This document shows, piece after piece, positions 1 through 61,630 of a DNA stretch of 61,630 nucleotides. Source of the stretch: a virus (taxonomy: Duplodnaviria; Caudoviricetes); IMG/VR virus record IMGVR_UViG_3300020186_000025, positions 1-61,630 of that record; one strand, 5' to 3'. The notes beneath the pieces were generated by a model. That model did no database searches. It saw only the letters and a program-made list of their open reading frames with translations, and had not been told where the DNA came from. Position 1 is the first letter of the stretch, and each line of letters begins with the position of its first letter. A program made the translations under genes and the position numbers.

Positions 1-192
1 CAGCTACCTGGCCTGCCTGCCTACCTGCCAGCCTGCCAGCTACCTGGCCTGCCAGCTACCTGGCCTGCCAGCTGCCTGCCAGCTACCTGGCCTGCCTGCC
101 TGCCAGCTACCTGCCAGCTACCTGCCAGCCTGCCTGCCTGCCTGCCAGCCTGCCAGCTGCCTGCCAGCTACCTGCCAGCCTGCCTGCCTGGC
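1..192. repeat. Irregular low-complexity repeat built from CCTG/CCAG/CTA modules, truncated by contig start
   Basis: Directly visible shuffled units such as CCTGCCAGCTA and CCTGCCTG; contains no TC or GA dinucleotide. Confidence 0.9.
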
Positions 193-232
193 ACCTTGCT
201 TTTACACGATAATAAAAATAAGTCGGCATATT

Positions 233-274
233 GAAAAATAGTTGTTTACATGTGCATAAGCCAACTGCTATAGA
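233..274 (+). promoter_or_regulatory. Strong early sigma70-type promoter
   Basis: A-tract GAAAAATAGTTG, then TTTACA (245-250), and GCTATAGA at -10; near-copy at 61070-61109. Confidence 0.7.
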
Positions 275-690
275 AGGTCATGGCGCAAGGGCAAGTAACC
301 TGGCACCAAGGGCCACCGCCCCTAGGGGCGGCACATAGGTCCAACGGCTAGTAGGCCGGGTTCGGGTAAGGCACAAGCTGTATCCGGCAAAGTGTAGCAC
401 GGTGGCTCTTGGTCCGCTTGCACGCCCGGTCTGGTTTCTAGCGTAACACCGCGCCAATGGGCGCTGTCCGCCAGTAAGCCGCCTCGCAAGGGCCGTAGTA
501 ACGCTTACCAGGCCACAGCAAGTCCTGGGTTGGCGCGGGTAGCAATCACCAGCAAAGTCCCTTTCTATCTTCTACCCTCCACCGCCATAGGTCTAGCCTA
601 TGGCGGTCGGTTGCCTGCCCTATAGGGCTTATACTTAAAGCCCCATAGGGCAGGCAATCATGTCTGCCCAACCCTGTAAAGGAAACTATA
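275..690 (+). ncRNA. Highly structured ~400-nt early leader or candidate ncRNA
   Basis: No credible ORF; several stems (CCGCCCCTAGGGGCGG; ACCGCCATAGG/CCTATGGCGGT 581-607; TTGCCTGCCCTAT/ATAGGGCAGGCAA 611-657). Confidence 0.4.
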
Positions 691-692
691 CT

Positions 693-1238
693 ATGGCAAA
701 CTCCAACGCAACGAACCGCTTCGCCACTCGCAAGGGCAAGGTCGCATCCGCCGCCACCGAGGTGGTCTCCGAGATCGTGCCCGAGGTCATCGTGCCCGAG
801 GTCATCGTGCCCGAGGTCATCGTGCCCGAGGTCATCGTGCCCGAGGTCATCGTGCCCGAGGTCATCCCGCCGATGGCGGGTCCGTCGGCCGCCGAAGCCG
901 AAGCTGCACTGTTCCAGCAACGCCAGGCTCTGACCATCAAGGCATGTCGTGGCTTCACCCAGAAGGCCAAGCCTCAGCGCAAGATGTTGCGCCGGATCGC
1001 CAAGATGGGCGTCCACCCCGGAATGGGTCTGGGGATCAAGCGGTGGCACCTCTACCGGGTCGGCATGACCATGCAGGAGGCCAAGACCACGCCGGGCCTG
1101 TGCTACCTGGACCTGACCTTCTGGGAGAAGAACAAGCTGATCGTGATGCGCGACTGCACCGACGAGGAATACGCCGCCGAGCTCTCGTCCTGGGAGGCGT
1201 CCAAGCCCAAGGAAGTCGCGGTGGTCGCCGCCGCATAG
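693..1238 (+). CDS. First early protein with IVPEV x6 repeat; putative DNA-binding domain paralogous to 27141..27929
   Basis: RBS AAAGGAAA before ATG 693; KRW..Y..GMT...D..F motif shared with the 27.1-27.9 kb protein. Confidence 0.8.
   Translation: MANSNATNRFATRKGKVASAATEVVSEIVPEVIVPEVIVPEVIVPEVIVPEVIVPEVIPPMAGPSAAEAEAALFQQRQALTIKACRGFTQKAKPQRKMLRRIAKMGVHPGMGLGIKRWHLYRVGMTMQEAKTTPGLCYLDLTFWEKNKLIVMRDCTDEEYAAELSSWEASKPKEVAVVAAA
774..866 (+). repeat. 15-bp tandem repeat ATCGTGCCCGAGGTC x6 (IVPEV)
   Basis: Six exact in-frame copies. Confidence 0.95.
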
Positions 1239-1246
1239 CACCGAAG

Positions 1247-1322
1247 GGACCGGGCAATGCCCGGTCCCACTCTCCCTTGTTATGCCGTCAATGGTGACGG
1301 CATTATTTAGGAGAAGAAGATG
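1247..1322 (+). repeat. Intergenic double-hairpin plus RBS cassette, copy 1
   Basis: GGACCGGG..CCCGGTCC, ATGCCGTCA-ATGG-TGACGGCAT, then TTTAGGAGAA..ATG. Confidence 0.9.
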
Positions 1323-1586
1323 AGTCATTATGACATCAACTATGCCAATCTTGCGCCGGACGCGAAGCGCACCCAGGCAATCCAGGATATCAAGAACCAC
1401 CTCGGCGTCAACAAATATGATGAGCTGACGGAAGTCATCCACCAGAACTACCAGTTGCCTCTCAGCTTGGATGACTTCCGCATGGCAGTTGCCATGTCGG
1501 GCATCCAGGGCTATCCTGTCCTCGCATGGCATGAGGTCCTGTGGCCAGGTGAGGAAGGCGAATCGGCCAGGGCGGGCGCGGCCTGA
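1320..1586 (+). CDS. Early hypothetical protein
   Basis: AGGAG RBS inside the cassette; 88 aa ORF. Confidence 0.8.
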   Translation: MSHYDINYANLAPDAKRTQAIQDIKNHLGVNKYDELTEVIHQNYQLPLSLDDFRMAVAMSGIQGYPVLAWHEVLWPGEEGESARAGAA

Positions 1587-1592
1587 GCCTGC

Positions 1593-1667
1593 GGACCGGG
1601 TGAAAGCCCGGTCCTTCTCCCTTGTTATGCCGTCAATGGTGACGGCATTATTTAGGAGAAGAAGATG
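1593..1667 (+). repeat. Intergenic double-hairpin plus RBS cassette, copy 2
   Basis: Near-identical to copies 1 and 3. Confidence 0.9.
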
Positions 1668-1868
1668 GAAGCCAATATCCCTGACTGGAAGAACGACGAA
1701 ACGGTCAAGGTGGTGTATGCACCTGATGGGACCGTGGTCATCGTGATCGGGATATGCCAGTGTCAAGGCGAAGGAGAAGAAATTCGGATTGTGCTGCCGT
1801 ATAGCAACACCATGACGGAAGAAGCCATCGGGCTGTTCGTCGCGGCTGCCGATGTTTTCGCCGAGTAG
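1665..1868 (+). CDS. Early acidic hypothetical protein
   Basis: AGGAG RBS; 67 aa. Confidence 0.75.
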   Translation: MEANIPDWKNDETVKVVYAPDGTVVIVIGICQCQGEGEEIRIVLPYSNTMTEEAIGLFVAAADVFAE

Positions 1869-1880
1869 GTAAGAGGAATT

Positions 1881-1955
1881 GGACCGGGTGAAAGCCCGGT
1901 CCTTCTCCCTTGTAATGCCGCCAATGGTGACGGCATTATTTAGGAGAATGAAATG
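1881..1955 (+). repeat. Intergenic double-hairpin plus RBS cassette, copy 3
   Basis: Near-identical to copy 2 with a few substitutions. Confidence 0.9.
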
Positions 1956-2258
1956 ATCATCGGTAAATACCCTGGAATCAAATTGGTGTCGTTGCTCATC
2001 GCTTACGACAACAACAGCATCCCGGAAGGTTCCACCGAGGAACAATGGCTGCTTTCGCTGGATCCTGTCTTTGAGGTTGATGCTGATGCTGACGATCTGG
2101 CAATGCTGGATCAGTGGTGTCAAACCCTCACCAACGAGGAAGCAGAAACCTTGGCGGCCGGCGAATATGACGATATGATGGATATCGTTGCCTTGTCGCC
2201 GAAACCGGAATTCTGCAATCTTCTCTTCAACAGCGTGTTTGAGTGTAGGCAAGAATAG
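1953..2258 (+). CDS. Early, highly acidic hypothetical protein (possible DNA mimic or anti-defence protein)
   Basis: AGGAG RBS; D/E-rich 101 aa. Confidence 0.75.
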   Translation: MIIGKYPGIKLVSLLIAYDNNSIPEGSTEEQWLLSLDPVFEVDADADDLAMLDQWCQTLTNEEAETLAAGEYDDMMDIVALSPKPEFCNLLFNSVFECRQE

Positions 2259-2270
2259 ACTCTGAATCAT

Positions 2271-2301
2271 GCCCGCCCCTCGCGAGAGGGGCGGGCTTTT
2301 T
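2271..2301 (+). terminator. Rho-independent terminator of the early cassette
   Basis: GCCCGCCCCTC-GCGA-GAGGGGCGGGC-TTTTT. Confidence 0.9.
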
Positions 2302-2318
2302 CACGATCTTTTCGACCG

Positions 2319-2948
2319 TCATTCTTCTTGGTCTTCGTGATCTCTCACCTCGGTTGCCTCGCCTTCGATTGTCTCGCCGTCGGTGTAGCGGCTTTCCCAT
2401 TCGTCGATTGACTTTACCTCGGCAGGAGCGATCAGAACTCCACCAGAAACTTTCATCTCCACTTCTCTCTTGTCTCGGTATCCGGCTTCCACCCGACGCG
2501 CTTCCATCTGGATGAGTGGAATCGGGTAAATGGTCTCTTCGGTGAGCAGCTTTCCCGTGCGATCGAAAGTCTGCTTGATAGAGCCATTGAATGCGAGATT
2601 CTGGATATGCTGCACCATCTTATCACGATAAGTCTCTTCACATTCGGTGCAGGCTTCTGCGAATTCCGTATTCTTCGAGATCACTCTTTTAATCGCCGAA
2701 GAACTGACGCCGATCGCAGCGGCTGCTTTCCGGATCATTCCATGTTTCTCGTATTCATCCAAGAACTCGTTGTAGAGATCGGGAGTGAATGTTCCTTGTG
2801 ACGACACAATCTTCACGACTGTGGTTCCATCGAGGAGTTTGATCTCTTTAGCGTAGAATCGGCCCTGTTTGACTCCGTTCGTGACTTCGGCTCGGGTTGG
2901 TGAGCGCTTGGGAGATTGGAGATAATGGGAATCGTTGTCAGCGTCCAT
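2319..2948 (-). CDS. terS: Terminase small subunit
   Basis: HTH IRKAAAAIGVSSSAI, then F.EA...E...D......AF.G and Y.....L...R....YRD pattern typical of terS; AGGA RBS before ATG 2948. Confidence 0.7.
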   Translation of the reverse strand: MDADNDSHYLQSPKRSPTRAEVTNGVKQGRFYAKEIKLLDGTTVVKIVSSQGTFTPDLYNEFLDEYEKHGMIRKAAAAIGVSSSAIKRVISKNTEFAEACTECEETYRDKMVQHIQNLAFNGSIKQTFDRTGKLLTEETIYPIPLIQMEARRVEAGYRDKREVEMKVSGGVLIAPAEVKSIDEWESRYTDGETIEGEATEVRDHEDQEE

Positions 2949-3039
2949 TTTGAGAATCCTGTGTATGTAAAGAGAATGGGATCGCAGATCACCCGTATAA
3001 CTATAACCCAAGCGAGATCGCCTGACAATCGCAGATTTC

Positions 3040-3300
3040 CGTGATCAAAGTAAAGCCAGCGCCTGAGTAATATGAAGCACGACTTCTGAAGTAAAAACAA
3101 CAGGTTATCTCTATTTTTTTCATAATATAATAATATAATAATAATACTTTACTACATTCCCCCAGCTTGCGTTTCCAGCCAACTGCCGCCTCTTGGGCTG
3201 ACCACAAGCCAAAGAAACAGAAACCGCCAACTGCGCCCGACCCCGCCGCCACGTTTACCCTGCAACTCAAAACAGCCCCTCGGCTATCCTGATACCTGCA
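3040..3300. other. AT-rich non-coding locus, candidate replication origin A
   Basis: CAAAGTAAAGCCAG, (ATA)n tract, TACTTTACT and CGTTTACCC; homologous organisation at 35090-35400. Confidence 0.4.
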
Positions 3301-3397
3301 TATCCTGATGTTTACCAAAATTGACAAATGAAAACAAACACTTGTGGGACCTTCAAAATGTGTATATAGATATGGTGTATCAACCTAGGAATCGCAC

Positions 3398-3937
3398 ATG
3401 TCACCCCCAACCCTCATCCGACCTGCTACGATGGACAATATCCGGCTTTTCCATCGCCAAAAACCCAAATTCAACCCGGAAAAGTTTGATTTGCATGGTC
3501 TAAACAACATAACCATCATGATCAGACTCTACAAGTCCTTCAGTGCGATGCCGATTATGCGCACGATGGTCGAAAAGGACGCTCTTATGACTGAGTTGTT
3601 CAGTGATCAGCGCACAATTTCCAAATGTCAGGTCGGCAGGATTCTGGAATCAGTTGTCCAGTATCGGCTCAGCTTTCAGAAAAACTCCAGGCGACCTGAT
3701 GGATCTATAAACAGAATGTATTGGAGATGGACTCATCCGCTTGAGATCGTCTACGGGCTGGAATGTTTCATGATCCAAACATGGTTGTGTGACTGGATCA
3801 AATTGAACGGTGAGAAAGTCACGATTGAAGTCATCGAGGACGAACTTGAAGTTCTTCGTGATATGGACAATTCTGAGGAGAAAGAACTCTTCGAGGTGAT
3901 GGAGGATAAGGGTTTGTTTAGGGCTCGACGCCGATAG
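3398..3937 (+). CDS. Hypothetical protein (only internal plus-strand gene outside the early cassette)
   Basis: TAGGA RBS, upstream TTGACA/TATAGA elements, terminator hairpin right after the stop. Confidence 0.75.
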   Translation: MSPPTLIRPATMDNIRLFHRQKPKFNPEKFDLHGLNNITIMIRLYKSFSAMPIMRTMVEKDALMTELFSDQRTISKCQVGRILESVVQYRLSFQKNSRRPDGSINRMYWRWTHPLEIVYGLECFMIQTWLCDWIKLNGEKVTIEVIEDELEVLRDMDNSEEKELFEVMEDKGLFRARRR

Positions 3938-3970
3938 TGGAGGAGTCGACCGGCAGTCGACTCCTCCACT
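3936..3970. terminator. Hairpin between convergent genes, probably a bidirectional terminator
   Basis: Perfect 15-bp inverted repeat AGTGGAGGAGTCGAC-CGGCA-GTCGACTCCTCCACT. Confidence 0.75.
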
Positions 3971-3979
3971 TTCCTTGTT

Positions 3980-4252
3980 CTACTTCTTCGGCCAATCATT
4001 GGGATCAGACTTCATCAAGACGTCGAGCATCTGTTTCTTGATTCTTGCCACAAACAGCAGAGCATCCAACAACTGATCGACGATCTCATGAAGTTCCATT
4101 CGATGAAGTTCCATCCGATTGGGATCTTCGTCGGTGGCAGCATCAGTGAAGTTTTCGCGAGCGAGATTCAGCTTTTCTGCCAATCGCGTGACTTTCATGG
4201 CTTTCACCATCAGTCTCTTTTGGGCTTCCTGAATTTCATCGGACATGATCAT
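3980..4252 (-). CDS. Hypothetical helical or coiled-coil protein
   Basis: AAGGA RBS, tight packing with neighbours. Confidence 0.7.
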   Translation of the reverse strand: MIMSDEIQEAQKRLMVKAMKVTRLAEKLNLARENFTDAATDEDPNRMELHRMELHEIVDQLLDALLFVARIKKQMLDVLMKSDPNDWPKK

Positions 4253-4255
4253 TCC

Positions 4256-4561
4256 TTATTGAACAGAGTTGAAGGTCTGAAGAAGACTCCAGATGGGATA
4301 GAGCGTCAGAAAGATGCCGACAGCCCAAACGAAGAAGACTCCAACCTTCGAGAAGAGGCTGTAGAATACGATGACACATCTCCGATGTGACATCGCTTCA
4401 TTCAACCGATTCCAATCAGAAGCCGTGTTTCGAATCCCGAAGGCCTCCCTCTCTAGTATTCGCTTCACCTCGGCATCATACTCGGAGCTCCCATAAACGA
4501 TCGTCCGGGTGAGCGGCTGACGATTGAATATGGAGATGACGTTTTCCAGATCTGCGCTCAT
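4256..4561 (-). CDS. Hypothetical membrane protein
   Basis: C-terminal hydrophobic helix; ATGA overlap with the upstream gene at 4561. Confidence 0.6.
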   Translation of the reverse strand: MSADLENVISIFNRQPLTRTIVYGSSEYDAEVKRILEREAFGIRNTASDWNRLNEAMSHRRCVIVFYSLFSKVGVFFVWAVGIFLTLYPIWSLLQTFNSVQ

Positions 4562-4920
4562 GTCTGCGCTCCCTGTTGAGCCACCTTCTTGAACGGGATC
4601 ATGAAACTGTCCTCGAATCTGACGTGGTGAAGCCATCCGATATAAGCGACCCTGGGACCGCAGATCAGGCCGAGGCCTTGACTGTCATGTCCCAGGATCA
4701 GCCCCCTTCCAAAGATGGACTGGAGGACACCATCCACCTGGAAGGAGACGTCTCCAGGCTTCGGTTCACAGTAGTGAATCCGATCACCGAGAGAATTCCA
4801 TGTAGTAGGAGCGACATGCTTTCCCGTCAGAAAGCAGCCATAGAGATCGAGGGCGCTGTCGACGCGGACAACGTCAATCGTCTCCAGCGAGGGGTCGATA
4901 AGGAAACCATGGATGATCAT
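4558..4920 (-). CDS. Hypothetical protein (DUF3846-like)
   Basis: LIDP...G.GLILG.D..G pattern; overlapping stop and start codons. Confidence 0.6.
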   Translation of the reverse strand: MIIHGFLIDPSLETIDVVRVDSALDLYGCFLTGKHVAPTTWNSLGDRIHYCEPKPGDVSFQVDGVLQSIFGRGLILGHDSQGLGLICGPRVAYIGWLHHVRFEDSFMIPFKKVAQQGAQT

Positions 4921-5390
4921 CAGTCATGTCCGATTCTGTGATGTTGAAAATTGACAGCATGATCGATTGCCTCGAGTATGGGTGCAATCCGAAGGATGCT
5001 GTAGAGACCATCTTGTTTGACAACGAAATCGCCAGGAGCGCCGTTGTCCCAGTGATCTGCCTCATCCTGAAGGATGGTCACTCCGCTGTCGTCACCCTCC
5101 CATTGCTGATCACATTCATGGAGGAAATCAATGGCTTCTCCGTGCATCTCCATGGACAGATTGGTCTGCTCGATGTTCGTCGGCAGATTGATTCCGATCA
5201 TGAAACCGACCATCTTCCACTGACCCTCGACCTCTTCGTGGATATGGCAGTAATCCACGTTGAGGAGGCTGATCGAGTTGGTGACGAACCACTCGGCCAC
5301 GGTGGCCTGAAACCAACCTTCATTGGAGTAGACCGCTCCGGCCAAATAGCCGTCCATCAGCGCCCAGGAGAACCTGAAATTAATCGCCAT
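4920..5390 (-). CDS. Hypothetical acidic protein
   Basis: GAGGAGG RBS before ATG 5390 (the ORF-track upstream extension overlaps the preceding gene). Confidence 0.65.
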   Translation of the reverse strand: MAINFRFSWALMDGYLAGAVYSNEGWFQATVAEWFVTNSISLLNVDYCHIHEEVEGQWKMVGFMIGINLPTNIEQTNLSMEMHGEAIDFLHECDQQWEGDDSGVTILQDEADHWDNGAPGDFVVKQDGLYSILRIAPILEAIDHAVNFQHHRIGHD

Positions 5391-5721
5391 AGGGAAAGGC
5401 CTCCTCATACTCAACGATCCCTGGATGCTGGCCGTTGATCGTGCCGTGCTGCTCGTCGTATCGCGCTTGGGCTTCCCAGTCAGGCTGCGGACCGTCGGGC
5501 TCGAGTTCCTCGGCAACTCCTGCAACCCACGTATCCCACGCCTCAAGCACTTCGTTGAGGTTGTCATCGGTGACCGGGACAGAGTCCCATCCGCCGTGAT
5601 AGTCATCGGGATAACCATCCAGGTCATACTCGATAACCTCATAGTGACCTTCGTCAATCACCAACTCGAAACGCCAGCCGCCAATCCTCGCGGACTTGAC
5701 TTTCTTGAACTTCCATGCCAT
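5380..5721 (-). CDS. Hypothetical, very acidic protein
   Basis: GGAGG RBS directly downstream of a conserved promoter. Confidence 0.75.
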   Translation of the reverse strand: MAWKFKKVKSARIGGWRFELVIDEGHYEVIEYDLDGYPDDYHGGWDSVPVTDDNLNEVLEAWDTWVAGVAEELEPDGPQPDWEAQARYDEQHGTINGQHPGIVEYEEAFPYGD

Positions 5722-5749
5722 CTTGGTGTCCTCCATAACAGGCACTTAC

Positions 5750-5778
5750 AGGGTAGCATCCACAGGTGCAAATGACAA
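5750..5778 (-). promoter_or_regulatory. Conserved phage promoter TTGTCA-N17-TACCCT
   Basis: TTGTCATTTGC core repeated at several intergenic sites with exact 17-bp spacing. Confidence 0.8.
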
Positions 5779-5788
5779 CCCCCTAAAT

Positions 5789-6049
5789 TCACATCTCTTT
5801 CCAGCCTTCATTTGACCAGCGCCACGCTCCACAATCTTCAGTCTCCCTGTAGATGTAGAAGTCGATCATCAACTCGTTCTCTTCTGGACACACGAGGATG
5901 TCTGCCGTGAATGTTTCGAACGTGACGCTCCGAATGATCGATTCCAGCGGTGCATCTCCGTAGAGATAATAATCTCGCTCAACCATCTGGCGAAACTTTC
6001 CGCTCGCAATATCCGCGAGCAGTTCGGTGAGGGTGATTGTTGGTTTCAT
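5789..6049 (-). CDS. Hypothetical protein
   Basis: TAGGAG RBS after a promoter. Confidence 0.75.
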   Translation of the reverse strand: MKPTITLTELLADIASGKFRQMVERDYYLYGDAPLESIIRSVTFETFTADILVCPEENELMIDFYIYRETEDCGAWRWSNEGWKEM

Positions 6050-6070
6050 GTTTGCACTCCTAAGCTGCCA

Positions 6071-6313
6071 TTACAGGGTAACAGCCTGCGAGGCAAATGA
6101 CAACCCCTTAATTTCACTCTCTTTCCGGGTCAATCTGCGTTCATGAATAACGCGACCTTGCTCGATAAAGCTGATAACGGATTCAAGTTTCAAACCATAA
6201 TATTCTGCCATGAATTCGCGAGTCAGAAACTCATTCACCCAAGACAAATAGAATCGCCGCAAATGAGCAGGGTCACTGAGTGCCAAGGCTTGTAGATCAA
6301 TTTGGTAGGTCAT
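6071..6313 (-). CDS. Hypothetical phage protein (WVNEFLT..MAEYYGL motif)
   Basis: AAGGAG RBS; motif recurrent in phage early proteins. Confidence 0.7.
   Translation of the reverse strand: MTYQIDLQALALSDPAHLRRFYLSWVNEFLTREFMAEYYGLKLESVISFIEQGRVIHERRLTRKESEIKGLSFASQAVTL
6075..6103 (-). promoter_or_regulatory. Conserved phage promoter TTGTCA-N17-TACCCT
   Basis: Same motif family, embedded in the end of the upstream ORF. Confidence 0.8.
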
Positions 6314-6360
6314 TCAGCGCTCCTTGTATTGTTTTGACAGGAAATCAGCGGTCGCCACTC

Positions 6361-6795
6361 CTAGGCTGTCTTCGCGCTGGGATGGCTCACACCAGGATGG
6401 TTCAGCCATCCGATCACCTTCATTGCACCAACTCCGGAACAGGTTCTCGCGACTTCCCGGTCAATCTGTTTCAGGAGAGTTTTGACAAACTCCTGATCTG
6501 TCTTCAGGCTGGCGTTGGTAGTCAGCCCAACGTGCATCTTCACGTCTTCCTTGGTGACGTAAAGATCGCCATTTTCTCCGGTGCAGAAAGCGCCGAGAAC
6601 TCGCTGCCAGCGGCTCAGCCTCTGCCAGACCATATCGATGTTCTCTTCTGTGATCTGACTAAAACCACACGGAATAGTCGCCCAGACGATGGCGTTCGTG
6701 ACGGGATGCCACTGAGGTTTTCCCATCCACTGGAAAGGAGAGGTCGTGACGTTGGCATGATCGTAGACTTCTGTTACGTTGAAATCAAGGCTCAT
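6361..6795 (-). CDS. Hypothetical protein
   Basis: AGGA RBS after a promoter. Confidence 0.75.
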   Translation of the reverse strand: MSLDFNVTEVYDHANVTTSPFQWMGKPQWHPVTNAIVWATIPCGFSQITEENIDMVWQRLSRWQRVLGAFCTGENGDLYVTKEDVKMHVGLTTNASLKTDQEFVKTLLKQIDREVARTCSGVGAMKVIGWLNHPGVSHPSAKTA

Positions 6796-6824
6796 TCTTT
6801 ATCCTAACATTTAGCTGCCCTTAT

Positions 6825-6853
6825 AGGGTAACAGCTTGGCAGGCAAATGACAA
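6825..6853 (-). promoter_or_regulatory. Conserved phage promoter TTGTCA-N17-TACCCT
   Basis: Same motif family. Confidence 0.8.
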
Positions 6854-6864
6854 CTACAAAATAT

Positions 6865-7173
6865 CTAAGGTTTGACATAATGCGGATTGGCGACGAAGAA
6901 CTTCTTTGCTCGAGCCTTAGCATCGGCCAGAGTCGGAGAGGTTTCTACGAGTTTGACCAGTTTCATCTCGCCGTCTTGGAAGATGTCCACTTTTATAGTG
7001 ATCGGCGAATGATTTCCGGACTTCGCGTTGGCCGGAACGTAGTCATCTTCGCACTCAAGAAGAATTCGGTTCTTCTCGTTGACGATTCCCACCGGCCAAT
7101 TACGTCTGTGAAAAGACCTGTAGAGACCGGTTGAAGCGGGCGAGACTTCCCACTTTATTTTGATCTTATTCAT
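6865..7173 (-). CDS. Hypothetical protein
   Basis: ATGA overlap, AGGA RBS. Confidence 0.7.
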   Translation of the reverse strand: MNKIKIKWEVSPASTGLYRSFHRRNWPVGIVNEKNRILLECEDDYVPANAKSGNHSPITIKVDIFQDGEMKLVKLVETSPTLADAKARAKKFFVANPHYVKP

Positions 7174-7358
7174 GGCAGTCCTATCATTTCATATTCTCTG
7201 TCTAACCGATCCAGAGTCTCGTAGTCATCTCTCATCATGGCGTCGTCACGCCGATCGCTCCACGCTTTGAACTCCATTCTTGCACGAAGAAGATTCTGAT
7301 TTCTTGTCGGCAGATCAACACTGAACGAGATCATTATCACATCACCCATGTTCAGCAT
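7170..7358 (-). CDS. Hypothetical protein
   Basis: Fills the gap in the operon. Confidence 0.55.
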   Translation of the reverse strand: MLNMGDVIMISFSVDLPTRNQNLLRARMEFKAWSDRRDDAMMRDDYETLDRLDREYEMIGLP

Positions 7359-7983
7359 ACTCGGCGACCAAGGTCAGGAAGTCATTCCAGTTCTCGTGCC
7401 GGACGACAACTTCCTTACCGAAGACTTTCAGTCCCACAACGGAAAGCTGAAAGTGTCCATCATCGAACTCGATGAACATGCCATTCTCATCGGAATTACC
7501 GATGATGTTTTTCAGCATGGGGCCAGCATCGCCGTAGGCGAAAGCGAACTTGGTTATCTTTTCCTCTGACTGTTCAAGATGGCTGTCCATCTCGTCAGCC
7601 TCGTCAGCCTCGCTGTAGGAGAGCCACCATCCGAAGTCTGCTCCGTCACCGTGGTGAGCACCGAAGTAGAAGTATCCAGGAGCCAGATCATTGAGGGTTG
7701 ACTGCAACTCTTCAACCAGTCCAGGACCGCGATCCATCCAATGTTTGACGAGGTCATCGTAGAAGAGGTCCTGGACCTCGGGCTGGGAATCCCAGACGGT
7801 GGACTGCCAATCCAGAGCGGTGTTGAGCCACGAGCGGGCTTCATAGACCAGCATCGGGGTCAGGGTCTTGACTGCGGCCAGTTCGTCGCTGAACGCTTTG
7901 ATCAGATCTTCTGGCCGGTGAGTCCCGGCAGAAACGCTGCCGCAGACACGACCATAGCCATTGATATGGAAATCGGCTTTCAT
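7342..7983 (-). CDS. Conserved hypothetical phage protein
   Basis: GSVS.GT.R.EDLI and LAPGYFYFGAHHGDGADFGWW motifs. Confidence 0.75.
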   Translation of the reverse strand: MKADFHINGYGRVCGSVSAGTHRPEDLIKAFSDELAAVKTLTPMLVYEARSWLNTALDWQSTVWDSQPEVQDLFYDDLVKHWMDRGPGLVEELQSTLNDLAPGYFYFGAHHGDGADFGWWLSYSEADEADEMDSHLEQSEEKITKFAFAYGDAGPMLKNIIGNSDENGMFIEFDDGHFQLSVVGLKVFGKEVVVRHENWNDFLTLVAEYAEHG

Positions 7984-7984
7984 T

Positions 7985-8206
7985 TCATGCTTCCTCGAAT
8001 TGACCGCGGATGTTCTGGTTGTAGAACTTGCCGATGCTGGGAGCGTTCAGCATTTCCTTGACCGTGTCCTGATCGACACCGACATACGTCACTGCGGCGC
8101 CGCTGTGAAAACGAACGGTGAGGGTCTGCTCTTCGGCATTGGAAGAGCAGAATTCGATCGCGGTAGAATTGATCGGATGATTTACTTCTGTCATTGCAGC
8201 CTCCAT
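7985..8206 (-). CDS. KTSC domain protein
   Basis: S.AI......TL.VRF.SG...Y.GV.......L.A.S.GKFYN.NIRG.F. Confidence 0.85.
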   Translation of the reverse strand: MEAAMTEVNHPINSTAIEFCSSNAEEQTLTVRFHSGAAVTYVGVDQDTVKEMLNAPSIGKFYNQNIRGQFEEA

Positions 8207-8219
8207 GGTTTACCTTAAC

Positions 8220-8248
8220 AGTTTAACCGTTGCCGATGCAAACGACAA
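8220..8248 (-). promoter_or_regulatory. Conserved phage promoter variant TTGTCG-N17-TAAACT
   Basis: TTGTCGTTTGC core. Confidence 0.7.
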
Positions 8249-8251
8249 GTG

Positions 8252-8596
8252 TCATGTTTCTTTCTCACGCTTCCTACGAGCAAGATAGTCGGTCATCGTC
8301 TCACGATTTTCGACTTTCTTTGGCTTTTCTGCTGTCAAAACGAATCCATCATAGTCCCAGATTTCTTCTGGAAGGATCTTATCAGGAACCAAGATAACAG
8401 TCAGAGTCTTGTATTTACCACGATCAGGAGTATAGGAAAGTCCTACTCGGAAGACTACCGGACCTTCGAATGTGCTATAAATGATCTCGTGCCCAGGAAT
8501 GAACTGACCAGTGAGATCGTGGTTTTCGAGGCGACCGATGCAGTAAGGCTCACTGTGAGCGGGCCAGCCAATGCTGACAGGATCAGGAATGAGCAT
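8252..8596 (-). CDS. Hypothetical protein
   Basis: TGATG coupling with the upstream gene. Confidence 0.55.
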   Translation of the reverse strand: MLIPDPVSIGWPAHSEPYCIGRLENHDLTGQFIPGHEIIYSTFEGPVVFRVGLSYTPDRGKYKTLTVILVPDKILPEEIWDYDGFVLTAEKPKKVENRETMTDYLARRKREKET

Positions 8597-9117
8597 CAGT
8601 AGTGACTCCATTCTGGTTGACCACGGTTTGTCCACTTGGGAGGGCGAGCGTCTCCTTCCCACCGAGCATCAAGATATGCACGATACGATTCTGGAACAGG
8701 ATAGTGAGACATGTCCACTCCGACCGAAGCATTTTTGGCAGAATTCTGGAACTCTGTAAGCGGACCCTCTGGAACGTTTTCTCTCCACTCGAGGATGACC
8801 GAGGTCCTGTATCCAGAGGCATGATCTTTGCCGAAGCGGTGAGTGAACTCCTCGGACAAAGCGAAAGCATGTTGCGAGGTCCAGTCAAAATTGGATCGTG
8901 TCTTGCGGACCCAGATGCTGACCGGATGATTCTGGTGAGCGAATCCGTTGCACACCAGACCTGGACCAATGTGGTCACGAGAGAAAGGCTGACCATGATG
9001 AATCTTAATCGCCAGCGAGAGCATTTGATTTGCTTCCATGAGCAGTTTCCCGACGCGCTTGTCATCGAGAAACTGCGCACTCTCTCTTGGGCAGAAACTG
9101 GAGACAAACAGATTCAT
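8596..9117 (-). CDS. Pyrimidine-dimer DNA glycosylase (endonuclease V)-family protein
   Basis: MNLF....P..SAQ.L.DKRV.K...E..QML, H.NHP..IW, YR.Y, P.WT.R..PEW. Confidence 0.75.
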   Translation of the reverse strand: MNLFVSSFCPRESAQFLDDKRVGKLLMEANQMLSLAIKIHHGQPFSRDHIGPGLVCNGFAHQNHPVSIWVRKTRSNFDWTSQHAFALSEEFTHRFGKDHASGYRTSVILEWRENVPEGPLTEFQNSAKNASVGVDMSHYPVPESYRAYLDARWEGDARPPKWTNRGQPEWSHY

Positions 9118-9347
9118 TCGCCGGTCGTTCCGTTCGACTGAATCCAGGTATCCAGATCAGTCACGGCCAGATCATACTGACCGCGCTTATAGACCTTACC
9201 TGTGATCGTGCCAGCGGCTTTGAGCATGGCAGTAGGTGTCCAACTATGGCTCGGCTTCATACCGGTCCTGGCGAATATTCTGAGGCCAGCTTTGAGGGAG
9301 ATCGCACGAAATGTTTCGGTTCCTCGCTCTCCAACGAACGTTGTCAT
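9114..9347 (-). CDS. Hypothetical protein
   Basis: AAGGAG RBS. Confidence 0.7.
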   Translation of the reverse strand: MTTFVGERGTETFRAISLKAGLRIFARTGMKPSHSWTPTAMLKAAGTITGKVYKRGQYDLAVTDLDTWIQSNGTTGE

Positions 9348-9398
9348 GTCTGTTCTCCTTCGGTAAGTGTGAGGTCTGGGAAATCTCCATCGCCAGCA

Positions 9399-9668
9399 TC
9401 AGGTAGCATCAGTGGTCTCCAGAAGGTGCCAGACAAACGATCCTTGTTGGACTGTGCCGAGATAGGTGGCATCAACCGGGATGTTGAAACCTGTTCCGAT
9501 CACTAAGAACTTCCTCGGACTCATTGATTGGTCGGTGTCACAGTCAGCCCACATGGCGAGTTGCCCATACTGCTCCTGCACCGCCACGACTTGAGAGCCA
9601 TGAGGCATGAGGATGGTCTGTTCTATGTAGTCAACTTCGATCACCCACTTGAGAATTTGACGTGTCAT
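9399..9668 (-). CDS. Conserved hypothetical phage protein
   Basis: MP.G..V.VQ.Q...L..W, GTG, YLGTVQ...FVWHL.E motifs. Confidence 0.75.
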   Translation of the reverse strand: MTRQILKWVIEVDYIEQTILMPHGSQVVAVQEQYGQLAMWADCDTDQSMSPRKFLVIGTGFNIPVDATYLGTVQQGSFVWHLLETTDAT

Positions 9669-9762
9669 GGGATGTCCTTTCCGGGTTATGTCGCCCCGCC
9701 GGCGATCTCAGCACCGACGGCGGGACTAGCCCGCGCCACGAGGGAGGCGCGGCGCGGGTGTC

Positions 9763-10071
9763 TCAGGCGGTGTCAGTCAGCGAGTAGCCAAGCGCGATGG
9801 CGCGGACCCTCATGTCGGCGAGTTCCTCGGCGTTCGGATCAATGACTTTCGTCATTCTTTCGCGCAAATGGTCGAGGGCTTCGGCCGGGGTCGCCCCGAA
9901 GCCGACTTCCGATTTGTTACGGCGCCCGCCCCACTCCACGGTGAATGAGTGCGTTGCCAACTCACCATGATGGCTGCGCTGGGTATGGCGCGCGGCCGGA
10001 TCATTGATGCCGCGGGCCTTGGCGTCATCGACGAGGGCTTGCAGGGCGGCGGCGATCTGTTCGGTGGTCAT
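9763..10071 (-). CDS. Hypothetical protein (GC-rich accessory block)
   Basis: AAAGGA RBS. Confidence 0.65.
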   Translation of the reverse strand: MTTEQIAAALQALVDDAKARGINDPAARHTQRSHHGELATHSFTVEWGGRRNKSEVGFGATPAEALDHLRERMTKVIDPNAEELADMRVRAIALGYSLTDTA

Positions 10072-10082
10072 TGTCGTTCCTT

Positions 10083-10553
10083 TCATGCTGGTTGCTTCGC
10101 CGGTTGGCGCGACGGGCTGTCGGCGCCAATGCGGCTTGGTGTGTAGGGGAGTGACATGGCGCCCGCCATCACTGCCCGGGGGCTGGCAGGGATGCCGTGC
10201 TTGAGCGCATAGTTAATGCGATCAGCAGCGTCTTGCGCGGTCGGATAGCTGGGATGCCAGAGTGAATGAAACATCCAGCCGTATGCAATGCCACCCGCGC
10301 CGAATGCTTCTTCGGCATAGTCGCCCCAGTCTGTGCATCCTGCCGGAACGGCGATGCCGAGGCTGGGGCCAAGGCCGACAGCGCAAGCCGACGTGCCGCA
10401 CTCGTGGTTGGCTGGGTCAAGAAGCTCCGTGTCGTTTCTGCAATAAGTGCGCATGTCAAAGGCCAGGCTAGTCACTCCGAGCGACAAGTGAACCGCCAGC
10501 CGTTCGCAGTTGGCGCGCTGCTCAGGGGTAGGGTTGAAGGCGATGTTGGTCAT
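10083..10553 (-). CDS. Hypothetical protein with CGTSAC.VG motif
   Basis: AAAGGA RBS; FDM..Y and CGT.AC..G motif common in alphaproteobacterial phages. Confidence 0.7.
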   Translation of the reverse strand: MTNIAFNPTPEQRANCERLAVHLSLGVTSLAFDMRTYCRNDTELLDPANHECGTSACAVGLGPSLGIAVPAGCTDWGDYAEEAFGAGGIAYGWMFHSLWHPSYPTAQDAADRINYALKHGIPASPRAVMAGAMSLPYTPSRIGADSPSRQPAKQPA

Positions 10554-10564
10554 GATGGTTCCTT

Positions 10565-10942
10565 TCAGATGTGCAGTTGTTCGCGTTCGGCGGCTTCGTG
10601 TTCGGCGCGGTCATAAGCCTCCTGCTCCAGTTCGTCGAGCCTGTAATGAAAAGCGTTGTTTGCGGCGCGACTGAGCCACAGCCATTCAGGTCGTTCTGCC
10701 ATGACGAACCCGGCATGGGCGTTCTGCTCGGCGGCAGACTCGGCGAGGTGACTCATGACCGCGTCAGTGTAGTCTGAGTCGCTGCCAATCTTGCCAATAT
10801 AGATCGAGTCAGCCCAAGAGGAAGGCTCTATCAACAGATTGAAGATCTCGTCCAGAGTCTGCGGCAGCGGCCCGTCCAGCGTGCTCCACTTGCCGTCGTC
10901 GCGGTCGTGGAAGGCGACGATGTATCCAGTCGGGGCGGTCAT
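10565..10942 (-). CDS. Hypothetical protein
   Basis: AAAGGAG RBS. Confidence 0.7.
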   Translation of the reverse strand: MTAPTGYIVAFHDRDDGKWSTLDGPLPQTLDEIFNLLIEPSSWADSIYIGKIGSDSDYTDAVMSHLAESAAEQNAHAGFVMAERPEWLWLSRAANNAFHYRLDELEQEAYDRAEHEAAEREQLHI

Positions 10943-11038
10943 TTCTTCTCCTTTGCACATCTTGGGCATCTCTTGTGAGTAGCGTCGTCATAACGAAGAC
11001 GACACAGAAGGCAGATAACCAGTTTGGTGAACACAGAC

Positions 11039-11440
11039 TTACTCCTCATGACAGTCGATGTTGGTTGGCGCGGCCTTAAGGGCGGAGCGGGCCACGCCTC
11101 CGAAGTCATTGCTGCTCGTCGCCCAGGGAGCATATCCAGCGAAGTCCGCATAATAATGCAGTGCCTTCCGCAGCCCCGCCTCACGCGCAAGGGCGGCGCT
11201 CAGTTCGCGGTGAAGGTCGGGAGCGGCTGCGATCAGGGCGGCGTTAGCCTCGCGTTCGGCGCAATCCGCAACCCAAGCATCCTTTTTAAGCACGTCGCTG
11301 TGAGCATCGACAGTGGCAATTCTGGCAGCAAGACCGAGAACTGGCCGTTGCCCGTCATTTGTTAAGCCGATCTTGCTCACACGCCACGGCCCTGCCGAGA
11401 ACCCCGTCAGCCGCGCGATCAGGTCATCAAGGGCGGTCAT
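11039..11440 (-). CDS. Hypothetical protein (GPW..ANA.LIAAAPDL family)
   Basis: Widespread prophage motif. Confidence 0.75.
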   Translation of the reverse strand: MTALDDLIARLTGFSAGPWRVSKIGLTNDGQRPVLGLAARIATVDAHSDVLKKDAWVADCAEREANAALIAAAPDLHRELSAALAREAGLRKALHYYADFAGYAPWATSSNDFGGVARSALKAAPTNIDCHEE

Positions 11441-11573
11441 GGCGCACCCCCTTCCGTGCGATGACCGTGTAGGACTTCCCGTCCTCGACGGCTTGCGCGG
11501 TCAGCGCTTCGACGCGGGCGAAGTCACTCGTGTAGTGCGTGACCCCGCCGATCGTGACTGTGTAGATGGTCAT
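11427..11573 (-). CDS. Small hypothetical protein (48 aa, not in the ORF track)
   Basis: AAGGAGG RBS, ATGA coupling, MTIYTVTIGG... Confidence 0.5.
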   Translation of the reverse strand: MTIYTVTIGGVTHYTSDFARVEALTAQAVEDGKSYTVIARKGVRHDRP

Positions 11574-11839
11574 GACTTCGTTCCTCCTTCGTTCAACACG
11601 AGGTGACCTTTATAGTTGCGAACATACTTCTGTCCGCGACCGGTGCCAAGGTTTCCGCGCACGGACTGGTGAGCATAACTCTCGAACGATTTCTGAGTCA
11701 TCGTTGCCCAAGAACCGTAGATCGTCTTGGCATCGTAGACAACCTCACCGACTTCGTGAGTGAACGGAACTTTGAAATCATCGAAAGTCATGGTCTCAGC
11801 AGAAACGTATCTCTTGGGGTTTCCCATAGTGTCCTCCAT
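11570..11839 (-). CDS. Hypothetical protein
   Basis: YDAKT..G.WA.M and LG.GRGQKY motifs; follows a promoter. Confidence 0.75.
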   Translation of the reverse strand: MEDTMGNPKRYVSAETMTFDDFKVPFTHEVGEVVYDAKTIYGSWATMTQKSFESYAHQSVRGNLGTGRGQKYVRNYKGHLVLNEGGTKS

Positions 11840-11852
11840 ATATCATAACACT

Positions 11853-11881
11853 AGCCTAGCACCCTTGGGTGCAAATGACAA
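11853..11881 (-). promoter_or_regulatory. Conserved phage promoter TTGTCA-N17-TAGGCT
   Basis: Same motif family. Confidence 0.8.
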
Positions 11882-11900
11882 GCGTCATGTTTCAGCTACT

Positions 11901-12863
11901 TTAGAACAGGTTCATCTGTGCCGGGGCGAGAGGAAGAGAATCCATATCGTCTTGATCACGGAAGCCAATAAATATCGGGAAACGAGGTTTGTCTTTGACA
12001 CCACCAGTAAAGAACTTGAATTTCACGATCCGACCTACCAAATCTTCGTTCCATATGGTCTCTCTTTGGGCTTGGTCAAATCCCGATCCGATACTTACCT
12101 CGTAAACGATTCTCCTGACATGTTCAGGGACGATATCGTCTGATGGAAAGACCCCACGAACTTGAACAGCGCCGAGGACGCCCATCGGAATCATGTTTTC
12201 CTGATTACTAGAACGCTCTTGTTGGCCGAGAGCATTCATTGTCGATTCATTCTGGTTTGAGCGAAGTTCAGTCACATCGACGATGATCGCTTCGGTGTCA
12301 ATCCATCTTGCATCTTTGACTTTGATCAACTCGCCCTGGACAGCAGTTCCTCTACCATATTTGTAGAAACGATCCGGATGACGAAGAATGATACCCTCGT
12401 GCCCAAGTGAGATCTGCTGAATCTCCCAGGCTTGAAGTTCTTCCATTGTTGAGAATTTCACGGTTTCGAGTAGACTGACATTCTCAGGCCAATACTTGGC
12501 TTCTGTGCGCAGGACATCCAAACGGTTGGAGAAATTCGTTGGCATATCCCATCGGTCGAACACGAAGAAATGAAGTTCGGGGTCGCTTTGATCAAAAGAC
12601 ATCACACTGGACATCGTCCGATGATAGCAATGTCTCGCTGTCGGGTCGCCGCAGATCATCTCACCGTCCAGACCTTCAAGAAGGTCTTTGTTCCAAGAGA
12701 TCAAGGACTGGACTTGAGCAGATCGAACAGGTTTGAGACTGCGAGTGTAAGCCACTCCGTCACGGATGAATACCCGGATACCATCGAGTTTCAGCTGACC
12801 GAACATGGGAAGCATTCTCGCAACCCGGTCTGGTTCATATTTGCCTGCGAGCATCGGTTTCAT
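11901..12863 (-). CDS. lig: ATP-dependent DNA ligase
   Basis: KLDGIR (motif I), LDGE, FFVFD, EGII, K.K, OB-domain GSGF and PRFPIF. Confidence 0.92.
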   Translation of the reverse strand: MKPMLAGKYEPDRVARMLPMFGQLKLDGIRVFIRDGVAYTRSLKPVRSAQVQSLISWNKDLLEGLDGEMICGDPTARHCYHRTMSSVMSFDQSDPELHFFVFDRWDMPTNFSNRLDVLRTEAKYWPENVSLLETVKFSTMEELQAWEIQQISLGHEGIILRHPDRFYKYGRGTAVQGELIKVKDARWIDTEAIIVDVTELRSNQNESTMNALGQQERSSNQENMIPMGVLGAVQVRGVFPSDDIVPEHVRRIVYEVSIGSGFDQAQRETIWNEDLVGRIVKFKFFTGGVKDKPRFPIFIGFRDQDDMDSLPLAPAQMNLF

Positions 12864-13147
12864 TCCAGTTCTCCCAGCCATCTTTCAATGGCCGAATTGA
12901 TCTCTTTCTCTTTCGGAGTCTCATCGTCGCTGGTTTTGAATCTCTTGAGGCGATCTTTGATATACCCGATCACAACATGTTTGCCACGGAAATTGATCAG
13001 CACCTCCAGCATACTGCCCTTGAACAGTTTGCAAGAAGACACGTATTCGGGAACTTTGAGTTTCATGGTCACTCCTTCGGGTAAACCCTTAGATGTTTCA
13101 CTTCCAGACAATCGCCGAAACTTTCGACTGCCTCTGTGGTGTCCCAA
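12860..13147 (-). CDS. Hypothetical protein (start uncertain, perhaps 13066)
   Basis: ATGA coupling to the ligase. Confidence 0.5.
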   Translation of the reverse strand: MGHHRGSRKFRRLSGSETSKGLPEGVTMKLKVPEYVSSCKLFKGSMLEVLINFRGKHVVIGYIKDRLKRFKTSDDETPKEKEINSAIERWLGELE

Positions 13148-13290
13148 CCATCCATGAAATAGGTCTCGCCGGTGGGGACAGTGATTTGCATCACTTCATA
13201 CATCACGCCGTGACCCGCACAATGGGAGCACTCTTTTCCCCTGTCATCAGGAGTGTGGCCTTCACAGAAATCACATGGTTTCATGGTCAT
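13069..13290 (-). CDS. Small zinc-finger protein
   Basis: CDFC..CSHCAGHG; AAAGGAG RBS. Confidence 0.65.
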   Translation of the reverse strand: MTMKPCDFCEGHTPDDRGKECSHCAGHGVMYEVMQITVPTGETYFMDGWDTTEAVESFGDCLEVKHLRVYPKE

Positions 13291-13511
13291 CTCATTCTCC
13301 TTTGTTTACGTTACTTAGCATAGCATAGCAGCGGTCAGGGGCATAGGGTAAAGGTTCAGGTGCTATCGGAGCGCCTCGGAGCGGGGGCAGGGCAGGGCTT
13401 ACGCCCTACAGCTAAGGGGTAGGGTAGGGCAGGGTATGGCTTGCGCCATAGCGCCATCTGATGGTCGCAGTTTACCCACGTTCTTGCTCCAATCATCACA
13501 AGGATCATCCA

Positions 13512-15884
13512 TCAGAATGGCTCCTTGATCAATTCGTCTGCACCATCAACTTCGGTTTCCCAGACTACTCTGCCATAGATCTTTTCCCAAGAATTTCGGC
13601 ATTTCTTGAGGTCTTTGAAATCATAGAAATACAGTCGTTTCTTCTTCCGCTCGTTCCGCCTTGCATCCTCGTTATAGACATCAACTGCGACACGCTTTTG
13701 AGTTCTCTCAATGTGAGGACAAACTCTTGTGAGGAATCTCCCAAGGGCTGTTTCATTTCCTCTTCTGCTGAACTTCCACTTTTCTGCGTAAGCTGTGAAG
13801 TCACTGATGATTGTGTCACAAGGAACAGCTTCTGTCCACTCAGCGTCGCTATCAACCAAACGACCATTCTGGAGTTTCCGAAACCACCATTCCTCATCCA
13901 CCGACATAGAAAGAAGCTTCTGCTCTTGGAGAGCATCAGTTTGCGGAACTTCACGAACTTGGAAACCTTCTAGATCGATGTTTTGTAAGTGGAAGAGCAG
14001 AGCCTCAAATCCACCAGACTCCATCTGTCTGACAATATCTCCAAAGTATTGTTTATTCTGTTTCGCGTTATCTGCTACTTCGAGAACGAAATATCTCCTC
14101 TCATCGCCCGAGGCACGAATAACGTGAGGATCGTTTGCAGCCATGATCAAGTGAACATAGTTGGGATAAGTTTCGACGTCGACGCCTTTCTGCTCAATCG
14201 GTATGCTATCTTCGGTGACCAGCATCTTGAGAACAGATTCGTGCTTCTTGTCGCCGGCGAAGAACGCTTCATCAGCAAACAAGCAGATTACATCACGAAG
14301 GTGAGCGTTGAAGTTACCAACGAGATGTGAGGGGTTGGCAACATGGAGATGATGTCTTCCAAAGAGTTTACCGAACAGAGTCGCCATCAACGACTTTCCT
14401 GTTCCTTTACCGCCTCTCATAACGAGTGCAACCTCTCCTGGAGAAGCTGGGACTTGAACAGCACGAGCCATCCATTTTATGAGATAAACGTAATATTCTT
14501 CAACTCCACTACAGACGTTATCATGAAGGTGATTGAGATACAACGAGCAGTCTCCAGGTTTCGGCTCAAAGCTGAAACCGCGCCATAGATTGTAGACACC
14601 TGGAAGATCACCCTGAGGCATGAACCTCATGTAATCGAACTGTCGTCTCATGCGATGGTTGATCCAGTATTTCCCAAGAGCGACTTGAATTGGCTTTCCC
14701 TCTTTATCGCTACCAACATCTACCATGATATTCGAATATCGATTACGAAGGTCTTCAAACGAAGAAATGGTCAACCGCGAACGGTTCATGATTTCGTCTT
14801 CAACTTCTTCGATGACTCGGCATTTCCCTCCAATGTTACCGATGATTGCATGGCGCTCATTCATCATTCGCAGATTTGGATCTTCTGCATGTTCTTTGGC
14901 ACGAGTCATCTGCCGAACAGCATACTTCTCAGGATTCTTGGACTCTAGGACACTCTCAGCAATACCCCAATCACGATCTGTGATTATAGCATACACGACT
15001 TCGTCCGGAACACCTGCTCGTAAAAGTTGACAGATACAATCGAACAGCCATGCCGATCTTGAGTTATCCCCCTCTTTCGGTTGGTCTGGGTGTCTCCCTT
15101 GGGCTACGATCACCTTGACACGATCTGGAACGTTCCACTCATCTAGTTCATTGAGATCTTGAACACGCTCCACGTTTCCTGGGACACTGACGCTCACACC
15201 ATATTCACCACCTTGATGGGAATCGATTTGAACGCCCTGTGCCTTCTTGAAATCTGAGATATCATATTCGTTTTTGTTGAATTCAAAACAGACCGCTAAC
15301 TCTTCGACACGGCCAGCTTTCTTTTTCTTCACATCAGGAATGTTGATTGTTCCTGGGAGTCGCATAATACGATCAATGTTATGACAGTGATCTCCACCAA
15401 AGACTTGCTCTAACCTCTTGTTGTAAAGTTCGAAGTCCTCACATTTCTTAACGTCGCCATCAACTATAATTTCTTTTGAAAGTCTCCAGAAGCCTTGATA
15501 TCCACCACCCGAGAATATGATCACAGTTGGTTTTGGAATTCCCTTTGGTATCTTGTCGGTGAGAAGCCCAAGAGCACGTTCCCGGCCTTCCTCGAGAGTC
15601 TCTCCTGGCTCTGGATCAATATCAATGTGAAGCCAACCGGCAGCTTTGATGTCTTCCTTGTGAGCCTTGGACTTCATGTCTTTTACGCATGGATTGACAT
15701 GGAAATAGATATTACGATTTCCGATGTATTTCACGAGCCACTTGCGACATTCATCGATTTCGTCGGACTTGAAGGTTCTTGTTTCGATTTTCTTACGATC
15801 AGTCTGAATCGCTGTCAGAACCCAAGGACCATCTTTACTCCATTTACTCAAGAAATCGATTGAGGCTTCGCTATTCCCCTGCAT
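13512..15884 (-). CDS. DNA primase-helicase (RepB-type primase plus SF3/NrS-1-like helicase)
   Basis: HIDID, SGGGYQ.FW, RIMRLPGT.N; Walker A GGKGTGKS, FADEA, A.N, DERRY. Confidence 0.9.
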   Translation of the reverse strand: MQGNSEASIDFLSKWSKDGPWVLTAIQTDRKKIETRTFKSDEIDECRKWLVKYIGNRNIYFHVNPCVKDMKSKAHKEDIKAAGWLHIDIDPEPGETLEEGRERALGLLTDKIPKGIPKPTVIIFSGGGYQGFWRLSKEIIVDGDVKKCEDFELYNKRLEQVFGGDHCHNIDRIMRLPGTINIPDVKKKKAGRVEELAVCFEFNKNEYDISDFKKAQGVQIDSHQGGEYGVSVSVPGNVERVQDLNELDEWNVPDRVKVIVAQGRHPDQPKEGDNSRSAWLFDCICQLLRAGVPDEVVYAIITDRDWGIAESVLESKNPEKYAVRQMTRAKEHAEDPNLRMMNERHAIIGNIGGKCRVIEEVEDEIMNRSRLTISSFEDLRNRYSNIMVDVGSDKEGKPIQVALGKYWINHRMRRQFDYMRFMPQGDLPGVYNLWRGFSFEPKPGDCSLYLNHLHDNVCSGVEEYYVYLIKWMARAVQVPASPGEVALVMRGGKGTGKSLMATLFGKLFGRHHLHVANPSHLVGNFNAHLRDVICLFADEAFFAGDKKHESVLKMLVTEDSIPIEQKGVDVETYPNYVHLIMAANDPHVIRASGDERRYFVLEVADNAKQNKQYFGDIVRQMESGGFEALLFHLQNIDLEGFQVREVPQTDALQEQKLLSMSVDEEWWFRKLQNGRLVDSDAEWTEAVPCDTIISDFTAYAEKWKFSRRGNETALGRFLTRVCPHIERTQKRVAVDVYNEDARRNERKKKRLYFYDFKDLKKCRNSWEKIYGRVVWETEVDGADELIKEPF

Positions 15885-16224
15885 AGTTGTCTTCCCAGAA
15901 CTTTACGAGATCAAAAGAAACTGGTGCAGTTCCAACTTCCATCTGATTGAGCCAATATCGAGTGATCCCGATCTGCTCAGCAATTTCACCCTGTGTCATA
16001 GAAGACCTACGACGACATAGCATAATCTTCTCGTTGACTTCCAGAGGTTCCACCTCACAGAAGTTCATTCCCTGATATTCTGACTGGTCACGCTCAACTT
16101 CGCCGTAGAAGTTACGAGTGATCCCGTTGACTCTCGCCATCTCGTCTTGAGACAGCCCTGACCTGCGTCGGCTGATCAACAAGGTCTCCCCCAACGTCAA
16201 CCTTTTGAGATCGATCTTATCCAC
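15871..16224 (-). CDS. Tandem XRE-family HTH regulator
   Basis: Two repeats of RRRS.L/MS/TQ.E.A...GI.R.....E; probable GTG start at 16224. Confidence 0.8.
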   Translation of the reverse strand: MDKIDLKRLTLGETLLISRRRSGLSQDEMARVNGITRNFYGEVERDQSEYQGMNFCEVEPLEVNEKIMLCRRRSSMTQGEIAEQIGITRYWLNQMEVGTAPVSFDLVKFWEDNYAGE

Positions 16225-16613
16225 GTTACAAGTCTTTCTTTGTCTATGCCATTCATATGAAGAAGAGCATTCTCCCGCATTTCTGGTCTTGTCATTTTTT
16301 CGAAGTTTGACACGGCGAACATACCATCCCAGAAGAACCACTCTTGAGCGACTTGAGCACAAACGAGAACTGTGCCACCGAGTGCGGCTCTCTTTGCTAT
16401 AAAAATCTTCTGCGTTTGCAGCAAAGGGTGGGGAAATCTGACTGGCTGGTCGTCTGCTCGAACGGGCCATCTTCCCATATATTTGCACTCAATCCAGCCT
16501 CCAATATAATTCACGTCAAGTGTCCCAGACTTGACACGATTCTCAACTGGAAATGCCCCGAGGACTTTCAAAGCTTTAACCAGATTGGCTCTGGTCGTTT
16601 TATTCTCAGACAT
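16197..16613 (-). CDS. PD-(D/E)XK nuclease / Holliday junction resolvase
   Basis: VEN....G..DV....GWIECK...Q..F...R...GG. Confidence 0.75.
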   Translation of the reverse strand: MSENKTTRANLVKALKVLGAFPVENRVKSGTLDVNYIGGWIECKYMGRWPVRADDQPVRFPHPLLQTQKIFIAKRAALGGTVLVCAQVAQEWFFWDGMFAVSNFEKMTRPEMRENALLHMNGIDKERLVTWIRSISKG

Positions 16614-16614
16614 A

Positions 16615-17142
16615 TCAGGAACCCCCAACTTTACCCCGCCACGGTGCATTTGACAAGTCGGAATTGTAATGAATTGCAGCAACCGGTCCTCGTCGCTGGT
16701 CTTGATATTTTCCTTCGTAAGGTTGATCAGTCGGGAAATCCAACCTCTGGAAAACGATTTGAGCGATCGCCATTCCTTTTTCGATCCGCAGAGTTTCCCT
16801 TCCATGGTTGGTCAATTCAAGAGTCAGCCAGCCAGCCCATCCCGGCTCAATAATAGTGTTCTGCACGGCCAAGCCACGACGAGCCCAAGAGGACTTATCG
16901 GCCACCGAAGCGATGAGGTCGTTCGGCATCTTGAACCGTTCAATCGTAGAAGCCAGAATGAAATCACCAGGATTGAGAACACGATAGGAAAAGATTGAGT
17001 TGAGAGCGAACTCGACCCGAACATCGTAGCCTGCTGAACTGAGACCGAACGTCATCCCTTCATATTTTGTTCTCTCATGAAATGGAGAGATCAAATCATG
17101 CTCTTCGCAGTAACGGCGAATAGTTTGTGCGCTGAGAATCAT
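16615..17142 (-). CDS. dcd: dCTP deaminase
   Basis: MILS, GYDVR, KSSWARRGL, IEPGW.G.LTLE, IAQ, Y.GKYQ.Q. Confidence 0.9.
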   Translation of the reverse strand: MILSAQTIRRYCEEHDLISPFHERTKYEGMTFGLSSAGYDVRVEFALNSIFSYRVLNPGDFILASTIERFKMPNDLIASVADKSSWARRGLAVQNTIIEPGWAGWLTLELTNHGRETLRIEKGMAIAQIVFQRLDFPTDQPYEGKYQDQRRGPVAAIHYNSDLSNAPWRGKVGGS

Positions 17143-17540
17143 TTTGTCTTTTTCCCCACATGCTGAAACGATCCGTCAGAAGCGATTTCCCAAGAGCGCT
17201 TCTTGTTGACTTCCAATTTCTTGGCGACAGCTTCCATGAGATCGCCGCCATTGATCTCACAGATTTGTAGCAGGAAGAAAGCGACATCGGCGCATTCTTC
17301 GATGATTTCTTCCTTTTCACCGGGTTTGTTGATCAGAGTCGAAATCAACTCAGCCATCTCTTTGTTTCCACGAACGGAAAGCGCAAGGGGCGAAGGATTC
17401 CCGAACATCACTTTCGCCCAATCCCAGACCTGCCCTTGAACAGAGCGAACAGGTTTGCCAGCCTCGCAGTCGCAGACTTTCTTCAATCCGCAGGCACAGC
17501 CGCCGCCTTGATCATACTTTGCCATGTTTTTCTTCTCCAT
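17139..17540 (-). CDS. MazG-like nucleotide pyrophosphohydrolase
   Basis: W....FG, KE..EL, EECADV, K...N..R.W. Confidence 0.75.
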   Translation of the reverse strand: MEKKNMAKYDQGGGCACGLKKVCDCEAGKPVRSVQGQVWDWAKVMFGNPSPLALSVRGNKEMAELISTLINKPGEKEEIIEECADVAFFLLQICEINGGDLMEAVAKKLEVNKKRSWEIASDGSFQHVGKKTK

Positions 17541-17727
17541 GATTCTTCATGCAATGGAGGCTGAGACAGACCCCATTGTCGTCTACGACGGTTGGTCCGC
17601 ACCCCTCGCAGAGACAGCACCAGCCCTGTCCATCTTCGAGTTTGCTCCCATCGCCGAGACCCGCAAGGTCTTTGTAGTCCTCGGTGAAAATGTCCATAGA
17701 ACACTGTTGGCAGAAATCGGCCATCAA
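17512..17727 (-). CDS. Small Cys-rich zinc-binding protein
   Basis: FC.QC, CEGCG...VD..G.C...C. Confidence 0.7.
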   Translation of the reverse strand: MMADFCQQCSMDIFTEDYKDLAGLGDGSKLEDGQGWCCLCEGCGPTVVDDNGVCLSLHCMKNHGEEKHGKV

Positions 17728-17748
17728 AAGGCTCCTGAGTGTGAGATG

Positions 17749-19860
17749 TTAGACACTTACTGATTCTCCCCAGCTTGGACCACATTCGGTATCTACATTA
17801 AACGGCACCAGAGGAGTGCAGACCTCTAATATCGAATTCTTCATGATCTCTCCAACAACTTTGGCTTCTTCAACTGAGCCATAGCTTCCGTCAGTTTCGT
17901 CATGCACTTGAAGTTGAATGAAATGACCAGCCGCATCGATGTCGGTAACAGCTTTCTTCGCTTGATCTGCTGACGATCCTTGGATCACTCTGTTCAAGGC
18001 TTTGTGTGTCCAATCATAAGAGCCATCGTCGCGTGTCGGGAAATGAAGACGACGACCCATGATGGTTCTCACGAAACCGTTTGCTCCGGCCTTGTCACTC
18101 GCTTTCTGTGCAAGCTGGCGGACATATGGAACCTCAGCATCGAAGTTATCGATAATCGCTTGACCTTCTTCACCAGCCATTTCTTTGATGAATCCTTGCC
18201 CAGAAGAGGCTCGGGCTTTCCACGCGTCATGACGGTTATCGAAGAAATCGATTGCTTTGGTTCTTCCATATCCTGTTATGTGTGCCCAGCGAGTAGGCTT
18301 GCCAATGTCCAGGCAGAGTTTCTGCCCACCCTCGCCATAACATAAACCGAGGAAGATATTCTTTGAGTAGCCACGGTTCATCTTGTAAGAATTATCACCA
18401 TCTTTCTTCAATTTCAACCACTGATCAACAAGTTCATCAGTGTGGATGAGACGAGTCATCATTTCGTGGTTGTCTGTCTTCGGATTGTCGCGATATCTCT
18501 TCGCTGCTTCACGGGCTTTAGGAAGATCCATGACAGCGGCGAAGTGAGTTGTCCATCTTGGCTCTTGTTGGGAATAATCGTTTACTCCCCAAATCGCGCC
18601 TTCTTCTGGAATGAATATCTTGCGCCATTCCAAGATGAGTTGCGGGTCGTGAGGCTGGACGCGGTCAGGAGAATATTGCTGTTGGAGATTTGGATCTACA
18701 GCTGAGAGTCTTCCAAAACGAACTCCCTTTTGCTCACCCTTTTCATCTTCACGAGCGATCTGATTGAAGGTGCAGTGAATTCTTCCGTTGACCATATATT
18801 TCCACATGGAAGCTGCGAAAGTGGTCCTGATCTTATTGACCTTGCGAGCGTTGGAAATCGCCCTTGCCACAGGATGATTAAGACCGTCCAGCAAATCAGC
18901 ATCGATCTGCGGAGCACCAGTTGAAGTCCTTGCCAGTTTGACACCGATTGATTCGAGTGCCGGGGCGAGAGCATCTGGTTTCCACACGTTACCGACGTCA
19001 ATTTTGACGCCTGTCTCGTGCCTAATGAAAGTTAAGGCTTCTCCTTCTTCACGGAGAGCACGATCTTCAATCATTCTGAGTTTGTCTTGATCAATGCGAA
19101 CTCCACGTTGACGCATACGAACCAGAACTGGAAGAAGTCTAGACTCGAGATCAAACACTTGCCAAAGATCATCAGAGTCTAGTTTCTTCCTCATCTTCTC
19201 GTAGAGTTCCAACGGCGATTCCACATCTCTTGTCGCATAGTCACCGACGTATCTCGCCGGGAGACGCCACATTCCCGCGCCGGGATCAACTCCCATTGCC
19301 TGAGCAGCTTGAGTGAGAACCGCCTTGTTTTTGGATTCGACACCCCAACGCTTGCCGATATTCTCGAGGCTGTAGCTTTGATGAAGTTCGTAGATGATCG
19401 GGTCCGCAATCTGGACATCGCGGAATTTGCACTCCCGATTAAACTCAAACCCATCAGAATTCGCATAATCGATGTCGTAACTGAGATTCGCACCAACATA
19501 TTCTCCCTTATAGTCTTTGATGTTTCCCTTTAGATAGCGAAGGACTTCCTCGGTCGGAAGATTATCGCCGCCTTCGTGACGCATTGGAAGGTAGAAACTG
19601 TCAACAACCCTGCCGTCTTTTTCGAGTGCAATTCCCCATCCAGTTGTGAAGGCTCCTCTCCTTGGGCCAGGACCTAGGTCGCGAAGATGAACGTCTTTCG
19701 TTTCGCAATCAAATCCTATACGATCGATGCCAGCCCAAGAAGGAAGGTCAGAGATCGCTCTGGGTCGCCAGTCGCTTTCGGGCGTGAAGAATCCCATCTG
19801 CAACGGAGATTTTCCAGCGTTTCTGGCTTTCAGTTCTTGCTGTTTTGTCTGACGAGCCAT
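17749..19860 (-). CDS. polA: Family A DNA polymerase with 3'-5' exonuclease
   Basis: DCET (ExoI), NLSYD (ExoII), YA..D (ExoIII), GRLS..DPNLQQ, DYSQQEPR (A), R..K...LG..YG (B), QVHDE (C). Confidence 0.95.
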   Translation of the reverse strand: MARQTKQQELKARNAGKSPLQMGFFTPESDWRPRAISDLPSWAGIDRIGFDCETKDVHLRDLGPGPRRGAFTTGWGIALEKDGRVVDSFYLPMRHEGGDNLPTEEVLRYLKGNIKDYKGEYVGANLSYDIDYANSDGFEFNRECKFRDVQIADPIIYELHQSYSLENIGKRWGVESKNKAVLTQAAQAMGVDPGAGMWRLPARYVGDYATRDVESPLELYEKMRKKLDSDDLWQVFDLESRLLPVLVRMRQRGVRIDQDKLRMIEDRALREEGEALTFIRHETGVKIDVGNVWKPDALAPALESIGVKLARTSTGAPQIDADLLDGLNHPVARAISNARKVNKIRTTFAASMWKYMVNGRIHCTFNQIAREDEKGEQKGVRFGRLSAVDPNLQQQYSPDRVQPHDPQLILEWRKIFIPEEGAIWGVNDYSQQEPRWTTHFAAVMDLPKAREAAKRYRDNPKTDNHEMMTRLIHTDELVDQWLKLKKDGDNSYKMNRGYSKNIFLGLCYGEGGQKLCLDIGKPTRWAHITGYGRTKAIDFFDNRHDAWKARASSGQGFIKEMAGEEGQAIIDNFDAEVPYVRQLAQKASDKAGANGFVRTIMGRRLHFPTRDDGSYDWTHKALNRVIQGSSADQAKKAVTDIDAAGHFIQLQVHDETDGSYGSVEEAKVVGEIMKNSILEVCTPLVPFNVDTECGPSWGESVSV

Positions 19861-19862
19861 CC

Positions 19863-20411
19863 TTAATTCTCTTCACCACAGCCGCGTCCAGACTTGCCAG
19901 TATCTACAGGGTCGAGGAACTGGTCCCACGGTATCCAACCTTTTGGACAATGAAATCCCCAGACCCGAATTTTTGGCCCGGTGATGAACAGAGTCCAAGC
20001 CTCACCTTCTGGCAGTTTCAAAAGATGAGCATACTCCTTGCAACGCCATTTGAAATCACCAACAAAAATATGATTGATTCGGAAAAGGAGAGCGTTACCA
20101 AAATGTTCGGTGACATAGGTTTCACTCTCAATAAGAGGATGCTCGCTCCAGTTGATCAGCTGATGCTCTTCAATGCGTCCCTTGACACACAGAGACAAAG
20201 ACCACCATGGATGATCATGAGCAGCACGATCGTCATCATCATGCTGCATGTGATGCAGATAGATGTTGAAGAACTTGTTCCTCGGTATCACAAACCACCG
20301 ACGCATATAGGGATCGTCCTTATTCGGACCGATCAGGAAGTCGGGGTCACGCTTTGGAGGGACTTTGCTCCAAATCCAGCTGGCGAGAACTCGACCGATT
20401 ACGTTGCTCAT
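19863..20411 (-). CDS. Conserved cupin-like phage protein
   Basis: NIYLHH...DDDRA.HDHPW, H, WTLFITGP....WGF. Confidence 0.7.
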   Translation of the reverse strand: MSNVIGRVLASWIWSKVPPKRDPDFLIGPNKDDPYMRRWFVIPRNKFFNIYLHHMQHDDDDRAAHDHPWWSLSLCVKGRIEEHQLINWSEHPLIESETYVTEHFGNALLFRINHIFVGDFKWRCKEYAHLLKLPEGEAWTLFITGPKIRVWGFHCPKGWIPWDQFLDPVDTGKSGRGCGEEN

Positions 20412-20443
20412 ACTTCTCTCTCCTCTTCATACCCGAATTGGTG

Positions 20444-21001
20444 TCATGCTGTTAGCCATTGGGAAGCCATAGCTTTCGCAATTCCGACATATGTGCGCGA
20501 ACGATCCTTCCAACGATTCGGTCCAGGTGCCATCCTATGAACTCGTGCTTCGCGCCCGGTGACGTTATCAGTCGGCTGCAACAGCGGCAGTCCTTTCAGC
20601 CACAGACAGGTGGCCTTGGTTTCACCGTGACCGAACTGATGCGGTTGGATGATCTGATCGGGCTTTCGCCAATGGCTCGACATGATGCCAATCGGGTTTT
20701 CAATCGCAATGCGCGGGATGGGTGAATTTGCCAGCGCCATGAAGAAGGCGATGCTGGCCTGTTGCCGCCCATCTGCCCGCTTAGCCGGGAACCATCGCGC
20801 ACCACTGACACACAGATCGGTGCAAGGCGGGAATGCTATGAGCATGTCCCAACCGTTTTGAAGCACGTCCATCACATCGCCTTGGTAATGCGGGCCTGGA
20901 GTCTCGCTCGGCAGGAGATCGCACGATATGGCGTCAACACCCGAAGAAAGAAAGGTGTCTCTTACAATTCCAGAGAATTCGCAGGCGATGAGCACTCTCA
21001 T
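20444..21001 (-). CDS. Short DNA cytosine methyltransferase-like protein
   Basis: VLIACEFSG, AFPPCT (PC motif), IENP, K.TCLW, RS.T..GIA.AMA.QW. Confidence 0.7.
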   Translation of the reverse strand: MRVLIACEFSGIVRDTFLSSGVDAISCDLLPSETPGPHYQGDVMDVLQNGWDMLIAFPPCTDLCVSGARWFPAKRADGRQQASIAFFMALANSPIPRIAIENPIGIMSSHWRKPDQIIQPHQFGHGETKATCLWLKGLPLLQPTDNVTGREARVHRMAPGPNRWKDRSRTYVGIAKAMASQWLTA

Positions 21002-21627
21002 GCTCCATCCTCTTCATCATACCCGAATGGATTCTCCATACCAGTGAGACCACTTACTTGTGACCCTGCGGTTGCGGTGGTGGTTTGCCCCTGCCCTATG
21101 GCATGGCCCGCGCCGCCACAGGGCGGGGCAAGGGCAGGGCTTGGCCCGGTGCTGGGTGCTGTAGGGGCCGGGGGCCGGGCTTGGCCCTTAGCGGCCCGCC
21201 CTGCATCGTCCAGAATAGTCTGCAGAACTGCCTTCGCTTGCAGAATACCGAAACGTTCATAGGAGAGAGACATCAAAGAACAGAACAACTGTTCAACAGG
21301 TTTCAGACTGGCTGATTCGTAAAAACGGTTGTTGAACATAACCACTCTCTCGTTTATCATACCTCGACGATAGTGTGTCATGTCAGTCGTCAGAATCTTG
21401 TCAACGTATGACATACCCTTGAGAAGGTCTTGAATACCATTCTTCTTCTGCCACCGAGAGACATACTTCGTGGCGTTGCCAGCAAGGTATCCCATGCCAA
21501 TGTCAGGAACCCAGTCCCAATGCTGATATTCAGCTTGATAGTGATCGCCTCCTTCTTGGGCTACGAAGGTTTCACTCCCCGAGTTCGTTGATTGGGTCCC
21601 AGTAGTCGGGGTTGGAAGACGTGCCAT
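20998..21627 (-). CDS. DUF3310 (T7 gp1.7/SaV-like) protein, candidate nucleotide kinase, with Pro/Ala/Gly-rich tail
   Basis: Q.GGDHY....QHWD, GNATKY.SRW..KNG..DL.K. Confidence 0.8.
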   Translation of the reverse strand: MARLPTPTTGTQSTNSGSETFVAQEGGDHYQAEYQHWDWVPDIGMGYLAGNATKYVSRWQKKNGIQDLLKGMSYVDKILTTDMTHYRRGMINERVVMFNNRFYESASLKPVEQLFCSLMSLSYERFGILQAKAVLQTILDDAGRAAKGQARPPAPTAPSTGPSPALAPPCGGAGHAIGQGQTTTATAGSQVSGLTGMENPFGYDEEDGA

Positions 21628-22129
21628 TGATTATCTCCTTCATGAATTTATAGGCTCGCACAGTCATCGCTTCTTTGGCTTCCTTCGAAAACCAGAGTTC
21701 AACTCGGCGTTGCATCTTTTTCATGTTGCGATTTCCAAGGCTCTCTTGATCCAAGATCCAGAGATAGAATTCACATATGTCGAGGCTACCGAGCCAACGC
21801 TGGTCTTCTCTCGAGAGCGTTTCCCAGAAATCTGTTCCTTTAAGAATCCTGTCCGATGCGTCGCTATATGCTTTCTTGTCAAGGACAACGAAAGCTGGAC
21901 GAGGTGTGTCGCCCAGAAGACGTTCTGGAAGATCATGGGCAATGATAGCCCAAAGGAGAGCGGCAGGAGCATCTGGATGAAGAACTCTCAGAAGACACAA
22001 CATGCCGAAAGAGTGTTGACCGACGTCATACTCACCGATGATCTTCTGCGCGTGGACGCGGCGAACCGCCGCGCCCTCTCGTGCAAATTTCACCCGAGCA
22101 ACGTCCCCTTTGAGGACGTAATCCATCAT
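21572..22129 (-). CDS. HD-domain 5'-deoxynucleotidase-like phosphohydrolase
   Basis: V.R.H......V..HS, HDLPE...GD.P.P. Confidence 0.8.
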   Translation of the reverse strand: MMDYVLKGDVARVKFAREGAAVRRVHAQKIIGEYDVGQHSFGMLCLLRVLHPDAPAALLWAIIAHDLPERLLGDTPRPAFVVLDKKAYSDASDRILKGTDFWETLSREDQRWLGSLDICEFYLWILDQESLGNRNMKKMQRRVELWFSKEAKEAMTVRAYKFMKEIINGTSSNPDYWDPINELGE

Positions 22130-23193
22130 GCCCGACGATCCAGCCATTCGATGCAGGCTTTCCGCCAATCCAACGCGGCACAACCGCGAAGGTGTTTCTT
22201 CGCTTCTTCGACCCGCTGACGTTTCGAGCCCTCGTCTGTCTTCCAGGCGAACCATGCCTGCCAGATGGGACACACGACCTTGCGGAAGAACTTGTCCTGA
22301 AAGCCGGTAGCAGGGCCGACGTCCATGAACATTTGCAATTCGCGAATCCAAGCACCAATTTCGCTGTTCACCATCTGGAACGGTTCAACCGGATCTTGCC
22401 CTTTGATCTGAATGTAGGGATTGTCGAAAGGAAGAGGATCGCGGTCGGTGAACCCTGCCAGTTCACGAACAGGGTCCAACGTCTTCAGATAGGAATGAAA
22501 GTTGTTGGAAATCTGCCAGTAGCGACCGACGGGAACTCCGATCCATGCCGCCATGAACTCTTGGAGCATGGAGAAGTGGACAGCATTCGCGCCATAGGTT
22601 CCCCAGACCATGTCGTTGGAACGGTTCGTGACCGACATGTCCAATGACCCGTGGACGCTGATCGAAAACATGATCGTCGTGTTACAGGGAATGTCTTTCC
22701 CCTGACGACCGAGGTCATCTTCGGCCGACCACATGCTCACAACGGCGCGACGTTCATCGGGGTTTTCCCGAAGCATTCCCGCAACGCATTCCAGCTGATT
22801 GAACGGGACATAGGCTTCGCCATGAGGGTTCTGGTCATTATCAGTGAATTGCTGTCTCACAAAATGATTCACCCACCGATAACCGTAGGCTCCGTGGAAC
22901 GTTTCACCATCATCACTGAACTGGCTGATGTTGGAAGAAAACTGGCTGATCCAAGCGACGTCATTGCGACCAGCGATCATCCACAAGCCTTCCATGAAGT
23001 GGAAGAAAGGATTGCAGTCACGCTCAGGATGGAACATGACCCGCTCAAGAGGTTTCAGGTAGAGCGTGGTCACAGGACCGTCGATCAGTTTGACGTCGCC
23101 AGCGCGGGACTGACGATCGAATCCTTCCTTAAGGATCATCGCAACTCCCTTGGGCAACGCTTCGTGAACGTTTCTTGCTTCGATAACGTGCAT
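22126..23193 (-). CDS. Thymidylate-synthase-fold dUMP hydroxymethylase
   Basis: YG.R, RRAV, DIPCN, RSND..WG.YGAN (Asn indicates dUMP specificity; Asp is expected for dCMP), NFH.Y; C-terminal extension. Confidence 0.85.
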   Translation of the reverse strand: MHVIEARNVHEALPKGVAMILKEGFDRQSRAGDVKLIDGPVTTLYLKPLERVMFHPERDCNPFFHFMEGLWMIAGRNDVAWISQFSSNISQFSDDGETFHGAYGYRWVNHFVRQQFTDNDQNPHGEAYVPFNQLECVAGMLRENPDERRAVVSMWSAEDDLGRQGKDIPCNTTIMFSISVHGSLDMSVTNRSNDMVWGTYGANAVHFSMLQEFMAAWIGVPVGRYWQISNNFHSYLKTLDPVRELAGFTDRDPLPFDNPYIQIKGQDPVEPFQMVNSEIGAWIRELQMFMDVGPATGFQDKFFRKVVCPIWQAWFAWKTDEGSKRQRVEEAKKHLRGCAALDWRKACIEWLDRRA

Positions 23194-23202
23194 CGTATTT
23201 CC

Positions 23203-24468
23203 TCACAAACCGAAATGATTGAACATGATTTCCTCGGACTTTTTCTCGAGGGCAGGGACCTCTTCGTAAGGCAGAGGTTGCTCACCGATATCGTCGGTAG
23301 CGATATCGATAATTCGTTTGGCGATAACGTCAGCGTCGAAACACTGAACGAGTTCGCGGACTTCTTGACGCATACTGCTCACATCTGTAGAATCAGAACT
23401 CGCGTGATGCACCATCTCTGCGTAGGTCAGATCGTCTGCATCCATCGGGATGGACACATAATGAACATCTGGCAGGAACAAAGAGTTTCCAATGCCGAGA
23501 GGACGACCGACAGGGATAGCACCATTGATCGCAGCCTCGACGAAGACACGACCATAGAACCCGCCGCGAGGACCAAGACGAGTCGACCAAGAAGGATCGA
23601 CAAGAACCCGCGCCGATTGCAGAAGAAGGTCGACCTGATCACGCTCGATGTAATCGTGATGGACCATGCCGTTGTTTTCGGCCGCTTCCCAGATACGCTC
23701 GCCATCTGCATGAAAATACTTGTCTTTGCATTTGTTTGCAGAAGTCATATACTGATATTCGATACCCTTTCCGAAGATATCCCTGAACTCCATGTCTTCC
23801 TTCGGCGGCATATGACGGACCGCACGGATCAGGTCATCGACGTGCTTGAGACCTTTGAAAGTCTGGAGGCTGACGAAACCTTTGCGACGATCAGCCCAAG
23901 AAGGGACTTCCCGGTTGACATCGCGGAACGGATTGAGGACATGGAACCTCGGTGTCCTGATGAACGAGGAGCCGCCGATCGCCGAATGGTGGACACACAG
24001 AACAGCATGAAGCCTGTCCTGAATTTCCAGGACATATGGATAGCGATCGCAGGCACCACCGTCGTGAACGAAGGCCATCTGGACAGGGTGCTTGAGATCG
24101 TAAAGATCGCGCCATTCCCAGTTGCCTTCGTTCTCAGCATTGGTCGATGGAACCGGAATCGTCCAGAGGATGATGTCATATTCTTCCAGCCACTTCTTCG
24201 CTTGGGCCAGCATCTTCCCGCCCTGATAGGGAACCTTCTTCGCTTTGGTGAAGACCCAACCGATTTTCTGGTTATAGAGAAGTCCGGACTCAGACCTCGA
24301 GAAGTCCCCTGTCCGAGGATTTCCATCTTTCTGGTCTTTGTCGCTGTAGACAAGTTGAAGCAGATCGACATCGTGGCCTTGCCTTTTGAGGCCATAGATC
24401 AGGTCCTCAGTGTGATTGATGATCCCACCGAGGTCCATGATCTTGTAAAGGGCGACAGCGATTTTCAT
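23203..24468 (-). CDS. GT-B fold (GT4-like) glycosyltransferase
   Basis: GGI..H...L...L...GHDV; K.LK.VD.LI.A; VDPSW...YGRVFVEA...GA.PV. Confidence 0.8.
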   Translation of the reverse strand: MKIAVALYKIMDLGGIINHTEDLIYGLKRQGHDVDLLQLVYSDKDQKDGNPRTGDFSRSESGLLYNQKIGWVFTKAKKVPYQGGKMLAQAKKWLEEYDIILWTIPVPSTNAENEGNWEWRDLYDLKHPVQMAFVHDGGACDRYPYVLEIQDRLHAVLCVHHSAIGGSSFIRTPRFHVLNPFRDVNREVPSWADRRKGFVSLQTFKGLKHVDDLIRAVRHMPPKEDMEFRDIFGKGIEYQYMTSANKCKDKYFHADGERIWEAAENNGMVHHDYIERDQVDLLLQSARVLVDPSWSTRLGPRGGFYGRVFVEAAINGAIPVGRPLGIGNSLFLPDVHYVSIPMDADDLTYAEMVHHASSDSTDVSSMRQEVRELVQCFDADVIAKRIIDIATDDIGEQPLPYEEVPALEKKSEEIMFNHFGL

Positions 24469-25469
24469 GCTTTGACTTCCCATGAGCGAAGAACAGGCGC
24501 TGTCAGCGGTCCCTTCTTCAAGGTTTCAGCGATCAGGACCAAGTCTGCTTCACTCGGTTCTGGGAGTTCCTCTTTACCAAGGTGATCCGGCAAAATGCCT
24601 GGACGCATTGACAAAGTGTCACAACCATCACAGGCACCGAAGTCACGCTGTCCATGATAAAGTTTTCGACGAAGAGCATACATTTCCTCGGAGTGCCAAA
24701 TTTCATCAAGACCTTGTTCATGAATAGATCCAAGAGGAAAGACTCCTCTCCAATCATTGCAGCAGGTTGCTACTTGTCCATTCCACCGAACATTGAATTC
24801 TCTGAAAGGTTTCGCACACCTTCTTCCCTCAGCTTTATCGTTTTTGGGAGCCCCCGATCCGGCATGATTGCTGAGTTTGCTGTGAGTGCCACTGGTGCTG
24901 ACATCGATTGGCCTGATCCAGATAAGCCGCTTCTTCGTATTGCGCTTATGAGGATTGCCGACACCCCCACAAGAAGGATAATCGTAAAACGTAACGCTGC
25001 CATCAAACAATTTGTCGCCGGTTTCGAGAAAACCACAACCTTGCTCTTGCTTGATTTTCTCCAGGATCTTCGGCACCAGCTTAATCGTCTGGTATTCGTC
25101 CAAGCCCAGAGTAGAAAGGCCAGCGCCGAACATTTCTTGGACGGTCTTTGTGGAAGTATCGCCAATGATTCCTCCACCATTGCTTTCGAGCAAGATGTAG
25201 GCTTTCGGCAGGTGCCGTCGGAAGATTGCGATCAATTCCAGGAAGTCAGGATTCATCGTCGGCTCGCCGTGCATAGCGATTTCAACTCTACTATTCCAAC
25301 CAAGAGAAGCCATTTGCTTTGAAACAGATTCCGCAGTTTCGCGAGTCATCAGCTTATAGTTATTTTCTTTTCCCCTGATAGCGTTCAGACCACAAAATCC
25401 ACAACGAAGATTGCAGCCCTCTGCAAATTCTATGTGAATGACGTATGGATTTCCTTGGCGATAGTTCAT
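24465..25469 (-). CDS. Radical SAM enzyme with SPASM/twitch domain
   Basis: CNLRCGFC, GEP, SNG; C.KPF....W.G.V..CC.D....LG.I....L.EIW...C..C. Confidence 0.9.
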   Translation of the reverse strand: MNYRQGNPYVIHIEFAEGCNLRCGFCGLNAIRGKENNYKLMTRETAESVSKQMASLGWNSRVEIAMHGEPTMNPDFLELIAIFRRHLPKAYILLESNGGGIIGDTSTKTVQEMFGAGLSTLGLDEYQTIKLVPKILEKIKQEQGCGFLETGDKLFDGSVTFYDYPSCGGVGNPHKRNTKKRLIWIRPIDVSTSGTHSKLSNHAGSGAPKNDKAEGRRCAKPFREFNVRWNGQVATCCNDWRGVFPLGSIHEQGLDEIWHSEEMYALRRKLYHGQRDFGACDGCDTLSMRPGILPDHLGKEELPEPSEADLVLIAETLKKGPLTAPVLRSWEVKA

Positions 25470-26185
25470 GATTCTTTCCTTCTGTATCCTGCGATGGTTT
25501 GCCAAAGACCGCTGTTGTCTAAAGTTGGGGCGATGAATGATTCCCAACCGTTGTCAAGAAAATAAGCATCCAAATGTCTTGCGTTCTCAAGTCTCCCAAC
25601 TGTAAGATGTATTTCAAAAACTACCTCTTTCAATTTCGGAAAATCAGCGATCGCTTCATAGATTTCGTATTCCCCTCCCTCACAATCAATTTTCGCTACA
25701 TCTGGATTCGTTTCTTCCAAAACCTTTTGAATAGAAACAGCCGATACTGTTGAGATTGTTCTTCCTCTTGTCTTTCTGGTTGTATAATTCCCAGAGTTTT
25801 TCCCAGAAGTAGAAATATAGAAATCAACAAACGGTTGTTCACCGTTAATCACAGCCGATTGACAAAGAACAATTTCTTCTTCAGGGCAATTCAATTGAAA
25901 CATTTCACAGTTGAAGGGCTCAGGCTCGAAAGCATAAACTTTCTTCGCATTATTGTCCAAAGCCCATCTTGAAAATAAACCGATATTTCCACCGATGTCA
26001 AGAACCACATTATCTTTTACAGATAATTTTCCGTATGAACGATAAATCTCTTTTGCGATATAGAGATCATAAGTGTCTTTTCTGCAAAAGATTGGAGTTG
26101 AAAATCCTTTTACTGATTTGACTTCAATTTCTCTTTCTTCGACAGTGCCATTCACTATAATTTTGGCGGTTTTTGATTCAGTCAT
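25466..26185 (-). CDS. FkbM-family SAM-dependent methyltransferase
   Basis: VLDIGGNIG, AFEP.P.N, KIDCEG.E, E.H. Confidence 0.88.
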   Translation of the reverse strand: MTESKTAKIIVNGTVEEREIEVKSVKGFSTPIFCRKDTYDLYIAKEIYRSYGKLSVKDNVVLDIGGNIGLFSRWALDNNAKKVYAFEPEPFNCEMFQLNCPEEEIVLCQSAVINGEQPFVDFYISTSGKNSGNYTTRKTRGRTISTVSAVSIQKVLEETNPDVAKIDCEGGEYEIYEAIADFPKLKEVVFEIHLTVGRLENARHLDAYFLDNGWESFIAPTLDNSGLWQTIAGYRRKES

Positions 26186-26232
26186 AGTTGACTCCTATCT
26201 CATGTTTGATCTTTATTTCAGAAAGCGTTTGG

Positions 26233-27141
26233 TTATCTTCCTTTATACCGACTTCTTGGTCTTCCTTGTCCCAGACGAGTGCGCTCATACTTGTCGAACT
26301 CACAAAGCTGGAATTGAATGTCTGTCGGGAATAGCTTTCCATATTCCTTAGGCCAGAACTCTCCTTGGGCTTCGTAAAGTTGCATTATGATCTCCATCGG
26401 CTTGCCCTTGCCAATGTTGACCGTCGTTGGAGAGTCATGCCCAAGAAGGCGAGCAGCACCACGAACACCACCGGGACCGACGGGAGTCCAGCGATCATAG
26501 TCTTCGGGATAGGTGAACGTGCGGTTGTCCACATGTTGGATTTCACCACCCCAGAAACTTGTCATCATTGTGTCCAGGAGAACTTCTTTGGTCATGAAAC
26601 CAGAGCCGCCGAAACCTTTGATCGTGGACATTGCACCAGCCAAATCTCGCCAGCTTCTTGTCTTTTGAACTTGCTCCAAAAGAGCAGGCACAGCGTCATA
26701 AAGATCGGAAAGAAAGTGACGGCAAACGACTTGCGGCTTGGGAGCACTCATACCCTGATTCGTGACGACATAAGCCCCTGTGAAAACACGCAGACCATCC
26801 GCGAGGCGATCTGTTGCACAGTCTTCGATCTCCAACAAATCGAAGCTTTCGTAGTCATACCAACCGACTGCCTGAGCGAATTCGAATGTTCCGAAGTATC
26901 GATAGACTGCACAGTTGATCAAGATGGAACGAGGGTCATCATCGAAATGATCGTAGTAGAACGTCGAGCGCAACATATCCGATGTCCAATCGTGATGTCT
27001 ACGAACGTTCGTGAATTTGTATTCTTGGAGGATGGGATCATCAGTCCAAGGGCGAGGCTGGCCAGCCTCCTTGCGGAGACGGACCAGTTCCCGCTTCTTC
27101 ATGTAGTCGAAGAAGCGGGGAGTTGCGATCGGTAGGTCCAT
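26233..27141 (-). CDS. aGPT-Pplase clade 1 / 5-hmdU DNA kinase helical-domain family protein
   Basis: R..G..PWT.DPIL..YKFTNV.R..D, FTGAY, G.G..F...E, GPG..RG, DIQ..LCEFDKY.R. Confidence 0.85.
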   Translation of the reverse strand: MDLPIATPRFFDYMKKRELVRLRKEAGQPRPWTDDPILQEYKFTNVRRHHDWTSDMLRSTFYYDHFDDDPRSILINCAVYRYFGTFEFAQAVGWYDYESFDLLEIEDCATDRLADGLRVFTGAYVVTNQGMSAPKPQVVCRHFLSDLYDAVPALLEQVQKTRSWRDLAGAMSTIKGFGGSGFMTKEVLLDTMMTSFWGGEIQHVDNRTFTYPEDYDRWTPVGPGGVRGAARLLGHDSPTTVNIGKGKPMEIIMQLYEAQGEFWPKEYGKLFPTDIQFQLCEFDKYERTRLGQGRPRSRYKGR

Positions 27142-27929
27142 CAGGACGTTGCGGTCCCGGTGGCGGTAGCACCCGCGTTCGCAGCAGCAGCGTCTTTGGC
27201 AGCTTTCTCGGAGTCGCGCTTGGCTTTCGCTTCGACACGCTCGGCTTCCTTGGACGTCTTCTCGGCGTCGCGCTTGGCCTTGGCGGCATCACGCTCGGCG
27301 TCTTTGGTGACCTTCGTCGCAGCGCGTTCGGCATCCTTGCGCTTCTTCTCGACCGTCGGGTCTTCCTGGCCATTGCGGGCGAACCATGCAGACAGACCGG
27401 TCTCGAACTCTTCGGTCGTCGGCTCGATCAGCTTCATATAGCCGTGTTGAACGAAAAAAGAAACGTCGATTTGCGTCATGTCTTGGCCCTCGATCGTGTC
27501 CAGGATCGTCATGCCATTCTTGTAATTGCCCCAGCGTTTGCTTCCACGATCGGGCATCTCGACCAGCTTCTGCAGACGACGGAACATATTCCGGGTCGGG
27601 CGCTTGACGGTCTTCGGCTGAGCGGCCTTGACTTCGACCGGCTCTTTCGGCTCGGCGGGCGGCTTCTCAGCTTTCGGAGGTTTCGGAGTCTTGACGGCCC
27701 CGATCGCTTCGCCAGCGGCCTGATTTTCTTCTGCACTCATCTGCTCATTCCACTTGTTGAGCGCCTTCCAGGTCGCTTCGACGGCCTGATCATGATCGCG
27801 GAACGATTTGATCGAGGAGACGCCCATGTTGGTCGCGACGAGGTTTCGCAATTTCAGCAGATCGACGTCTTCTATCCCTTTGAGGGTGGCCTCGTCATAA
27901 TCTGCGCCGCTGAACGTGATCTTGGTCAT
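27141..27929 (-). CDS. Putative DNA-binding protein with K/A/E-rich histone-like tail; first gene of the modification operon
   Basis: AAAGGA RBS; central domain paralogous to 693..1238; KRDAE/KAKRD repeats. Confidence 0.75.
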   Translation of the reverse strand: MTKITFSGADYDEATLKGIEDVDLLKLRNLVATNMGVSSIKSFRDHDQAVEATWKALNKWNEQMSAEENQAAGEAIGAVKTPKPPKAEKPPAEPKEPVEVKAAQPKTVKRPTRNMFRRLQKLVEMPDRGSKRWGNYKNGMTILDTIEGQDMTQIDVSFFVQHGYMKLIEPTTEEFETGLSAWFARNGQEDPTVEKKRKDAERAATKVTKDAERDAAKAKRDAEKTSKEAERVEAKAKRDSEKAAKDAAAANAGATATGTATS

Positions 27930-28031
27930 TGTGTTTCCTTTCATTGGTCAATACCTCGGCCTTGCCTTAGCCCTTTACTTATGGCATGTCGGCAAGGCCG
28001 GAGCAACAGTTATTTTTCACGCGCCTTGGAA

Positions 28032-29831
28032 TTATTCAGCACAAGGTCCAGTTCTTTGACCTGTTGTTGAATCGAACCCGCAGGACTCGCCTTCCTTCGT
28101 ATCTTTGACTTCGGCAACGTCAGCAGAACTGATGACATCCTCGTAGTTGCCGTTCGGGCGATACGTCGTGCATCCCTTTGCTCCGCCTTCATAAGCAGAG
28201 ATATAGAGATTCTTGAACTTCTCGTAGGGGTAGTTGGTTGGCACGTTGCATGTCTTGCTGACAGCACTATCAATGTGAATCTGCGACGTGCAGAGAACTT
28301 TGATATGTTCTTCAGCAAGGACATCAACCATCCGGCGACCTTTGACGCCGAGAACGCTGGAACCATAATCAGGAACTCTGACCTTGATCTTGCCTTCTGG
28401 CATGATCACGTTCCGGTCCTGTTCATAACCGAAAACAGGCTCGATACCGCTGGACACATTGTCAGCTGTGAAGCTGATTGTTCCGGTCGGCGCGATGCTC
28501 GTCAGGTGAGAGTTACGAATGCCGTATCTCCTGATCAAGTCGCGAACGTCGCTGTCCAGAGATTTGATGAACTGTCCGGACAAATATAGTGTCTCATCGT
28601 AAAGGGGAAAGCTGCCCTTTTCTTTCGCCAGCATGGCCGAGGCAATGTAGCAGTTGCGAGTGATGAAGCGCAAGATATCGTCTTCAACATGAAGGAAGTT
28701 TGGAGATCCATAAGAGAAACCCATAGCCTCGATGCAGTTCGCAAGACCAGTCACACCGAGTCCCATTCTTCGCTTCGCTTGGGCTTCTTTCCGTTGCTCA
28801 GGAAGAGGGTAGCGAGCCCGATCGACAATGTTGTCCATCGCTCGGACCACATGCGGAATGTCAGCGGCGAGAAGTGACCACTGGAATTCCCATTTTTTGG
28901 AAGTCAAGTTCCGATCCAGATATTTCACAAGGTTGAACGAGCCCAAGAGACAGGCACCATAGGGAGGGAGCGGCTGTTCGCCACACGGATTCGTTGCGGC
29001 GATCGTCTCACAGTAATAGAGATTGTTCAGCCGGTTGATCGTGTCAATGAACAGAACACCCGGCTCGGCCCAATCGTAAGTTCCTCGCATGATCATTTCC
29101 CACAGAGCGTGGGGATCGACCTCGCGGTAAACTTCGCCGCCAAATCGCAGAGGGAACGCCCTGCCGGTTTGGACACACTCCATCAGTTCGTCGGTGATGG
29201 CGATCGACATATTGAAACCGCGAAGTGGACGATACTCATACGGAATGTGAGCCACGCCCTGTTTCGCACGAATGAAGATTTCAACATCGGGATGGTCTGC
29301 CCGTATGACCAGCATCTGCGCCCCGCGACGGTTGCCAGCGGACGACGTAGCACCACAGACAGCGTCATAGATCGGAGCGAAGGCCATTGGCCCATCAGTA
29401 ACGGATTGAACTCCGCGGATTAGGTCGCCTCTCGGACGCAGAGTGCTGATGTCGTAACCGACGCCGCCACCTTGGCGCATAGTGATCGCAGCAGCTTTCG
29501 CAACGTCCATGATCGACAGCGACGGATGCTCGCCGATCGACAACTCCGAAAGTTCCTGGAGAGTCGGGCCATCAGTGAAACTGTCGTGCATAGTCGGCAT
29601 CACGAAACAGTTGTAGGGGGTGATGTTCTTCAGAGAACCCATCGCTGCCTGAACACGGCCAGCAGAAAGATATCTCATTTGCAGCCTCGCATCACGATAG
29701 GCCATATAGTGTTCGTGATTGTCTTGAAGCGCAGAACTTTCGCGATTGCAGGCTTCCCGATAAGTCTCACCCTTTCCTCGATATTTCTCTGCATGGACCA
29801 TATCACTTGCGGGGACGCTGGGACCTATCAT
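28032..29831 (-). CDS. nrdJ: Class II (adenosylcobalamin) ribonucleotide reductase
   Basis: NCFV, GGGVG, RRGAQM, FN.S, EPG..F.D, TNPCGEQPL, C.LGS.N, IAPTGTIS; no beta subunit. Confidence 0.9.
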   Translation of the reverse strand: MIGPSVPASDMVHAEKYRGKGETYREACNRESSALQDNHEHYMAYRDARLQMRYLSAGRVQAAMGSLKNITPYNCFVMPTMHDSFTDGPTLQELSELSIGEHPSLSIMDVAKAAAITMRQGGGVGYDISTLRPRGDLIRGVQSVTDGPMAFAPIYDAVCGATSSAGNRRGAQMLVIRADHPDVEIFIRAKQGVAHIPYEYRPLRGFNMSIAITDELMECVQTGRAFPLRFGGEVYREVDPHALWEMIMRGTYDWAEPGVLFIDTINRLNNLYYCETIAATNPCGEQPLPPYGACLLGSFNLVKYLDRNLTSKKWEFQWSLLAADIPHVVRAMDNIVDRARYPLPEQRKEAQAKRRMGLGVTGLANCIEAMGFSYGSPNFLHVEDDILRFITRNCYIASAMLAKEKGSFPLYDETLYLSGQFIKSLDSDVRDLIRRYGIRNSHLTSIAPTGTISFTADNVSSGIEPVFGYEQDRNVIMPEGKIKVRVPDYGSSVLGVKGRRMVDVLAEEHIKVLCTSQIHIDSAVSKTCNVPTNYPYEKFKNLYISAYEGGAKGCTTYRPNGNYEDVISSADVAEVKDTKEGESCGFDSTTGQRTGPCAE

Positions 29832-29978
29832 CTATCTCTCCTAGCTTCTTTTGGGCTTCTGTCAAATGCCAGATAGCCTCTTCCAGATATGAACGCAAAA
29901 ACACTCGTTTCACGAGCATTGTTACAATTAGAAAAGAAGCTTTGCAGATATGCTTGAAGCCGCTTTCCAATGATACTC

Positions 29979-30299
29979 CTATAAGAGAAGAATTCTGTGA
30001 CCGCTGGTCAGGTGGCCCATCCATAGAGGTTGAGAGGCGATGAACGGGATCTTTTCCGCTTTCTCGCTCGCGAGGATCACCCATTGAGCGTTCTCTATCT
30101 TGTCGCTTGGAAGTATGCCAAAGAGGTTGAGAGGAGCATCCTCGATTGACCAGCCGAAAAACGACGGTTGACCTTGTCCGGCAGTCATCTCCGTGACGAT
30201 AGCTACGATAGATGCAGCCATCTGTTTTCCCATATCTTCTCCAGCCTTGACGTAGGCTTTCTGGAGTTGATTTGTGAATTCTTCCGTTGGATTGTTCAT
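29979..30299 (-). CDS. Hypothetical protein
   Basis: ATGA coupling to the helicase. Confidence 0.6.
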   Translation of the reverse strand: MNNPTEEFTNQLQKAYVKAGEDMGKQMAASIVAIVTEMTAGQGQPSFFGWSIEDAPLNLFGILPSDKIENAQWVILASEKAEKIPFIASQPLWMGHLTSGHRILLL

Positions 30300-31525
30300 G
30301 ACATTTTCACCACTGTCAGTTTCTCTGCGGCTCTGGTGATTCCAGTGTAGAGCCATTTCCATCGATCTTGACGAAAGCAGTAGGACTCGTCAAACAGAAG
30401 AACACTGTCCCATTGAGAGCCTTGCGCTTTGTGGACAGTTAGTGCATAGCCGAAATCGAAACACTCGGCTTCTCGCTTTTCAAACCACGATGGTTCTTCA
30501 CCGAGGAAATACTGTTCGTGAACCATGACTTCTTGAGCAAACTTCTTCCCTTCTGGAAGAATGTCTAGCTGCACTTTCGAGTCCATAACCCCGCCGACTT
30601 TCAAGACGCTGTAAATCGCGCCATTCAGAAGTCCGGTGTCATGATTGTTGTTCAAGCATACGAGGCGATCATCGATGACTGGATAAGGGTCGATGATACC
30701 CTTCAATGTGCGAACACGTTTGTTTGTGGAGAAACGAGTGGCGTTCTTGCCAACAAGTATTTGATCGAATTGGAGTGCTAACTCTGGATCAATCTTTCCA
30801 TCGATAAACTCGCAGCCATCGCCATAGTCCATGACTTTGAGGCTTCGCTCATTACGAACTTCTGTAGCCATTCGAATGATCGGTGATTCTTCTGCCTGTC
30901 TATGAATTTCGTCCAGCATGATCTGAGGGTTGATGTTCTTGGTGAAATAACCAGCACCACCGACAGGAGGAAGCTGAGCAGGATCGCCCAAGACGAGAAC
31001 CTTGGTCCCAAACGAAAGTAAATCTTCACCCATCTTGGCATCAACCATCGAGCACTCATCTATGATTACCAGTTTGGCGCTTCGCACTTCAGACTCTTGG
31101 TTGAGAATGAAGAACGGCTGTTTCATATTTTCGCGTTCGGCCTTCACCATTTTGGTGAGGTCACGGACACGAGGATTCATTTCAATCTTCTCAGGACTCA
31201 AGCCCTCTTCGGCGAGTTCACTGATGAGAGTGTTGAGTTGTTGCTCCATCTCAACAAGGGACTTCTTACCCTTATCGCGACTGTGATATATCAAAGAGTG
31301 AATCGTGGTCGCACCTTCACAACCTTTGCTCTTCAAGACGTAAGCAGCTTTCCCGGTGAAAGCAGCAAACAGAACTCTTCCAGTTACTCCCTCAGCTAGA
31401 TGACGAGCCATCGTGGTCTTGCCAGTCCCGGCATATCCAAACATATGAAACACTTGTTCATGGCCAGATTTCATCCAGTCATTGACTTGCTTTAAGGCGG
31501 CTTCTTGTTGTGGAGACCATGACAT
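30296..31525 (-). CDS. RecD/Dda-like SF1B helicase
   Basis: GYAGTGKTT, AFTGKAA, TIHS, IDECSM, GDPAQLPPV, HRQ, YALTVHKAQGS, LYT.ITRA. Confidence 0.92.
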   Translation of the reverse strand: MSWSPQQEAALKQVNDWMKSGHEQVFHMFGYAGTGKTTMARHLAEGVTGRVLFAAFTGKAAYVLKSKGCEGATTIHSLIYHSRDKGKKSLVEMEQQLNTLISELAEEGLSPEKIEMNPRVRDLTKMVKAERENMKQPFFILNQESEVRSAKLVIIDECSMVDAKMGEDLLSFGTKVLVLGDPAQLPPVGGAGYFTKNINPQIMLDEIHRQAEESPIIRMATEVRNERSLKVMDYGDGCEFIDGKIDPELALQFDQILVGKNATRFSTNKRVRTLKGIIDPYPVIDDRLVCLNNNHDTGLLNGAIYSVLKVGGVMDSKVQLDILPEGKKFAQEVMVHEQYFLGEEPSWFEKREAECFDFGYALTVHKAQGSQWDSVLLFDESYCFRQDRWKWLYTGITRAAEKLTVVKMS

Positions 31526-31547
31526 GAGATAAACTCCAAAGATTATA

Positions 31548-31583
31548 CTGGTCCCGTGCAGAGGGCATCATACACGGGACCAG
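31548..31583 (-). terminator. Hairpin after the SSB gene
   Basis: CTGGTCCCGTG...CACGGGACCAG. Confidence 0.55.
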
Positions 31584-31614
31584 CTAGAACAGGTTCAGGA
31601 GGAGTTTTCCTGTC

Positions 31615-32463
31615 CTAGAACGGAGCAACACCACCATCACCAGAACCAGCACCGACACTTTCGCCGGCATTCTGCTGTTGACTGAAATCTGCTCGTGCAA
31701 CACCATTGAGAACCATTTCGCGGAACTCGCACGCTTCTTGGAGAAGCGACATTTCCTCGGTAGGGTTGATCAACGATTTCACCCACGTTTCGTGAAGCGG
31801 CCCGATGGCGAAGTTGGCATAGGTGCCAGATTCGTTCTTCTGCTTCACAGATTTGATCAGAGCCCGATTCGCGAACATCGGCGGCTTGCCCTTGATGATG
31901 AACATCGAGGTCAGCCAGTCGCGATAGGGTTTGATCTTGGTTGAACTGAACGAGATGACAGAGAAACCTTCTGCCTCGGACCCTTCTCGGTTCAGAATGA
32001 GACCATAGACATAGTAGGTCTCGATGACATCGTTCTGGCCGTTCTTGAACGAGATCCGTTTGCCATCGTTGCCTTTCGGAGGAATCCGAGTGCCACCATT
32101 GCTCTTGATCAGGTCTTGAACCAGAACGCCAGCAGGGTCGTGCATGGTGACGAAACCACCACCCTTCACACGAGGAACCCACTCGACCCACGCCTCTTGC
32201 TTGTGAACTGGCAAGAACACGAAGCCACTGTCGCCTTTGATGAGTTCGCCGGTCACACTGTTGAGTATGTCACCAGTCTTCGCACCAGGAATGAGTTCTT
32301 CCTCAACCTGGGGAGAGTTGGACTGGAGCAAGTTCATGAACGGGATCGAAAGGTCGCTGGATTTCGTATCTTCGAAACCAGCCCCCTGATCGCTCCCATA
32401 ATCGTAAGCCATGCCTACCGCTGTCGTCTTGACCTCGGCCTTCACTATATCAGTTTTTGCCAT
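31615..32463 (-). CDS. Probable ssDNA-binding protein
   Basis: GFE....DL.IP...LLQ..SP, GAK.G...N.VTGE; flexible tail ending APF; position in the replication module. Confidence 0.65.
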   Translation of the reverse strand: MAKTDIVKAEVKTTAVGMAYDYGSDQGAGFEDTKSSDLSIPFMNLLQSNSPQVEEELIPGAKTGDILNSVTGELIKGDSGFVFLPVHKQEAWVEWVPRVKGGGFVTMHDPAGVLVQDLIKSNGGTRIPPKGNDGKRISFKNGQNDVIETYYVYGLILNREGSEAEGFSVISFSSTKIKPYRDWLTSMFIIKGKPPMFANRALIKSVKQKNESGTYANFAIGPLHETWVKSLINPTEEMSLLQEACEFREMVLNGVARADFSQQQNAGESVGAGSGDGGVAPF

Positions 32464-32529
32464 TTAAGGCTCCTTTCCTTGTCAATGCCTCTGAATGCCG
32501 AGGCTCCGCATTACCCTTTCGGGTATTCG

Positions 32530-33090
32530 TTATCGCTTGATCTTGGCGATTTTCTGGTGATAGACGCCGAACAATTCCAGCGGAATGTCAATTCCTTCGG
32601 TCAGTTGTTCTTTCACGAAAGCGTCCAGAGTCTGCCAAGCGACGTTCCTGTCCTCCTTGAAAAGAACCGGTTCGTCGATGGCTTCAAGAGCGTCCCTGAT
32701 CTTGTCCGCCAATTCTTCTTGATCCTTGGAGAGATCAATGGTCATTCGGCGCTTGACGATTGCACCATGACCGTTGTCCTCGAGCCATTGCATAGCACGA
32801 GGCTTGCGATCACCAGACACTGACGTCCGAATCTTCTCCTGAACAGTGATCGTTCGGCCGTCGGGAAGGTTGATCTTGCCTTCCAGACCGTCGAGCAATT
32901 TGGGAATTTCATGTTCGGACATGCGGCGGACGTTTGCGGTTGCTTCTTCGAGCAGCAGCTTGAGACGTTCAACCTCGGATTCAGCAGCTTCTTGAATGTC
33001 TGCCAAAGCGACGAGGGAGGTCATCATATTGCCTCCCAGCATCATTTCATTCGTGTCTTTGAACTCAGAATAATCAGGAACTTCGGTCAT
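32530..33090 (-). CDS. Conserved hypothetical replication/recombination-module protein
   Basis: IP.L......L.DG, WL..NG.G.IVK, TL.AFVKEQ...G..IP.ELFGV. Confidence 0.75.
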   Translation of the reverse strand: MTEVPDYSEFKDTNEMMLGGNMMTSLVALADIQEAAESEVERLKLLLEEATANVRRMSEHEIPKLLDGLEGKINLPDGRTITVQEKIRTSVSGDRKPRAMQWLEDNGHGAIVKRRMTIDLSKDQEELADKIRDALEAIDEPVLFKEDRNVAWQTLDAFVKEQLTEGIDIPLELFGVYHQKIAKIKR

Positions 33091-33219
33091 ATTTTCTCCA
33101 TTCGTTGGCCTCCGGTGGGCCGACGGGTTTCTTAAACAGTCACCGCCTCTGGATATGCTCCAGCACTGTCTCAACACTGTAAAGAGTGGCCCCTATGGCT
33201 AAAAACCACCCGCCTTAGT

Positions 33220-33248
33220 ATGCTAAGGCTGGGCGCGGCAAATGACAA
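33220..33248 (-). promoter_or_regulatory. Conserved phage promoter TTGTCA-N17-TAGCAT
   Basis: Same motif family. Confidence 0.75.
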
Positions 33249-33260
33249 GCAATTTGTTTC

Positions 33261-34754
33261 TTAAATCCACGCTTTCAACTCATCCCCGAGCAGCCCAGCA
33301 CTGATGTTCTTCTTGTCACGAAGGTTGGCAATTATGTTGGAATCTATGTGACCATTGGAACAGCAGATATCGATATAGTTCACTGGATGCTCATCCATAC
33401 CAGCACGATGAGCACGGTCTTCTGATTGCAACCGATCGATCAATCGGAAACTGTTCGAATAATAGACCATGTTCTTCGCTTGTGTGAGAGTCAGTCCAGG
33501 TCCTCCCTTTTGGGCTGTTCCAACGAACCACTTTGCATCGCCGGCTTGAAAGGCCAGCTTATTTCGCTCGGCTTGATCACCATCAACACGACCATCATAG
33601 CGAACGGCTTCTTCGCCCAAGAGGTCCATGAGTTGGTCCACGTCTTGGGTGAATCGTGCCCATACGATTGTCGGTTGGAAGATCTCATCGCGAATCTCTT
33701 CCATTGCGTTAAGGCGAGGATTCACTTTGCTGATCTGGCGATAGGTGGCCTCGTCAGGGTTTGCAAGATCGATGACCGGAACATAGTTGCAAAGAATCTG
33801 CTGGAACCTGAGCAGGCGAACAATGGGCAGTTCGCCATCGAGAATTGCACCGTCTTCGAACTCGACCATAAACTCTTCGGATAGCCGCTCGTAGATTGCG
33901 AGTTGCTCTTTGGTCATCTCAAAGTAACGCTTGGAATAGAGTTTCGGTGGGAGATCGAGAACATCGTCTTTCAGAACCCGATCAGTGATCTCCTTGATCC
34001 AGACTTCCAGCTTGTCGAGGTTACGATATCTGATCAGCTTGTCAAAGCCAGGATCATAACCAAGCTCCCTCTGACATTCGTTGCGAGTGAGCCACTCACC
34101 GAAATAGGCTCTAAACTCTACAGCACCATTGATCCCCTTGCGCTTCCAGAAGTTTTCATCAAGAAACCTAATTTGGGAATACATGTCGAAAGGACCGACT
34201 GCAATCGGAGTTCCGGTGAGAATTCTCCGATGAGTCGCATACTTTCCAGAAGCGATAATACTGATGGTCCTCTTTGCTCCGGGATTCTTAATGTTGTGTG
34301 CCTCATCAAGAACATACAGACAGCGCCGACGACGAAGGAATTTCCAAGCGAGGTCTTTCCCTTCTTTTGTCATGAAGGCGTTGTAGCTGAACAACAGAAC
34401 TGAAAGTCCTTTGTGTTTGCAAAGACGATCCATCAACTGTTGATGAGGCTTGGTATGCTTTCGGCTTGTAAGGAAGACCTCGACCATAGTTTCGAGAGCG
34501 ATGTCCGGCGGCATATGTTTCGGTAATTCGTCCGATCGCCAGTTGCGCTCGACTCCGGGAGGAGCGACGACGAGCAGACCATCAATCACGTTGTTGCTGT
34601 AAAGAAGAGCGGCTGTGTCGATGATCGGCTTGGTCTTCGCTGTTCCTTGCTCCCACAGAAGGCCCCATGCAGTCCGTTGCCAGTGATCTTTCAAATGATC
34701 GGTCTGATGCTGAAACGGATCAACGACGTGTTCATAATTCTCAGGAGTCAGCAT
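33261..34754 (-). CDS. SNF2-family helicase
   Basis: EQGTAKT, DEAH.IKN, LTGTP, G.GLTLT, QSEDRAHR.G. Confidence 0.92.
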   Translation of the reverse strand: MLTPENYEHVVDPFQHQTDHLKDHWQRTAWGLLWEQGTAKTKPIIDTAALLYSNNVIDGLLVVAPPGVERNWRSDELPKHMPPDIALETMVEVFLTSRKHTKPHQQLMDRLCKHKGLSVLLFSYNAFMTKEGKDLAWKFLRRRRCLYVLDEAHNIKNPGAKRTISIIASGKYATHRRILTGTPIAVGPFDMYSQIRFLDENFWKRKGINGAVEFRAYFGEWLTRNECQRELGYDPGFDKLIRYRNLDKLEVWIKEITDRVLKDDVLDLPPKLYSKRYFEMTKEQLAIYERLSEEFMVEFEDGAILDGELPIVRLLRFQQILCNYVPVIDLANPDEATYRQISKVNPRLNAMEEIRDEIFQPTIVWARFTQDVDQLMDLLGEEAVRYDGRVDGDQAERNKLAFQAGDAKWFVGTAQKGGPGLTLTQAKNMVYYSNSFRLIDRLQSEDRAHRAGMDEHPVNYIDICCSNGHIDSNIIANLRDKKNISAGLLGDELKAWI

Positions 34755-35028
34755 CGAGCACCTCTATATACGATTGGAGTGCTCGTTTCATAGCCGAGGC
34801 TTCCATATGGTCGTTTGCAAGAATGATAGTCTTTCCATCAACCTTGATGCTCCACCGACCGGAACCAGTATTGTTGATTCGCACTCTTGTTTTGACAGGC
34901 GTCACTTTGTTGAGGACTCTTCTTCGCTCGGCTTCGCTAATCTGAAACGGTTCGTGACTTCGTCCAGGTGTCACTTTGTTGAGGATTCTCCTTCGTTCTT
35001 CTTCGCTGATTTCAAACGGTTCTGACAT
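34741..35028 (-). CDS. Hypothetical protein with internal 23-aa duplication
   Basis: EPFEISEEERRRILNKVTP / EPFQISEAERRRVLNKVTP; AGGAG RBS. Confidence 0.7.
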   Translation of the reverse strand: MSEPFEISEEERRRILNKVTPGRSHEPFQISEAERRRVLNKVTPVKTRVRINNTGSGRWSIKVDGKTIILANDHMEASAMKRALQSYIEVLDADS

Positions 35029-35056
35029 TGATGCACTCCTGCGGCTGGTCTAGACC

Positions 35057-35085
35057 ATTATAGCCCAAGGAAGGCGCAAGAACAA
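35057..35085 (-). promoter_or_regulatory. Promoter TTGTTC-N17-TATAAT heading the replication module
   Basis: Consensus -10, 17-bp spacer, TTGC after the -35. Confidence 0.75.
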
Positions 35086-35089
35086 GCGT

Positions 35090-35400
35090 CGAGTTTCAAA
35101 GTAAAGCCAAAACCGGCAAAGTAAAGCCAGAGGGAGCCAGCTAGTAACCTGTTAAGTTATTGTTATTATTATATAAAAAATATAGTGACATCACTTACTT
35201 TACTTACTTTACTTTACTTGTTTTTCAGCCAAGCTACAGCCTCCAGCTGGACTGCCATTGGGCGTTTACCCGGTAACTTGTGGCAAGGGTGGTCCAGCAA
35301 GGGCAGGGAGCCACGTGAGCAGGTTTGCTAGTGTTGCCAATGGGTTAGACCACTTCTATGACAACACCGGCAGGCTCCACATGCTTTACTTTGACGGCTA
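35090..35400. other. AT-rich non-coding locus, candidate replication origin B
   Basis: CAAAGTAAAGCCA x2, inverted copy at 35383-35393, TACTT(T) iterations, AT tract. Confidence 0.45.
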
Positions 35401-35422
35401 AATTGTCATTTCATACCTGTCT

Positions 35423-35725
35423 CTACCCCGGCACGCCCAGCACCGGCGCCGCGTCCCGCACCGGCTGCCACGACTCGCCGGAAGCGACGATACAAGTCGG
35501 CCCGCCGGGTAGTGTGACTGTGATCGTCCACGTTCCAGTTTCGGGAGAGGCGTAAACCTCCAACATAGCGCCGTTTTGCGCCAGCCCGATTCCTTGCCGA
35601 GTTTCGCCATATTTCTCGGCCAGACGAACCATCACCTCCTGATGTGTGTTGCAGTTGCCCTGCTGCGCCGACGCCGGGACGGCAAACAACAGAGATGCGA
35701 CGAGGGCGAGGGTGAAAGTTTTCAT
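35423..35725 (-). CDS. Secreted or periplasmic protein of a Rhodobacteraceae-type conserved family
   Basis: Signal peptide; C....V...L..KYGE....G.....EV..S..TGTWTI......TC..ASGE. Confidence 0.75.
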   Translation of the reverse strand: MKTFTLALVASLLFAVPASAQQGNCNTHQEVMVRLAEKYGETRQGIGLAQNGAMLEVYASPETGTWTITVTLPGGPTCIVASGESWQPVRDAAPVLGVPG

Positions 35726-35766
35726 ATGGATGTCCTTTCAGCGAGAGGCCAAACGGCCAAGGGCAC

Positions 35767-35862
35767 TCACAACTCCACCCATGCCGAGGCCACTATCATC
35801 AGCACTAGCGCGATCAGGATGATTGCCAGCGCAATGATGAATCCCGGCGCTTTCTCTCTCAC
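35767..35862 (-). CDS. Small single-TM peptide (31 aa, not in the ORF track)
   Basis: GTG start; MREKAPGFIIALAIILIALVLMIVASAWVEL. Confidence 0.4.
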   Translation of the reverse strand: MREKAPGFIIALAIILIALVLMIVASAWVEL

Positions 35863-35898
35863 AACAGTCCGGCCCTGTATGGCGGGGCGCGACTGGCG

Positions 35899-36150
35899 TC
35901 AGGCATCGCCGTGACCTGCCTCTGCGCGGCGGAAATAGCCCGCCACGAAGTTGACGACCGAGATCAGCGTGGCGGAGCCACCAGCGACCGCCCACAGGCT
36001 GACCTCGTTGGCGCAGGACGCCGAGAGATCGGGGATGTGGCTCGTGACGAAGCCGGACAGGGCTGTGATCACGACAGTGCCGATGGCACCGCTGGCGGCC
36101 ACTGCGGCCATTTTGCGAGTCGGCGCGGAAGTCGGTTGTTTGATCAGCAT
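35899..36150 (-). CDS. Putative holin (2 TM)
   Basis: PTRK.AA....G motif, two hydrophobic helices, AGY plus basic C-terminus. Confidence 0.55.
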   Translation of the reverse strand: MLIKQPTSAPTRKMAAVAASGAIGTVVITALSGFVTSHIPDLSASCANEVSLWAVAGGSATLISVVNFVAGYFRRAEAGHGDA

Positions 36151-36193
36151 GGTTGGTCCTTTCATGGGTTGTTGAGAAAGTGGTGATCACTGA

Positions 36194-36505
36194 TTACTGC
36201 CGATCCAGCCCGCGCAAGATGTCGAGGGTCAGAAGCTGCCCGGCCTTCAATTCATCGATCGCCTGTTTGAGCGTGTCAAATCGGTCCGAGTTGCGGTTGG
36301 ATGTCAACTCGTTGGCCCTCGTCCGCCCCTCCATCGAGGCCTGCCATTCCCGCTGAGCCTTGATCGCCTCGCGAAACTCCCGGCTTTCTACCGCCAGCGT
36401 CGCCATCGACGTGCCGAGGTAGAGGCCCGTGGCGACGAGTCCTGCCCCGATTGTCCAGATCAGTGGCAGGCTGAGCCGGACGCCCCTTTCGTCAATATCG
36501 CTCAT
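36194..36505 (-). CDS. TM plus coiled-coil protein (lysis-module-like)
   Basis: N-terminal TM, heptad C-terminus; GAGGA RBS. Confidence 0.6.
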   Translation of the reverse strand: MSDIDERGVRLSLPLIWTIGAGLVATGLYLGTSMATLAVESREFREAIKAQREWQASMEGRTRANELTSNRNSDRFDTLKQAIDELKAGQLLTLDILRGLDRQ

Positions 36506-36552
36506 TACGTATTCCTCTACTCGACGCGCTGTCAGAACTGCCCTTTTCTCAC

Positions 36553-36918
36553 CTAAATTCCCAGAACGGCGCGAGCAGCCCTTCGCCCTGCCAAAACATC
36601 TGCCGGGATTGCAGCGCCGGTTTCGGTTTTGAGATCAAGAAACTTCTGGGTTTCTTTCAGGTATGCTTCCGCCTGCATCCGCTCATCGTCGGCCGCCAGC
36701 TTGGCCGCGATCTCGGCCAGTTCCGCCTTGGTCGGCCCCGGCGGGCGCGTCCGTGTATCCCAGCCCAGAGCCTTGATGTAGTCGGCGGCGCCGTCCACCT
36801 CGGCCTGGAAGGCCGCCCGGTCTTCCGGACCATAGCCTCGGCGGTGGTTTCCGCCCTCGTCGTTCTCCCAGAGGACATTGGCGGTGCCGTCACGCACTTC
36901 CACGGCTTTCAGTTTCAT
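36553..36918 (-). CDS. Putative tail fibre assembly protein
   Basis: Directly follows the fibre; A..YL..T......ETG..IP.DV...R..AR. Confidence 0.65.
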   Translation of the reverse strand: MKLKAVEVRDGTANVLWENDEGGNHRRGYGPEDRAAFQAEVDGAADYIKALGWDTRTRPPGPTKAELAEIAAKLAADDERMQAEAYLKETQKFLDLKTETGAAIPADVLAGRRAARAVLGI

Positions 36919-36919
36919 C

Positions 36920-38290
36920 TCAGGCCACCTTGTAGGTTATGGAAATGCGGAAGTCGGGGGTCGCGCCGAAGTGGGCGTGTGTCAGGGCGGCTGTGCCGGT
37001 CGTTAGAAAATAGAGTAGTGTGAGGTAGCTGGTGTTCTGTAATGGAAACAGTTTCGGGGCCTGCGCATCCGGTAGCGCCAGGCCGCTGCTGAAGCCGACT
37101 TCCCCAGACGTGCTGGCGCCGGACGAGTTGAAGACCACAAACGGCAGCCCACTTATCCGCATTGCCCCGGAACACGCCCCGAGCGAGGTGACGACAATTC
37201 TGGCGGTCACGGTCACGAAGTCACCGACGCGCTGATAAAATCCGGTGGCTGTGGAAAGCGTGGCAAGGTTGGTCCCGTCGCCGAAAGTCGGGGTCCAGGT
37301 GCCGGTTTCGGCCTGCGCCGGCGCTACGACGATCCAGTCGGTGCCGTTATACCGCGCCGCGCTGTCCCGGTCGGTTCTGATCCAGCCCGCGGGCAGCGCC
37401 GCGCCGGTCGGCGTCTTTGCCGTCTTGACGCCCAGCGCGTCGGTGTTGATCGTGGTGGCGCCGGTATTCGCGTTGGTGGCGCGAAATCTGATCTCCAGTC
37501 CCGTGGGAATGGAAGCAAGTGCCAGCCCCGTTGTGATGGTGATCGCATTTGCGGTGCCGCCATAGGTGACATAGGCGGACGGGACCAGGTTGCCCAAGTG
37601 GAAGGCGAGATTGCCGCCGATGGTGGTCCCCGTCAGCAGTGCCAGAATGCCGGTCGCCCGGGCCAGAGAAAGGCCGGAAAACCATGTCGTTCCGTCCGCA
37701 GACACTTTCACGCTAAAGTCGTCTGTCCCTGCCAGCCCCATCTCGGCCCGGCCGGAGAATGCGGTCTGGAACAGTAGGCTGGCGGTGTCGGCGGCGACGG
37801 CCTTGTTGATCTTGACTTGATGTCCAGCCCCATCGTGGTTCAGCAGGATTGCTGGTGAATTGATAGACAGTCTGTTGGTAGCATCGGCTGTGGCTCCACC
37901 GATTCCAATTTCCTGAACGGACAAGTTCTCAGTAGAAAGCGATGGGACCAATAGAGAAATGAGGGTGGCCCATACAGAACCATCGAAACTGACATATTCG
38001 TTCGCTCCTTGGTCAAAGACGTTCCATCCTTCAGAAGGAGTGAAGATGACCCAATTTGTGCCAATATAGACAGCGATTTTGTTGACTTGTCCTGTCCACG
38101 CGCCGGTCGGTGCGGAGCCGATGATGTATCGATCTCCTTCCGTTGGGCTCACAGGTGGAACAGTGGTCGTTCGGTTGAAAACTGTTGGATTGACGAGAGC
38201 GTCCAGATAGCTGATCGCAGAATTGAACGTCAGATACTTCTGCGTTTGAGCAGATTCCATAAGAGGAAGACTGTTAATCGTTGTTGCCAT
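36920..38290 (-). CDS. Tail fibre / receptor-binding protein (DUF2793 N-terminus)
   Basis: LP.....Q.QK..T.N.A...LD, PP.SP.EGDRYI....TGAW.G, FSGRAEMGLAG.DDF..KVS.DG; ETGTWTP..G.Y.R.G..V tip domain. Confidence 0.85.
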   Translation of the reverse strand: MATTINSLPLMESAQTQKYLTFNSAISYLDALVNPTVFNRTTTVPPVSPTEGDRYIIGSAPTGAWTGQVNKIAVYIGTNWVIFTPSEGWNVFDQGANEYVSFDGSVWATLISLLVPSLSTENLSVQEIGIGGATADATNRLSINSPAILLNHDGAGHQVKINKAVAADTASLLFQTAFSGRAEMGLAGTDDFSVKVSADGTTWFSGLSLARATGILALLTGTTIGGNLAFHLGNLVPSAYVTYGGTANAITITTGLALASIPTGLEIRFRATNANTGATTINTDALGVKTAKTPTGAALPAGWIRTDRDSAARYNGTDWIVVAPAQAETGTWTPTFGDGTNLATLSTATGFYQRVGDFVTVTARIVVTSLGACSGAMRISGLPFVVFNSSGASTSGEVGFSSGLALPDAQAPKLFPLQNTSYLTLLYFLTTGTAALTHAHFGATPDFRISITYKVA

Positions 38291-41200
38291 TAGAAGGGAC
38301 TCTGTTTGGTCACTGGTCTTCCCCTACCGATATTGGTAGACATCTGATAAATTCGTGCTTTGAAGTTCGTGGGTGCTCCAACATAACTGTAAGATGCAAC
38401 GGTTGTCGTCACAGTTGTTATTAGCACATCGGCGCTCGTAAGTAAATCGATTTCATACTGCTCACTATCCTCGTTCAAAGGCACAGTTGCAGCATCAAAT
38501 CCTTCACCATTAAATCTCGTTTGTCGTTTCCAAGTGATGAGAACATCAGTAGCACCAGTCTTGAAAAACTGAACATTGGCCACTGGATAAGGAAGTTCTC
38601 CAACGGCTTTTCCAGTGTGAGTTTCAGTTCTGAAGAAAGGACTTGCTGTCCCATAAATGCTTGGACCATATCTCCAAGTGATGGCATCAAGTTTTCTTTC
38701 AGCCGCTATAGAAAGAACATTCGTGCCAGCAGAATTCAAAATCACAAACGGTTGACCAATCGGAATGACTTCCATAATAGGCCAAGTTCCGAGTTGACCA
38801 CGAAACAGTCTAGTCAGATTGTATCTTGCTCCAATAACGAGAGAAGAATTCACAAACTTCAGTATTTCCCAGTTTCCACTAGGAGTCAAGATAGCGATTG
38901 CATTTGCACCATTGCGAACATTCTCTTCAGTTTCGCTGAGAATTTGAAAACTCGTAGACCGAAGATCAACCGATAGAACGTTGCCCTCATCAATGATCTC
39001 GTGCGGTCCAATCTGTAGATCGGCAAACAAAAGCCCCATTTGAGATGGAGACAATATTCTGCCATTGAAACTCAAGTCAGCAGCATCGTTCGTCACTTCA
39101 TAGATATCCACCGAGCGAGGAAACGGAGTTTGGAAAGCCGCCACTCTTGGAGCCCAAGGACGAGGCTCGTCGCCAGTCACCAAAGGAAGATCCATGAAAT
39201 ACAGATTCGTGCTGCCGACTGTTGGGAGAACGTTCGTCGTGTTGCTTTCATAGTTACTGGTTACAGCATCGTAAATTGAGATGTCGATACCATTACCATC
39301 GACCTCAAGAAAGTCACCTTTGGAGATTCCGGTAAAGCGGAACCTTTTGAGACGATTTCCGATAGTTATTGAGAATCCATCGCCTGGATCATATTTGATG
39401 CGATCGTTACTCAAGGCCAACTCGATGCTTTCACGAGCAGCCCATGCCTGTTGAATCATGATCTCAGCGAGCATCTTCACTGCACCAGTCTCAAACACCA
39501 AAGGATATCTTACGTCGACAGAAGACTTGCTTGTCGTTGTTTGACGACTTCCAGTGGCAGTCGCTACTTGATAATCATCGGCAGGGTTGATGAACGACAC
39601 AGAAGAGTTCTGTGGCATCTCTGTCTCTTGGGCTCTAGTGATCTGATATCCAGAACTCTTGTCCCCTCCCTGAGCAACAAGATCTTGAACATCGATCTCT
39701 TCAAATACTGTATATTCACGAAGAACAAATTTCATCTTACCCTGAGACTCGAAGCCATCAAAAAGGTAAGCTGAGAAGAGAGGATCCAAAGCTGATCTTG
39801 GAGAAGATTGATTATCAATTACATAGCCACGAACTATCGAATTCTTACCAATCAGTTCAGTGACGTCAAGATCAGCATCGGTGAATCCAACCCACGCACA
39901 GATCATTTTCACCAACTCTGCCAGCGGGACAGAGCCAGCACGACCATTCAGCCAATGACCGAAAGTCCAGTTGGTAGAGTCCGACCAGATATCGGAACGA
40001 TAGGGAAACGCGGGATAAGGGCGAGCATCCCAAGTCCATGCACACATTTCCGCAGTCGCGATCATACGTATTGGTGAAGTCGGAGAGTTGTCTCTCCAAT
40101 AAGTGATCATTGCTTCGTAATAGGAACGCTGAATTTGATCGTCTCTGTTTCCGTTGGAGAAGTAAGGAATGAAACTTTCAGACGATTTTGGATCAAAGAA
40201 CACGTTCGGTTGATTTGTTCCTTTGTCAATAGTTGGAACACCGAATTCTGAGAAACGAATTCTCTTTGAACTAGCGGCCCAAGAAGTGGGAGACGCTGCT
40301 CTGACTCCTAAAGGGCGAGGACGGTGAGTATTGGACCACCAGTTCCTTATATCTTTTTGACGGAAAATCCAATGCTCGCTGTGAGCAACATCTTGGATCA
40401 CAGTTCTAGTTTGAGTGTTGCGATCTGCTGAACTCGCGTAGAAATAGTCGAAGAGTTCTCCACCCTCGATTTGACCTTTCAGGTAAGCCTGATCGTAGAT
40501 ATATCTTGCTTTTGGATTTCCGTAGGTGTCATTCCCTTCACCAAAATCAAGATGGGATGTTCCATCTCGCCAATCAGAGATAGGAATATAAATGTCTATA
40601 CCAATATGATCACAATCGGCATTCGACCAGATTGCATCCAAAGGAAACAAGACATCTCCAGAGCCATCCTCTGGGCGATGAGAATGATATTCGCTCCAGT
40701 CAGCAGCATACGAAAGTTCTACGTGAGTCATTCCGTAGCTGTCGAAGATTAACCGAACATCGTTGAGAATAGACACAAGAGCGGCTGTTCCAACATAGTT
40801 GCCAGCGTTGTCTCTCACTCTGTTGATACCAACGAGTTCTGTTCCGATGTAGAAAGTCTTGAAGCGTGACGGTGTATCACTCACAGCAGCAGCGGCAGCA
40901 CACAGATGAGCATAGAAGAAAATGAAACGACGATATCCCCAATCACTGGAAGAACCTGAATAGGTTATTCTAGTTCCAGTGTTCGAGAATTGAGTTCTTG
41001 TGACAGAACCCATATAGGCATTCATCTGTGTCGCAGCAGCAGCCGTCTTATCTACAGCGGGTGCCGAAACAGTAATTCTCCCTCTCCATGGGAAAGTCGG
41101 TTGACCAGTTGTCACTCCGTCAGTGTCTGGAAGAGTGTTTCCAGCGACAATGTCCATCAATATAAAAGGATAGAAATGAACATCAAGTTCTGCCGTGTCC

Positions 41201-42300
41201 ATCGTGTATAGAATAGCCTCTGTCACTGACCAATCAGCAGGAGTTCCTCCAAAATTCGGACTTCCACTAGCATCTTCAGAAACGACATCTGCATTATTTC
41301 TATTCAAACCGTTGACAGTCCAAGTGTCCTCGGTCGCCTGTGTGAAACCATAGGAAGAAGATGTATACCCTACTATCCCAGCAGTATAGGAAGAGTTGAT
41401 GGCTGGACCAAACTCTACCTTTGGTTTCGTAGTTCCAGAGCCGAGACGTAGATCATCACCAAACCAAGAGATCACAAGATTCAAACTCGTGACATTCGGC
41501 ATTTGTGACTTCAAATTCTCCATAGACCATACAAAATCAGTTTTGTCTGCACTGAGATTGGTGTTTGAAAAAGAAACTTGGTCATCTATCAAAGTTACAG
41601 TTGGAGTCGTTGCATACGCTTGCTCACCAGTTGATGGGATCAAGTTTACGCTTTGAATTAAATTCTCTAACAAATCTGCTGATGGAGCATATACAGGAAC
41701 ATTGATCTCAGCTGTTATCATCGGAATGCGATTTCCGAATTCTGTGAGATCAAGTTCTTCAAAAACTATGTAAGCAATTCCTCTAAAAGCAGAGGCCGAC
41801 TCTACACCTTCAATTTGTGAGATCTTCGGGTCAACTGTCTGTGTTTCTGATCCAGGGTAGAACCTGTAGACAACCCCGCTGGTCTCCATGAGACGATTGT
41901 CTGCCCATATACGACCAAGAGAAGCACGAGGATTACCCTCGCAGAAAGCGAAAGCTACACTCACGAAATAAGTGTATTCAGTGCTTGTGACTGTTGGTCC
42001 ACCTCCTCCTTTCCCACCTGCGCTTTGAGTAGTAGAGGTGGCCACTTCACGAAAATTCGTGACCCATATCATGTTACCACCAAGACGAGAAGTTCCAAAC
42101 AGTCTCTTTACAGACTGCCCCTCGGAAGACGTGCTGAGATTGATACTCTCAAGCCTTGGTCCTTCTTGGTTGATATTCTGTGGAAACAGCTTGTTGTCAA
42201 TGAAGCTGCCAATCGTCGAAGCTGCCAGAGTCGCCGCGAACAAGGAAAACCCTGTGAGGCTAGAGGCACCAATCGCCGAAGTGAGAAGAAGAGCGACCAT
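38290..42300 (-). CDS. GTA g15-like baseplate/host-specificity ('megatron') protein
   Basis: GPRL, GGKGG, RIWAD, A.RG.AYIVFE.L.L..FGNRIP, GGTPAD, YAADWSEY, WTWDARP.P, RGQLGT. Confidence 0.9.
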   Translation of the reverse strand: MVALLLTSAIGASSLTGFSLFAATLAASTIGSFIDNKLFPQNINQEGPRLESINLSTSSEGQSVKRLFGTSRLGGNMIWVTNFREVATSTTQSAGGKGGGGPTVTSTEYTYFVSVAFAFCEGNPRASLGRIWADNRLMETSGVVYRFYPGSETQTVDPKISQIEGVESASAFRGIAYIVFEELDLTEFGNRIPMITAEINVPVYAPSADLLENLIQSVNLIPSTGEQAYATTPTVTLIDDQVSFSNTNLSADKTDFVWSMENLKSQMPNVTSLNLVISWFGDDLRLGSGTTKPKVEFGPAINSSYTAGIVGYTSSSYGFTQATEDTWTVNGLNRNNADVVSEDASGSPNFGGTPADWSVTEAILYTMDTAELDVHFYPFILMDIVAGNTLPDTDGVTTGQPTFPWRGRITVSAPAVDKTAAAATQMNAYMGSVTRTQFSNTGTRITYSGSSSDWGYRRFIFFYAHLCAAAAAVSDTPSRFKTFYIGTELVGINRVRDNAGNYVGTAALVSILNDVRLIFDSYGMTHVELSYAADWSEYHSHRPEDGSGDVLFPLDAIWSNADCDHIGIDIYIPISDWRDGTSHLDFGEGNDTYGNPKARYIYDQAYLKGQIEGGELFDYFYASSADRNTQTRTVIQDVAHSEHWIFRQKDIRNWWSNTHRPRPLGVRAASPTSWAASSKRIRFSEFGVPTIDKGTNQPNVFFDPKSSESFIPYFSNGNRDDQIQRSYYEAMITYWRDNSPTSPIRMIATAEMCAWTWDARPYPAFPYRSDIWSDSTNWTFGHWLNGRAGSVPLAELVKMICAWVGFTDADLDVTELIGKNSIVRGYVIDNQSSPRSALDPLFSAYLFDGFESQGKMKFVLREYTVFEEIDVQDLVAQGGDKSSGYQITRAQETEMPQNSSVSFINPADDYQVATATGSRQTTTSKSSVDVRYPLVFETGAVKMLAEIMIQQAWAARESIELALSNDRIKYDPGDGFSITIGNRLKRFRFTGISKGDFLEVDGNGIDISIYDAVTSNYESNTTNVLPTVGSTNLYFMDLPLVTGDEPRPWAPRVAAFQTPFPRSVDIYEVTNDAADLSFNGRILSPSQMGLLFADLQIGPHEIIDEGNVLSVDLRSTSFQILSETEENVRNGANAIAILTPSGNWEILKFVNSSLVIGARYNLTRLFRGQLGTWPIMEVIPIGQPFVILNSAGTNVLSIAAERKLDAITWRYGPSIYGTASPFFRTETHTGKAVGELPYPVANVQFFKTGATDVLITWKRQTRFNGEGFDAATVPLNEDSEQYEIDLLTSADVLITTVTTTVASYSYVGAPTNFKARIYQMSTNIGRGRPVTKQSPF

Positions 42301-42714
42301 TCATTTGAACCTGAATTTACCGACAAGTTTTTTACTCCACCAGTCAGTGAATTCCTCTTCTCTTACCATGTGATTCGAATAGGCGTGAATCATGACCTTG
42401 TTTCCGGTGTAGATGGCGCAATGCTTTACAGCAACCGTCGGTCGCATACGAAACATTAAAACCTCGGCTTGCGCAAGGCATGTTACCGCATCAAAGTGTT
42501 TCTTGGCAATAGCCAAGAGCGGGTCATCAGTTCTGTGGTCTCCCCAAGAGGCTGTATAGTTCGGGGCTTCCTCTGGCTCCGACCGCTGGTAATGGGTGCG
42601 CCACACGCCTCGGAGGAGGCCTAGGCAGTCGCAGCCTATACCAATCTCAGACATCTGGTGCATGTAAGGAGTCCCGATCCATTCACGGGCTATCTCTGTT
42701 ATGTGATCACTCAT
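42301..42714 (-). CDS. NlpC/P60 tail peptidase (GTA g14-like)
   Basis: AR.WIGTPY.HQ....G.GCDCLGL.RGVWR, KH, IHAY. Confidence 0.9.
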   Translation of the reverse strand: MSDHITEIAREWIGTPYMHQMSEIGIGCDCLGLLRGVWRTHYQRSEPEEAPNYTASWGDHRTDDPLLAIAKKHFDAVTCLAQAEVLMFRMRPTVAVKHCAIYTGNKVMIHAYSNHMVREEEFTDWWSKKLVGKFRFK

Positions 42715-43585
42715 TGAAAATGCTTTGACCAGTTTGCGATCCGTCTCTCAAAGCATACTTAGTGAGATAGTCCGAACCAGGAATGAAATTGAATCCACGA
42801 AAATTGATGATGTTGGAGAACTTTGAAGCGCAGGTCGTGTCATACTTGTTGCAGCCAGCGATGACATCAAATGTGTCATTGATCGCGATATTGAAGGGTG
42901 GCTGATCCCAGAGGATTAGCAGTCCTAGTTCATGTCTCTTGACTTCGAACTTCAACCCATCGTTCGCTCCACTGGTGAATTCCAGAAGTCCAAAAGTGTA
43001 ATATCCACTCACATCGTTTGAGAGTCCAGTGACAACCATCTGGCGATTTTCAACCACACCTGAGACTGTCCCAGAACTGTCGAAAGAAGCCGTGTTTGCT
43101 CCACAACGAGAGTCACCGAATATAGCATCACAAGTTCTTGAATATATCCGTCCAGTGATCTGTTGAAGTCTCTGGCTCTGCGAACGCAATTCAGCATCGA
43201 AGGCGAGTTCGCCTCTTTTGACCTGACCAAGATTTCCCTTGCTGAGAAGGACTCTCTGTGAGACGTCTTCGAAGTTCACCCAATAGAGTTCCACTTGGGC
43301 ATCATCGTATCTGCCAGAAGCGAGATCGTCTTCGTTGATAGTGTCGCTGCTCAAGGCACCTTCGACGTTGAGATTATCGGCAGATAGACCAATACTTGAA
43401 TCTATCTTTGTTGCAGTAAATCCAGAGTCTGCCTCAAACGTAACAGAGTCGAAAGTCAATGGAACATCATGCTCAGTGAAACCCTGGACAACTCCGTCGA
43501 GTCGAGTGACTTTCCAACAGTGAGCCATCGTTATTTCACGAGTATCAAGATGAGCCTGTAATGCAGAAGAGACTAGCTTGCTCAT
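42707..43585 (-). CDS. Baseplate hub (GTA g13-like, DUF2163/BR0599)
   Basis: CW...R.DG...GFT.HD, C.A..GD..C, GC.K...TC..KF.N..NFRGF..IPG.D. Confidence 0.9.
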   Translation of the reverse strand: MSKLVSSALQAHLDTREITMAHCWKVTRLDGVVQGFTEHDVPLTFDSVTFEADSGFTATKIDSSIGLSADNLNVEGALSSDTINEDDLASGRYDDAQVELYWVNFEDVSQRVLLSKGNLGQVKRGELAFDAELRSQSQRLQQITGRIYSRTCDAIFGDSRCGANTASFDSSGTVSGVVENRQMVVTGLSNDVSGYYTFGLLEFTSGANDGLKFEVKRHELGLLILWDQPPFNIAINDTFDVIAGCNKYDTTCASKFSNIINFRGFNFIPGSDYLTKYALRDGSQTGQSIFNE

Positions 43586-44217
43586 ATGCGAATCTCCATG
43601 ATGCTCAAATCAGGAACTTGTCCAGAGTCGAAGAGTTCCACATTCACGAGAATTTCATCTTGATCGAAACGAACTGGCACATCGAATTCGAAACCGGCAG
43701 TCACTGACAAAGTGTTCCCTGGAGCAACGAGGAACGTCACCAAGCCGGTTGTCGTGTCAACAGTGAAGTCAGTCGTTATTGTCTTCGCAACCCCATTGAT
43801 CGCAACTGTCAGACTCCCAACCACTGGTTTCTTGATATCTCTGACATAAGGGCTTGAAGATGAGGAGTATTGTTTCGTCAACTGAAAGACAGTTTCTACA
43901 CCATCACCAGTTCCAATTTGTTGATCAGCATTAGTGATTGTAGATGTTGGTGAACCAGATTTGAAGTCTGACCAATCTTTCCAACGAAATCCGTGAAGTC
44001 TACCACGACGCGCTTCGAAGAATTCAATGGCTTCATAAAGATGATCCATATGACGAAGGCCGAGTCCAGCATTGTATGAACGTCGAGAATTAGCCCAAAG
44101 AGAGTTGCGGAACTCAAATCCTGAACGAAGGGTCACTACGTCTGTGAGACGACGAGGGCCACCGCTTGAGCCACGACTGATGTCGCTTGGAAAAAGAACT
44201 TCATGAAAAGCCATCAC
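43582..44217 (-). CDS. Distal tail protein (GTA g12-like, DUF2460)
   Basis: FHEV.FP..IS.GS.GGP, FFEARRG.L.GFRWKDW.D, AGFEFDVPVRFD. Confidence 0.92.
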   Translation of the reverse strand: MMAFHEVLFPSDISRGSSGGPRRLTDVVTLRSGFEFRNSLWANSRRSYNAGLGLRHMDHLYEAIEFFEARRGRLHGFRWKDWSDFKSGSPTSTITNADQQIGTGDGVETVFQLTKQYSSSSSPYVRDIKKPVVGSLTVAINGVAKTITTDFTVDTTTGLVTFLVAPGNTLSVTAGFEFDVPVRFDQDEILVNVELFDSGQVPDLSIMEIRI

Positions 44218-47200
44218 ATGTTCCTTCTACCAGAACTGATCATACGAGCGGCCCGAGCGGCAAGCTGACTTTGACTTGCTTGGAACGATTGTGCATCGGG
44301 AGTGGTTACGTTGAAGATCACAGTCGTTCCTGCACTACCACGACCGCCGCCGGGCTCTTGACCACGAGGAGTGATTTCAACATGCTCACCATCTTTCAAA
44401 CGAAGCGGAACAAGACGATTGTCATGACCTGTCAGCCCGCCGAAGCCTGAACTCGGTCCCACTTGGAAGCTACCGCCAGCCGCTGCTCCTGGGATAGCAG
44501 CCGCTCCAATCCCGAATATTCTGTCAACGATGCCACCGAGGAAACCTGAGAAGACTTCAAAGAGACCTTTCTTTTTGCTACCTCCCCCATCAGTTCCTGC
44601 TTCACCACCAAACAACTGTTGAAAGGCTTGAGAGACAACAAGCTGAATTATCATTTTGTTGATATTGCGGATCAAAGAGCCGAAATCTGCTGTTCCATCA
44701 ACAACCAGATCAGCGATCGCAGACGACATACCATCAAAGGCAGTCGTAATGATATTCTCCATTTGCGAGGCTGCATCAGAAGTCTGCTCGATGATTTTGA
44801 GGAACCCTCTCTCGAAACCTGCTTGCATCGTAGTTTGGCTTTCAAGGAACCGAATACGAGCAGAGAGCACAGACTGAGAGAACTGATCTTGATTAACAGT
44901 TCCTTCTTGCAGCAGTTCATTGAGAACTTCCATTTCCATGGTATAAGTTCTCAATGGCTCCAGAAGAGAATCTATAATCTCCAGTTTTCTTTCCATAGCT
45001 TTGGAGATTTCTTCAACAGTCTTAGCAGCGCCACCAGAGCCACCAGTTCCACTTCCAGAAGAGAGAGCATCGAATTCTGCATTTACCATAGCAAGTCTCT
45101 GCTGATATTGAGCAGTGACGTCTGCAATTCTCGAAGTCGCGTCTTCACCGGTCTGCAGAGTTGCGATCAATTCGTTGTAACGACGAGTTTCAGTTTCAAT
45201 AGCACGAGCACGATCGTCAAGAGCACTGAGAGCACTGTCATCAGTGTATTCCTTGAAAGCCTCGTTCGCATTTCTTTGAGCAGAAGCAGTTCCATCGATC
45301 TCTGAACGAGCGAGAGCATAGGTCTCTTTCAAGCGACCTATCTGTGTTGCATAGTTGTCGATGGAGATGTTTTTAGCGTTGAGTAGTTGATCAAGTCCAC
45401 CAACTCCGCTTTGGAAAGCACTCTGGGCTTCCAGCAATTGATCAGCAACATCTTGAGCAGCAGCAAGTTCAGGAACAAATCCTGCCAAAGTTCTGAGAGC
45501 ACTGATTGTCGCCATTGCAGCACCACCGAGACCACGAATACTCGATGCAGCAATATTCGCACTTCCAGAAAGCCCAAGGAGAGCCCGATCTGCACTCCCA
45601 GCAACTCCTCCGAGAACTGCAAGGATCGCTCTCAAACGTTCTGTATCTTTTCCAGCTTCATCAGAAGACCTGGACAATTCAATCGCTTCAAGGGCAATGT
45701 CGCCGAGGACTCCGCCAGTTGTTGAAGCAATCTGCAACAAGGCCAGACGAAGTTGATTCCCATTCGTTGTTCCATCTTGGAGACCAGCAATCAAAATTAG
45801 AAGTTGAGCAGCACTAGCTGCTCCAGCAGAGCCAGTCGACTGGAGACGATCAGCAAGTCCGGAGAGAACATCACTGAGAGATTGAGCCCTCTGTTCAGTG
45901 TTCAGCAGTTGAACACCAAGCAAGGCAGATACATCGGAGATAGAAAGACCAGTAGTCTGTTCGTTCAATTCTTCAAATTTTTCACCGAGACGTGCGAAGG
46001 CATCCGTCATAATCTTCACAGTAGCATCAACTTCTGCACTGGTCTGTGAGAAGCGATTCTCGTTTGCAAGACGATCAAATTGATCGTTGATCGCTTTCAG
46101 CCTGTCAATATAAACATTTGAAGTCCCTGTAAACAGATCGACTGCCGCATTGTTCTTTGTCAACTCAGCAGTGACATCAGCAAAGGCTTCTTCTTCACGT
46201 CGAAGTGCTTCTTCACGACGAGTGAGACCAGCCTCGAGGTCCGATCTGTTGATATAAGAATCATAAGCAGAAGTGGCTTTCTCAATAGCCTCAGTCGTTC
46301 CATCGATCACAGCTATTGCAGCTATCAATCGCTGACCGAGAGTTTGCGTGGCATCTGAGAAAGTAACTTGTGATATCTTGCCTTCTGTCAATTGGGTGTT
46401 CAAGATTGCAAGACCAGCTTTGTAGATGGCGGTCACTTTTGCGATATCTTCTTGAACCTTAGCTGCTCTTTCAAATTCTGGAATGAAGTTGCTTATCGCT
46501 GCAAGAGCATCTCCAAATGTATCTATGTCTTTCACAGCCGCCGCGATTGAGCCACCTGCCTCACCAGCAGAGATACCGAGACGTTCGAGAGCGGCAGACG
46601 CTTCTGCCTCTGTTCCAGTGATAACTGTCAATACGTCTTGAAGACGATTCAAAGACTCTACAGTCGATCCAGTATCTCTTGATAACTTTATCAAGTTAGT
46701 TATCAGCGAAAGTGTGCCTGGGTCATTTCCGACCGAGATATCGGAAAGTTCATCTCTGAATTCTTCGAGATTTAAGGTTCCATCTTTAAGATTTTCAAAG
46801 ACTTCGTCAAGGAAAGCAGTTAGTGCTCTTGGGTCAATTCCGACCGAGATATCGGAAAGTCCATCTCTGAATTCTTCGAGATTTAAGGTTCCATCTTTAA
46901 GCTTTACTGAGGCTTCGTCAAGGAAAGCAGTTAGTGCGCTTGGGTCAATTCCGACCGAGATATCGGAAAGTCCATCTCTGAATTCTTCGAGATTTAAGGT
47001 TCCATCTTTAAGCTTTACTGAGGCTTCGTCAAGGAAAGCAGTTATAGGACTCTCTCCTGAATACTCTTTGAGAATTACAGAAACAGAGAATAGTCCTCTG
47101 CCGAAGCTTCGCATAGAGTCTGCTGCAATATCTGCCTGCTCAGTGATTTGAGTAAGAAGTTCGATCTCAGTAAACCCGAGAAGACCTTCTGTGACATCTT

Positions 47201-48758
47201 CCAGAACACCACCGACTTCTTCATAAGCTGACTTTAGACTGAAAACAGTATCCTCAACGGCTTTGTTCGCTTCTTCAATGATCTTGCTCTGCGACTTATA
47301 CAGAGCGAAGATCACGAACAACGCGATGAAAGCTGCACTGAGAGGACCGCCCAAGAGAGTGATGAGACGAGTGAAAGCAGTCACCACGAGACCGAGTCCT
47401 GGGATCAGTCGGATAAGAGTCGCACCGAAAGTCGCGGCCAATGCCGCCGAAGCCGCCGCTCTCGCTTGGGCAGCAGCCAGAGCAGTCGTGCTTCCCGTGA
47501 GAAGAAGTTGTGCCGCCGTCAATTCACCGGTCACAACACGAAGAGCTCTCTCAGTAACGATAAGCGCTCTCGACGAATTGTTCAGTGATATTCTTGCAGC
47601 GATCAATCCTGATGTTCTGCCGGTAGCGAGCGCGATACCTTGCTGGAGTTGAACGTAGTTCGCAGCTTGCGCCCTCTGTAGTTTGATAATCTGAAGACTT
47701 GATTGAAGACCAGCAATCGTCAATTGTATATCACGAACTTTCGCAGTTGATAGAATATTCTGTGCTGTAGCAGAAGCCAACAAAGCCGACGATCTCAGTT
47801 GTTCTGCTCTTGCACTATTCAAAAGAATTACACTACCAGATTGGATAGCCATCTGTAAACGAACTTCGGCGACAATCGCAGCAGTTATTCCAGTAATGTA
47901 TTTCGACGCAAAACGAGTAGCGAGACTTATACCAAACGCTGCGAGAACAGGAAGAGCGATCTGCAAAGAATTCGCTATCCCAATAATCGCATAAGCGACA
48001 GCTCCACTGGCACCGGTCGTGTCATCGAGAGCGTCCAGAACTTCCAGAAGGTTGGTCCGAAGAACGTTGAACGCTTGACCGATAGTAGAAACGGTCTTTA
48101 GGAATTTATCGTTGATTTCTCTGCGAGCATTCCTGAAAGCATCAAGAATGATCTCACCAGTGATGCCCCCCTGTTGACCAAGTTCTCTCAGTTTACCACG
48201 AGTTATTCCAAGTTCTTTCGCGATGATATCTGCAACAAACGGAAGCTGTTCCAGAACAGAACGAAGTTCGTCACCACCGAGACGACCGGATGCAATACCT
48301 TGAGAAAGCTGTATCAAAGCCGCGTTTGTTTCTCTGGCATGTGCTCCTGAAAGAATAACAGCTTGGTTCAGAGACTCTGTGAACGCCAAAGTCTGTCGTT
48401 GACTTATACCAAGTTCACGAACTGACAATGCAGTTCTTGTGTAGATTTGTGCTGTAGTTTCGAAGTCACTTCTGGTTCTTGCAGCGATAGCAAACAACTC
48501 AGTTTGAACTTCGTTGAATTCACGACTAGTCGAAGTCACAAGACGAAGTCTGTTCTCAAAACCTGTGAGCGTGTCCAGCATACGGACAAGACCAGTGACA
48601 GCGACAAGAGAGGCAATACCAAGAGCAACGATCGAAGTCTGGAGCCCAGTCACTCCTCTTTGAGCTCCGGAGGCACTCGCACCAATACCTTCCAATTCTC
48701 TCCTGACGACGCGAGCGCCAACAGAACGAATTACGATAGTGATGAGTTCAGTTGACAC
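44214..48758 (-). CDS. Tape measure protein
   Basis: 1514 aa helical; AL.QLSQG..SG.L.GDEL.SV.EQ tape-measure domain; follows the chaperones. Confidence 0.92.
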   Translation of the reverse strand: MSTELITIVIRSVGARVVRRELEGIGASASGAQRGVTGLQTSIVALGIASLVAVTGLVRMLDTLTGFENRLRLVTSTSREFNEVQTELFAIAARTRSDFETTAQIYTRTALSVRELGISQRQTLAFTESLNQAVILSGAHARETNAALIQLSQGIASGRLGGDELRSVLEQLPFVADIIAKELGITRGKLRELGQQGGITGEIILDAFRNARREINDKFLKTVSTIGQAFNVLRTNLLEVLDALDDTTGASGAVAYAIIGIANSLQIALPVLAAFGISLATRFASKYITGITAAIVAEVRLQMAIQSGSVILLNSARAEQLRSSALLASATAQNILSTAKVRDIQLTIAGLQSSLQIIKLQRAQAANYVQLQQGIALATGRTSGLIAARISLNNSSRALIVTERALRVVTGELTAAQLLLTGSTTALAAAQARAAASAALAATFGATLIRLIPGLGLVVTAFTRLITLLGGPLSAAFIALFVIFALYKSQSKIIEEANKAVEDTVFSLKSAYEEVGGVLEDVTEGLLGFTEIELLTQITEQADIAADSMRSFGRGLFSVSVILKEYSGESPITAFLDEASVKLKDGTLNLEEFRDGLSDISVGIDPSALTAFLDEASVKLKDGTLNLEEFRDGLSDISVGIDPRALTAFLDEVFENLKDGTLNLEEFRDELSDISVGNDPGTLSLITNLIKLSRDTGSTVESLNRLQDVLTVITGTEAEASAALERLGISAGEAGGSIAAAVKDIDTFGDALAAISNFIPEFERAAKVQEDIAKVTAIYKAGLAILNTQLTEGKISQVTFSDATQTLGQRLIAAIAVIDGTTEAIEKATSAYDSYINRSDLEAGLTRREEALRREEEAFADVTAELTKNNAAVDLFTGTSNVYIDRLKAINDQFDRLANENRFSQTSAEVDATVKIMTDAFARLGEKFEELNEQTTGLSISDVSALLGVQLLNTEQRAQSLSDVLSGLADRLQSTGSAGAASAAQLLILIAGLQDGTTNGNQLRLALLQIASTTGGVLGDIALEAIELSRSSDEAGKDTERLRAILAVLGGVAGSADRALLGLSGSANIAASSIRGLGGAAMATISALRTLAGFVPELAAAQDVADQLLEAQSAFQSGVGGLDQLLNAKNISIDNYATQIGRLKETYALARSEIDGTASAQRNANEAFKEYTDDSALSALDDRARAIETETRRYNELIATLQTGEDATSRIADVTAQYQQRLAMVNAEFDALSSGSGTGGSGGAAKTVEEISKAMERKLEIIDSLLEPLRTYTMEMEVLNELLQEGTVNQDQFSQSVLSARIRFLESQTTMQAGFERGFLKIIEQTSDAASQMENIITTAFDGMSSAIADLVVDGTADFGSLIRNINKMIIQLVVSQAFQQLFGGEAGTDGGGSKKKGLFEVFSGFLGGIVDRIFGIGAAAIPGAAAGGSFQVGPSSGFGGLTGHDNRLVPLRLKDGEHVEITPRGQEPGGGRGSAGTTVIFNVTTPDAQSFQASQSQLAARAARMISSGRRNM
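46719..47044 (-). repeat. Three 111-bp (37-aa) tandem repeats in the tape measure gene
   Basis: CCGACCGAGATATCGGAAAGT at 46729, 46840 and 46951. Confidence 0.92.
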
Positions 48759-48761
48759 CTG

Positions 48762-49226
48762 TTACTGCTCCAAGAGACTAATAGACACGAACTCTGTTCT
48801 TGCCTCAATTATTACAAGAGAAACCCAATCGTTCGGTTGTTGAGAAGAATAACCAGCCCGCAATCTACCAAGATACGGAATAGAGTTCGTTATAAAGACT
48901 GCTTGACTGGTTTGCCCTATTCCTAAAGCAGAGCCAACTCTTAATAGATTGATTTGTGCAACACCTGCGGCAATCGCAGCCCTTGCATTGAAGCGTTCTC
49001 CCCGACCAAGTTTCTTGCCGGGGAAATATGCTGGGATGACTGCACGAATCGGGTTATAGGTAGAGACTATCCAGTTGGAGCGAGCAACGCCTTTATCAAC
49101 AGGTGTTCCTTTCACCAGCCCAACGAGAACACGTTTGGCAACCCTCTTCAAGAGTTTTATAGAATTGTTCTCGAGTCTTCTTCCGCGCATCAGCATGATT
49201 CTCGAAAACTGGAGAAGAGTGGACAT
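48762..49226 (-). CDS. HK97 gp10-like tail completion/neck protein
   Basis: TPVD.G.AR.NW, I.N..PY...L..G.S.Q.P..WV. Confidence 0.8.
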   Translation of the reverse strand: MSTLLQFSRIMLMRGRRLENNSIKLLKRVAKRVLVGLVKGTPVDKGVARSNWIVSTYNPIRAVIPAYFPGKKLGRGERFNARAAIAAGVAQINLLRVGSALGIGQTSQAVFITNSIPYLGRLRAGYSSQQPNDWVSLVIIEARTEFVSISLLEQ

Positions 49227-49547
49227 CTATTTATCTTTGCTCTTTGAACGATTATGCTCCAGAAAGGCTCCGTCCATCTCCCTTATGTGATAGTGCATTG
49301 CCTCAGTTTGATCCTCGTCCAGTTCTAGGAAAGCACAGTATTCGTGAACAACCTTCCAAGGAATGGGACCAAGCCCCATGCCGATCTGTCGGCTGTCTGA
49401 AATTTCCATGAACCCATAATAATAAAGTTCAAGACCTGATCCTATTTCTGGAGCAAAAGCGATCTCTTCAGGAATTTCTCGATTTTCCCTCAGTGCCTCT
49501 GCCATGATCTTGACTTCAATGCTCCCACGTTTGAGAGCATGAATCAA
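49227..49547 (-). CDS. Tail assembly chaperone, frameshift extension (gpT-like)
   Basis: In the -1 frame relative to the upstream chaperone; R..GMG.GPIPW motif. Confidence 0.75.
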   Translation of the reverse strand: MIHALKRGSIEVKIMAEALRENREIPEEIAFAPEIGSGLELYYYGFMEISDSRQIGMGLGPIPWKVVHEYCAFLELDEDQTEAMHYHIREMDGAFLEHNRSKSKDK

Positions 49548-49552
49548 GACCT

Positions 49553-50005
49553 CTACGAGTTTTTTGCTTCCTCCTCCAACTCTTCCTTACGGAAGATCGA
49601 GATCTGTTCGGCTTCTTTCTGAAGCATGAAAAAGATGTCCGGAAGACGACGGAACGTCATCATCACGTTGTCGTAGGAGAAGTCGCCGATCTCACCATCT
49701 GGCATGTGAATGCCGCGCTTCCAGATCGTTTCGCTGGTGACTTCATGGACACCGTCAGAAACGTTCCAATCAAAGATCACAGCGTTGGCATAGATGTCGA
49801 ACAGCAATTCTTTTGAACGCTCCTCTGGCATCACACCAGCAGCGATTGCTCGACGGAACGGCTTCGACTTCTGCTCGGCATATTTCATATACTTCTTATT
49901 CGCACCACCAGCGCGACCAAGCAGCACACGGAAATCACCGTAATCGACCCAGACACCAGTCTTCTCCAGGTGAGGGTCAGTTTCGAACTGAGAATACATC
50001 GACAT
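49553..50005 (-). CDS. Tail assembly chaperone (gpG-like)
   Basis: Between tube and TMP; AAAGGAG RBS; F.TD...E..GVW, RAGG.N..Y. Confidence 0.8.
   Translation of the reverse strand: MSMYSQFETDPHLEKTGVWVDYGDFRVLLGRAGGANKKYMKYAEQKSKPFRRAIAAGVMPEERSKELLFDIYANAVIFDWNVSDGVHEVTSETIWKRGIHMPDGEIGDFSYDNVMMTFRRLPDIFFMLQKEAEQISIFRKEELEEEAKNS
49559..49565 (-). promoter_or_regulatory. -1 programmed frameshift slippery site A AAA AAC
   Basis: GCA AAA AAC TCG TAG; the -1 frame reads KLVEVLIHALKRG into 49227..49547. Confidence 0.8.
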
Positions 50006-50028
50006 ATGGTCACTCCTTTTGTTGTCGA

Positions 50029-51564
50029 TTACTCGGCGGCATCCGGCAGATAGCCAAACCAAGTCCACATCAGAGTGTGAGTGAATCCACTGAAGATTGC
50101 ACTCGCATCTGCTGCCTCAATGTTGAGCGGGATTTTGATCGCCTCATTGGGCGAAACGTTCAAACGTCCGTCGCCCAGAGAGATGAGCGGGATATCAACG
50201 ACGATCCCACCATTGTCTTTCACCATCGCCATATCCATCGTAATGTCCGAGTTGTTGCGGACAGAAGTGATGGCGCTCACATTGTTGAAGTAGGCCGTTA
50301 TCGATCCGCCGACCTGGAAGATACCAGCCGTAAGATCGAAAGCCCCGAGCGTCCCGACCGCCTTGTTGGGCGAAACGTTGTTGTTGATATTGATCGTCGC
50401 TTCAGTGATGAAAGCAGCGAGAGAAGCCGGTGCCTCGTTGATACCGGAAACCAGAGCGATCTTGATGCGACTGAAATCCGACGAGGTGTTGAACACGTCA
50501 GTCAGCATCGGCGTCGTGACAGACGACTGGAGGGGACCAGCAGTCGAGTCGCGGAGTTCTTCATCAGTGCCGACGAAGCCGAGATCGACGTTCACGAGAT
50601 TCGCAGTCGGGACATTCAAGGTGAATTCGTTGCCGACTGAACCTTTGATGATCTGCGTCTGAATGCTGCTGAGTGCCGCGTCATCGGGAGCGCCGAGCAG
50701 ACGTTCCAGGTGATAGGTGCGACGAACGATATTGGAACCGACACGGTTGCGAAGGACATCGCCGTAGAAGATCCGGATAGTCTCCGTAGTAGAAGCTTCG
50801 GTGATCATCGCCAGAGTGGATTTGTCCAGCGTCAGGCGAGTTGCTGCGATAGTGCGAACACGTTTGAACCCATTGTTCGCAGCCGTCGCGAAACCCAAGG
50901 AAGCTGAATCTCCACCAACGAAAATCCACTGACCAGCAACCAGACCAAGAGTGGTGAAGTCCAGAGACGTCGAAGTCAGTGCAGAAAGATCTCCTGCGGC
51001 ATCCACATCGATGTCACCAGCGGCACCTTGATGACCGACGACCTGAATATAGGCACCGGTCGGAGGCGAAGCTTCGGCGACGAGTTGGCCAGTCGCAACC
51101 TCGACCGAAGTCGATGCAGTGACAACTGTCACGACATTGAGAGCGTTGTTCGCGTCGTTGGTGAACTGAAATCCACGAATGAGGCTGCCGACCACGAAGC
51201 CTGTCGTGCTGGCGACTTCATACTCGTCAGGGTTCGTCGTGTCAATGTCAACAGCCGTGACGACTTCGCGACCTTTGCGTTCCCAACTGGCGAACATGAA
51301 CCCTTGAAGGATATCCTCCAGGTTCCAGAGGGAAAGATTGTGATTGAACTGCGCCGTCGCGTCCAGATCGGTTGTCACACCTTTCTTGCGCGAACGAGTG
51401 TTCGTGATTGGCGTCGGGGAGACGTTCGTGATCTCGCTTCCAAAATCACCATAACCATTCGGCTCCAAAGCATACCAAACAGGCGAGCTCAATGTCGCGA
51501 GGGTAGATTCCTCGGCGTAAGCTAGGCCCGTGGAGTTGGAGTCGATCTTTGCAACCTGTGCCAT
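50029..51564 (-). CDS. Major tail tube protein
   Basis: IDSN.TGL.YAEE, LEPN.Y.DFG, R..KKG..TDLDA, G.F.V.G..TAYF; position. Confidence 0.85.
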   Translation of the reverse strand: MAQVAKIDSNSTGLAYAEESTLATLSSPVWYALEPNGYGDFGSEITNVSPTPITNTRSRKKGVTTDLDATAQFNHNLSLWNLEDILQGFMFASWERKGREVVTAVDIDTTNPDEYEVASTTGFVVGSLIRGFQFTNDANNALNVVTVVTASTSVEVATGQLVAEASPPTGAYIQVVGHQGAAGDIDVDAAGDLSALTSTSLDFTTLGLVAGQWIFVGGDSASLGFATAANNGFKRVRTIAATRLTLDKSTLAMITEASTTETIRIFYGDVLRNRVGSNIVRRTYHLERLLGAPDDAALSSIQTQIIKGSVGNEFTLNVPTANLVNVDLGFVGTDEELRDSTAGPLQSSVTTPMLTDVFNTSSDFSRIKIALVSGINEAPASLAAFITEATININNNVSPNKAVGTLGAFDLTAGIFQVGGSITAYFNNVSAITSVRNNSDITMDMAMVKDNGGIVVDIPLISLGDGRLNVSPNEAIKIPLNIEAADASAIFSGFTHTLMWTWFGYLPDAAE

Positions 51565-51577
51565 CTAAGGATCTCCT

Positions 51578-51997
51578 TCATTTGAGTTCATCGTATAGGA
51601 ATTCAACAAGGACATTCATTTGAAAGAACCTGCCATCCCGACCGATTTCATTCAACCTCACGTTCCTGAACCACACTCCCCCTGGAGTTGTAGAACCCTC
51701 GTAAGCATCGACCACAACCTTAGCCAAATTATAGGCTTCTTGCAAGCCTTTTCCTGCTGGCGTAAATATCTGAACAATGAGCAGTCCCTCTCTTGCGAAA
51801 CGGCTTGTTCCAGTCGCCGTTCCGAGGGTCATCTGTTGCCCCGAAGCATGACGGAGCGTAGTTGTCGACCACGGATCCTCACTAGAGTCCCGTTGTTGAC
51901 GAACATCTTCGTAATAAGCTGGAAAGCCAGTCGTGTCCCAGGCGGTCTTGAAAAGATCCATGATCTGATCGACAGCATCTGAAAATGTGAGGCTCAT
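51578..51997 (-). CDS. Tail terminator protein
   Basis: G...VQIF.P.G.G, GVWFRNVR..E.G, F.YDE. Confidence 0.8.
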   Translation of the reverse strand: MSLTFSDAVDQIMDLFKTAWDTTGFPAYYEDVRQQRDSSEDPWSTTTLRHASGQQMTLGTATGTSRFAREGLLIVQIFTPAGKGLQEAYNLAKVVVDAYEGSTTPGGVWFRNVRLNEIGRDGRFFQMNVLVEFLYDELK

Positions 51998-52395
51998 CTA
52001 CGAACTCCAAGGAATCCGAGTAGAGTTTTGTCTCCAGGTTTGAGAATTTGAGAAGTGAAAATTCCCCATCTTTCTGATTGATCGAGAACTTCTGAGAACT
52101 GTCGAAGATCGGTTTCTCCAGCAGAAATGATGATGATCTGTTCGCTTGTGGCGATCATTGATTCCATCTCTGTTCCAAGACCGAGAGCGCTCAATCCAAA
52201 TTGGCGAACGGAAGTCGGTTGGATAAAGACTCCATAGACGTCGGACGATGGTTCAGTAGGACTGGCTGGTGGACCTTTCCATGGTCGAGACACATTATCA
52301 GACGTCTCATCAAAACGAATCAGTTTGATCAATCTTCCTCTTTTATTGATCATCCGAACAGCAGTCGCAACAACTCTAGTGTAGAAATCAGTCAC
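51994..52395 (-). CDS. Head closure / head-tail joining protein
   Basis: Y......A..I...GR, PW, KPG; position. Confidence 0.7.
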   Translation of the reverse strand: MTDFYTRVVATAVRMINKRGRLIKLIRFDETSDNVSRPWKGPPASPTEPSSDVYGVFIQPTSVRQFGLSALGLGTEMESMIATSEQIIIISAGETDLRQFSEVLDQSERWGIFTSQILKPGDKTLLGFLGVRR

Positions 52396-53284
52396 GAATG
52401 ACTCCCCCTCTTCCACCATTTGTCAAGAACGGATATAGAAGACGATCAGCCGCAGGGAACCTCGAGATGATAATATTCGAAGCATACTTATATTCTTCTT
52501 CGATAGGTCCAACCTTCTCGCGACGAGAAGTCACAGGTCCACCAAAATCATCGAAAGAAGGATCTTTGAGCAAGACATCGTTCAGGACACGAACAGAATA
52601 CTCAGAGGTCGCTTGTTTGATTCTCTCAGGAATTCCAACGATGGCATTTCCACGATCATCATAGACGTATTGTCTGGGCCAGGACAATGGCTGAATCCCA
52701 CCATCAAGACCCCCGACAAAAGGTGAAGTTGTGATGTTCGGAGCGGCCTCGGAGAGCACCGTGTAAGCCCCGCTTGCACCGGGGGCCAATGCCACCAGCG
52801 CCACCACACCTGCCGCCGCCGTGGCCGTGCCGTGGCGGCTTGCCACCGTGCCAAGGCCATAGGTAACACCAGCCGCCGCAGGCAAAGCCATCACCCCATC
52901 GGTGAAGTTGCTCGCATTCAATGTTATTGTTGCACCAATGAGAATCTCATCTGGTTCACCAGAGAGAGAAGTCACAAAGATGTAAGTCTGATCGCCCAAG
53001 GTGAGAGAATCGTTATTGGCTGGGAGACCAGTGAAAGAAACAGAACCCTCAGCAAAAGTGACCTCGAAAGATGACAGAGGAACTCCCCTGAACTTATGAC
53101 TGAACCTTTTGTCCAGATAATCTGTCGCTGCGATAATTGCAGCTTCCTGAACTGAAGCAGAAGAAGTTGACCATGAGTTCTCTGTAACGCGATTTCGTGA
53201 AGTAAGATAGCTGGTCACAAAAGAAACTGGGACGTATCCATTCGCCCCGTAGACACCGATCCCTGTTTCTACGATAAGAGACAT
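52388..53284 (-). CDS. Head-tail adaptor (DnaT-like family) with internal insertion domain
   Basis: VE.G.G...AN.Y, A.DY.D, Q.L.WPR, EKVGPIE.EY. Confidence 0.8.
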   Translation of the reverse strand: MSLIVETGIGVYGANGYVPVSFVTSYLTSRNRVTENSWSTSSASVQEAAIIAATDYLDKRFSHKFRGVPLSSFEVTFAEGSVSFTGLPANNDSLTLGDQTYIFVTSLSGEPDEILIGATITLNASNFTDGVMALPAAAGVTYGLGTVASRHGTATAAAGVVALVALAPGASGAYTVLSEAAPNITTSPFVGGLDGGIQPLSWPRQYVYDDRGNAIVGIPERIKQATSEYSVRVLNDVLLKDPSFDDFGGPVTSRREKVGPIEEEYKYASNIIISRFPAADRLLYPFLTNGGRGGVIRD

Positions 53285-53288
53285 TTTT

Positions 53289-53408
53289 TTACACCAGCTT
53301 CTTTTTGCGATTCTTCCTCGCGGTGAAAAGCGCAGTTTGAAGTTTCGCCTTTACCTTGGGAGGCGAATTCTTCAAGCTGGCGAATCTTGGTTTTGGAGGT
53401 GAGGCCAT
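53289..53408 (-). CDS. Small very basic peptide (39 aa, not in the ORF track)
   Basis: GAGG RBS; MASPPKPRFASLKNSPPKVKAKLQTALFTARKNRKKKLV; fills the intergenic gap exactly. Confidence 0.5.
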   Translation of the reverse strand: MASPPKPRFASLKNSPPKVKAKLQTALFTARKNRKKKLV

Positions 53409-53415
53409 CACAGCC

Positions 53416-54111
53416 TCACTTCAACAAAGCACGAACAAGACGCTTGGACCCGCGTTTCGTTTTCCGCTCCATAGCCTGATCCAGCTGAGAGCGAGGATTG
53501 ATGTCTTTCAACTGACCAAACTGAGACATCACTGCTTTCTGCTTCGCCCAACGTTCAGCACGTTGCTCGTTCTGCGAATTGATGTAAGCGCGAATTGCCT
53601 CGGCGTTGGTCTGCATCGGCAGTTCAGTCTTAATTCGTGACTGAACGAACATCAGCGACATCTTGAGGCGATTACGAAGATCGCTCAGATGTTCGACGTT
53701 GCGAGTGACTTCAGTCTGCTGTTGGACGATCAGCGATTCGATTTCTGCGAGGTCTTCCTTGGGAACACCACGAAGGAACTTTGCGAACTCCTTCTCAGTG
53801 AGCGGCTCATCGAAATCAGCAAGAATATCGGCCGAAGAGATATCGATGTCCAGATCGATTTCTTCCTCGTTCACTTTCTGACCGGCGGCTTCTTCTTCGT
53901 CACCGGCTTTTTCGGCATTTCCGCCATCCATGAGTTTCTTGCGGTTGAAAGAAGGGTCGGCTTCGAAGATTTCCTGACGATTCAGGAGTTCGATACCGGT
54001 CTTCTCTTTGAGGTAATCGACCAGCGGATCACCATTCTGGGTCCACTGATCGTCGTCCAAGGCATCCATTCCGGCAAGGGCCTCGAGAATTTTCTCTTTT
54101 GACATGGTCAT
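53416..54111 (-). CDS. Hypothetical head-module protein
   Basis: LD..DD.WT..G.P motif, coiled coil; AAGGAG RBS. Confidence 0.75.
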   Translation of the reverse strand: MTMSKEKILEALAGMDALDDDQWTQNGDPLVDYLKEKTGIELLNRQEIFEADPSFNRKKLMDGGNAEKAGDEEEAAGQKVNEEEIDLDIDISSADILADFDEPLTEKEFAKFLRGVPKEDLAEIESLIVQQQTEVTRNVEHLSDLRNRLKMSLMFVQSRIKTELPMQTNAEAIRAYINSQNEQRAERWAKQKAVMSQFGQLKDINPRSQLDQAMERKTKRGSKRLVRALLK

Positions 54112-54117
54112 TTCTCC

Positions 54118-54636
54118 TTAGTCGTCGCCGAGGACAGTGTAACACAGAAGAAGTTCGCCTGTGATCGTAAGCACGACGGTCGCGGCATCTGTGATATCAG
54201 CGGCATCGATGAGGACGTTGAGGTTGATTTCCAGCGATCCATCGGTATTGTCGAAGATCGCTTGCGTTGCGTTGGCTCCTCTCACTTGCGGAGCAATTTC
54301 GGCGACGGCTGGACCGATGGCTGTCGAAGCGATAATGTCAACTTCTGTGCTGGCGAGAGTTCCGTTGGCATCAGGTTCGGTGCCGATACCAAAATCTCCG
54401 TTCCAGGTGGCTGTAAGATTGGCATCGCTACCAGTTCCACTGAAATTGATATTGGTGACTGCGCCCAAGAACAAAATGTTGCCTTCTGGGAAATCACCGA
54501 TGACAAGAGTCCCGAAACCGACACCGGCACCCGCCGCCAAGACGCTGACGCTACCTGAAATCCGAATTCGTTCTTTGATGATCTCTTGTTTGCGTTTGTC
54601 ACCGCGAGACAGAGATCGAGGAAGTCCTTTACCCAT
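54118..54636 (-). CDS. Virion structural / decoration protein
   Basis: MGKGLPRSL, PEGNIL.LGAV, LGDD terminus; follows the capsid gene. Confidence 0.7.
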   Translation of the reverse strand: MGKGLPRSLSRGDKRKQEIIKERIRISGSVSVLAAGAGVGFGTLVIGDFPEGNILFLGAVTNINFSGTGSDANLTATWNGDFGIGTEPDANGTLASTEVDIIASTAIGPAVAEIAPQVRGANATQAIFDNTDGSLEINLNVLIDAADITDAATVVLTITGELLLCYTVLGDD

Positions 54637-54704
54637 GATATTCTCCTTTCAGAACTGAGGGTGACGCGGGGGCGACCGCTACCGGAAGCCGCCCCCGCTA
54701 CAGA

Positions 54705-55778
54705 TCACGCCTCGCGGGTGACCAGCCGCGCGAACTTGACCTGCTTCCTTTCCGTGTAAACACGGTTCCAGGAAGCTGCCTCGTCCAGATCGTTACCAGC
54801 CGTGCCAGTGTTCGCTGGACCACCATTGGGAGCCGTGCCAGACCACGCATGGCCGACGGGATGGATGCACCATTCCGCACGGTTGTAGAGGACATCTTGT
54901 CCGCCGCCGTTGCCACCTCCGGGCTTGCGCTCGATTTCCGTGGGAACCGGCGGAGAGCCGACACCCAGACGAGTCGCACCACCGCCAAACATCCACGTCT
55001 GATAGACGTTGCTTGTAAACGGCACACCGTCGTCAATCACAACCTCGCGACCCAGGAACGTGGGAATGTTCACAGTGCCGTTCGAGTCCGGAATGAAGTC
55101 GATCAGGTTGTTCTTCTGCATACGGTTGTAGACGACCGAATGGACCATCACACCAGTGAGATCTTCCATGCTGTCGCCCATCGTCAGGGCCGTATCGAGG
55201 AACGCCTCGGCCGAGAAATCGGTGACGCCCGCCGAATAGGACGAACCAGAGATATCGTTCGTGTAATCGCCAGAATCGTTTGCCGTGTTGTCAGCGATCA
55301 CACCTTTCCACGTCGACACGAAAGCGAGTTGCAGTTTCCGGGTCCAGTAGTAGGCGACACGATCTGCGATCGCAGCCATCGGATCGGAGCCAGCCAGAGT
55401 CGCGGCGAGTGACATGGTCGACCAAGATTGGTTCCGCGAGAGACGCACACCGATTTCGGTGATGCTGCCGATCTTCTTCGGATCGGGTGGGCGTTCCGGC
55501 GAAGTGCCGGAGCCAGCCGCGTTCGCTGAGGAGTCTGCGGTGTTGAATACCGCCGAAGAGTCGTTGGAAACCCGATCGTCATCATTGTCCAGATCGCGCC
55601 AGGACGGTAGATTGAAGGTAAGACCACCACCAGCCAGAAGACCGTCGATCGCGGGATCGCGAACGGCCATGCCTGACTGAATAATACGGGCTTTCTCTTC
55701 GGTGAGTTGCTGGACATATCCAGTGAAGATCTCCGGAACGACGACGTCGCTCACGCGAGTTGCGGGGCCTGCTGCCAT
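54705..55778 (-). CDS. Major capsid protein
   Basis: T..SDV.VPEIF..Y, P.W.DL, G.DPM.AI..RV..YW, MHS.VY, FLGR.V..DD..P, HP.G. Confidence 0.9.
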   Translation of the reverse strand: MAAGPATRVSDVVVPEIFTGYVQQLTEEKARIIQSGMAVRDPAIDGLLAGGGLTFNLPSWRDLDNDDDRVSNDSSAVFNTADSSANAAGSGTSPERPPDPKKIGSITEIGVRLSRNQSWSTMSLAATLAGSDPMAAIADRVAYYWTRKLQLAFVSTWKGVIADNTANDSGDYTNDISGSSYSAGVTDFSAEAFLDTALTMGDSMEDLTGVMVHSVVYNRMQKNNLIDFIPDSNGTVNIPTFLGREVVIDDGVPFTSNVYQTWMFGGGATRLGVGSPPVPTEIERKPGGGNGGGQDVLYNRAEWCIHPVGHAWSGTAPNGGPANTGTAGNDLDEAASWNRVYTERKQVKFARLVTREA

Positions 55779-55911
55779 GTGATTCTCCTTTCGAGCATTG
55801 GCGTTTGGGAAAACCGACAACGAGCCCCTGCTCAGTCGGAGGAAACCGATCCCCTGATCGGGTTGATACTTGCACCATAACTCAATTCAGACTCCGGTGC
55901 AAGCATAATTT

Positions 55912-56748
55912 TCAGGCTTTCGGCCGGGGACCACCCAAGGACGTCCCAGCAGCTTTTGCGAGACGACCAGCGAGGTCGGCATTGTCTTTGAAGACCTTAC
56001 CTTGCTCAGTGAGATTCCAGGTTTTCGCCGACCAAGGGTTCGCGCCGCTGAAACCGGTCCCGCCGTTTCCACCACGAGCACCGCCACCTTCGCTTTCGGG
56101 CCACCAATGAGGACGAAGCTTCTGCATGTCACGAAGCCAGCCATCAATACCGAGCCCAGGAGTGAGACCCTCAATCCCTGACTTGACGATCCACTTGCCC
56201 TCGTCGTTCTTTTCCAGCATCGTGGAGGCCGCGCCTTCGATGTCCGGAATCGCCGTTGCATGGGCTTTCACCTTGGTCGCCTCAAAACGAACAGAGTCGT
56301 TGCGATCACGAGTGATGATCGAGTTTTTCAGACCAGCGTTCTCCTGTGTAAGAGCATCACGCTCTTCACCGATCGTTTTGATCTGACGATCGAGAGGACC
56401 TGTCTTCTGTGCCAAACGGCCATCAACGATCTTGTTGATCGCACTGTCATCTAGCTTGCCACCAGCGGCGGCTTCCAGTTCACGAATGCGATCCAGCTGA
56501 GTGAGAGTTTCCTCAGCATTGAGTTCACCCCAAGGTTTCAGACGATCTTTCGTGACCTTGTGATCGTTGCGTTCCTTGCGAAGCGCCTCGGACACAGTGT
56601 CCACGTCTCTCTGGGTCTTCATTCCGGTGACACCTGTCATCGAAATCGAGCCATCTTCATTCCTCGTGAAGAGTTCGGAGAAGATAGTCTCGTTGCGGAA
56701 CGCTTCCGGCAGGGCGTCCTCGTTGTCATATCTCAATTCGATCGGCAT
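55912..56748 (-). CDS. Capsid scaffolding protein
   Basis: Coiled coil, PHWWP.S.GGG, NPWS..TWN.TEQG. Confidence 0.8.
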   Translation of the reverse strand: MPIELRYDNEDALPEAFRNETIFSELFTRNEDGSISMTGVTGMKTQRDVDTVSEALRKERNDHKVTKDRLKPWGELNAEETLTQLDRIRELEAAAGGKLDDSAINKIVDGRLAQKTGPLDRQIKTIGEERDALTQENAGLKNSIITRDRNDSVRFEATKVKAHATAIPDIEGAASTMLEKNDEGKWIVKSGIEGLTPGLGIDGWLRDMQKLRPHWWPESEGGGARGGNGGTGFSGANPWSAKTWNLTEQGKVFKDNADLAGRLAKAAGTSLGGPRPKA

Positions 56749-56771
56749 CGATCTTTCCTTTCAGCGTCACG

Positions 56772-58253
56772 CTAGTTGGTTTGGTCTTGTTGAGACGGTT
56801 TTCCAGTCTTGTTCTTTTGGTCACCGTTGCGATCACCAGAAGGGTCACGTTTCAAGACTGTCTTCTCCTCCTTTTCGATTGCACCCAATTCCTCTTCGAA
56901 GGTCAACTTCGTGAGTCCTCGGTCGAATGCTATCTGGTGGAGGCTGCGGGCGGAAATCGGGAAACCGAGGTTCCTGGCAGTCTGCTGTTCGACCATCGTC
57001 TGGCCGGTCAGTTCAGTGTTGCTGAATTCTTTGTTGGGCTCAATAGAAACTTCTGATGGATTCAAGCCCATCCATTCGGCGCAAATCTTGAGTATCGCTT
57101 CAAGACCTTTCGCTCCCGTATCAGCGACCTGATTGAGATCGGCTGTGCGAGCAGCAATACGAATACCAAGACTCTTGCCGCTTTCACGTTCACGACTGGT
57201 GCTATCAAGTGATTGAGCACCCATGGAGCCAGCATGTCCACGATCGTCTTTCAGTGCTTCTCGCTGTTCCGAAAGACCATTGGCAGTGACTCCAATGAAC
57301 TTGGCATCGCCTTGAGGATTGCTGATATCGATTCTTGCACCGGCACCAGTCCGAAGAGTCTCATCCTCTTCTTGTGTGCCACCAATCACGACTAGTGTCT
57401 CTTGACCTTGCATGAACAGGTTCTGACGATAGTCTGCCTCACCACGATAGATCGTCATGCAGAGTTCACCGAGGTCCAGCAAGGGTGGCTCATCAGGATC
57501 AGATACAAGATCACACGAGTTGACAATAACGAAAGGAATCTTCTCCAGGGTCTTCCCGAGAAGAGATGGAGCCTTCAACTGATCTGGGTTGAACTCGACA
57601 TCTTTGGTAAGAAAGACACCGACTTTGTATGCAGCAGTAGACTCGTTTTCATCGATATTGCCGATGACCAGCACACGATACTTCTCATCGATCTCCCATG
57701 TGAACGAGGTCAACCCTCTCTCATATTCGGATTCATCGAGAACAACGAGATTCATCACCTGCGGAACAAGTCCCTCAACTGTTCCGTCATCCCAATTGAT
57801 GATACGCTCTGTTGTATAGGTGGCGATGTAGGGAGTGTTCCCACCAGAAGTCGGCAGATCAGCAAGGAGACCGATACGACCAGAAATCAGCTGTTCAGTA
57901 TTGATGCGACGGAGCAGCTGAGGAAGGTCTTCTCCTTTTGACGAACGAATTTCCTCCATACCTTTCGGCAGGATGATCTTCGCTGGCTGGGAATGAAGCA
58001 TCCCAACGGCTGTCTGGACAGCCTCGCGGACGAAGTTCGGGAAACGAGATCTCTTCAGATAAGAATCGTAAGCCTTGTATCCAGCTTGTTGAGTGTTGGA
58101 CATTCCATCAGCAATTTGTCCGCTCGTCGCTGGAAGATAGGCTGTTCTCTTCGACTTGACTTGACGCTGACCACGATAAGCATCGCTCATCAAAATCCAG
58201 TCTTCAAGCATCGCAACATATTGAGGGTGCTTCGAAGAAATGTCCCGTGACAT
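56772..58253 (-). CDS. Portal protein (DUF4055 type)
   Basis: HP.Y....W..D.Y.G...VK, YLP, Y..Y..R, IINW, IPFV, PPLLDL, ADY. Confidence 0.9.
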   Translation of the reverse strand: MSRDISSKHPQYVAMLEDWILMSDAYRGQRQVKSKRTAYLPATSGQIADGMSNTQQAGYKAYDSYLKRSRFPNFVREAVQTAVGMLHSQPAKIILPKGMEEIRSSKGEDLPQLLRRINTEQLISGRIGLLADLPTSGGNTPYIATYTTERIINWDDGTVEGLVPQVMNLVVLDESEYERGLTSFTWEIDEKYRVLVIGNIDENESTAAYKVGVFLTKDVEFNPDQLKAPSLLGKTLEKIPFVIVNSCDLVSDPDEPPLLDLGELCMTIYRGEADYRQNLFMQGQETLVVIGGTQEEDETLRTGAGARIDISNPQGDAKFIGVTANGLSEQREALKDDRGHAGSMGAQSLDSTSRERESGKSLGIRIAARTADLNQVADTGAKGLEAILKICAEWMGLNPSEVSIEPNKEFSNTELTGQTMVEQQTARNLGFPISARSLHQIAFDRGLTKLTFEEELGAIEKEEKTVLKRDPSGDRNGDQKNKTGKPSQQDQTN

Positions 58254-58376
58254 ACGAGTCTCCATGGAATCGACGCAGTAGATTCCCCGCGTTTGAAATG
58301 CAGCATAGCCCCATCCGAGTAATCTGGCAAGGACTTTTATTCTCGTTACTTATGGAGGAATCTACTGAGTCGATTC

Positions 58377-59903
58377 CTAGTGCATTCCAGTCGTGGTCCC
58401 TTGACCAACCTTCATTCCAACGAAACGGACACGATATCTCGTTTCATCAGCAATGTGATCTTCTGTCCTTGTATCCACGTCATCAGGATCATCTTCATCT
58501 CTCGGAAGAACAGGAACAGTTCGTATCCATTGCTCACAGTTGTCAAAGATGAAGAGTCCTGGTTTCTCTCTTGGGCCATAGATAGGTTTCTCTTCAGCAT
58601 TCAAGCCCAAAATGGTGGGATGAGCGTTCCTGATCATCTGACGCATCTGCACCCAACCTGTATGACGCGATCCCGGACGCTTGTCAGCTTCTCCCCAATA
58701 GATTCCTTTGTAACGGACTCCATCTTCGAGTCTAACCTTGGTCTTCATGTCAACAGCAATGCAGTTTCCGTTCTCGGCAGCAAAAATCTGCGAGTCTGCA
58801 ACTCCACCCTTCACGCGGCAATACGATCCATCGCCACGAATACGATATCCCCACTTGATCTCTCTCTCGACCATCCCACGAGCGATGTCAGTCGCCAGCA
58901 TCTGCTTCCCTTCGTTGGACTTCCCTGTCCAACCATACCATTCGTGAATACGAAACAGATCTCCACGAACCGTAGATCGCCACTGACCGTTCTTCAACAG
59001 CACATCTTCTCCATTGCTCCTTGCCCACCAGCCAACAGAAAATGGACGTGATGAACCCCAGTCGAAACTCCGATCCATGGACCATCGATCTGGGATAACG
59101 AACGGACGAAGGACATTGAAAGCCGGGTCCCAGACATCGTCGAACATTCCACCAGCGACAATGTCCCACGACCCTTCGAGCCATGCTTTCCGCTCAGCAT
59201 CGTTGCGAGCAGCCGCTGCAATCTTGTTCACATAGTCAGGATCCTCTTTGAGAAGAACCAGGTTCTCTTCCAGACGGGAGAAGATTGACAAACGAGGTGG
59301 CTCAGGAATACCGCGTTCGTCCTTCAACTCCTTACGAACTTTCATGTTCATTGTAGAAGGCAGAAATCTCATTTTGACCCAGTTGTGACCGGGACCATAT
59401 GGGTTCGTCGTCGCACGAACCATCCGTGGCATACCAGGAGTTGAACTCCGACAGCACGAGAACATTCTCTTGTATCCAGTGTCGTCAGGCCAGTTGCAAA
59501 GTTCTTCCCAACCGATCCAGGGATATTCGTGACCGTGATAGTTCCAATAGTCGTCGTCCCGCTTGAATTGACGCAACAGAAGTTCTTCGCCAGAGAGCCA
59601 GACCCACTTATGCTCGCTTCCATTGAACTTGGCTCCAGGCCAAATCTGCGGAAACCACTTCTTTGTCTTGGTAATCACATCTGAAAGCTGTTTGTATGTC
59701 TGCCGGAACAAGACGCCCTTCCAACCGGCTCCAAATCCCTTACCGACGTGCATCCCGAACGACATCAGAAGGGAATCTGTCTTGCCACCGCCACGCGATC
59801 CTTGAAAGAGGACCTCAAAGATCGGAGTAGAAGAAAGAAACGCTTCCTGCGACCCTTTCTGGGGCTTCCAAATCACATTTTCTGGATATTGATCTAGAGG
59901 CAT
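58377..59903 (-). CDS. terL: Terminase large subunit
   Basis: GSRGGGKT Walker A, GWEEL Walker B, TTNPYG.GH.WVK, DWGS..P, EDH.ADE.RY. Confidence 0.93.
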   Translation of the reverse strand: MPLDQYPENVIWKPQKGSQEAFLSSTPIFEVLFQGSRGGGKTDSLLMSFGMHVGKGFGAGWKGVLFRQTYKQLSDVITKTKKWFPQIWPGAKFNGSEHKWVWLSGEELLLRQFKRDDDYWNYHGHEYPWIGWEELCNWPDDTGYKRMFSCCRSSTPGMPRMVRATTNPYGPGHNWVKMRFLPSTMNMKVRKELKDERGIPEPPRLSIFSRLEENLVLLKEDPDYVNKIAAAARNDAERKAWLEGSWDIVAGGMFDDVWDPAFNVLRPFVIPDRWSMDRSFDWGSSRPFSVGWWARSNGEDVLLKNGQWRSTVRGDLFRIHEWYGWTGKSNEGKQMLATDIARGMVEREIKWGYRIRGDGSYCRVKGGVADSQIFAAENGNCIAVDMKTKVRLEDGVRYKGIYWGEADKRPGSRHTGWVQMRQMIRNAHPTILGLNAEEKPIYGPREKPGLFIFDNCEQWIRTVPVLPRDEDDPDDVDTRTEDHIADETRYRVRFVGMKVGQGTTTGMH

Positions 59904-59906
59904 GTG

Positions 59907-60125
59907 CTATTGATCTCTCATGATATTAAGAATCGCGATATGGAGCAGCCAGAGAATGTCTTTTCGCTCCATGGAAGACGTCTTGAGCACGAAATCACCA
60001 TCTTGATCGTAACCAAGGACTATGATTTCAGTCATATCAAGTTCTTTTGACGTTTCGAGAGTCGATTCCACGGTCCTAAATCCGGGTCCTGGAAACTGTG
60101 TCTTTATGACTTCTGCTGGAGGCAT
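59907..60125 (-). CDS. Hypothetical protein
   Basis: Start MPPAEVI; V.V.GYD.DG motif. Confidence 0.6.
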   Translation of the reverse strand: MPPAEVIKTQFPGPGFRTVESTLETSKELDMTEIIVLGYDQDGDFVLKTSSMERKDILWLLHIAILNIMRDQ

Positions 60126-60296
60126 GTTATTGATCTCTTTGTGGAGGAATCTACTGCGTCGATTCCTTTCAGATTCACTTTTACTTTCATTTGAGCCTTC
60201 TTGCAAGTATGAAATTTTCTCGTCAGGCAGGAGGTATCTACTTCGTCGATACCTTGCAAGCACGAATTTTCTCTTCAGGCAGGTGGAAAGCTGGTA

Positions 60297-60575
60297 TTAT
60301 TTGAGAAAATACCAGCTTAGCCCAAAGGAGAGCACCATGACCTCGAAAAGTCCCTGAGGTAAATTCGCACTCAGTATGTCACCAGCTTTGAGCAGCATCG
60401 CTTTTCTGACCACTCCAGTAACCGGCTCGCTCGACAGACGAAGATATCTCACTCCGTCGTCCATCAACTCTGGCCCTGTGGAGATTCTGGTTGGCATCTT
60501 GAAAGACACCCATGCAAGCCGACATGCTTTCAGTTCTGATTCGGTGATTGGGATCGACGAAGTAGATCTCAACAT
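60297..60575 (-). CDS. Hypothetical protein
   Basis: AAAGGA RBS before ATG 60575. Confidence 0.5.
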   Translation of the reverse strand: MLRSTSSIPITESELKACRLAWVSFKMPTRISTGPELMDDGVRYLRLSSEPVTGVVRKAMLLKAGDILSANLPQGLFEVMVLSFGLSWYFLK

Positions 60576-60843
60576 TTTCTGTTCCTTTTTGAGGGAGGTA
60601 TCTACTTCGTCGACACCTGTAGTTTACCATCTAAACATTCCAGGAGCAATGGGCGAGTTTCCTGGGTCTGCTTGGGCTCCACAGTTGTCTGGAGTCTATC
60701 TCCTCGATTTCATCCTCGATTTCATCCTCGATTCTTATTCTTATGTTTATGATTGCACCATTTTGATTGATTGAGGGCGAGGGAGAGCGGCACGGGACCA
60801 CTCCTAGGGAGCACTCTGCCTCAAGCCGTGCGTGGGGGCGGGT

Positions 60844-61034
60844 GAATAGGGATTAGGAATAGGGATTAGGAATAGGGATTAGGAATAGGGATTAGGAATA
60901 GGGATTAGGAATAGGGATTAGGAATAGGGATTAGGAATAGGGATTAGGAATAGGGATTAGGAATAGGGATTAGGAATAGGGATTAGGAATAGGGATTAGG
61001 AATAGGGATTAGGAATAGGGATTAGGAATAGGGA
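60844..61034. repeat. 13-bp tandem repeat GAATAGGGATTAG x~14.7
   Basis: Exact period of 13. Confidence 0.97.
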
Positions 61035-61069
61035 GCCACTGGCCACTGGCACTGGCAGGCTGGCAGGCA

Positions 61070-61109
61070 GAAAATAGTTGTTTACATATGCACAAGTTAG
61101 GTGTAGGCT
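61070..61109 (+). promoter_or_regulatory. Early promoter TTTACA-N17-TAGGCT
   Basis: GAAAATAGTTGTTTACAT-TGCA-AAG shared with the promoter at 233-274. Confidence 0.75.
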
Positions 61110-61146
61110 AACGGTAGGGCAATACCGCCCACATAGGTTAATAAAC

Positions 61147-61446
61147 ATGCCACGCACCCCACCCGGGCCCATACACAACTGGCGCAGCACCTACACTGCT
61201 ATGCACATAGCACACCTGCAACAACAACGGGTTGTAGAAATGCTTGTGCAGGCGCTGTGCTGTGCAGTTGCTAACCGCCAGCACGCCACCACAATAGCAG
61301 CGCTAGAAAATTCTATTGCAGCGGCAGCCACTGTGGAAAATAGCATGTTGCTGGCATTGCCTGGCATTGCCCAGTTGTTGCCTACGCTGCAAACAATGCC
61401 CGGGCTAGGTGTGGCCAGCGGCAGTGCAATAGGCAATAGGCAATAG
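61147..61446 (+). CDS. Hypothetical early protein nearly devoid of TC/GA dinucleotides
   Basis: Follows a promoter; 99 aa with no Asp, no Phe, and Glu only as GAA. Confidence 0.5.
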   Translation: MPRTPPGPIHNWRSTYTAMHIAHLQQQRVVEMLVQALCCAVANRQHATTIAALENSIAAAATVENSMLLALPGIAQLLPTLQTMPGLGVASGSAIGNRQ

Positions 61447-61497
61447 GCAATAGGCAATAGGCCACACCTGGGCTAGCCCAGGTGTGGCCTATTGCCT
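61426..61497. repeat. GCAATAG x5 running into a 46-bp perfect palindrome (61452-61497)
   Basis: AGGCAATAGGCCACACCTGGGCT|AGCCCAGGTGTGGCCTATTGCCT. Confidence 0.95.
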
Positions 61498-61513
61498 TGC
61501 CATGCTAGCCCAG

Positions 61514-61630
61514 GTCTGTCAGTGTCTGTCAGTGTCTGTCGGCGTCAGTGTCTGTCGGCGTCAGTGTCTGTCGGCGTCAGTGTCTGTCGGCGTCAGTGTC
61601 TGTCGGCGTCAGTGTCTGTCGGCGTCAGTG
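61514..61630. repeat. 16-bp tandem repeat GTCAGTGTCTGTCGGC x6+, truncated by contig end
   Basis: Six full copies from 61528 plus partial copies. Confidence 0.97.

What the first reader, a model, noticed from the sequence alone, without database searches (positions are those of the whole stretch)
275..681. Strand-specific GA exclusion across a ~400-nt structured early leader
Seen: no GA on the plus strand from 275 to 681, although TC occurs many times, so the template strand has no TC. The region lies between the strongest early promoter and the first gene and folds into many hairpins. Inference: an unmodified template runway lets host RNA polymerase make an RNA, such as a put-like antiterminator or anti-pausing element, that enables read-through of modified DNA. 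Alternatives are a stand-alone ncRNA, or selection against GA/GGA in the RNA itself.
Basis: partly seen in the sequence, partly recalled or inferred. Interest (0 to 1): 0.75.

Follow-up and report, generated by a model that had tools for sequence, protein, structure and literature searches.

The report
Phage control region lacking TC/GA
The 400-base stretch without GA is real and is one piece of a control region, shared by a group of uncultured phages, from which one two-letter DNA word has been purged, probably so that the phage's own chemical marking of its DNA cannot touch the place where the host first starts reading it.

Summary
Confirmed: window 275-681 has 0 GA against 24.4 expected and 21 TC. 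It is not an isolated oddity. The window is a whole 61.6-kb phage contig whose two ends belong to one noncoding island of about 1.7 kb, between the terminase side and the early genes. In it 5'-TC-3' is missing from one or both strands. Among relatives with at least 2.5 kb upstream sequence, 20 of 27 with TerL identity of 65% or more have GA- or TC-free runs of 274-1043 nt; 0 of 19 more distant ones do. In at least 12 relatives the island holds a real gene written almost without GA or TC. The phage carries a thymidine-hypermodification gene set. In this clade only, six-base palindromes containing TC/GA escape the avoidance seen for the others (0.94 against 0.53), so TC is probably the modified context. 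Best reading: an island that cannot be modified, for immediate-early transcription by host RNA polymerase. The leader RNA is structured, with 30 compensatory pairs against one homologue. That fold occurs in only two lineages. The put-like idea is untested and not needed to explain the exclusion.

The parts
1..207 (.). Left contig end: tandem array (GCCT-based, 50-nt period) with no GA and no TC on the + strand, so no TC on either strand
   Evidence: Tandem repeats 11-190. First GA at 208, first TC at 223. Per-100-nt counts are 0 GA and 0 TC in 1-200.
231..274 (+). Predicted early promoter P1: TTGAAA 231-236, TTTACA 245-250, 18-nt spacer with TG at 266-267, TATAGA 269-274. Two of the three GA of 208-273 (233 and 273) lie in these hexamers.
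   Evidence: Sequence. The 26-nt box recurs at 61071-61096. The TTTAC(A/T)-N17/18-TAnnn(A/T) layout recurs in 8 relatives. Not found by the consensus scan. No transcript data.
275..681 (+). The finding: GA-free 5' leader (0 GA, 21 TC), so the template (-) strand has no TC. Structured RNA.
   Evidence: counts, shuffles; z = -5.54; 105 consensus pairs, 30 with changes on both sides, against 0-3 in slid controls.
431..552 (+). Conserved core domain of the leader RNA: one long irregular hairpin of 42 pairs, closed by CTGGT/ACCAG
   Evidence: 76% identity of 330-556 to L009/L042. Alignment A6 and model R1. Model matches only the window, L009, L042, L204 and L206.
581..657 (+). Two strong hairpins just upstream of the ribosome site (arms 581-591/597-607 and 611-630/638-657), with no U tract
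   Evidence: Inverted repeats I6 and I1. No terminator-like site in 1-1400. A natural variant haplotype changes 628/640 and 629/639 together (pairing worked out by me).
678..1238 (+). Shine-Dalgarno AAAGGAAA (holds the first GA, at 682) and first early gene gp1 (ATG 693, 181 aa), with a 15-nt in-frame tandem repeat at 774-866
   Evidence: Homologues of the same size lie next to the island in L007 (5526-6005) and L009 (5589-6167). No Pfam or PHROG hit.
60821..61515 (+). Right part of the island: the + strand has a single TC (61312) in 693 nt. This is the template strand for leftward transcription.
   Evidence: TC gaps 60821-61312 and 61312-61515; position lists.
60844..61034 (.). 13-nt tandem repeat GAATAGGGATTAG x 14.7 (no C on the + strand in its middle part); possible protein-binding array
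   Evidence: composition.
61071..61109 (+). Second copy of the promoter box (P2): TTTACA 61081-61086, 17-nt spacer, TAGGCT 61104-61109. The + strand is nearly GA-free from here to 681 across the contig junction.
   Evidence: After 61070, GA occurs only at 61237, 61306, 61336, 208, 233 and 273.
61147..61446 (+). ORF gp0 (99 aa, no Asp, 3 Glu). Its three GAA codons are the only GA in 61071-61630. It has one TC. Its ribosome site AGGTTAATAAAC-ATG lacks GA. It is the positional counterpart of the relatives' gene gpX; whether it is a real gene is unproven.
   Evidence: similar AAGGTTAAACACA-ATG in L053. No homologue in the protein collection. No profile match to gpX.
61310..61339 (-). Predicted leftward sigma-70-like promoter (TTTCCA-N18-TAGAAT). 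Its -10 box holds the single + strand TC (61312). On the - strand, the stretch from there down to 60821 has no GA.
   Evidence: scan; positions, sequence. First conserved leftward gene is 60297-60575 (92 aa; homologue L007 7387-7665).
61426..61630 (.). 7-nt repeat x 5.3 (61426-61462), a palindrome, and a 16-nt repeat x 6.4 that runs off the contig end (61528-61630; TC present, GA absent on +)
22126..27141 (-). Thymidine hypermodification gene set: thymidylate-synthase homologue 22126-23193, weak glycosyltransferase-like 23203-24483, radical SAM/SPASM 24465-25547, FkbM methyltransferase 25466-26185, 5-hmdU DNA kinase 26233-27141
   Evidence: Pfam hits: PF00303 1e-20, PF04055/PF13186, PF05050, PF18723 2.8e-33. 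Glycosyltransferase below cut-off.

Best explanation
The GA-free stretch is the 5' leader of the first rightward early operon. It is one segment of a regulatory island of about 1.7 kb (window 60821-61630 joined to 1-681). In that island the DNA dinucleotide 5'-TC-3' has been purged from one strand (here the template strand) or from both. TC is most probably the sequence context in which this phage's 5-hmdU-based pathway hypermodifies thymidine. The island is therefore DNA that cannot be hypermodified, however completely the rest of the chromosome is. Inferred purpose: the injected, modified genome offers the unaided host RNA polymerase plain promoters and a plain template for the very first transcripts (leaders, gp0 or gpX, gp1). 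The leader RNA itself is a conserved, lineage-specific structured RNA of unknown role. Shown: the exclusion, its extent, its conservation, its action on codon choice, the modification genes, and the RNA fold with compensatory changes. Inferred: that TC is the modified context, that the promoters work as predicted, and the purpose.
For: Exclusion and extent. On the + strand, 61071 to 681 across the junction (1241 nt) holds 6 GA, against about 98 at the genome-wide rate (my arithmetic). Those 6 lie in promoter-like hexamers or in Glu codons of gp0. Conservation: 20 of 27 relatives with TerL identity of 65% or more, against 0 of 19 below 65%. Only GA and TC, of 16 dinucleotides, behave so. In 117 unrelated viral loci no GA or TC run reached the threshold. 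The constraint is at nucleotide level and acts on coding sequence. In gpX of 12 loci: Phe TTT 25/TTC 2 (TerL 90/140); Ser AGY 50/TCN 3 (89/235); Val GTC 0 of 80; Asp+Glu 6 of 1547 codons (TerL 730 of 5613); codon junctions GA+TC 15 of 1535 (935 of 5601). Specific to the island: the window's other intergenic DNA is not depleted (GA 381 against 299 expected). Modification genes. The kinase is present in 6 of 6 near-complete island-bearing relatives tested. TC as the protected context: six-base palindromes with TC/GA 370 observed/393 expected = 0.94, without 209/396 = 0.53 in the window. Groups A, B and C give 0.94-0.98 against 0.57-0.66; distant group D gives 0.77 against 0.79. Estimator control on non-palindromes: 1.002 against 1.008. 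Positive controls: YuA and phiW-14 give the signature for TG/CA (0.76 against 0.37; 0.96 against 0.68), a context reported for M6 and phiW-14 (PMC6449724, passages). Link to transcription: the run starts in the predicted -10 and ends at the Shine-Dalgarno in the window and in L009. The leftward leader is GA-free in its own sense from its predicted -10 down to 60821. In 14 gpX loci the sense-GA-free span encloses the TC-free span in 11. Plausibility from print: bulky major-groove groups block bacterial RNA polymerase at promoters; for T7 RNA polymerase, bulky or charged groups inhibit in the template strand and are tolerated in the other strand (PMC11550810, abstract and passages).
Against: No chemical or sequencing evidence that this phage's DNA is modified, or where; the palindrome signature is indirect. 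TCGA is itself under-represented (0.71). In L007 (TerL 96%) the first small ORF after the homologous promoter has 10 GA and 0 TC in its sense strand, so there the template strand carries TC. 'Template strand free' is therefore not a universal rule. Seven of 27 close relatives show no island in the DNA fetched; five of them are in group B, and group B as a whole has the TC signature. YuA shows a TG signature but no TG- or TC-free island, so such islands are not a general need of thymidine-hypermodifying phages; phiW-14 was tested only for the signature. Downstream genes are full of GA, so the polymerase must read TC-bearing template right after the leader. The both-strand exclusion in the core and in gpX is not required by a template-only argument. 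Promoters and start sites are predictions (one search did not flag P1).
Confidence: 0.45

Rival explanations
1. DNA-level, but for protein binding rather than transcription through it. The island is the replication origin, packaging site or operator region. Its repeat arrays are binding sites that must stay free of bulky thymidine adducts, and the leaders are free merely because they lie inside it.
For: Dense tandem arrays: 13-mer x 14.7, 7-mer x 5.3, 16-mer x 6.4 or more, and the GCCT-based array. The position is directly upstream of the terminase genes. Exclusion is on both strands in the core and in most relatives. The TC signature supports a DNA-level meaning of TC.
Against: It does not explain why a whole gene (gpX) is written without GA/TC. 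It does not explain why the strand-specific segments start at predicted promoter hexamers and end at a ribosome site. Nor why the sense-GA-free span is systematically the larger one (11,413 against 8,929 nt in 14 loci). No initiator or terminase binding was tested.
Confidence: 0.2
2. RNA-level selection. GA is kept out of the earliest transcripts themselves, for instance to escape an endoribonuclease that cuts at GA, or to avoid GGA/GAGG sites for ribosomes or CsrA-type proteins in long leaders.
For: The run coincides with the predicted 5' untranslated region in the window and in L009. The + strand folds better than the - strand in the two-sequence consensus (-131 against -95 kcal/mol), so an RNA is under selection here. 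UC is free in this leader (21 TC).
Against: All GA contexts are missing, not only Shine-Dalgarno-like ones (116 G never followed by A). The ribosome sites of gpX themselves avoid GA (AAGG or AGGT), so avoiding ribosome binding is not the point. TC is excluded too in the core, in gp0 and in gpX. Promoter-upstream DNA is free as well (last GA 101-694 nt before the gpX start in 10 of 12 loci, and 10 nt before it in L023 and L057). Other leaders and intergenic regions of the window are not depleted. No candidate nuclease is known to me.
Confidence: 0.15
3. The TC-less template exists in order to make this RNA, which acts like HK022 put and renders host RNA polymerase able to read through modified DNA.
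For: Position directly after the predicted early promoter. Strong fold (z = -5.54). 30 of 105 consensus pairs keep pairing through changes on both sides, against 0-3 in slid controls. G-U pairs favour the + sense. Population variants keep the 611-657 hairpin.
Against: The core fold was found only in the window and in four identical copies of one other sequence, among 83 sources searched. Islands occur in 20 of 27 relatives, with other content. No Rfam match. The fold is a multi-helix RNA of about 400 nt, not the compact two-hairpin element I recall for put. The covariation rests on only two distinct sequences, and the structure was derived from them.
Confidence: 0.1
4. No selection on GA/TC as such: chance, low-complexity repeats, or a mutational bias such as TC-specific cytosine deamination.
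For: Parts of the island are simple tandem repeats that lack many dinucleotides.
Against: 275-681 is not repetitive and has 0 GA against 24.4 expected. The homologous L009 leader is only about 76% identical over 330-556, yet also GA-free. A conserved protein family is bent to the rule. Deamination of TC would enrich TT/AA, but TT is 0.85 of expectation in the run. Background loci show no such GA or TC runs.
Confidence: 0.02

Closest known systems
Thymidine hypermodification of Pseudomonas phage M6/YuA, Salmonella phage ViI and Delftia phage phiW-14 (5-hmdU, 5-hmdU DNA kinase, tailoring enzymes)
   Same: The window encodes the thymidylate-synthase homologue, the 5-hmdU DNA kinase, a radical SAM enzyme and more. 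TerL is 57% identical to YuA-type phages. Only part of the T is modified in those phages, and resistant restriction sites point to T followed by G or C (PMC6449724, passages).
   Different: The palindrome signature points to TC here and to TG in YuA and phiW-14. YuA has no dinucleotide-free island. The tailoring set differs (SPASM radical SAM, FkbM methyltransferase, possible glycosyltransferase). The chemistry is unknown.
HK022 put RNA and other cis-acting processive antiterminator RNAs
   Same: A structured RNA encoded between an early promoter and the first gene.
   Different: Much larger and multi-helical; no sequence or model match; restricted to two lineages; function untested. The features of put are recalled, not taken from a call.
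Restriction-site (palindrome) avoidance in phage genomes; unmethylated CpG islands at vertebrate promoters
   Same: Selection shapes the local or global frequency of a short word because of what DNA-acting enzymes do at it. There is a promoter-associated zone exempt from DNA modification.
   Different: Here a dinucleotide is removed locally, to zero, over 0.4-1 kb. It is partly strand-specific and includes a gene. The motif is absent rather than present but unmodified. The comparison is recalled general knowledge.
Immediate-early regions read by host polymerase (T7 left end, T5 first-step-transfer DNA, SPO1 host-takeover module)
   Same: A short promoter-rich terminal or boundary region with small early genes, read by unaided host RNA polymerase (recalled). 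YuA-type phages rely wholly on host polymerase (PMC10914365, passage).
   Different: None of these is known to me to be written without a modification motif. Whether this island enters the cell first is unknown.

Membership tests
HK022 put-type antiterminator RNA | Encoded directly downstream of an early promoter and acts in cis on the transcribing polymerase | tested here: inconclusive
   The position fits a predicted promoter. The promoter is not verified. Action in cis is not testable here.
HK022 put-type antiterminator RNA | Compact two-stem-loop fold of roughly 70 nt (recalled from memory) | tested here: not met
   The consensus fold has 17 helices and 105 pairs over about 400 nt. The conserved core is a 122-nt, 42-pair hairpin.
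HK022 put-type antiterminator RNA | Read-through of terminators by modified RNA polymerase | not testable with these tools
   Needs in vitro transcription.
Any curated RNA family (Rfam 15) | Covariance-model match at or near the gathering score | tested here: not met
   0 matches at gathering score in the whole window. In 200-720 the only match up to E = 1 is a plant miRNA model at E = 0.19, 20 bits against an 85-bit cut-off.
Intrinsic terminator or attenuator | GC-rich hairpin followed by a U tract | tested here: not met
   0 terminator-like sites in 1-1400. Hairpins 581-607 and 611-657 lack a T run.
5-hmdU-derived thymidine hypermodification system | dUMP hydroxymethylase (thymidylate synthase homologue) and 5-hmdU DNA kinase | tested here: met
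   PF00303 at 1e-20 (22126-23193) and PF18723 at 2.8e-33 (26233-27141).
5-hmdU-derived thymidine hypermodification system | Tailoring enzymes next to the kinase | tested here: met
   Radical SAM + SPASM and FkbM methyltransferase. Glycosyltransferase-like only below cut-off. These are domain hits, not activities.
5-hmdU-derived thymidine hypermodification system | Hypermodified T in virion DNA, in a defined sequence context | tested here: inconclusive
   Only indirect: TC/GA-containing six-base palindromes are exempt from avoidance in the window and in groups A-C. Chemistry is not testable here.
Palindrome (restriction-site) avoidance | Short palindromes below the Markov expectation | tested here: met
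   48 six-base palindromes without TC/GA: 209 observed against 396 expected. GTAC: 0 observed against 78 expected.

The most novel reading that the evidence does not exclude
These phages keep a TC-less 'launch pad'. A promoter cluster, the leaders and one small gene (gpX, or gp0 here) are written as a lipogram, so that this is the only part of the injected hypermodified chromosome that unaided host RNA polymerase can read well. Its products, an acid-free basic protein and in this lineage a structured leader RNA, then license the polymerase to read hypermodified template. A genome would thus fix its own modification-free zone by spelling, and the dinucleotide it avoids reveals the specificity of its modification enzymes.
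Probability: 0.3. Interest if true: 0.9.

Novelty: new variant of a known kind. Interest (0 to 1): 0.8.

Why it matters
If the reading holds, it gives three things. (1) A purely computational way to read the sequence context of a phage DNA hypermodification: the locally forbidden dinucleotide, together with the palindrome class that escapes avoidance. It is testable at once on cultured phages. (2) A direct handle on an open question, namely how host RNA polymerase deals with heavily modified phage DNA at the moment of infection. (3) A protein family of at least 194 sequence clusters (gpX) whose composition is dictated by a DNA-level rule; 72 of the best 120 have no Asp or Glu. That is a rare, clean example of nucleotide-level selection overriding amino-acid choice. 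My literature searches listed no paper whose title or abstract describes such dinucleotide-free islands. That covers the held library only; I did not open most of the listed papers, and supplements were closed.

Tried and rejected
Near-identical DNA in the phage collection: none. tRNA or tmRNA: none. Rfam: nothing usable.

The right-end repeat unit searched in viral contigs: 0 matches, so the contig junction could not be bridged. The 15-nt promoter-box word in viral contigs gave 117 hits in unrelated contigs. These are chance matches; I used them only as a background set.

gpX: no Pfam or PHROG family. AlphaFold2 model of moderate quality (mean pLDDT 64.5). No PDB fold match (best E 5.1). gp0: no homologue and no profile match to gpX or to the L007 ORF. 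gp1 and the next two ORFs: no family.

The covariance model of the leader core found no further homologue. Phage Simon, the closest named record by TerL (58%), has no island and no gpX, so no cultured representative was found.

My codon-score gene caller mis-called the early region: it preferred the 574-aa antisense shadow ORF 546-2270. Gene orientation to the left of the islands in relatives is therefore not established, and I make no claim on it.

The idea that all noncoding DNA of this phage avoids GA is rejected. A simple rule 'template strand always TC-free' is rejected by L007. Shine-Dalgarno avoidance as the cause is rejected. A boxA-like GCTCTT at 403-408 is not conserved in L009 (my reading of the alignment).

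Sequencing runs: no RNA holder listed. The four runs laid are Logan contigs only, which stop at the repeats (nothing laid on 1-195) and cannot show depth, starts or the junction. Of the 21 variant letters listed inside 275-681, one haplotype creates one GA (639-640). About 16.5% of random substitutions would create a GA (my arithmetic), so this is not significant on its own.

Supplementary tables of PMC6449724 (per-enzyme results) and PMC10914365 (YuA start sites) could not be seen and may bear on the TS context and on YuA early promoters.

Papers: PMC6449724, PMC8989533 and PMC10914365 were read as passages only. PMC11550810 was read as outline, abstract and passages. All others were seen only as search listings.
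Full report
WHAT THE WINDOW IS. The window is a complete viral contig record (61,630 nt, linear, CheckV estimate 97% complete). ORFs run rightward on the + strand from 693 to about 13,150, and leftward on the - strand from about 60,575 down to 13,500. Pfam names a family-A DNA polymerase, a primase-helicase, ribonucleotide reductase, helicases, tail proteins of the gene-transfer-agent type and a tape measure. It also names a thymidine-hypermodification set: thymidylate-synthase homologue, radical SAM/SPASM, FkbM methyltransferase and 5-hmdU DNA kinase. The large terminase is 57% identical to Pseudomonas YuA/M6-type phages, and at most 58% to any named phage. No near-identical DNA is in the phage collection.

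THE OBSERVATION. It is correct to the base. GA occurs at 273 and next at 682. In 275-681 there are 0 GA against 24.4 expected and 21 TC against 24.4 expected. The 116 G that have a following base are followed by C, G or T only. 20,000 shuffles never gave fewer than 12 GA. GA is otherwise the most over-represented dinucleotide of the genome (1.355).

THE RUN IS PART OF A LARGER ISLAND. The + strand has a single TC (61312) between 60821 and 61515. It has GA only at 61237, 61306 and 61336 between 61071 and the contig end. It has neither GA nor TC in 1-207. Both contig ends are tandem repeats. In close relatives the terminase-side genes and the gp1 homologue flank one continuous noncoding region: about 1.4 kb in L007 and 1.0 kb in L009. 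I therefore read the window's two ends as one island of at least 1.7 kb, broken by the assembler; this is an inference. Across the junction the + strand from 61071 to 681 (1241 nt) holds 6 GA where about 98 would be expected at the genome rate (my arithmetic). The six lie in TTGAAA, GATAAT and TATAGA, which look like promoter hexamers, and in three GAA codons of an ORF, gp0. The lone + strand TC at 61312 lies in the TAGAAT box of a predicted leftward promoter.

THE ISLAND IS CLADE-WIDE AND SPECIFIC TO GA/TC. From 80 loci fetched through TerL I scored each run as its length times the locus-wide frequency of the dinucleotide. I took loci with at least 2.5 kb upstream of TerL. Of those with TerL identity of 65% or more, 20 of 27 reach a score of 20; the longest qualifying run per locus is 274-1043 nt. 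Of those below 65%, 0 of 19 do. Of the 16 dinucleotides only GA and TC behave so. In 117 unrelated viral loci (1.04 Mb, 1872 tests) four runs reach 20 (TA, CG twice, TT) and none is GA or TC; the GA maximum is 18.9. YuA (first 50 kb) has no such island. The window's other intergenic DNA is not depleted (GA 381 against 299 expected; TC 370 against 293).

A GENE WRITTEN WITHOUT GA OR TC. In at least 12 relatives the island holds a conserved ORF of 123-132 aa on the TerL strand, which I call gpX. Seven of the 12 copies have no GA and no TC at all in 372-399 nt. Synonymous choice shows the rule is at nucleotide level: Phe TTT 25/TTC 2 (TerL of the same loci 90/140); Ser AGY 50/TCN 3 (89/235); Val GTC 0 of 80 (79 of 303); Arg CGA+AGA 0 of 55 (102 of 346); Gly GGA 4 of 123 (156 of 474); Asp+Glu 6 of 1547 codons (730 of 5613); GA or TC across codon junctions 15 of 1535 (935 of 5601). 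Even its ribosome site avoids GA (AAGG or AGGT). The family has 194 clusters at E of 0.001 or less, none usefully named. Of the best 120, 72 have no Asp or Glu and 103 have at most two. There is no Pfam, PHROG or PDB-fold match. The window has no gpX. It does have the ORF gp0 (61147-61446) right after the second copy of the promoter box, with a similar GA-less ribosome site, 3 GA and 1 TC; gp0 has no homologue, so its reality is open.

IS TC THE MODIFIED CONTEXT? A paper on M6, ViI and phiW-14 concludes from resistant restriction sites that the modified T sits in TG or TC. It mentions that the M6 kinase modifies TG (PMC6449724, passages). I asked which restriction-type words are exempt from avoidance, using a Markov expectation. 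In the window (690-60650) the 16 six-base palindromes that contain TC/GA are at 370 observed/393 expected (0.94). The 48 others are at 209/396 (0.53). No other dinucleotide class shows 'with' above 'without'. None of the 14 most under-represented palindromes contains TC/GA. The same holds for close kin with islands (0.94 against 0.57), for the gpX group (0.95 against 0.66), and also for a subgroup without islands in the DNA fetched (0.98 against 0.61). It does not hold for distant relatives (0.77 against 0.79). Non-palindromic six-mers give 1.002 and 1.008, so the estimator is not biased. As positive controls, YuA and phiW-14 give the signature for TG/CA (0.76 against 0.37; 0.96 against 0.68). 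This is indirect, but it independently singles out the very dinucleotide that the island lacks. TCGA (0.71) is an exception. The kinase is present in 6 of 6 near-complete island-bearing relatives tested, and also in 2 of 4 island-less ones.

THE LEADER RNA. A box TTTAC(A/T)-N17/18-TAnnn(A/T) precedes the leader in the window (P1, 245-274). It recurs at 61081-61109 (P2). It precedes gp1 in L007 and gpX in 7 loci (L037, L073, L038, L065, L036, L023, L057), and L009 has TTGCGA-N17-TAAGGT instead. In the window and in L009 the GA-free run begins inside a promoter hexamer and ends at the Shine-Dalgarno of gp1. The leader folds far better than shuffles (z = -5.54; reverse strand -4.35). Window 330-556 is 76% identical to L009. 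L042, L204 and L206 are identical to L009 there, so there are only two distinct sequences. Their consensus fold has 105 pairs. Thirty keep pairing through changes on both sides and 8 through one-sided changes. One pair has a gap in one sequence; none is broken. Slid controls give 0-3. The reverse strand gives a weaker consensus (-95 against -131 kcal/mol; 21 compensatory pairs). This favours an RNA of + sense. Caveat: the structure was derived from these same two sequences. A covariance model of the 122-nt core matched only these five places in 83 sources. In four runs labelled microbial mat metagenome (one may be the source), variant contigs change 628/640 and 629/639 together, keeping the 611-657 hairpin; in doing so one haplotype creates a single GA (pairing).

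STRAND LOGIC, AND WHAT DOES NOT FIT. In the window each strand-specific segment lacks TC on the strand that would be the template. This holds for rightward transcription from P2 and P1 (61516-61630 and 275-681). It also holds for leftward transcription from the predicted promoter at 61339-61310 (61312 down to 60821), and the overlap lacks TC on both strands. The leftward GA-free stretch stops about 245 nt before the first conserved leftward gene (60297-60575), so it is not exactly the untranslated region. In 14 gpX loci the span free of GA in the gpX sense encloses the TC-free span in 11, and is longer in total (11,413 against 8,929 nt). L007 breaks the rule. The small ORF after its P1-like promoter has 10 GA and 0 TC in its own sense. 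So the general statement is 'TC is purged from one or both strands', with a lean towards the template strand.

MECHANISM. Best reading (0.45): an island that cannot be modified, serving immediate-early transcription. Print gives plausibility. Bulky major-groove groups block bacterial RNA polymerase at promoters, and for T7 polymerase bulky or charged groups inhibit in the template strand but are tolerated in the other (PMC11550810, abstract and passages). YuA-type phages depend wholly on host polymerase (PMC10914365, passage). Against the best reading: there is no direct evidence of modification; L007; seven close relatives without an island in the DNA fetched; YuA has a signature but no island; and the genes right after the leader are rich in GA.

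COMPARISON AND NOVELTY. The modification genes place the phage with the 5-hmdU hypermodifiers (features met at domain level). The RNA is not a member of any curated family and fails the compact-fold feature that I recall for put. The island resembles restriction-site avoidance and promoter-associated unmodified islands in logic. It differs in being local, complete, partly strand-specific, and imposed on a gene. Five literature searches listed no paper whose title or abstract describes it; most listed papers were not opened. I rate it a new variant of a known kind (motif avoidance tied to DNA modification), at the far end of that class.

LIMITS. Promoters, start sites, gp0 and the joining of the contig ends are inferences. 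The relatives are metagenome contigs. The covariation rests on two sequences. Gene orientation left of the relatives' islands is not established.

Noticed in passing
window 690-60650 (whole coding part): GTAC is completely absent: 0 observed against 78 expected by the Markov estimate. It is also 0 against 27 in L025 and 3 against 29 in L007, but near expectation in most other relatives. This looks like avoidance of a host GTAC-specific restriction enzyme. GTAC holds no TC/GA.
   Followed up: partly
window 52749-52904, inside the 298-aa ORF 52388-53284 (-); L007 15009-15163; L018 14698-14871: A patch of about 150 nt inside a structural gene, free of both GA and TC, is conserved in position in two relatives, one of them with 44% GC. 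The peptide there is Ala/Gly/Thr/Val-rich. It could be compositional, or an internal DNA site kept unmodifiable.
   Followed up: partly
window 21035-21213, inside ORF 20998-21627 (-), DUF3310 protein: A GC-rich patch free of GA and TC encodes a Pro/Ala/Gly-rich linker.
   Followed up: no
L037:2566-2961, L053:3356-3730, L041:2140-2526, L034:6215-6589 and 8 more loci: gpX is a family of about 125-aa proteins (at least 194 clusters) with a Lys/Ala/Thr/Pro-rich tail. I read motifs HRAYAQ, PKGFT, HNMPTW and GWLV in the alignments. Asp and Glu are almost absent. There is no known family or fold.
   Followed up: partly
L085 (YuA NC_010116) 33155-33325: YuA's longest CA-free run (170 nt, meaning no TG on the template strand) lies just downstream of the annotated sigma-70 promoter (33048-33076) in front of terS. 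By score (9.8) it is not significant. Given YuA's TG palindrome signature it may be a faint counterpart of the island.
   Followed up: no
window 774-866 (in gp1); L007 5526-6005: A 15-nt in-frame tandem repeat (IVPEV x 6) in gp1. The L007 homologue has a different proline/glutamate/alanine-rich repeat at the same place.
   Followed up: no
window 60844-61034, 61426-61462, 61528-61630, 11-190: Four different tandem arrays fill the island. The motif ATAGG/CCTAT recurs in them and in the leader hairpins (my reading; arrays). It is a possible protein-binding word.
   Followed up: no
L011, L012, L014, L016, L017, L019 (TerL 73-77%): In this subgroup the gp1 homologue lies on the same strand as TerL, 1-1.5 kb upstream. 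No large island was found in the DNA fetched, although the TC palindrome signature is present.
   Followed up: partly
window 46711-47044: A 111-nt tandem repeat x 3.0 (95% matches) inside the tape-measure gene.
   Followed up: no

Follow-up and report, generated by a model that had tools for sequence, protein, structure and literature searches.

In siphoviruses that hypermodify thymidine, among them M6/YuA, Pam3 and many uncultured relatives, a non-enzymatic gene is maintained between the ribonucleotide reductase (RNR) gene and the modification genes. In YuA this gene is gp08, and directly upstream of it the GenBank record of the phage annotates a repeat as 'putative sigma70 promoter requiring phage-encoded cofactor'. 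According to Putzeys et al. (bioRxiv 10.1101/2023.10.13.562163), YuA possesses nine promoters with a conserved non-bacterial motif, and the promoters of this type are described in the same preprint as silent without infection. For M6, the Pplase1-type protein gp55 has been reported as dispensable for the first transfer step (PMC8989533). Some phage thymine dioxygenases, on the other hand, are reported to need a ParB-like activator to act on dsDNA (O'Toole et al. 2026, PMC13229309).

The sequence analyzed here, IMGVR_UViG_3300020186_000025, covers a virus record in full (61,630 bases, estimated completeness 97%) and is referred to below as the window. The phage is uncultured and siphovirus-like, and the source samples were microbial-mat metagenomes. 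Almost all genes of the window are on the minus strand, where the reading order starts with terL (58377-59903), the portal and structural genes, an SNF2 helicase and a RecD-like helicase. These are followed by RNR (28032-29831), a gene designated here as B, an aGPT-Pplase1-like gene (26233-27141), an FkbM methyltransferase, a radical SAM/SPASM enzyme, a 426-aa protein without a family match and a thymidylate-synthase-like gene, and the order ends with DNA polymerase A, primase-helicase, ligase, small ORFs and terS (2319-3011). Contigs of relatives running across the window ends showed the window to be circularly permuted, with the break lying within repeats; across these ends the relatives carry terL, a small ORF, non-coding DNA of about 1.4 kb, a gene designated as A, and terS. 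The nearest cultured relatives of the PF18723 protein of the window are annotated as aGPT-Pplase1 (Yuavirus PAC4 and cyanophage Pam3). With tblastn, nothing homologous to the 5-hmdU kinase, aGPT-Pplase2, PLP enzyme or SPL-like radical SAM enzyme of Yuavirus was detected in the window, and its thymidine-hypermodification cluster thus differs in make-up. Megablast and tblastn searches of 50,697 phage records gave no match in cultured phages to A, B or the B region. The two genes and their parts are as follows.

693-1238, plus strand: gene A, 181 aa from the ATG at 693, with a short basic N-terminus, an acidic P/E/V repeat arm and the shared domain at the C-terminus
774-866, plus strand: perfect tandem repeat (15 nt x 6.2) encoding the IVPEV arm of A
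912-1205, plus strand: shared domain in A (profile match 936-1205)
27141-27929, minus strand: gene B, 262 aa, with an N-domain, a disordered linker, the shared domain and a long charged helix
27726-27929, minus strand: N-domain of B (about residues 1-68), which shares homology with the N-terminal part of YuA gp08-type proteins
27345-27632, minus strand: shared domain in B, from BLASTP, hhalign and the profile match
27156-27359, minus strand: K/E/A/R-rich C-terminal segment of B, predicted to form a single long helix (residues 191-258), with a 54-nt x 1.9 repeat inside
26233-27141, minus strand: aGPT-Pplase1-like gene (Pfam PF18723 HMUDK_hel, E 2.8e-33), the ATG of which overlaps the stop codon of B by 1 nt

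The likely start of A at 693 has AAGGA 8-14 nt upstream, in an ORF that is open from 660, and the likely start of B at 27929 is preceded by AAAGGAAA; the database forms of the proteins are of 181 and 262 aa, respectively. In pairwise BLASTP, A and B were 30% identical across 82 aa (E 7e-11). Metagenomic relatives were collected at E<=0.001 from 151 scored candidates for A and 5,065 for B, yielding 18 for each protein, and when the two families were aligned with hhalign at 18 sequences per family, the probability was 99.1% and the E-value 1.2e-18 over 77 columns. A joint domain profile built from 22 sequences matched exactly two places in the 61.6-kb record, A and B. Judged by these alignments, A and B are ancient paralogues with a common domain of about 85-95 aa. 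The paralogy and the shared domain of about 85 aa had been claimed in a first-pass annotation of the window, and both claims held, as did the ORFs, the peptides quoted from them and the acidic arm of A with its six IVPEV units.

Searching 1.84 billion representatives with the domain profile returned 120 clusters at E<=1e-3, including 88 at E<=1e-10 and 5 at E<=1e-30, and the domain family is phage-only. The shared domain had no sequence match in Pfam, PHROG or the PDB, where a profile search gave 0 matches at E<=10. No Pfam domain above cut-off was present in ten of the longer family members, and at E<=1 A had no Pfam match at all; the one match of B, to Borrelia_P83 across the tail, was sub-threshold, and no HTH family was hit. 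By sequence, then, the shared domain is a small family, previously without a name. A tree was calculated from the domain alone, with 86 rows covering at least 80 of the 98 columns and 21 shorter rows left out. It consisted of two clades, and the best split between them placed 79 of the 86 tips correctly with a support of 0.725. The N-domain of B, present in 43 of the 107 family sequences, was found in 34 of the 41 tips of the B clade and in none of the 45 tips of the other, A-type clade. Among the seven B-clade tips without it, five have at most 28 residues ahead of the domain and thus look N-terminally truncated. In the B-type build, the N-domain is conserved and is followed by a linker, the domain and, in most cases, a long charged C-terminal helix; the A-type build consists of a variable arm with the domain at the C-terminus. 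All members seen come from one phage lineage, so co-occurrence with modification genes is inseparable from shared descent.

The structure of the domain was modeled using AF2 (pLDDT 83.7, pTM 0.71; H14-17, E19-22, H43-48, H54-62, E66-69, H73-87). The model contains a short helix and a strand, a long loop, two HTH-like helices, a strand and a final helix; the order of the compact core is given as beta-alpha-alpha-alpha-beta-alpha, and it lies behind a strongly basic N-terminal arm. The first-pass annotation had proposed an AlphaFold-Foldseek comparison, and this approach produced the model but no assignment, as the best Foldseek match in the PDB had an E-value of 1.7 and there was nothing at E<=0.001. 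With VIA, the best match was the PriA winged helix 6dgd (Z 4.3, rmsd 2.7 over 58 residues), and none of the 48,161 chains reached Z>=5. Many winged helices, both DNA-binding and protein-/peptide-binding ones, were among the weak VIA matches at Z 2.4-4.3; MarR-type proteins scored Z 2.4-2.7, the GATOR/SEA winged helices Z 3.8-4.0, and RRE (PqqD-like) structures were all low (8t19 Z 2.9, 6ec8 Z 3.0, 5ehk Z 2.7, 3h5a Z 2.4). Because no structural match was obtained at Z 5 and no Foldseek match at E<=0.001, the winged-helix assignment is weak. The ten weakest or multi-stretch profile matches were also scanned and proved to be five tandem-HTH proteins (HTH_23/HTH_28/Terminase_5; E 4e-6 to 9e-4, profile positions about 29-77), one unrelated PAS kinase and four proteins without a clear family.

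Like the winged-helix/HTH domains of PriA, MarR, ScpB and TFE-alpha, the shared domain has a predicted three-helix core and a two-stranded sheet. In contrast to them, its first element and its HTH are separated by a long, conserved HPG-K-G-x-R-I-K-R-W loop, its third helix is acidic, and it has an extra C-terminal helix. The mean charge of the 86 members is +7.4 in the first 37 profile columns, which form the N-terminal arm, and -3.0 in columns 38-90. The consensus of the third helix, (T/L)-x-x-(L/W)-D-V-x-F-(Y/W)-V, is acidic and hydrophobic with a conserved Asp, and the basic residues are in the N-terminal arm and the loop rather than in a polar or basic recognition helix. Such an acidic putative recognition helix is unusual for a DNA-reading HTH. 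We infer that the domain is a divergent module of winged-helix-like type, whose most probable contact with nucleic acid is the basic arm rather than the third helix.

Our preferred reading, which is tentative and could nearly as readily be right as wrong, is that A and B are DNA-associated regulators or adaptors built on this new winged-helix-like domain. The domain would attach the protein to nucleic acid via its basic arm, with the winged-helix-like core as a scaffold, and the long helix would multimerise B. On phage DNA, B could act as a regulator of its own promoter or operon, or as an adaptor that brings a modification enzyme to the DNA, and A would bind the same kind of target. The same structural results can be read differently, with the core as an RRE-like protein- or peptide-binding module that recruits a host or phage protein while the basic arm serves another role. 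The acidic core, the RRE and GATOR/SEA winged helices among the structural neighbours and the radical SAM/SPASM gene in the same operon of the window agree with this alternative. We nevertheless regard it as rather unlikely, as the structural Z values are all low and the YuA-type counterparts of B carry ordinary DNA-type winged helices (DUF3489). The more specific idea of an RRE for the radical SAM enzyme was rejected: a homologue of the radical SAM/SPASM gene was found in only three B loci (L001, L002 and L009), and it is thus not a constant partner of B.

The order RNR, B, aGPT-Pplase1-like gene fits all 25 B loci, with all three genes visible in 19 of them. In 16 of 21 loci, and likewise in the window, the stop codon of B overlaps the ATG of the aGPT-Pplase1-like gene by 1 nt, and in the other five the two are 2-10 nt apart; L019 and three truncated loci were left out of this count. 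This overlap or near-abutment is retained down to about 35% identity of B and suggests translational coupling. The claim of the first-pass annotation that B heads the modification genes is thus borne out. The 'basic histone-like tail' ascribed to B fared less well: the net charge is indeed positive (about +5 over 67 residues), but K/R is mixed with D/E in a K/E/A/R-rich segment predicted to be one long helix, not a basic disordered tail. In the model of full-length B (pLDDT 79.6), this helix (residues 191-258) has a pLDDT of 78-89, the N-domain forms a beta hairpin and two long helices, and residues 69-99 are disordered.

The VIA matches of the tail and of full-length B were only coiled coils (Z about 6.8) and are uninformative, and the full model had nothing at E<=0.001 in the PDB by Foldseek. 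From BFVD came only an unnamed family member (E 4.6e-5) and Gp18 of PhiJL001 (E 0.029), neither with a function, and in the ESM Atlas whole B matched unnamed viral clusters only. The N-domain by itself retrieved Rho_N/SAP-containing clusters from the ESM Atlas at 0.75-0.78, which is below any useful score, and an HeH-like N-domain is accordingly a lead only.

The tight linkage raises the alternative that B is an accessory of modification, i.e., a partner that targets the aGPT-Pplase1-like enzyme to DNA or activates it, and so sets where or whether post-replicative thymidine hypermodification occurs. The junction of the two genes, overlapping or nearly abutting in 21 of 21 loci, fits this explanation. 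There is also a precedent in the reported activator protein for a phage DNA-modifying enzyme (PMC13229309), and a DUF3489 protein is encoded within the 7-deazaguanine gene clusters of the Dinoroseobacter phages R5C and R26L. However, since all loci come from one lineage, the linkage may be inherited gene order, and in RHph_TM26, where the counterpart of B likewise comes after RNR, the stretch shown has no annotated Pplase-type gene. Furthermore, the A-type copies are nowhere near modification genes, and no forms of B that were longer or fused to an enzyme were found among the 7,999 candidates scored, although this is weak evidence. A complex prediction of B with the Pplase1-like protein scored 0.14 against a mark of 0.32, which is no verdict either way. 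We consider such an accessory role unlikely, if a serious alternative to a DNA-associated regulator or adaptor. The co-occurrence with modification genes expected in the first-pass annotation was seen for B in the 21 loci with the junction, and it carries the reservation of the single lineage.

The regions upstream of A and B contain the following elements.

232-274, plus strand: promoter-like site upstream of A, consisting of TGAAAAATA, TTTACA, an 18-nt spacer and TATAGA (hexamers read from the sequence)
27977-28019, minus strand: promoter-like site upstream of B, consisting of TGAAAAATA, TTGCTC, a 17-nt spacer and CATAAGT, in a layout kept in relatives
27957-28000, minus strand: 10-nt inverted repeat CGGCCTTGCC / GGCAAGGCCG, enclosing the -10-like region of the promoter-like site of B

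As noted in the first-pass annotation, both sites are preceded by a common motif: TGAAAAATA is found at two places in the window and at no others, 232-240 (plus strand) and 28011-28019 (minus strand), upstream of A and B, respectively. These two occurrences compare with 0.35 expected, and at least two were obtained in 4 of 100 shuffles. The longer motif AAATANNNKTTKMY had four matches against 0.26 expected, a number reached in 0 of 100 shuffles. The TGAAAAATA of A is about 450 nt ahead of the ATG. Across the loci, the upstream region of B has an A-rich block, TTGC(T/C)(T/C), about 17 nt and a TAnnnT-like hexamer, and the promoter-like site of B is, in its sequence, sigma70-like and conserved. 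Perfect inverted repeats of 8 nt or more, with the left arm at or beside the -35-like TTGC, were present in 17 of 21 B upstream regions, compared with 23 of 420 shuffles. The left arm overlaps the -35-like TTGC in most loci, and the arm sequences vary by locus. It is also conceivable, though improbable, that proteins such as these are the missing 'phage-encoded factor' of the phage-specific promoters of the YuA type.

Two further elements flank A in the window.

320-570, plus strand: structured, conserved 5' leader of A, between the promoter-like site and A
1248-1322, plus strand: 75-nt element with two hairpins, a T-run and an RBS, the first of its three copies, immediately 3' of A

The 250-nt leader is 76% identical to that of a relative in which the A protein is only about 48% identical. 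Its predicted fold has 82 pairs, 20 of them with compensatory changes versus 0-2 in slid controls, as counted on two distinct sequences from which the structure itself was derived. Rfam gave no match for the leader. Scanning viral contigs for an 18-mer of the leader yielded eight stretches, five of them in contigs not previously seen with the leader; as these five share only the 18-mer, we regard them as chance matches. The other copies of the 75-nt element are at 1593 and 1881, and the element precedes each of the next three small ORFs. The hairpins directly 3' of A are, by sequence, terminator-like. Perfect tandem arrays are numerous in this region, and the one within A that encodes the IVPEV arm differs in length and sequence among relatives. 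Contigs from other samples are short and break at the repeat, and their sequence departs from that of the window immediately ahead of the domain.

A-type genes were located between terS and terL in all 17 distinct contigs, with both terminase genes in range in 14. They are co-oriented with the terminase genes in 12 of the 17 and inverted in five, and the A of the window is also inverted. The terS of the window is the 230-aa ORF at 2319-3011 on the minus strand (phrog_4044, E 1.1e-18). A itself was considered as a terminase small subunit and rejected, as it has no PHROG or Pfam match and the adjoining ORF 2319-3011 is TerS. HMUDK_hel had no match in five A-only contigs; all of these are fragments (7-31 kb) in which the control was likewise silent, so the result is uninformative. 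We conclude that A is a minimal copy of the domain, a variable repeat arm plus the domain, lodged between terS and terL, and that in the sub-lineage of the window it is inverted, with its own promoter-like site, structured leader and terminator-like hairpins. Presenting A as the 'first early protein', as in the first-pass annotation, is hence neither demonstrable nor a family trait.

The same position weakens the proposal, made with that designation, that the domain serves as a reader or shield of phage DNA that is modified or not yet modified, with A deployed on entering DNA and B during replication. The paralogy, the link of B to modification genes and the similar promoter-like sites ahead of both genes would agree with such a function. 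Deployment at entry is, however, not a property of the family, given the A-type genes between terS and terL that are co-oriented with them in 12 of 17 contigs. An A-type copy was present in three of the ten near-complete B-bearing records and absent from the other seven (one more contig, of 36.8 kb, carries both an A-type gene and B), and the putative reading helix is acidic. We regard a reader or shield function as very improbable.

The location of A could instead point to packaging or genome ends, with A binding the repeat-rich non-coding terS-terL region (pac/cos or terminal) and B representing an unrelated use of the domain. Besides the constant position between the terminase genes, this explanation can draw on the region adjoining A in the window, where non-coding DNA extends for about 1.5 kb and includes several perfect tandem arrays, as it does in the relative L026. 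On the other hand, the more distant relative L071 has A and no tandem arrays, the array units differ completely between close relatives in which the domain is conserved, and terS has an HTH-like segment of its own, as read from its translation. We find a packaging role quite improbable. A further and bolder version combines the two loci: the domain would be a dedicated DNA-handling subunit of post-replicative thymidine hypermodification, B loading or activating the enzyme and A providing the same module near the packaging region or genome end. B would then be made in a fixed ratio with the aGPT-Pplase1-like enzyme and set which thymidines are modified. This, too, we hold to be improbable.

An HMM of the N-domain of B matched proteins of CN1 (a Bordetella phage; 1.5e-16), PAC4 (5.2e-16) and Bhz59 (a Stenotrophomonas phage; 1.7e-9), and the Yuavirus 227-aa protein at 2e-14 to 5e-16, with YuA gp08 itself at 3.9e-16, and gave weaker matches to the counterparts in Rhizobium phage RHph_TM26 and Pam3. 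In BLASTP, B matched the PAC4 protein with an E-value of 0.001 over residues 1-86. The N-domain of B is thereby homologous to those of the 227-aa family of YuA gp08, M6 and PAC4 (phrog_7790, Mesyanzhinovviridae), Pam3 gp38 and RHph_TM26 EVB34_069/070, although a PHROGs scan of B at E<=0.1 gave 0 families and the phrog_7790 HMM misses B. Homology of the shared domain to DUF3489 was also considered and rejected: PF11994 had 0 matches in the whole record at E<=10, the domain had no Pfam match, and hhalign of the 100-sequence family with nine DUF3489 domains gave a probability of 0.2% and an E-value of 0.29, with 0.4% for the reversed control.

With the ParB-like activators, B shares only a functional outline, that of a small protein without enzymatic activity whose gene accompanies one for a phage enzyme that modifies DNA. 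It is unrelated to them in sequence and fold and accompanies a different enzyme class. If A and B should prove to be ordinary repressors, the gain would be only a name for a new HTH-like family. Otherwise, these proteins may bear on the role of Pplase1-type enzymes and on why only some thymidines are modified, as well as on which phage factor drives the YuA-type promoters.

The closest comparison is with the YuA gp08-type proteins. In PAC4, Pam3, CN1 and YuA these are encoded after RNR and ahead of the thymidine-modification genes, as is B, and the RHph_TM26 counterpart also follows RNR. Both types have an equal build of N-domain, P/A/K-rich linker, basic arm and small helical domain. They differ in that the C-terminal domain of the YuA gp08-type proteins is a DUF3489 winged helix (E 2.2e-9, above cut-off), with one extra winged helix in the CN1 counterpart, whereas B has the new domain instead, followed by a long charged helix that the YuA gp08-type proteins do not have. 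For the YuA gp08-type, no second copy between the terminase genes was seen among 75 places in 73 records. We therefore conclude that B is this lineage's version of the conserved gene following RNR in YuA/M6-like siphoviruses. That gene is modular, combining a conserved N-domain with an exchangeable small domain, either DUF3489 or the new one, and in the lineage of the window the exchangeable domain has been duplicated into the packaging region.

On the circular map, the small terminase gene terS (2319-3011, minus strand) and the large terminase gene terL (58377-59903, minus strand) lie about 3.5 kb apart over the junction of the record ends. Within this interval are gene A, the repeat region and three small ORFs, which lie on the opposite strand. 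The order terS, A, small ORF and terL, with all genes co-oriented, was found in 12 related contigs. Both ends of the record (60701-61630 and 1-200) are made up of perfect tandem arrays:

60701-61630 / 1-200 (within): 12-mer, 2.8 copies
60844-61034: 13-mer, 14.7 copies
60701-61630 / 1-200 (within): 7-mer, 5.3 copies
61528-61630: 16-mer, 6.4 copies
11-190: GCCT-rich 16-mers

At the equivalent location, the close relative L026 carries different arrays with units quite unlike those of the window. The stretch between terL and A is a hypervariable repeat region, which is probably the reason for the assembly break at the window ends.

The promoter-like sequence of A is present in further copies, recognized by sequence likeness, at the following positions:

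61066-61096, plus strand: promoter-like copy
61338-61352, plus strand: promoter-like copy

The second copy matches 235-260 (plus strand) with 92% identity over 26 nt, and is followed downstream by about 400 nt of non-coding DNA. The third copy is looser, with a 4-nt spacer, and is not significant by itself because at least one such match was reached in 18 of 100 shuffles. The layout of the copies suggests tandem promoters pointing at A. Between the promoter-like site of A and the gene itself lies the following feature:

320-570, plus strand: non-coding leader of about 250 nt

The leader is 76% identical to that of the G001-type contigs (L062-L064 and L036). Its predicted fold has 82 pairs, 20 of which show compensatory changes as against 0-2 in slid controls, the comparison being between two distinct sequences only. 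A search of Rfam with the leader gave no match. Based on the modeled fold, the leader is an unclassified candidate structured RNA.

Immediately 5′ of the small ORFs that come after A there is a repeated 75-nt element, whose copies are 77-100% identical:

1248-1322, plus strand: first copy
1593-1667, plus strand: second copy
1881-1955, plus strand: third copy

In each copy, two GC-rich hairpins are accompanied by a T-run and an RBS; L026 also has three copies. These elements may act as terminators, attenuators or processing sites.

Upstream of B, the promoter-like core is covered by an inverted repeat:

27957-28000, minus strand: inverted repeat

Inverted repeats with arms of 8-12 nt and loops of 24-42 nt were found in 17 of the 21 B-upstream regions (loci L001-L025), compared with 23 of 420 shuffles. 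The left arm is located at or beside the -35-like TTGC and in most loci overlaps this element, and the arms covary from locus to locus. The repeat could form an RNA or DNA hairpin or represent a split operator.

Three other repeats were found in the window:

5738-5790, 6063-6115, 6813-6865, 11857-11881 and 33208-33260, plus strand as printed: intergenic motif ending in GCAAATGACAA
58350-58378, 60139-60167, 60226-60254 and 60590-60618: 29-nt hairpin-like repeat, GGAGGAATCTACT...GATTCCT, four copies
46711-47044, minus strand: 111-nt tandem repeat, three copies, 95% matches

The first repeat follows a short palindrome and may mark regulatory sites of a second kind. The 29-nt repeats are scattered around terL and its upstream small ORFs. 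The 111-nt repeat lies inside a 1514-aa ORF that we take, by size and position, to be the tape-measure protein.

The DUF3489 winged-helix protein of Dinoroseobacter phage R5C (L053, 3629-4426) and of R26L (L057, 3659-4270) is flanked by QueD and QueC within a 7-deazaguanine DNA-modification gene cluster. In the modification cluster of the window (22126-27141, minus strand), one gene is aGPT-Pplase1-like and another TS-like. No 5-hmdU kinase, aGPT-Pplase2, PLP enzyme or SPL-type radical SAM enzyme was detectable in it by tblastn against the window. The genes present in their stead code for an FkbM methyltransferase, a radical SAM/SPASM enzyme and a protein of 426 aa with no family match. The cluster may make a different thymidine modification.

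What the first reader, a model, noticed from the sequence alone, without database searches (positions are those of the whole stretch)
16615..27929. Candidate new thymidine hypermodification pathway: hmdU plus glycosyltransferase, radical SAM and FkbM methyltransferase, without the known amino-acid route
Seen: one tightly coupled minus-strand operon runs DNA-binding protein > aGPT-Pplase1-type helical protein > FkbM MTase > rSAM/SPASM > GT-B > TS-fold enzyme with the dUMP-specific Asn > HD hydrolase > DUF3310. PolA, MazG and dCTP deaminase lie just downstream. Established: TS-fold dUMP hydroxymethylases let phages replace T with 5-hmdU. The characterised M6/ViI/phiW-14 hypermodifications use a 5-hmdU DNA kinase, an amino-acid:DNA transferase (aGPT-Pplase2) and PLP/flavin tailoring enzymes. 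I see no P-loop kinase, aGPT-Pplase2 or PLP enzyme here. Inference: hmdU is glycosylated (base-J-like, or through a phosphate), then remodelled by the rSAM enzyme and O-methylated by FkbM, giving an undescribed sugar-bearing thymidine analogue. Dcd, MazG, HD and DUF3310 would supply hmdUTP and deplete dTTP. Caveats: GT and rSAM genes may also flank the hydroxymethylase in related phages, and the activity of the stand-alone helical protein is not settled.
Basis: partly seen in the sequence, partly recalled or inferred. Interest (0 to 1): 0.92.

Follow-up and report, generated by a model that had tools for sequence, protein, structure and literature searches.

The report
Kinase-free sugar modification of phage thymine
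An uncultured phage carries genes that most likely replace thymine with hydroxymethyluracil, attach a sugar to it in the DNA and oxidise that sugar with a radical enzyme, a DNA chemistry that recurs in many viruses but has not been measured.

Summary
The operon is real and reads as described. The window is a 97%-complete viral record, syntenic with M6/YuA and PhiJL001 phages. It has a dUMP-hydroxymethylase-type TS homologue, a PF18723 helical protein, an FkbM methyltransferase, a radical SAM enzyme and a GT-B glycosyltransferase. It has no 5-hmdU DNA kinase, amino-acid:DNA transferase or PLP enzyme.

New here:
- The radical SAM enzyme is a full-length relative of BtrN, a Twitch radical SAM sugar/cyclitol dehydrogenase (profile E 1.7e-21; Z 24.2). 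It is not a two-cluster SPASM maturase.
- The glycosyltransferase folds like retaining GT4 enzymes, with T4 DNA alpha-glucosyltransferase tied at the top.
- Of 36 IMG/VR contigs with this radical SAM, 33 have a glycosyltransferase-like gene beside it, and 33 have a TS homologue (29) or a TET/JBP oxygenase (4).
- Natural glycosyltransferase-radical SAM fusions exist.
- An Actinomadura prophage pairs the enzyme with a C5-methylase, TET and a glycosyltransferase.

The core is therefore DNA glycosyltransferase plus sugar-oxidising radical SAM. FkbM is a recently acquired add-on. The helical protein keeps an invariant Cys-Glu, and its role is open.

I found no paper describing this pairing. This scan has noted the same module on other DNA before. 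The chemistry is inferred, not measured.

The parts
28032..29831 (-). Ribonucleotide reductase. It is the upstream border of the slot, as in M6-like AN14 and PhiJL001.
   Evidence: PF02867, E 1.1e-96. 56-57% identity to the RNR of AN14 and PhiJL001.
27141..27944 (-). 267-aa protein of unknown family with a Lys/Ala/Glu-rich tail. It heads the operon and its stop overlaps the start of the helical-protein gene by 1 nt.
   Evidence: No Pfam, PHROG or NCBIfam family. Homologues sit at the same place in L011 (51%) and L013 (39%). The window holds a paralogous domain at 858-1214 on the + strand (E 2.7e-8).
26233..27141 (-). Helical protein of family PF18723 (HMUDK_hel, annotated aGPT-Pplase clade 1 in GenBank records of M6-like phages). 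It is a paralogue of the amino-acid:DNA transferases and carries an invariant Cys280-Glu281.
   Evidence: Pfam E 2.8e-33. 28-29% identity to the M6-type and PhiJL001 proteins. 22 invariant columns in 16 sequences, including C280 and E281.
25466..26185 (-). FkbM-family SAM methyltransferase. It is an accessory tailoring gene with low GC.
   Evidence: PF05050 43.1 bits; TIGR01444 73.1 bits. GC 0.376 against 0.48-0.58 in neighbouring genes. Absent from close relative L007/L010.
24465..25469 (-). BtrN-like Twitch radical SAM enzyme with a CX3CX2C cluster and one auxiliary cluster.
   Evidence: Radical_SAM and SPASM hits. Family profile against PDB: BtrN E 1.7e-21, next 1.1e-5. AF2 model pLDDT 88.4. 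Foldseek: BtrN E 7.2e-14. VIA: Z 24.2, rmsd 2.6 A, 237 of 246 residues, next Z 14.7.
23203..24483 (-). GT-B (GT4-like, retaining-type fold) glycosyltransferase. It is the candidate hmdU-DNA glycosyltransferase.
   Evidence: Sub-threshold Pfam GT4/GT1 hits. AF2 model pLDDT 67.8. All top Foldseek hits are GT-B; T4 AGT E 4.8e-11. VIA: Z 25.6 best, T4 AGT Z 25.0-25.2 over 345-347 residues. hhalign to the c0 family 95%.
22126..23193 (-). Thymidylate-synthase homologue of the M6-type dUMP hydroxymethylase kind.
   Evidence: PF00303 E 1e-20; phrog_5131 E 2e-117. Catalytic Cys in the motif PCN; Asp at the ThyA-169 position; Asn at the ThyA-177 position; Lys/Asp in place of Leu143. The same motifs occur in all 28 aligned homologues, AN14 and PhiJL001 included.
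21572..22129 (-). HD-type phosphohydrolase, a candidate (d)NMP/dNTP hydrolase.
   Evidence: phrog_6047 E 5.2e-30; HD_3 E 0.0024, below cut-off. 36% identity to the AN14 'putative phosphohydrolase'.
20998..21627 (-). DUF3310 protein, a candidate nucleotide kinase for hmdUMP.
   Evidence: PF11753 31.9 bits. PHROG families annotated 'nucleotide kinase' (phrog_236, E 6.9e-12). Conserved after TS-HD in 16 of 36 loci, in AN14 and in PhiJL001.
20444..21001 (-). 185-aa C5-methyltransferase-like protein of unknown role.
   Evidence: phrog_757 'DNA methyltransferase', E 2.4e-69. No Pfam, NCBIfam or PDB match.
19863..20411 (-). 182-aa cupin-like protein of unknown role.
   Evidence: phrog_4786 'cysteine dioxygenase', E 7.9e-46. 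Homologue found only in L013.
17749..19860 (-). Family A DNA polymerase.
   Evidence: 47% identity to AN14 'DNA polymerase A' and 40% to the PhiJL001 polymerase.
17139..17540 (-). MazG-like all-alpha NTP pyrophosphohydrolase (weak call).
   Evidence: Sub-threshold Pfam hits, E 0.009-0.06.
16615..17142 (-). dCTP deaminase/dUTPase-fold enzyme.
   Evidence: PF22769 E 3.7e-26; dUTPase E 4.3e-10.

Best explanation
This is a kinase-independent, sugar-type thymidine hypermodification.

Before replication:
- The dCTP-deaminase-like enzyme feeds dUMP.
- The TS homologue makes 5-hmdUMP.
- The DUF3310 kinase-like protein and host kinases raise it to hmdUTP.
- The HD and MazG-like hydrolases trim competing nucleotides.
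- PolA builds hmdU DNA.

After replication:
- The GT-B enzyme transfers a sugar from a host nucleotide-sugar onto the 5-CH2OH of hmdU in DNA. An alpha linkage is expected from the retaining GT4/AGT-type fold.
- The BtrN-like Twitch radical SAM enzyme abstracts a hydrogen from a sugar carbinol and oxidises it to a ketone.
- In this phage, FkbM O-methylates a remaining hydroxyl.

The PF18723 helical protein acts on hmdU in DNA in a way that is not yet known.

Shown here: the gene content, the family and fold assignments, the absences, and the coupling of glycosyltransferase and radical SAM. Inferred: every chemical step, the substrate (DNA-bound sugar) and the order of steps.
For: - TS residues: catalytic Cys, Asp169 kept, Asn177, Leu143 replaced. 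The motifs are those of the TS homologue of M6-like phage AN14 (45% identity). M6 modifies thymidine by way of 5-hmdU (PMC5889632, PMC8989533, passages read).
- Glycosyltransferase fold: GT-B. T4 DNA alpha-glucosyltransferase is within 1 Z unit of the top match and has the longest alignment.
- Radical SAM: BtrN stands far above all other solved structures by profile (E 1.7e-21 against 1.1e-5) and by fold (Z 24.2 against 14.7). The next Foldseek families include the dehydrogenases anSME and SpeY. [quoted passage not shown]
- Coupling: 33 of 36 IMG/VR contigs with the radical SAM have a glycosyltransferase-like gene beside it, and 2 of the 3 misses are cut at the contig end.
- Source of the hydroxymethyl base: 29 of 36 contigs have the TS homologue and 4 have a Tet_JBP oxygenase instead.
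- Fusions: two TAGT-radical SAM proteins (P0002, P0008) and one probable GT-B-radical SAM protein (P0023, hhalign 78%).
- The Actinomadura rayongensis prophage has radical SAM, C5-methylase, ParB, GT-B and Tet_JBP next to the terminase genes. The enzyme therefore follows the sugar, whichever base carries it.
- The slot between RNR/helical protein and TS holds the kinase/ADDT/PLP cassette in AN14 and a TAGT in PhiJL001.
Against: - No nucleoside chemistry exists for this or any related phage.
- The glycosyltransferase has no significant sequence match to any curated glycosyltransferase family, and its model is only moderate (pLDDT 67.8).
- A shared fold does not fix a substrate. BtrN acts on a free cyclitol, not on a polymer.
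- The window has no sugar-nucleotide genes.
- The 36 contigs are not independent lineages; several are near-identical.
- The c7 neighbours are called glycosyltransferase only from a language-model look-up.
- Two TAGT-like calls are below Pfam's cut-off.
- Nothing shows that the helical protein takes part.
Confidence: 0.55

Rival explanations
1. The sugar is tailored before transfer. The radical SAM (and FkbM) act on the nucleotide-sugar or a free sugar/cyclitol to make an unusual donor, and the glycosyltransferase then puts the finished group on hmdU.
For: BtrN, the closest relative, works on a small molecule (PMC10337720 passage). Some related loci carry a nucleotidyltransferase plus mannose-6-P-isomerase/cupin gene next to the glycosyltransferase (c11 in L021, L023 and L029). 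Fusion to a glycosyltransferase fits substrate channelling in either direction.
Against: Sugar-nucleotide oxidation is normally done by NAD-dependent SDR enzymes. The window itself has no donor-synthesis gene. SpeY, another Twitch dehydrogenase among the matches, acts on an already glycosylated substrate; this last point is recalled, not read here.
Confidence: 0.2
2. The radical SAM oxidises the 5-hydroxymethyl group itself, giving 5-formyl-dU, as anSME oxidises a serine CH2OH. The glycosyltransferase then acts on another fraction of sites.
For: anSME is the second family in the Foldseek list. The enzyme is found with both routes to 5-hydroxymethylpyrimidines (TS and Tet_JBP).
Against: The match to BtrN is far better than to anSME (Z 24.2 against 13.8). 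The enzyme is almost always beside a glycosyltransferase, or fused to one. That pairing has no reason to exist if the enzyme destroys the acceptor hydroxyl.
Confidence: 0.07
3. This is a disguised known pathway. The helical protein, with an unrecognised kinase (for example the DUF3310 protein), makes 5-PmdU and a known type of amino-acid or amine adduct. The glycosyltransferase and radical SAM do something else.
For: PF18723 is fused to the 5-hmdU DNA kinase in SP10 (table in PMC5889632). It keeps a Cys-Glu pair like the transferases. DUF3310 proteins match PHROG families named 'nucleotide kinase'.
Against: There is no PF18724 transferase, no P-loop kinase and no PLP or flavin enzyme in a 97%-complete genome. 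DUF3310 also follows TS-HD in AN14, which has its own DNA kinase.
Confidence: 0.06
4. The FkbM, radical SAM and glycosyltransferase cassette does not target DNA. It could instead modify a virion protein, a host surface glycan or a metabolite.
For: No direct evidence of a DNA substrate exists. The best GT4 matches include enzymes that act on small molecules and lipids.
Against: The cassette sits between the helical protein and the TS homologue in the replication operon. In other viruses it sits next to Tet_JBP, a C5-methylase and ParB. The partner glycosyltransferase is often TAGT, the TET-associated DNA glycosyltransferase family.
Confidence: 0.05

Closest known systems
Thymidine hypermodification of phages M6, PaMx11, ViI, PhiW-14 and SP10 (Lee et al. 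2018, PMC5889632; Lee et al. 2021, PMC8989533)
   Same: The phage backbone and slot are shared (RNR ... helical protein ... TS-HD-DUF3310-PolA). So are the dUMP-hydroxymethylase-type TS, the PF18723 protein, and post-replicative work on 5-hmdU.
   Different: There is no 5-hmdU DNA kinase, no PF18724 amino-acid:DNA transferase and no PLP, flavin or acetyl tailoring enzyme. The radical SAM is unrelated to M6 gp53: there is no tblastn match, and it is BtrN-like where gp53 is photolyase-like. A glycosyltransferase takes the place of the transferase.
Alphaproteobacteria phage PhiJL001 (AY576273): gp19 helical protein, gp22 TAGT glycosyltransferase, gp24 TS homologue
   Same: It is a kinase-free combination of a PF18723 protein, a glycosyltransferase and a hydroxymethylase-type TS in the same slot.
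   Different: Its glycosyltransferase is GT-A (TAGT), not GT-B. It has no radical SAM and no FkbM. I found no paper on its DNA.
T4 alpha-glucosyltransferase (PDB 1y6f, 1y8z and others) and kinetoplastid base J
   Same: A sugar is placed on a 5-hydroxymethylpyrimidine in DNA. The window glycosyltransferase matches the AGT fold at Z 25.0-25.2 over 345-347 residues.
   Different: Sequence identity is about 14-15%. The base here is hmU made by a TS homologue. Base J uses a JBP hydroxylase and, as I recall, a GT-A enzyme that makes a beta-glucoside. Neither system oxidises or methylates the sugar.
BtrN (butirosin pathway, PDB 4m7t) and the Twitch dehydrogenase SpeY
   Same: CX3CX2C cluster, one four-Cys auxiliary cluster, and a full-length fold match.
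   Different: Identity is 18-21%. The phage enzyme has about 85 extra residues with family-specific invariant His, Arg and Asn. It sits in a viral DNA-modification context, and its substrate is unknown.
Phage C5-methylase/TET/TAGT clusters (Burke et al. 2021, PMC8256090; Pyle et al., bioRxiv 10.1101/2023.12.21.572611) and T-dioxygenase clusters (PMC13229309)
   Same: Four IMG/VR loci and the Actinomadura prophage combine Tet_JBP, a glycosyltransferase and, in the prophage, ParB and a C5-methylase.
   Different: The main texts of those papers do not contain 'radical SAM', 'rSAM' or 'SPASM'. Their supplements could not be opened. The extra BtrN-like step is the novelty.

Membership tests
M6/ViI/PhiW-14-type thymidine hypermodification (kinase plus amino-acid:DNA transferase) | dUMP hydroxymethylase (TS homologue with uracil-type Asn) | tested here: met
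   Alignment to TS and MilA structures. The motifs are identical to those of the AN14 TS homologue.
M6/ViI/PhiW-14-type thymidine hypermodification (kinase plus amino-acid:DNA transferase) | P-loop 5-hmdU DNA kinase | tested here: not met
   tblastn with the AN14 kinase gives a best E of 0.2. The five Walker-A matches lie in the helicase, the primase, two late-region ORFs (not scanned against a family library) and a stretch upstream of any start codon. No kinase family among the 32 proteins scanned with Pfam.
M6/ViI/PhiW-14-type thymidine hypermodification (kinase plus amino-acid:DNA transferase) | Amino-acid:DNA transferase (PF18724, ADDT/aGPT-Pplase2) | tested here: not met
   No match at E<=1 in the whole record. 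tblastn best E 0.09.
M6/ViI/PhiW-14-type thymidine hypermodification (kinase plus amino-acid:DNA transferase) | PF18723 helical protein | tested here: met
   E 2.8e-33, covering 6-276 of 281 profile positions.
GT-B DNA glycosyltransferase (T4 AGT-like) | Two-Rossmann-domain GT-B fold | tested here: met
   All listed Foldseek hits are GT-B enzymes. VIA Z 25.6, with AGT at Z 25.0-25.2. The model has pLDDT 67.8.
GT-B DNA glycosyltransferase (T4 AGT-like) | Significant sequence match to a curated glycosyltransferase family | tested here: inconclusive
   Glyco_transf_4 17.5 bits (cut-off 28.5) and Glycos_transf_1 15 bits. No NCBIfam or PHROG family and no PDB profile hit.
GT-B DNA glycosyltransferase (T4 AGT-like) | Transfers a sugar to a 5-hydroxymethylpyrimidine in DNA | not testable with these tools
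   Only context speaks for it: the slot between the helical protein and TS, and exchange with TAGT in related loci.
Twitch radical SAM dehydrogenases (BtrN type) | CX3CX2C radical SAM cluster motif | tested here: met
   C19, C23 and C26 are invariant in 25 sequences.
Twitch radical SAM dehydrogenases (BtrN type) | Single auxiliary cluster domain aligned with that of BtrN | tested here: met
   Profile positions 186-275 align with BtrN residues 169-260, Cys columns included. The conserved Cys are C218, C236/C237, C280 and C283.
Twitch radical SAM dehydrogenases (BtrN type) | Full-length structural likeness that stands out from other radical SAM enzymes | tested here: met
   Z 24.2, rmsd 2.6 A, 237 of 246 residues; next entry Z 14.7.
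Twitch radical SAM dehydrogenases (BtrN type) | Oxidises a carbinol to a carbonyl | not testable with these tools
   Inferred from the family only.
SPASM maturases (two auxiliary clusters) | Seven or eight conserved C-terminal Cys | tested here: not met
   Only five conserved Cys lie after the core. All NCBIfam SPASM models score far below their cut-offs.
FkbM methyltransferases | Match above the curated cut-offs | tested here: met
   PF05050 43.1 bits (cut-off 22.7); TIGR01444 73.1 bits (cut-off 37.7).
5hodCMP synthases (RB69/DLP3 type, PMC13326640) | Asn at the ThyA-169 position and Asp at the ThyA-177 position | tested here: not met
   Asp is kept at the 169 position and Asn at the 177 position. 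The signature is taken from sections 24 and 28 of the paper.
Base J pathway | JBP/TET hydroxylase makes hmU in DNA | tested here: not met
   The window uses a TS homologue. Tet_JBP occurs only in 4 related IMG/VR loci and in the prophage.

The most novel reading that the evidence does not exclude
The glycosyltransferase and the BtrN-like radical SAM form a general 'glyco-oxidation' unit that writes a keto-sugar onto 5-hydroxymethylpyrimidines in DNA. This would be the first radical SAM enzyme acting on a DNA-borne glycan. In TS-type phages, the Cys-Glu helical protein (PF18723) would then use this oxidised sugar as the leaving group, in place of the phosphate of the kinase route. That would form the exocyclic C5 methylene and convert the base further. 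One possible outcome is back-conversion to thymine at unprotected sites, and how hmdU becomes T in these phages is stated to be unknown (PMC5889632 passage).
Probability: 0.12. Interest if true: 0.9.

Novelty: new variant of a known kind. Interest (0 to 1): 0.75.

Why it matters
Every characterised thymidine hypermodification starts with phosphorylation of 5-hmdU, followed by transfer of an amino acid or amine. This operon points to a second, kinase-free branch. In it a sugar is attached and then oxidised by a radical SAM enzyme.

The glycosyltransferase-radical SAM pair also serves TET-based (5hmC or hmU) systems. The radical SAM family has hundreds of sequence clusters.

If confirmed, this would:
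- add a new nucleobase chemistry and a new class of DNA-acting radical SAM enzyme;
- give new tools for marking hmU/hmC;
- bear on how phages escape restriction and glycosylase defences;
- explain why such DNA may be hard to sequence or cut.

It also makes the open role of PF18723 proteins testable.

Tried and rejected
- c7 neighbours: hhalign of the c7 family against the window glycosyltransferase or against c0 gave nothing (probability 0.1-1%). The c7 alignment has almost no diversity. Only the ESM Atlas look-up calls c7 a glycosyltransferase.
- Profile searches against PDB sequences:
  - the glycosyltransferase profile found nothing;
  - the c0 profile found nothing significant;
  - the helical-protein profile found nothing. 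The link of Cys280 to the catalytic Cys247 of PaMx11 gp46 therefore rests on one weak alignment (hhalign probability 1.5%) and on a sub-threshold Pfam hit in PhiJL001 gp19.
- Isoelectric points of the glycosyltransferase, radical SAM and helical-protein families vary from 5 to 10. They say nothing about DNA binding.
- Complex prediction on the glycosyltransferase plus the radical SAM gave no verdict (score 0.00). That is neither for nor against binding.
- Cultured phages: tblastn of the window radical SAM and two divergent family members against 50,697 GenBank phage records found one weak uncultured hit and nothing else. The glycosyltransferase found nothing.
- dCMP-directed or hydroxylase reading of the TS homologue: considered and rejected on the residue signature.
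- Literature searches that found no description of the pairing. I also ran term look-ups inside five papers. Iyer et al. 2013 is not held, and supplements are closed, so a figure or table showing this gene pair could exist unseen.

Full report
WHAT IS THERE

The window is a whole IMG/VR virus record (61,630 bp, estimated 97% complete). Between 16.6 and 29.8 kb all genes lie on the minus strand. From the 267-aa gene to PolA the junctions run from -56 to +47 nt. The order is:
- RNR (28032-29831)
- a 267-aa protein of no known family (27141-27944)
- a PF18723 helical protein (26233-27141; E 2.8e-33)
- FkbM methyltransferase (25466-26185)
- radical SAM (24465-25469)
- glycosyltransferase (23203-24483)
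- TS homologue (22126-23193)
- HD-like hydrolase (21572-22129)
- DUF3310 (20998-21627)
- a 185-aa C5-methylase-like protein (20444-21001)
- a cupin (19863-20411)
- PolA (17749-19860)
- MazG-like protein (17139-17540)
- dCTP-deaminase-like protein (16615-17142)

PF18723 is now called 'HMUDK_hel' in Pfam.

The backbone is that of the Mesyanzhinovviridae. AN14 (M6-like) and PhiJL001 share RNR, the helical protein, TS, HD, DUF3310, PolA and the primase in the same order. The genes next to the helical protein differ:
- In AN14, ADDT, a PLP enzyme, a radical SAM and the kinase lie just upstream of it.
- In PhiJL001, a TAGT glycosyltransferase lies between it and TS.
- Here, FkbM, the radical SAM and a GT-B enzyme lie between it and TS.

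ABSENCES

- PF18724 gives no match at E<=1 in the record.
- The AN14 kinase, ADDT, PLP enzyme and radical SAM give no tblastn match better than E 0.09.
- The five Walker-A matches lie in the helicase, the primase, two late-region ORFs (one with the length and position of a large terminase; neither was scanned against a family library) and one stretch upstream of any start codon.
- Pfam scans of 32 window proteins found no kinase or PLP family. The late-region ORFs from about 36 kb onward were not scanned.

THE TS HOMOLOGUE

Alignment to solved TS and to CMP hydroxymethylase MilA shows:
- the catalytic Cys;
- Asp at the position of E. coli Asp169;
- Asn at the position of Asn177, where MilA has Asp;
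- Lys/Asp where ThyA has Leu143.

According to sections 24 and 28 of PMC13326640, Asn177 marks dUMP use, loss of Leu143 goes with hydroxymethyl products, and D169N marks 5-hydroxy-dCMP synthases. The enzyme therefore reads as a dUMP hydroxymethylase. All 28 aligned homologues carry the same motifs, including those of AN14 and PhiJL001.

THE GLYCOSYLTRANSFERASE

Sequence methods barely see it. Glyco_transf_4 scores 17.5 bits against a cut-off of 28.5, and there is no PHROG, NCBIfam or PDB profile hit. It has no tblastn match in 50,697 GenBank phage records and only four near-identical IMG/VR copies.

An AF2 model (16-row alignment, pLDDT 67.8, pTM 0.75) matches only GT-B enzymes. By Foldseek, BshA scores E 3.3e-11 and T4 alpha-glucosyltransferase E 4.8e-11. 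By VIA, the best Z is 25.6, and T4 AGT bound to HMU-containing DNA scores Z 25.0-25.2 with the longest alignments, 345-347 residues. These values are tied, so the result is 'GT4-like GT-B, compatible with a DNA glycosyltransferase'. It is not 'an AGT orthologue'.

THE RADICAL SAM

A 25-sequence family alignment has the invariant CX3CX2C motif and five conserved C-terminal Cys. Its profile hits BtrN at E 1.7e-21, and the next structure scores 1.1e-5. Both the core and the auxiliary-cluster domain align.

The AF2 model (pLDDT 88.4) matches BtrN by Foldseek at E 7.2e-14. By VIA it matches at Z 24.2, rmsd 2.6 A, over 237 of 246 residues, and the next entry scores Z 14.7. Lower matches include the dehydrogenases anSME and SpeY. 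[quoted passage not shown] The enzyme is therefore a Twitch, BtrN-like protein. It is not related to the photolyase-like M6 gp53.

RELATIVES

IMG/VR holds 36 contigs with a homologue at 34-100% identity. Their PolA identities to the window run from 23 to 96%, so several backbones are involved. Several contigs are near-duplicates, so the counts below are not independent events.

Within the stretches fetched:
- 29 of 36 have the TS homologue and 4 of 36 have a Tet_JBP oxygenase instead. The other three are L023 (cut 149 nt after the gene), L041 and L042.
- 29 of 36 have the helical protein. None of the four Tet_JBP loci has it.
- 33 of 36 have a glycosyltransferase-like gene close to the radical SAM, usually directly adjacent. 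L022 and L030 are cut at the contig end, and L033 has an unknown 305-aa neighbour.

The glycosyltransferase-like neighbours fall into these groups:
- the window type (5 contigs);
- a 340-aa family 'c0' (15 contigs), homologous to the window enzyme by hhalign (95%, E 3e-8);
- a 323-aa family 'c7' (5 contigs), called BGT/GT1-like only by the ESM Atlas;
- TAGT or TAGT-like genes (12 contigs). Two of these calls, covering three contigs (c15 in L015 and L039, and the L042 gene), are below the Pfam cut-off.

Some contigs have two glycosyltransferases.

A library of 1.84 billion cluster representatives holds 375 relatives at E<=1e-30. Among the best 150:
- two are TAGT-radical SAM fusions (P0002, P0008);
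- one has an N-terminal half resembling c0 (P0023; hhalign 78%, E 1.9e-5);
- two carry inteins.

In cellular assemblies:
- a Verrucomicrobiales MAG contig has helical protein, radical SAM, TAGT, TS, HD and PolA;
- a Bacteroidales MAG contig has the radical SAM with a TAGT gene about 550 nt downstream;
- a prophage of Actinomadura rayongensis DSM 102126 has radical SAM, C5 cytosine methylase, an unknown gene, ParB-like, c0 glycosyltransferase and Tet_JBP, followed by the small and large terminase genes.

The radical SAM therefore follows the glycosyltransferase, whether the hydroxymethyl base comes from a TS homologue or from TET. It does so even where the base is probably 5hmC. This argues that its substrate is the sugar, not the base.

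FkbM

FkbM occurs in the window, in two contigs where it is 100% identical at the protein level while neighbouring genes are 85-100% identical (L008, L009), and as a 26%-identical gene in L013. That makes 3 of 36 contigs. The close relative L007/L010 goes straight from the helical protein to the radical SAM. The FkbM gene has GC 0.376, against 0.48-0.58 around it. It is a recently acquired optional tailoring gene.

THE HELICAL PROTEIN

Sixteen diverse members share 22 invariant residues, among them Cys280-Glu281 in a conserved motif near the C-terminus. The amino-acid:DNA transferases need a Cys that attacks C6 of 5-PmdU (Cys247 in PaMx11 gp46) and a nearby Glu (PMC8989533 and PMC11472151, passages). 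A weak alignment puts Cys280 on that Cys, but this is not statistically supported.

The protein goes with the TS route, not with the glycosyltransferase or radical SAM as such. In M6, the kinase and the transferase alone sufficed for the modification (PMC8989533). Its role is open. It may present hmdU to the enzymes, or it may do chemistry of its own at C5.

MECHANISM

The most likely pathway (0.55) is:
- hmdUTP is made before replication;
- the GT-B enzyme glycosylates hmdU in DNA;
- the BtrN-like enzyme oxidises a sugar carbinol;
- FkbM methylates a hydroxyl.

Rivals are tailoring of the donor before transfer (0.2), oxidation of the CH2OH itself (0.07), a hidden kinase route (0.06) and a non-DNA target (0.05). 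All chemical steps are inferred.

LITERATURE

- The two Lee et al. papers describe only kinase-based routes. Their metagenome survey started from kinase homologues (section 21 of PMC8989533, read in full).
- Pyle et al. list glycosyltransferases near ThyS and 5mYOX genes together with sugar-modifying enzymes, but the main text has no 'radical SAM' or 'SPASM'.
- The same holds for PMC8256090, PMC13229309 and PMC13697223.
- Searches found no paper on the pairing.
- Iyer et al. 2013 and all supplements could not be read.

EARLIER NOTES OF THIS SCAN

After I had reached the BtrN result, look-ups showed that this scan has noted the same kind of module on other DNA several times. Follow-up agents reached similar readings. 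These notes are not independent evidence. They do fit the width of the family seen here.

VERDICT

This is an uncharacterised, widespread variant of phage pyrimidine hypermodification.

Noticed in passing
window 20444-21001 (-): A 185-aa protein matches PHROG 'DNA methyltransferase' (phrog_757, E 2.4e-69) and has C5-methylase-like motifs. It is too short to hold a target-recognition domain. It has no Pfam, NCBIfam or PDB match. It is present in the close relatives but not in L011 or L013.
   Followed up: partly
window 19863-20411 (-): A cupin-like protein (phrog_4786 'cysteine dioxygenase', E 7.9e-46) lies just before PolA. A homologue was found only in L013. It could be another tailoring enzyme, for example a sugar isomerase, or it could be unrelated.
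   Followed up: no
window 61001-61500 and 1-750: The genome ends are very poor in TC and GA dinucleotides. The 500-nt window from 61001 has 1 TC and 9 GA, against means of 43 and 40 per 500 nt.
   Followed up: partly
window 858-1214 (+) versus 27141-27944 (-): The central domain of the 267-aa protein that heads the operon has a paralogue near the left end of the genome (30% identity over 82 residues, E 2.7e-8).
   Followed up: partly
L045 7914-16563 (Actinomadura rayongensis DSM 102126 contig): A prophage in a cultured actinomycete carries a BtrN-like radical SAM, a C5 cytosine methylase, a ParB-like protein, a c0-type GT-B enzyme and Tet_JBP directly before the terminase genes. It is a culturable handle on the glycosyltransferase-radical SAM pair.
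   Followed up: partly
proteins P0010 and P0149: Two homologues of the radical SAM are interrupted by inteins, one of them with an HNH endonuclease.
   Followed up: no
L021, L023 and L029 (for example L029 6123-6992): A fused cytidylyltransferase-like plus mannose-6-phosphate-isomerase/cupin gene lies next to the c0 glycosyltransferase. This suggests that some of these phages make their own sugar donor.
   Followed up: no
L007 3871-4326 versus window 21572-22129: In the closest relatives the HD gene after TS is replaced by an unrelated 151-aa ORF. The window's HD and cupin genes resemble those of the more distant L011 and L013. The operon is a mosaic.
   Followed up: no
window 26233-27141 and related loci: PF18723 proteins occur with the TS route (29 of 36 loci; also M6, ViI, PhiW-14, SP10 and PhiJL001) but in none of the four Tet_JBP loci nor in the Actinomadura prophage. 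Together with the invariant Cys-Glu, this fits a role tied to fully hmdU-substituted DNA. One possibility is the still unknown conversion of hmdU to T.
   Followed up: partly
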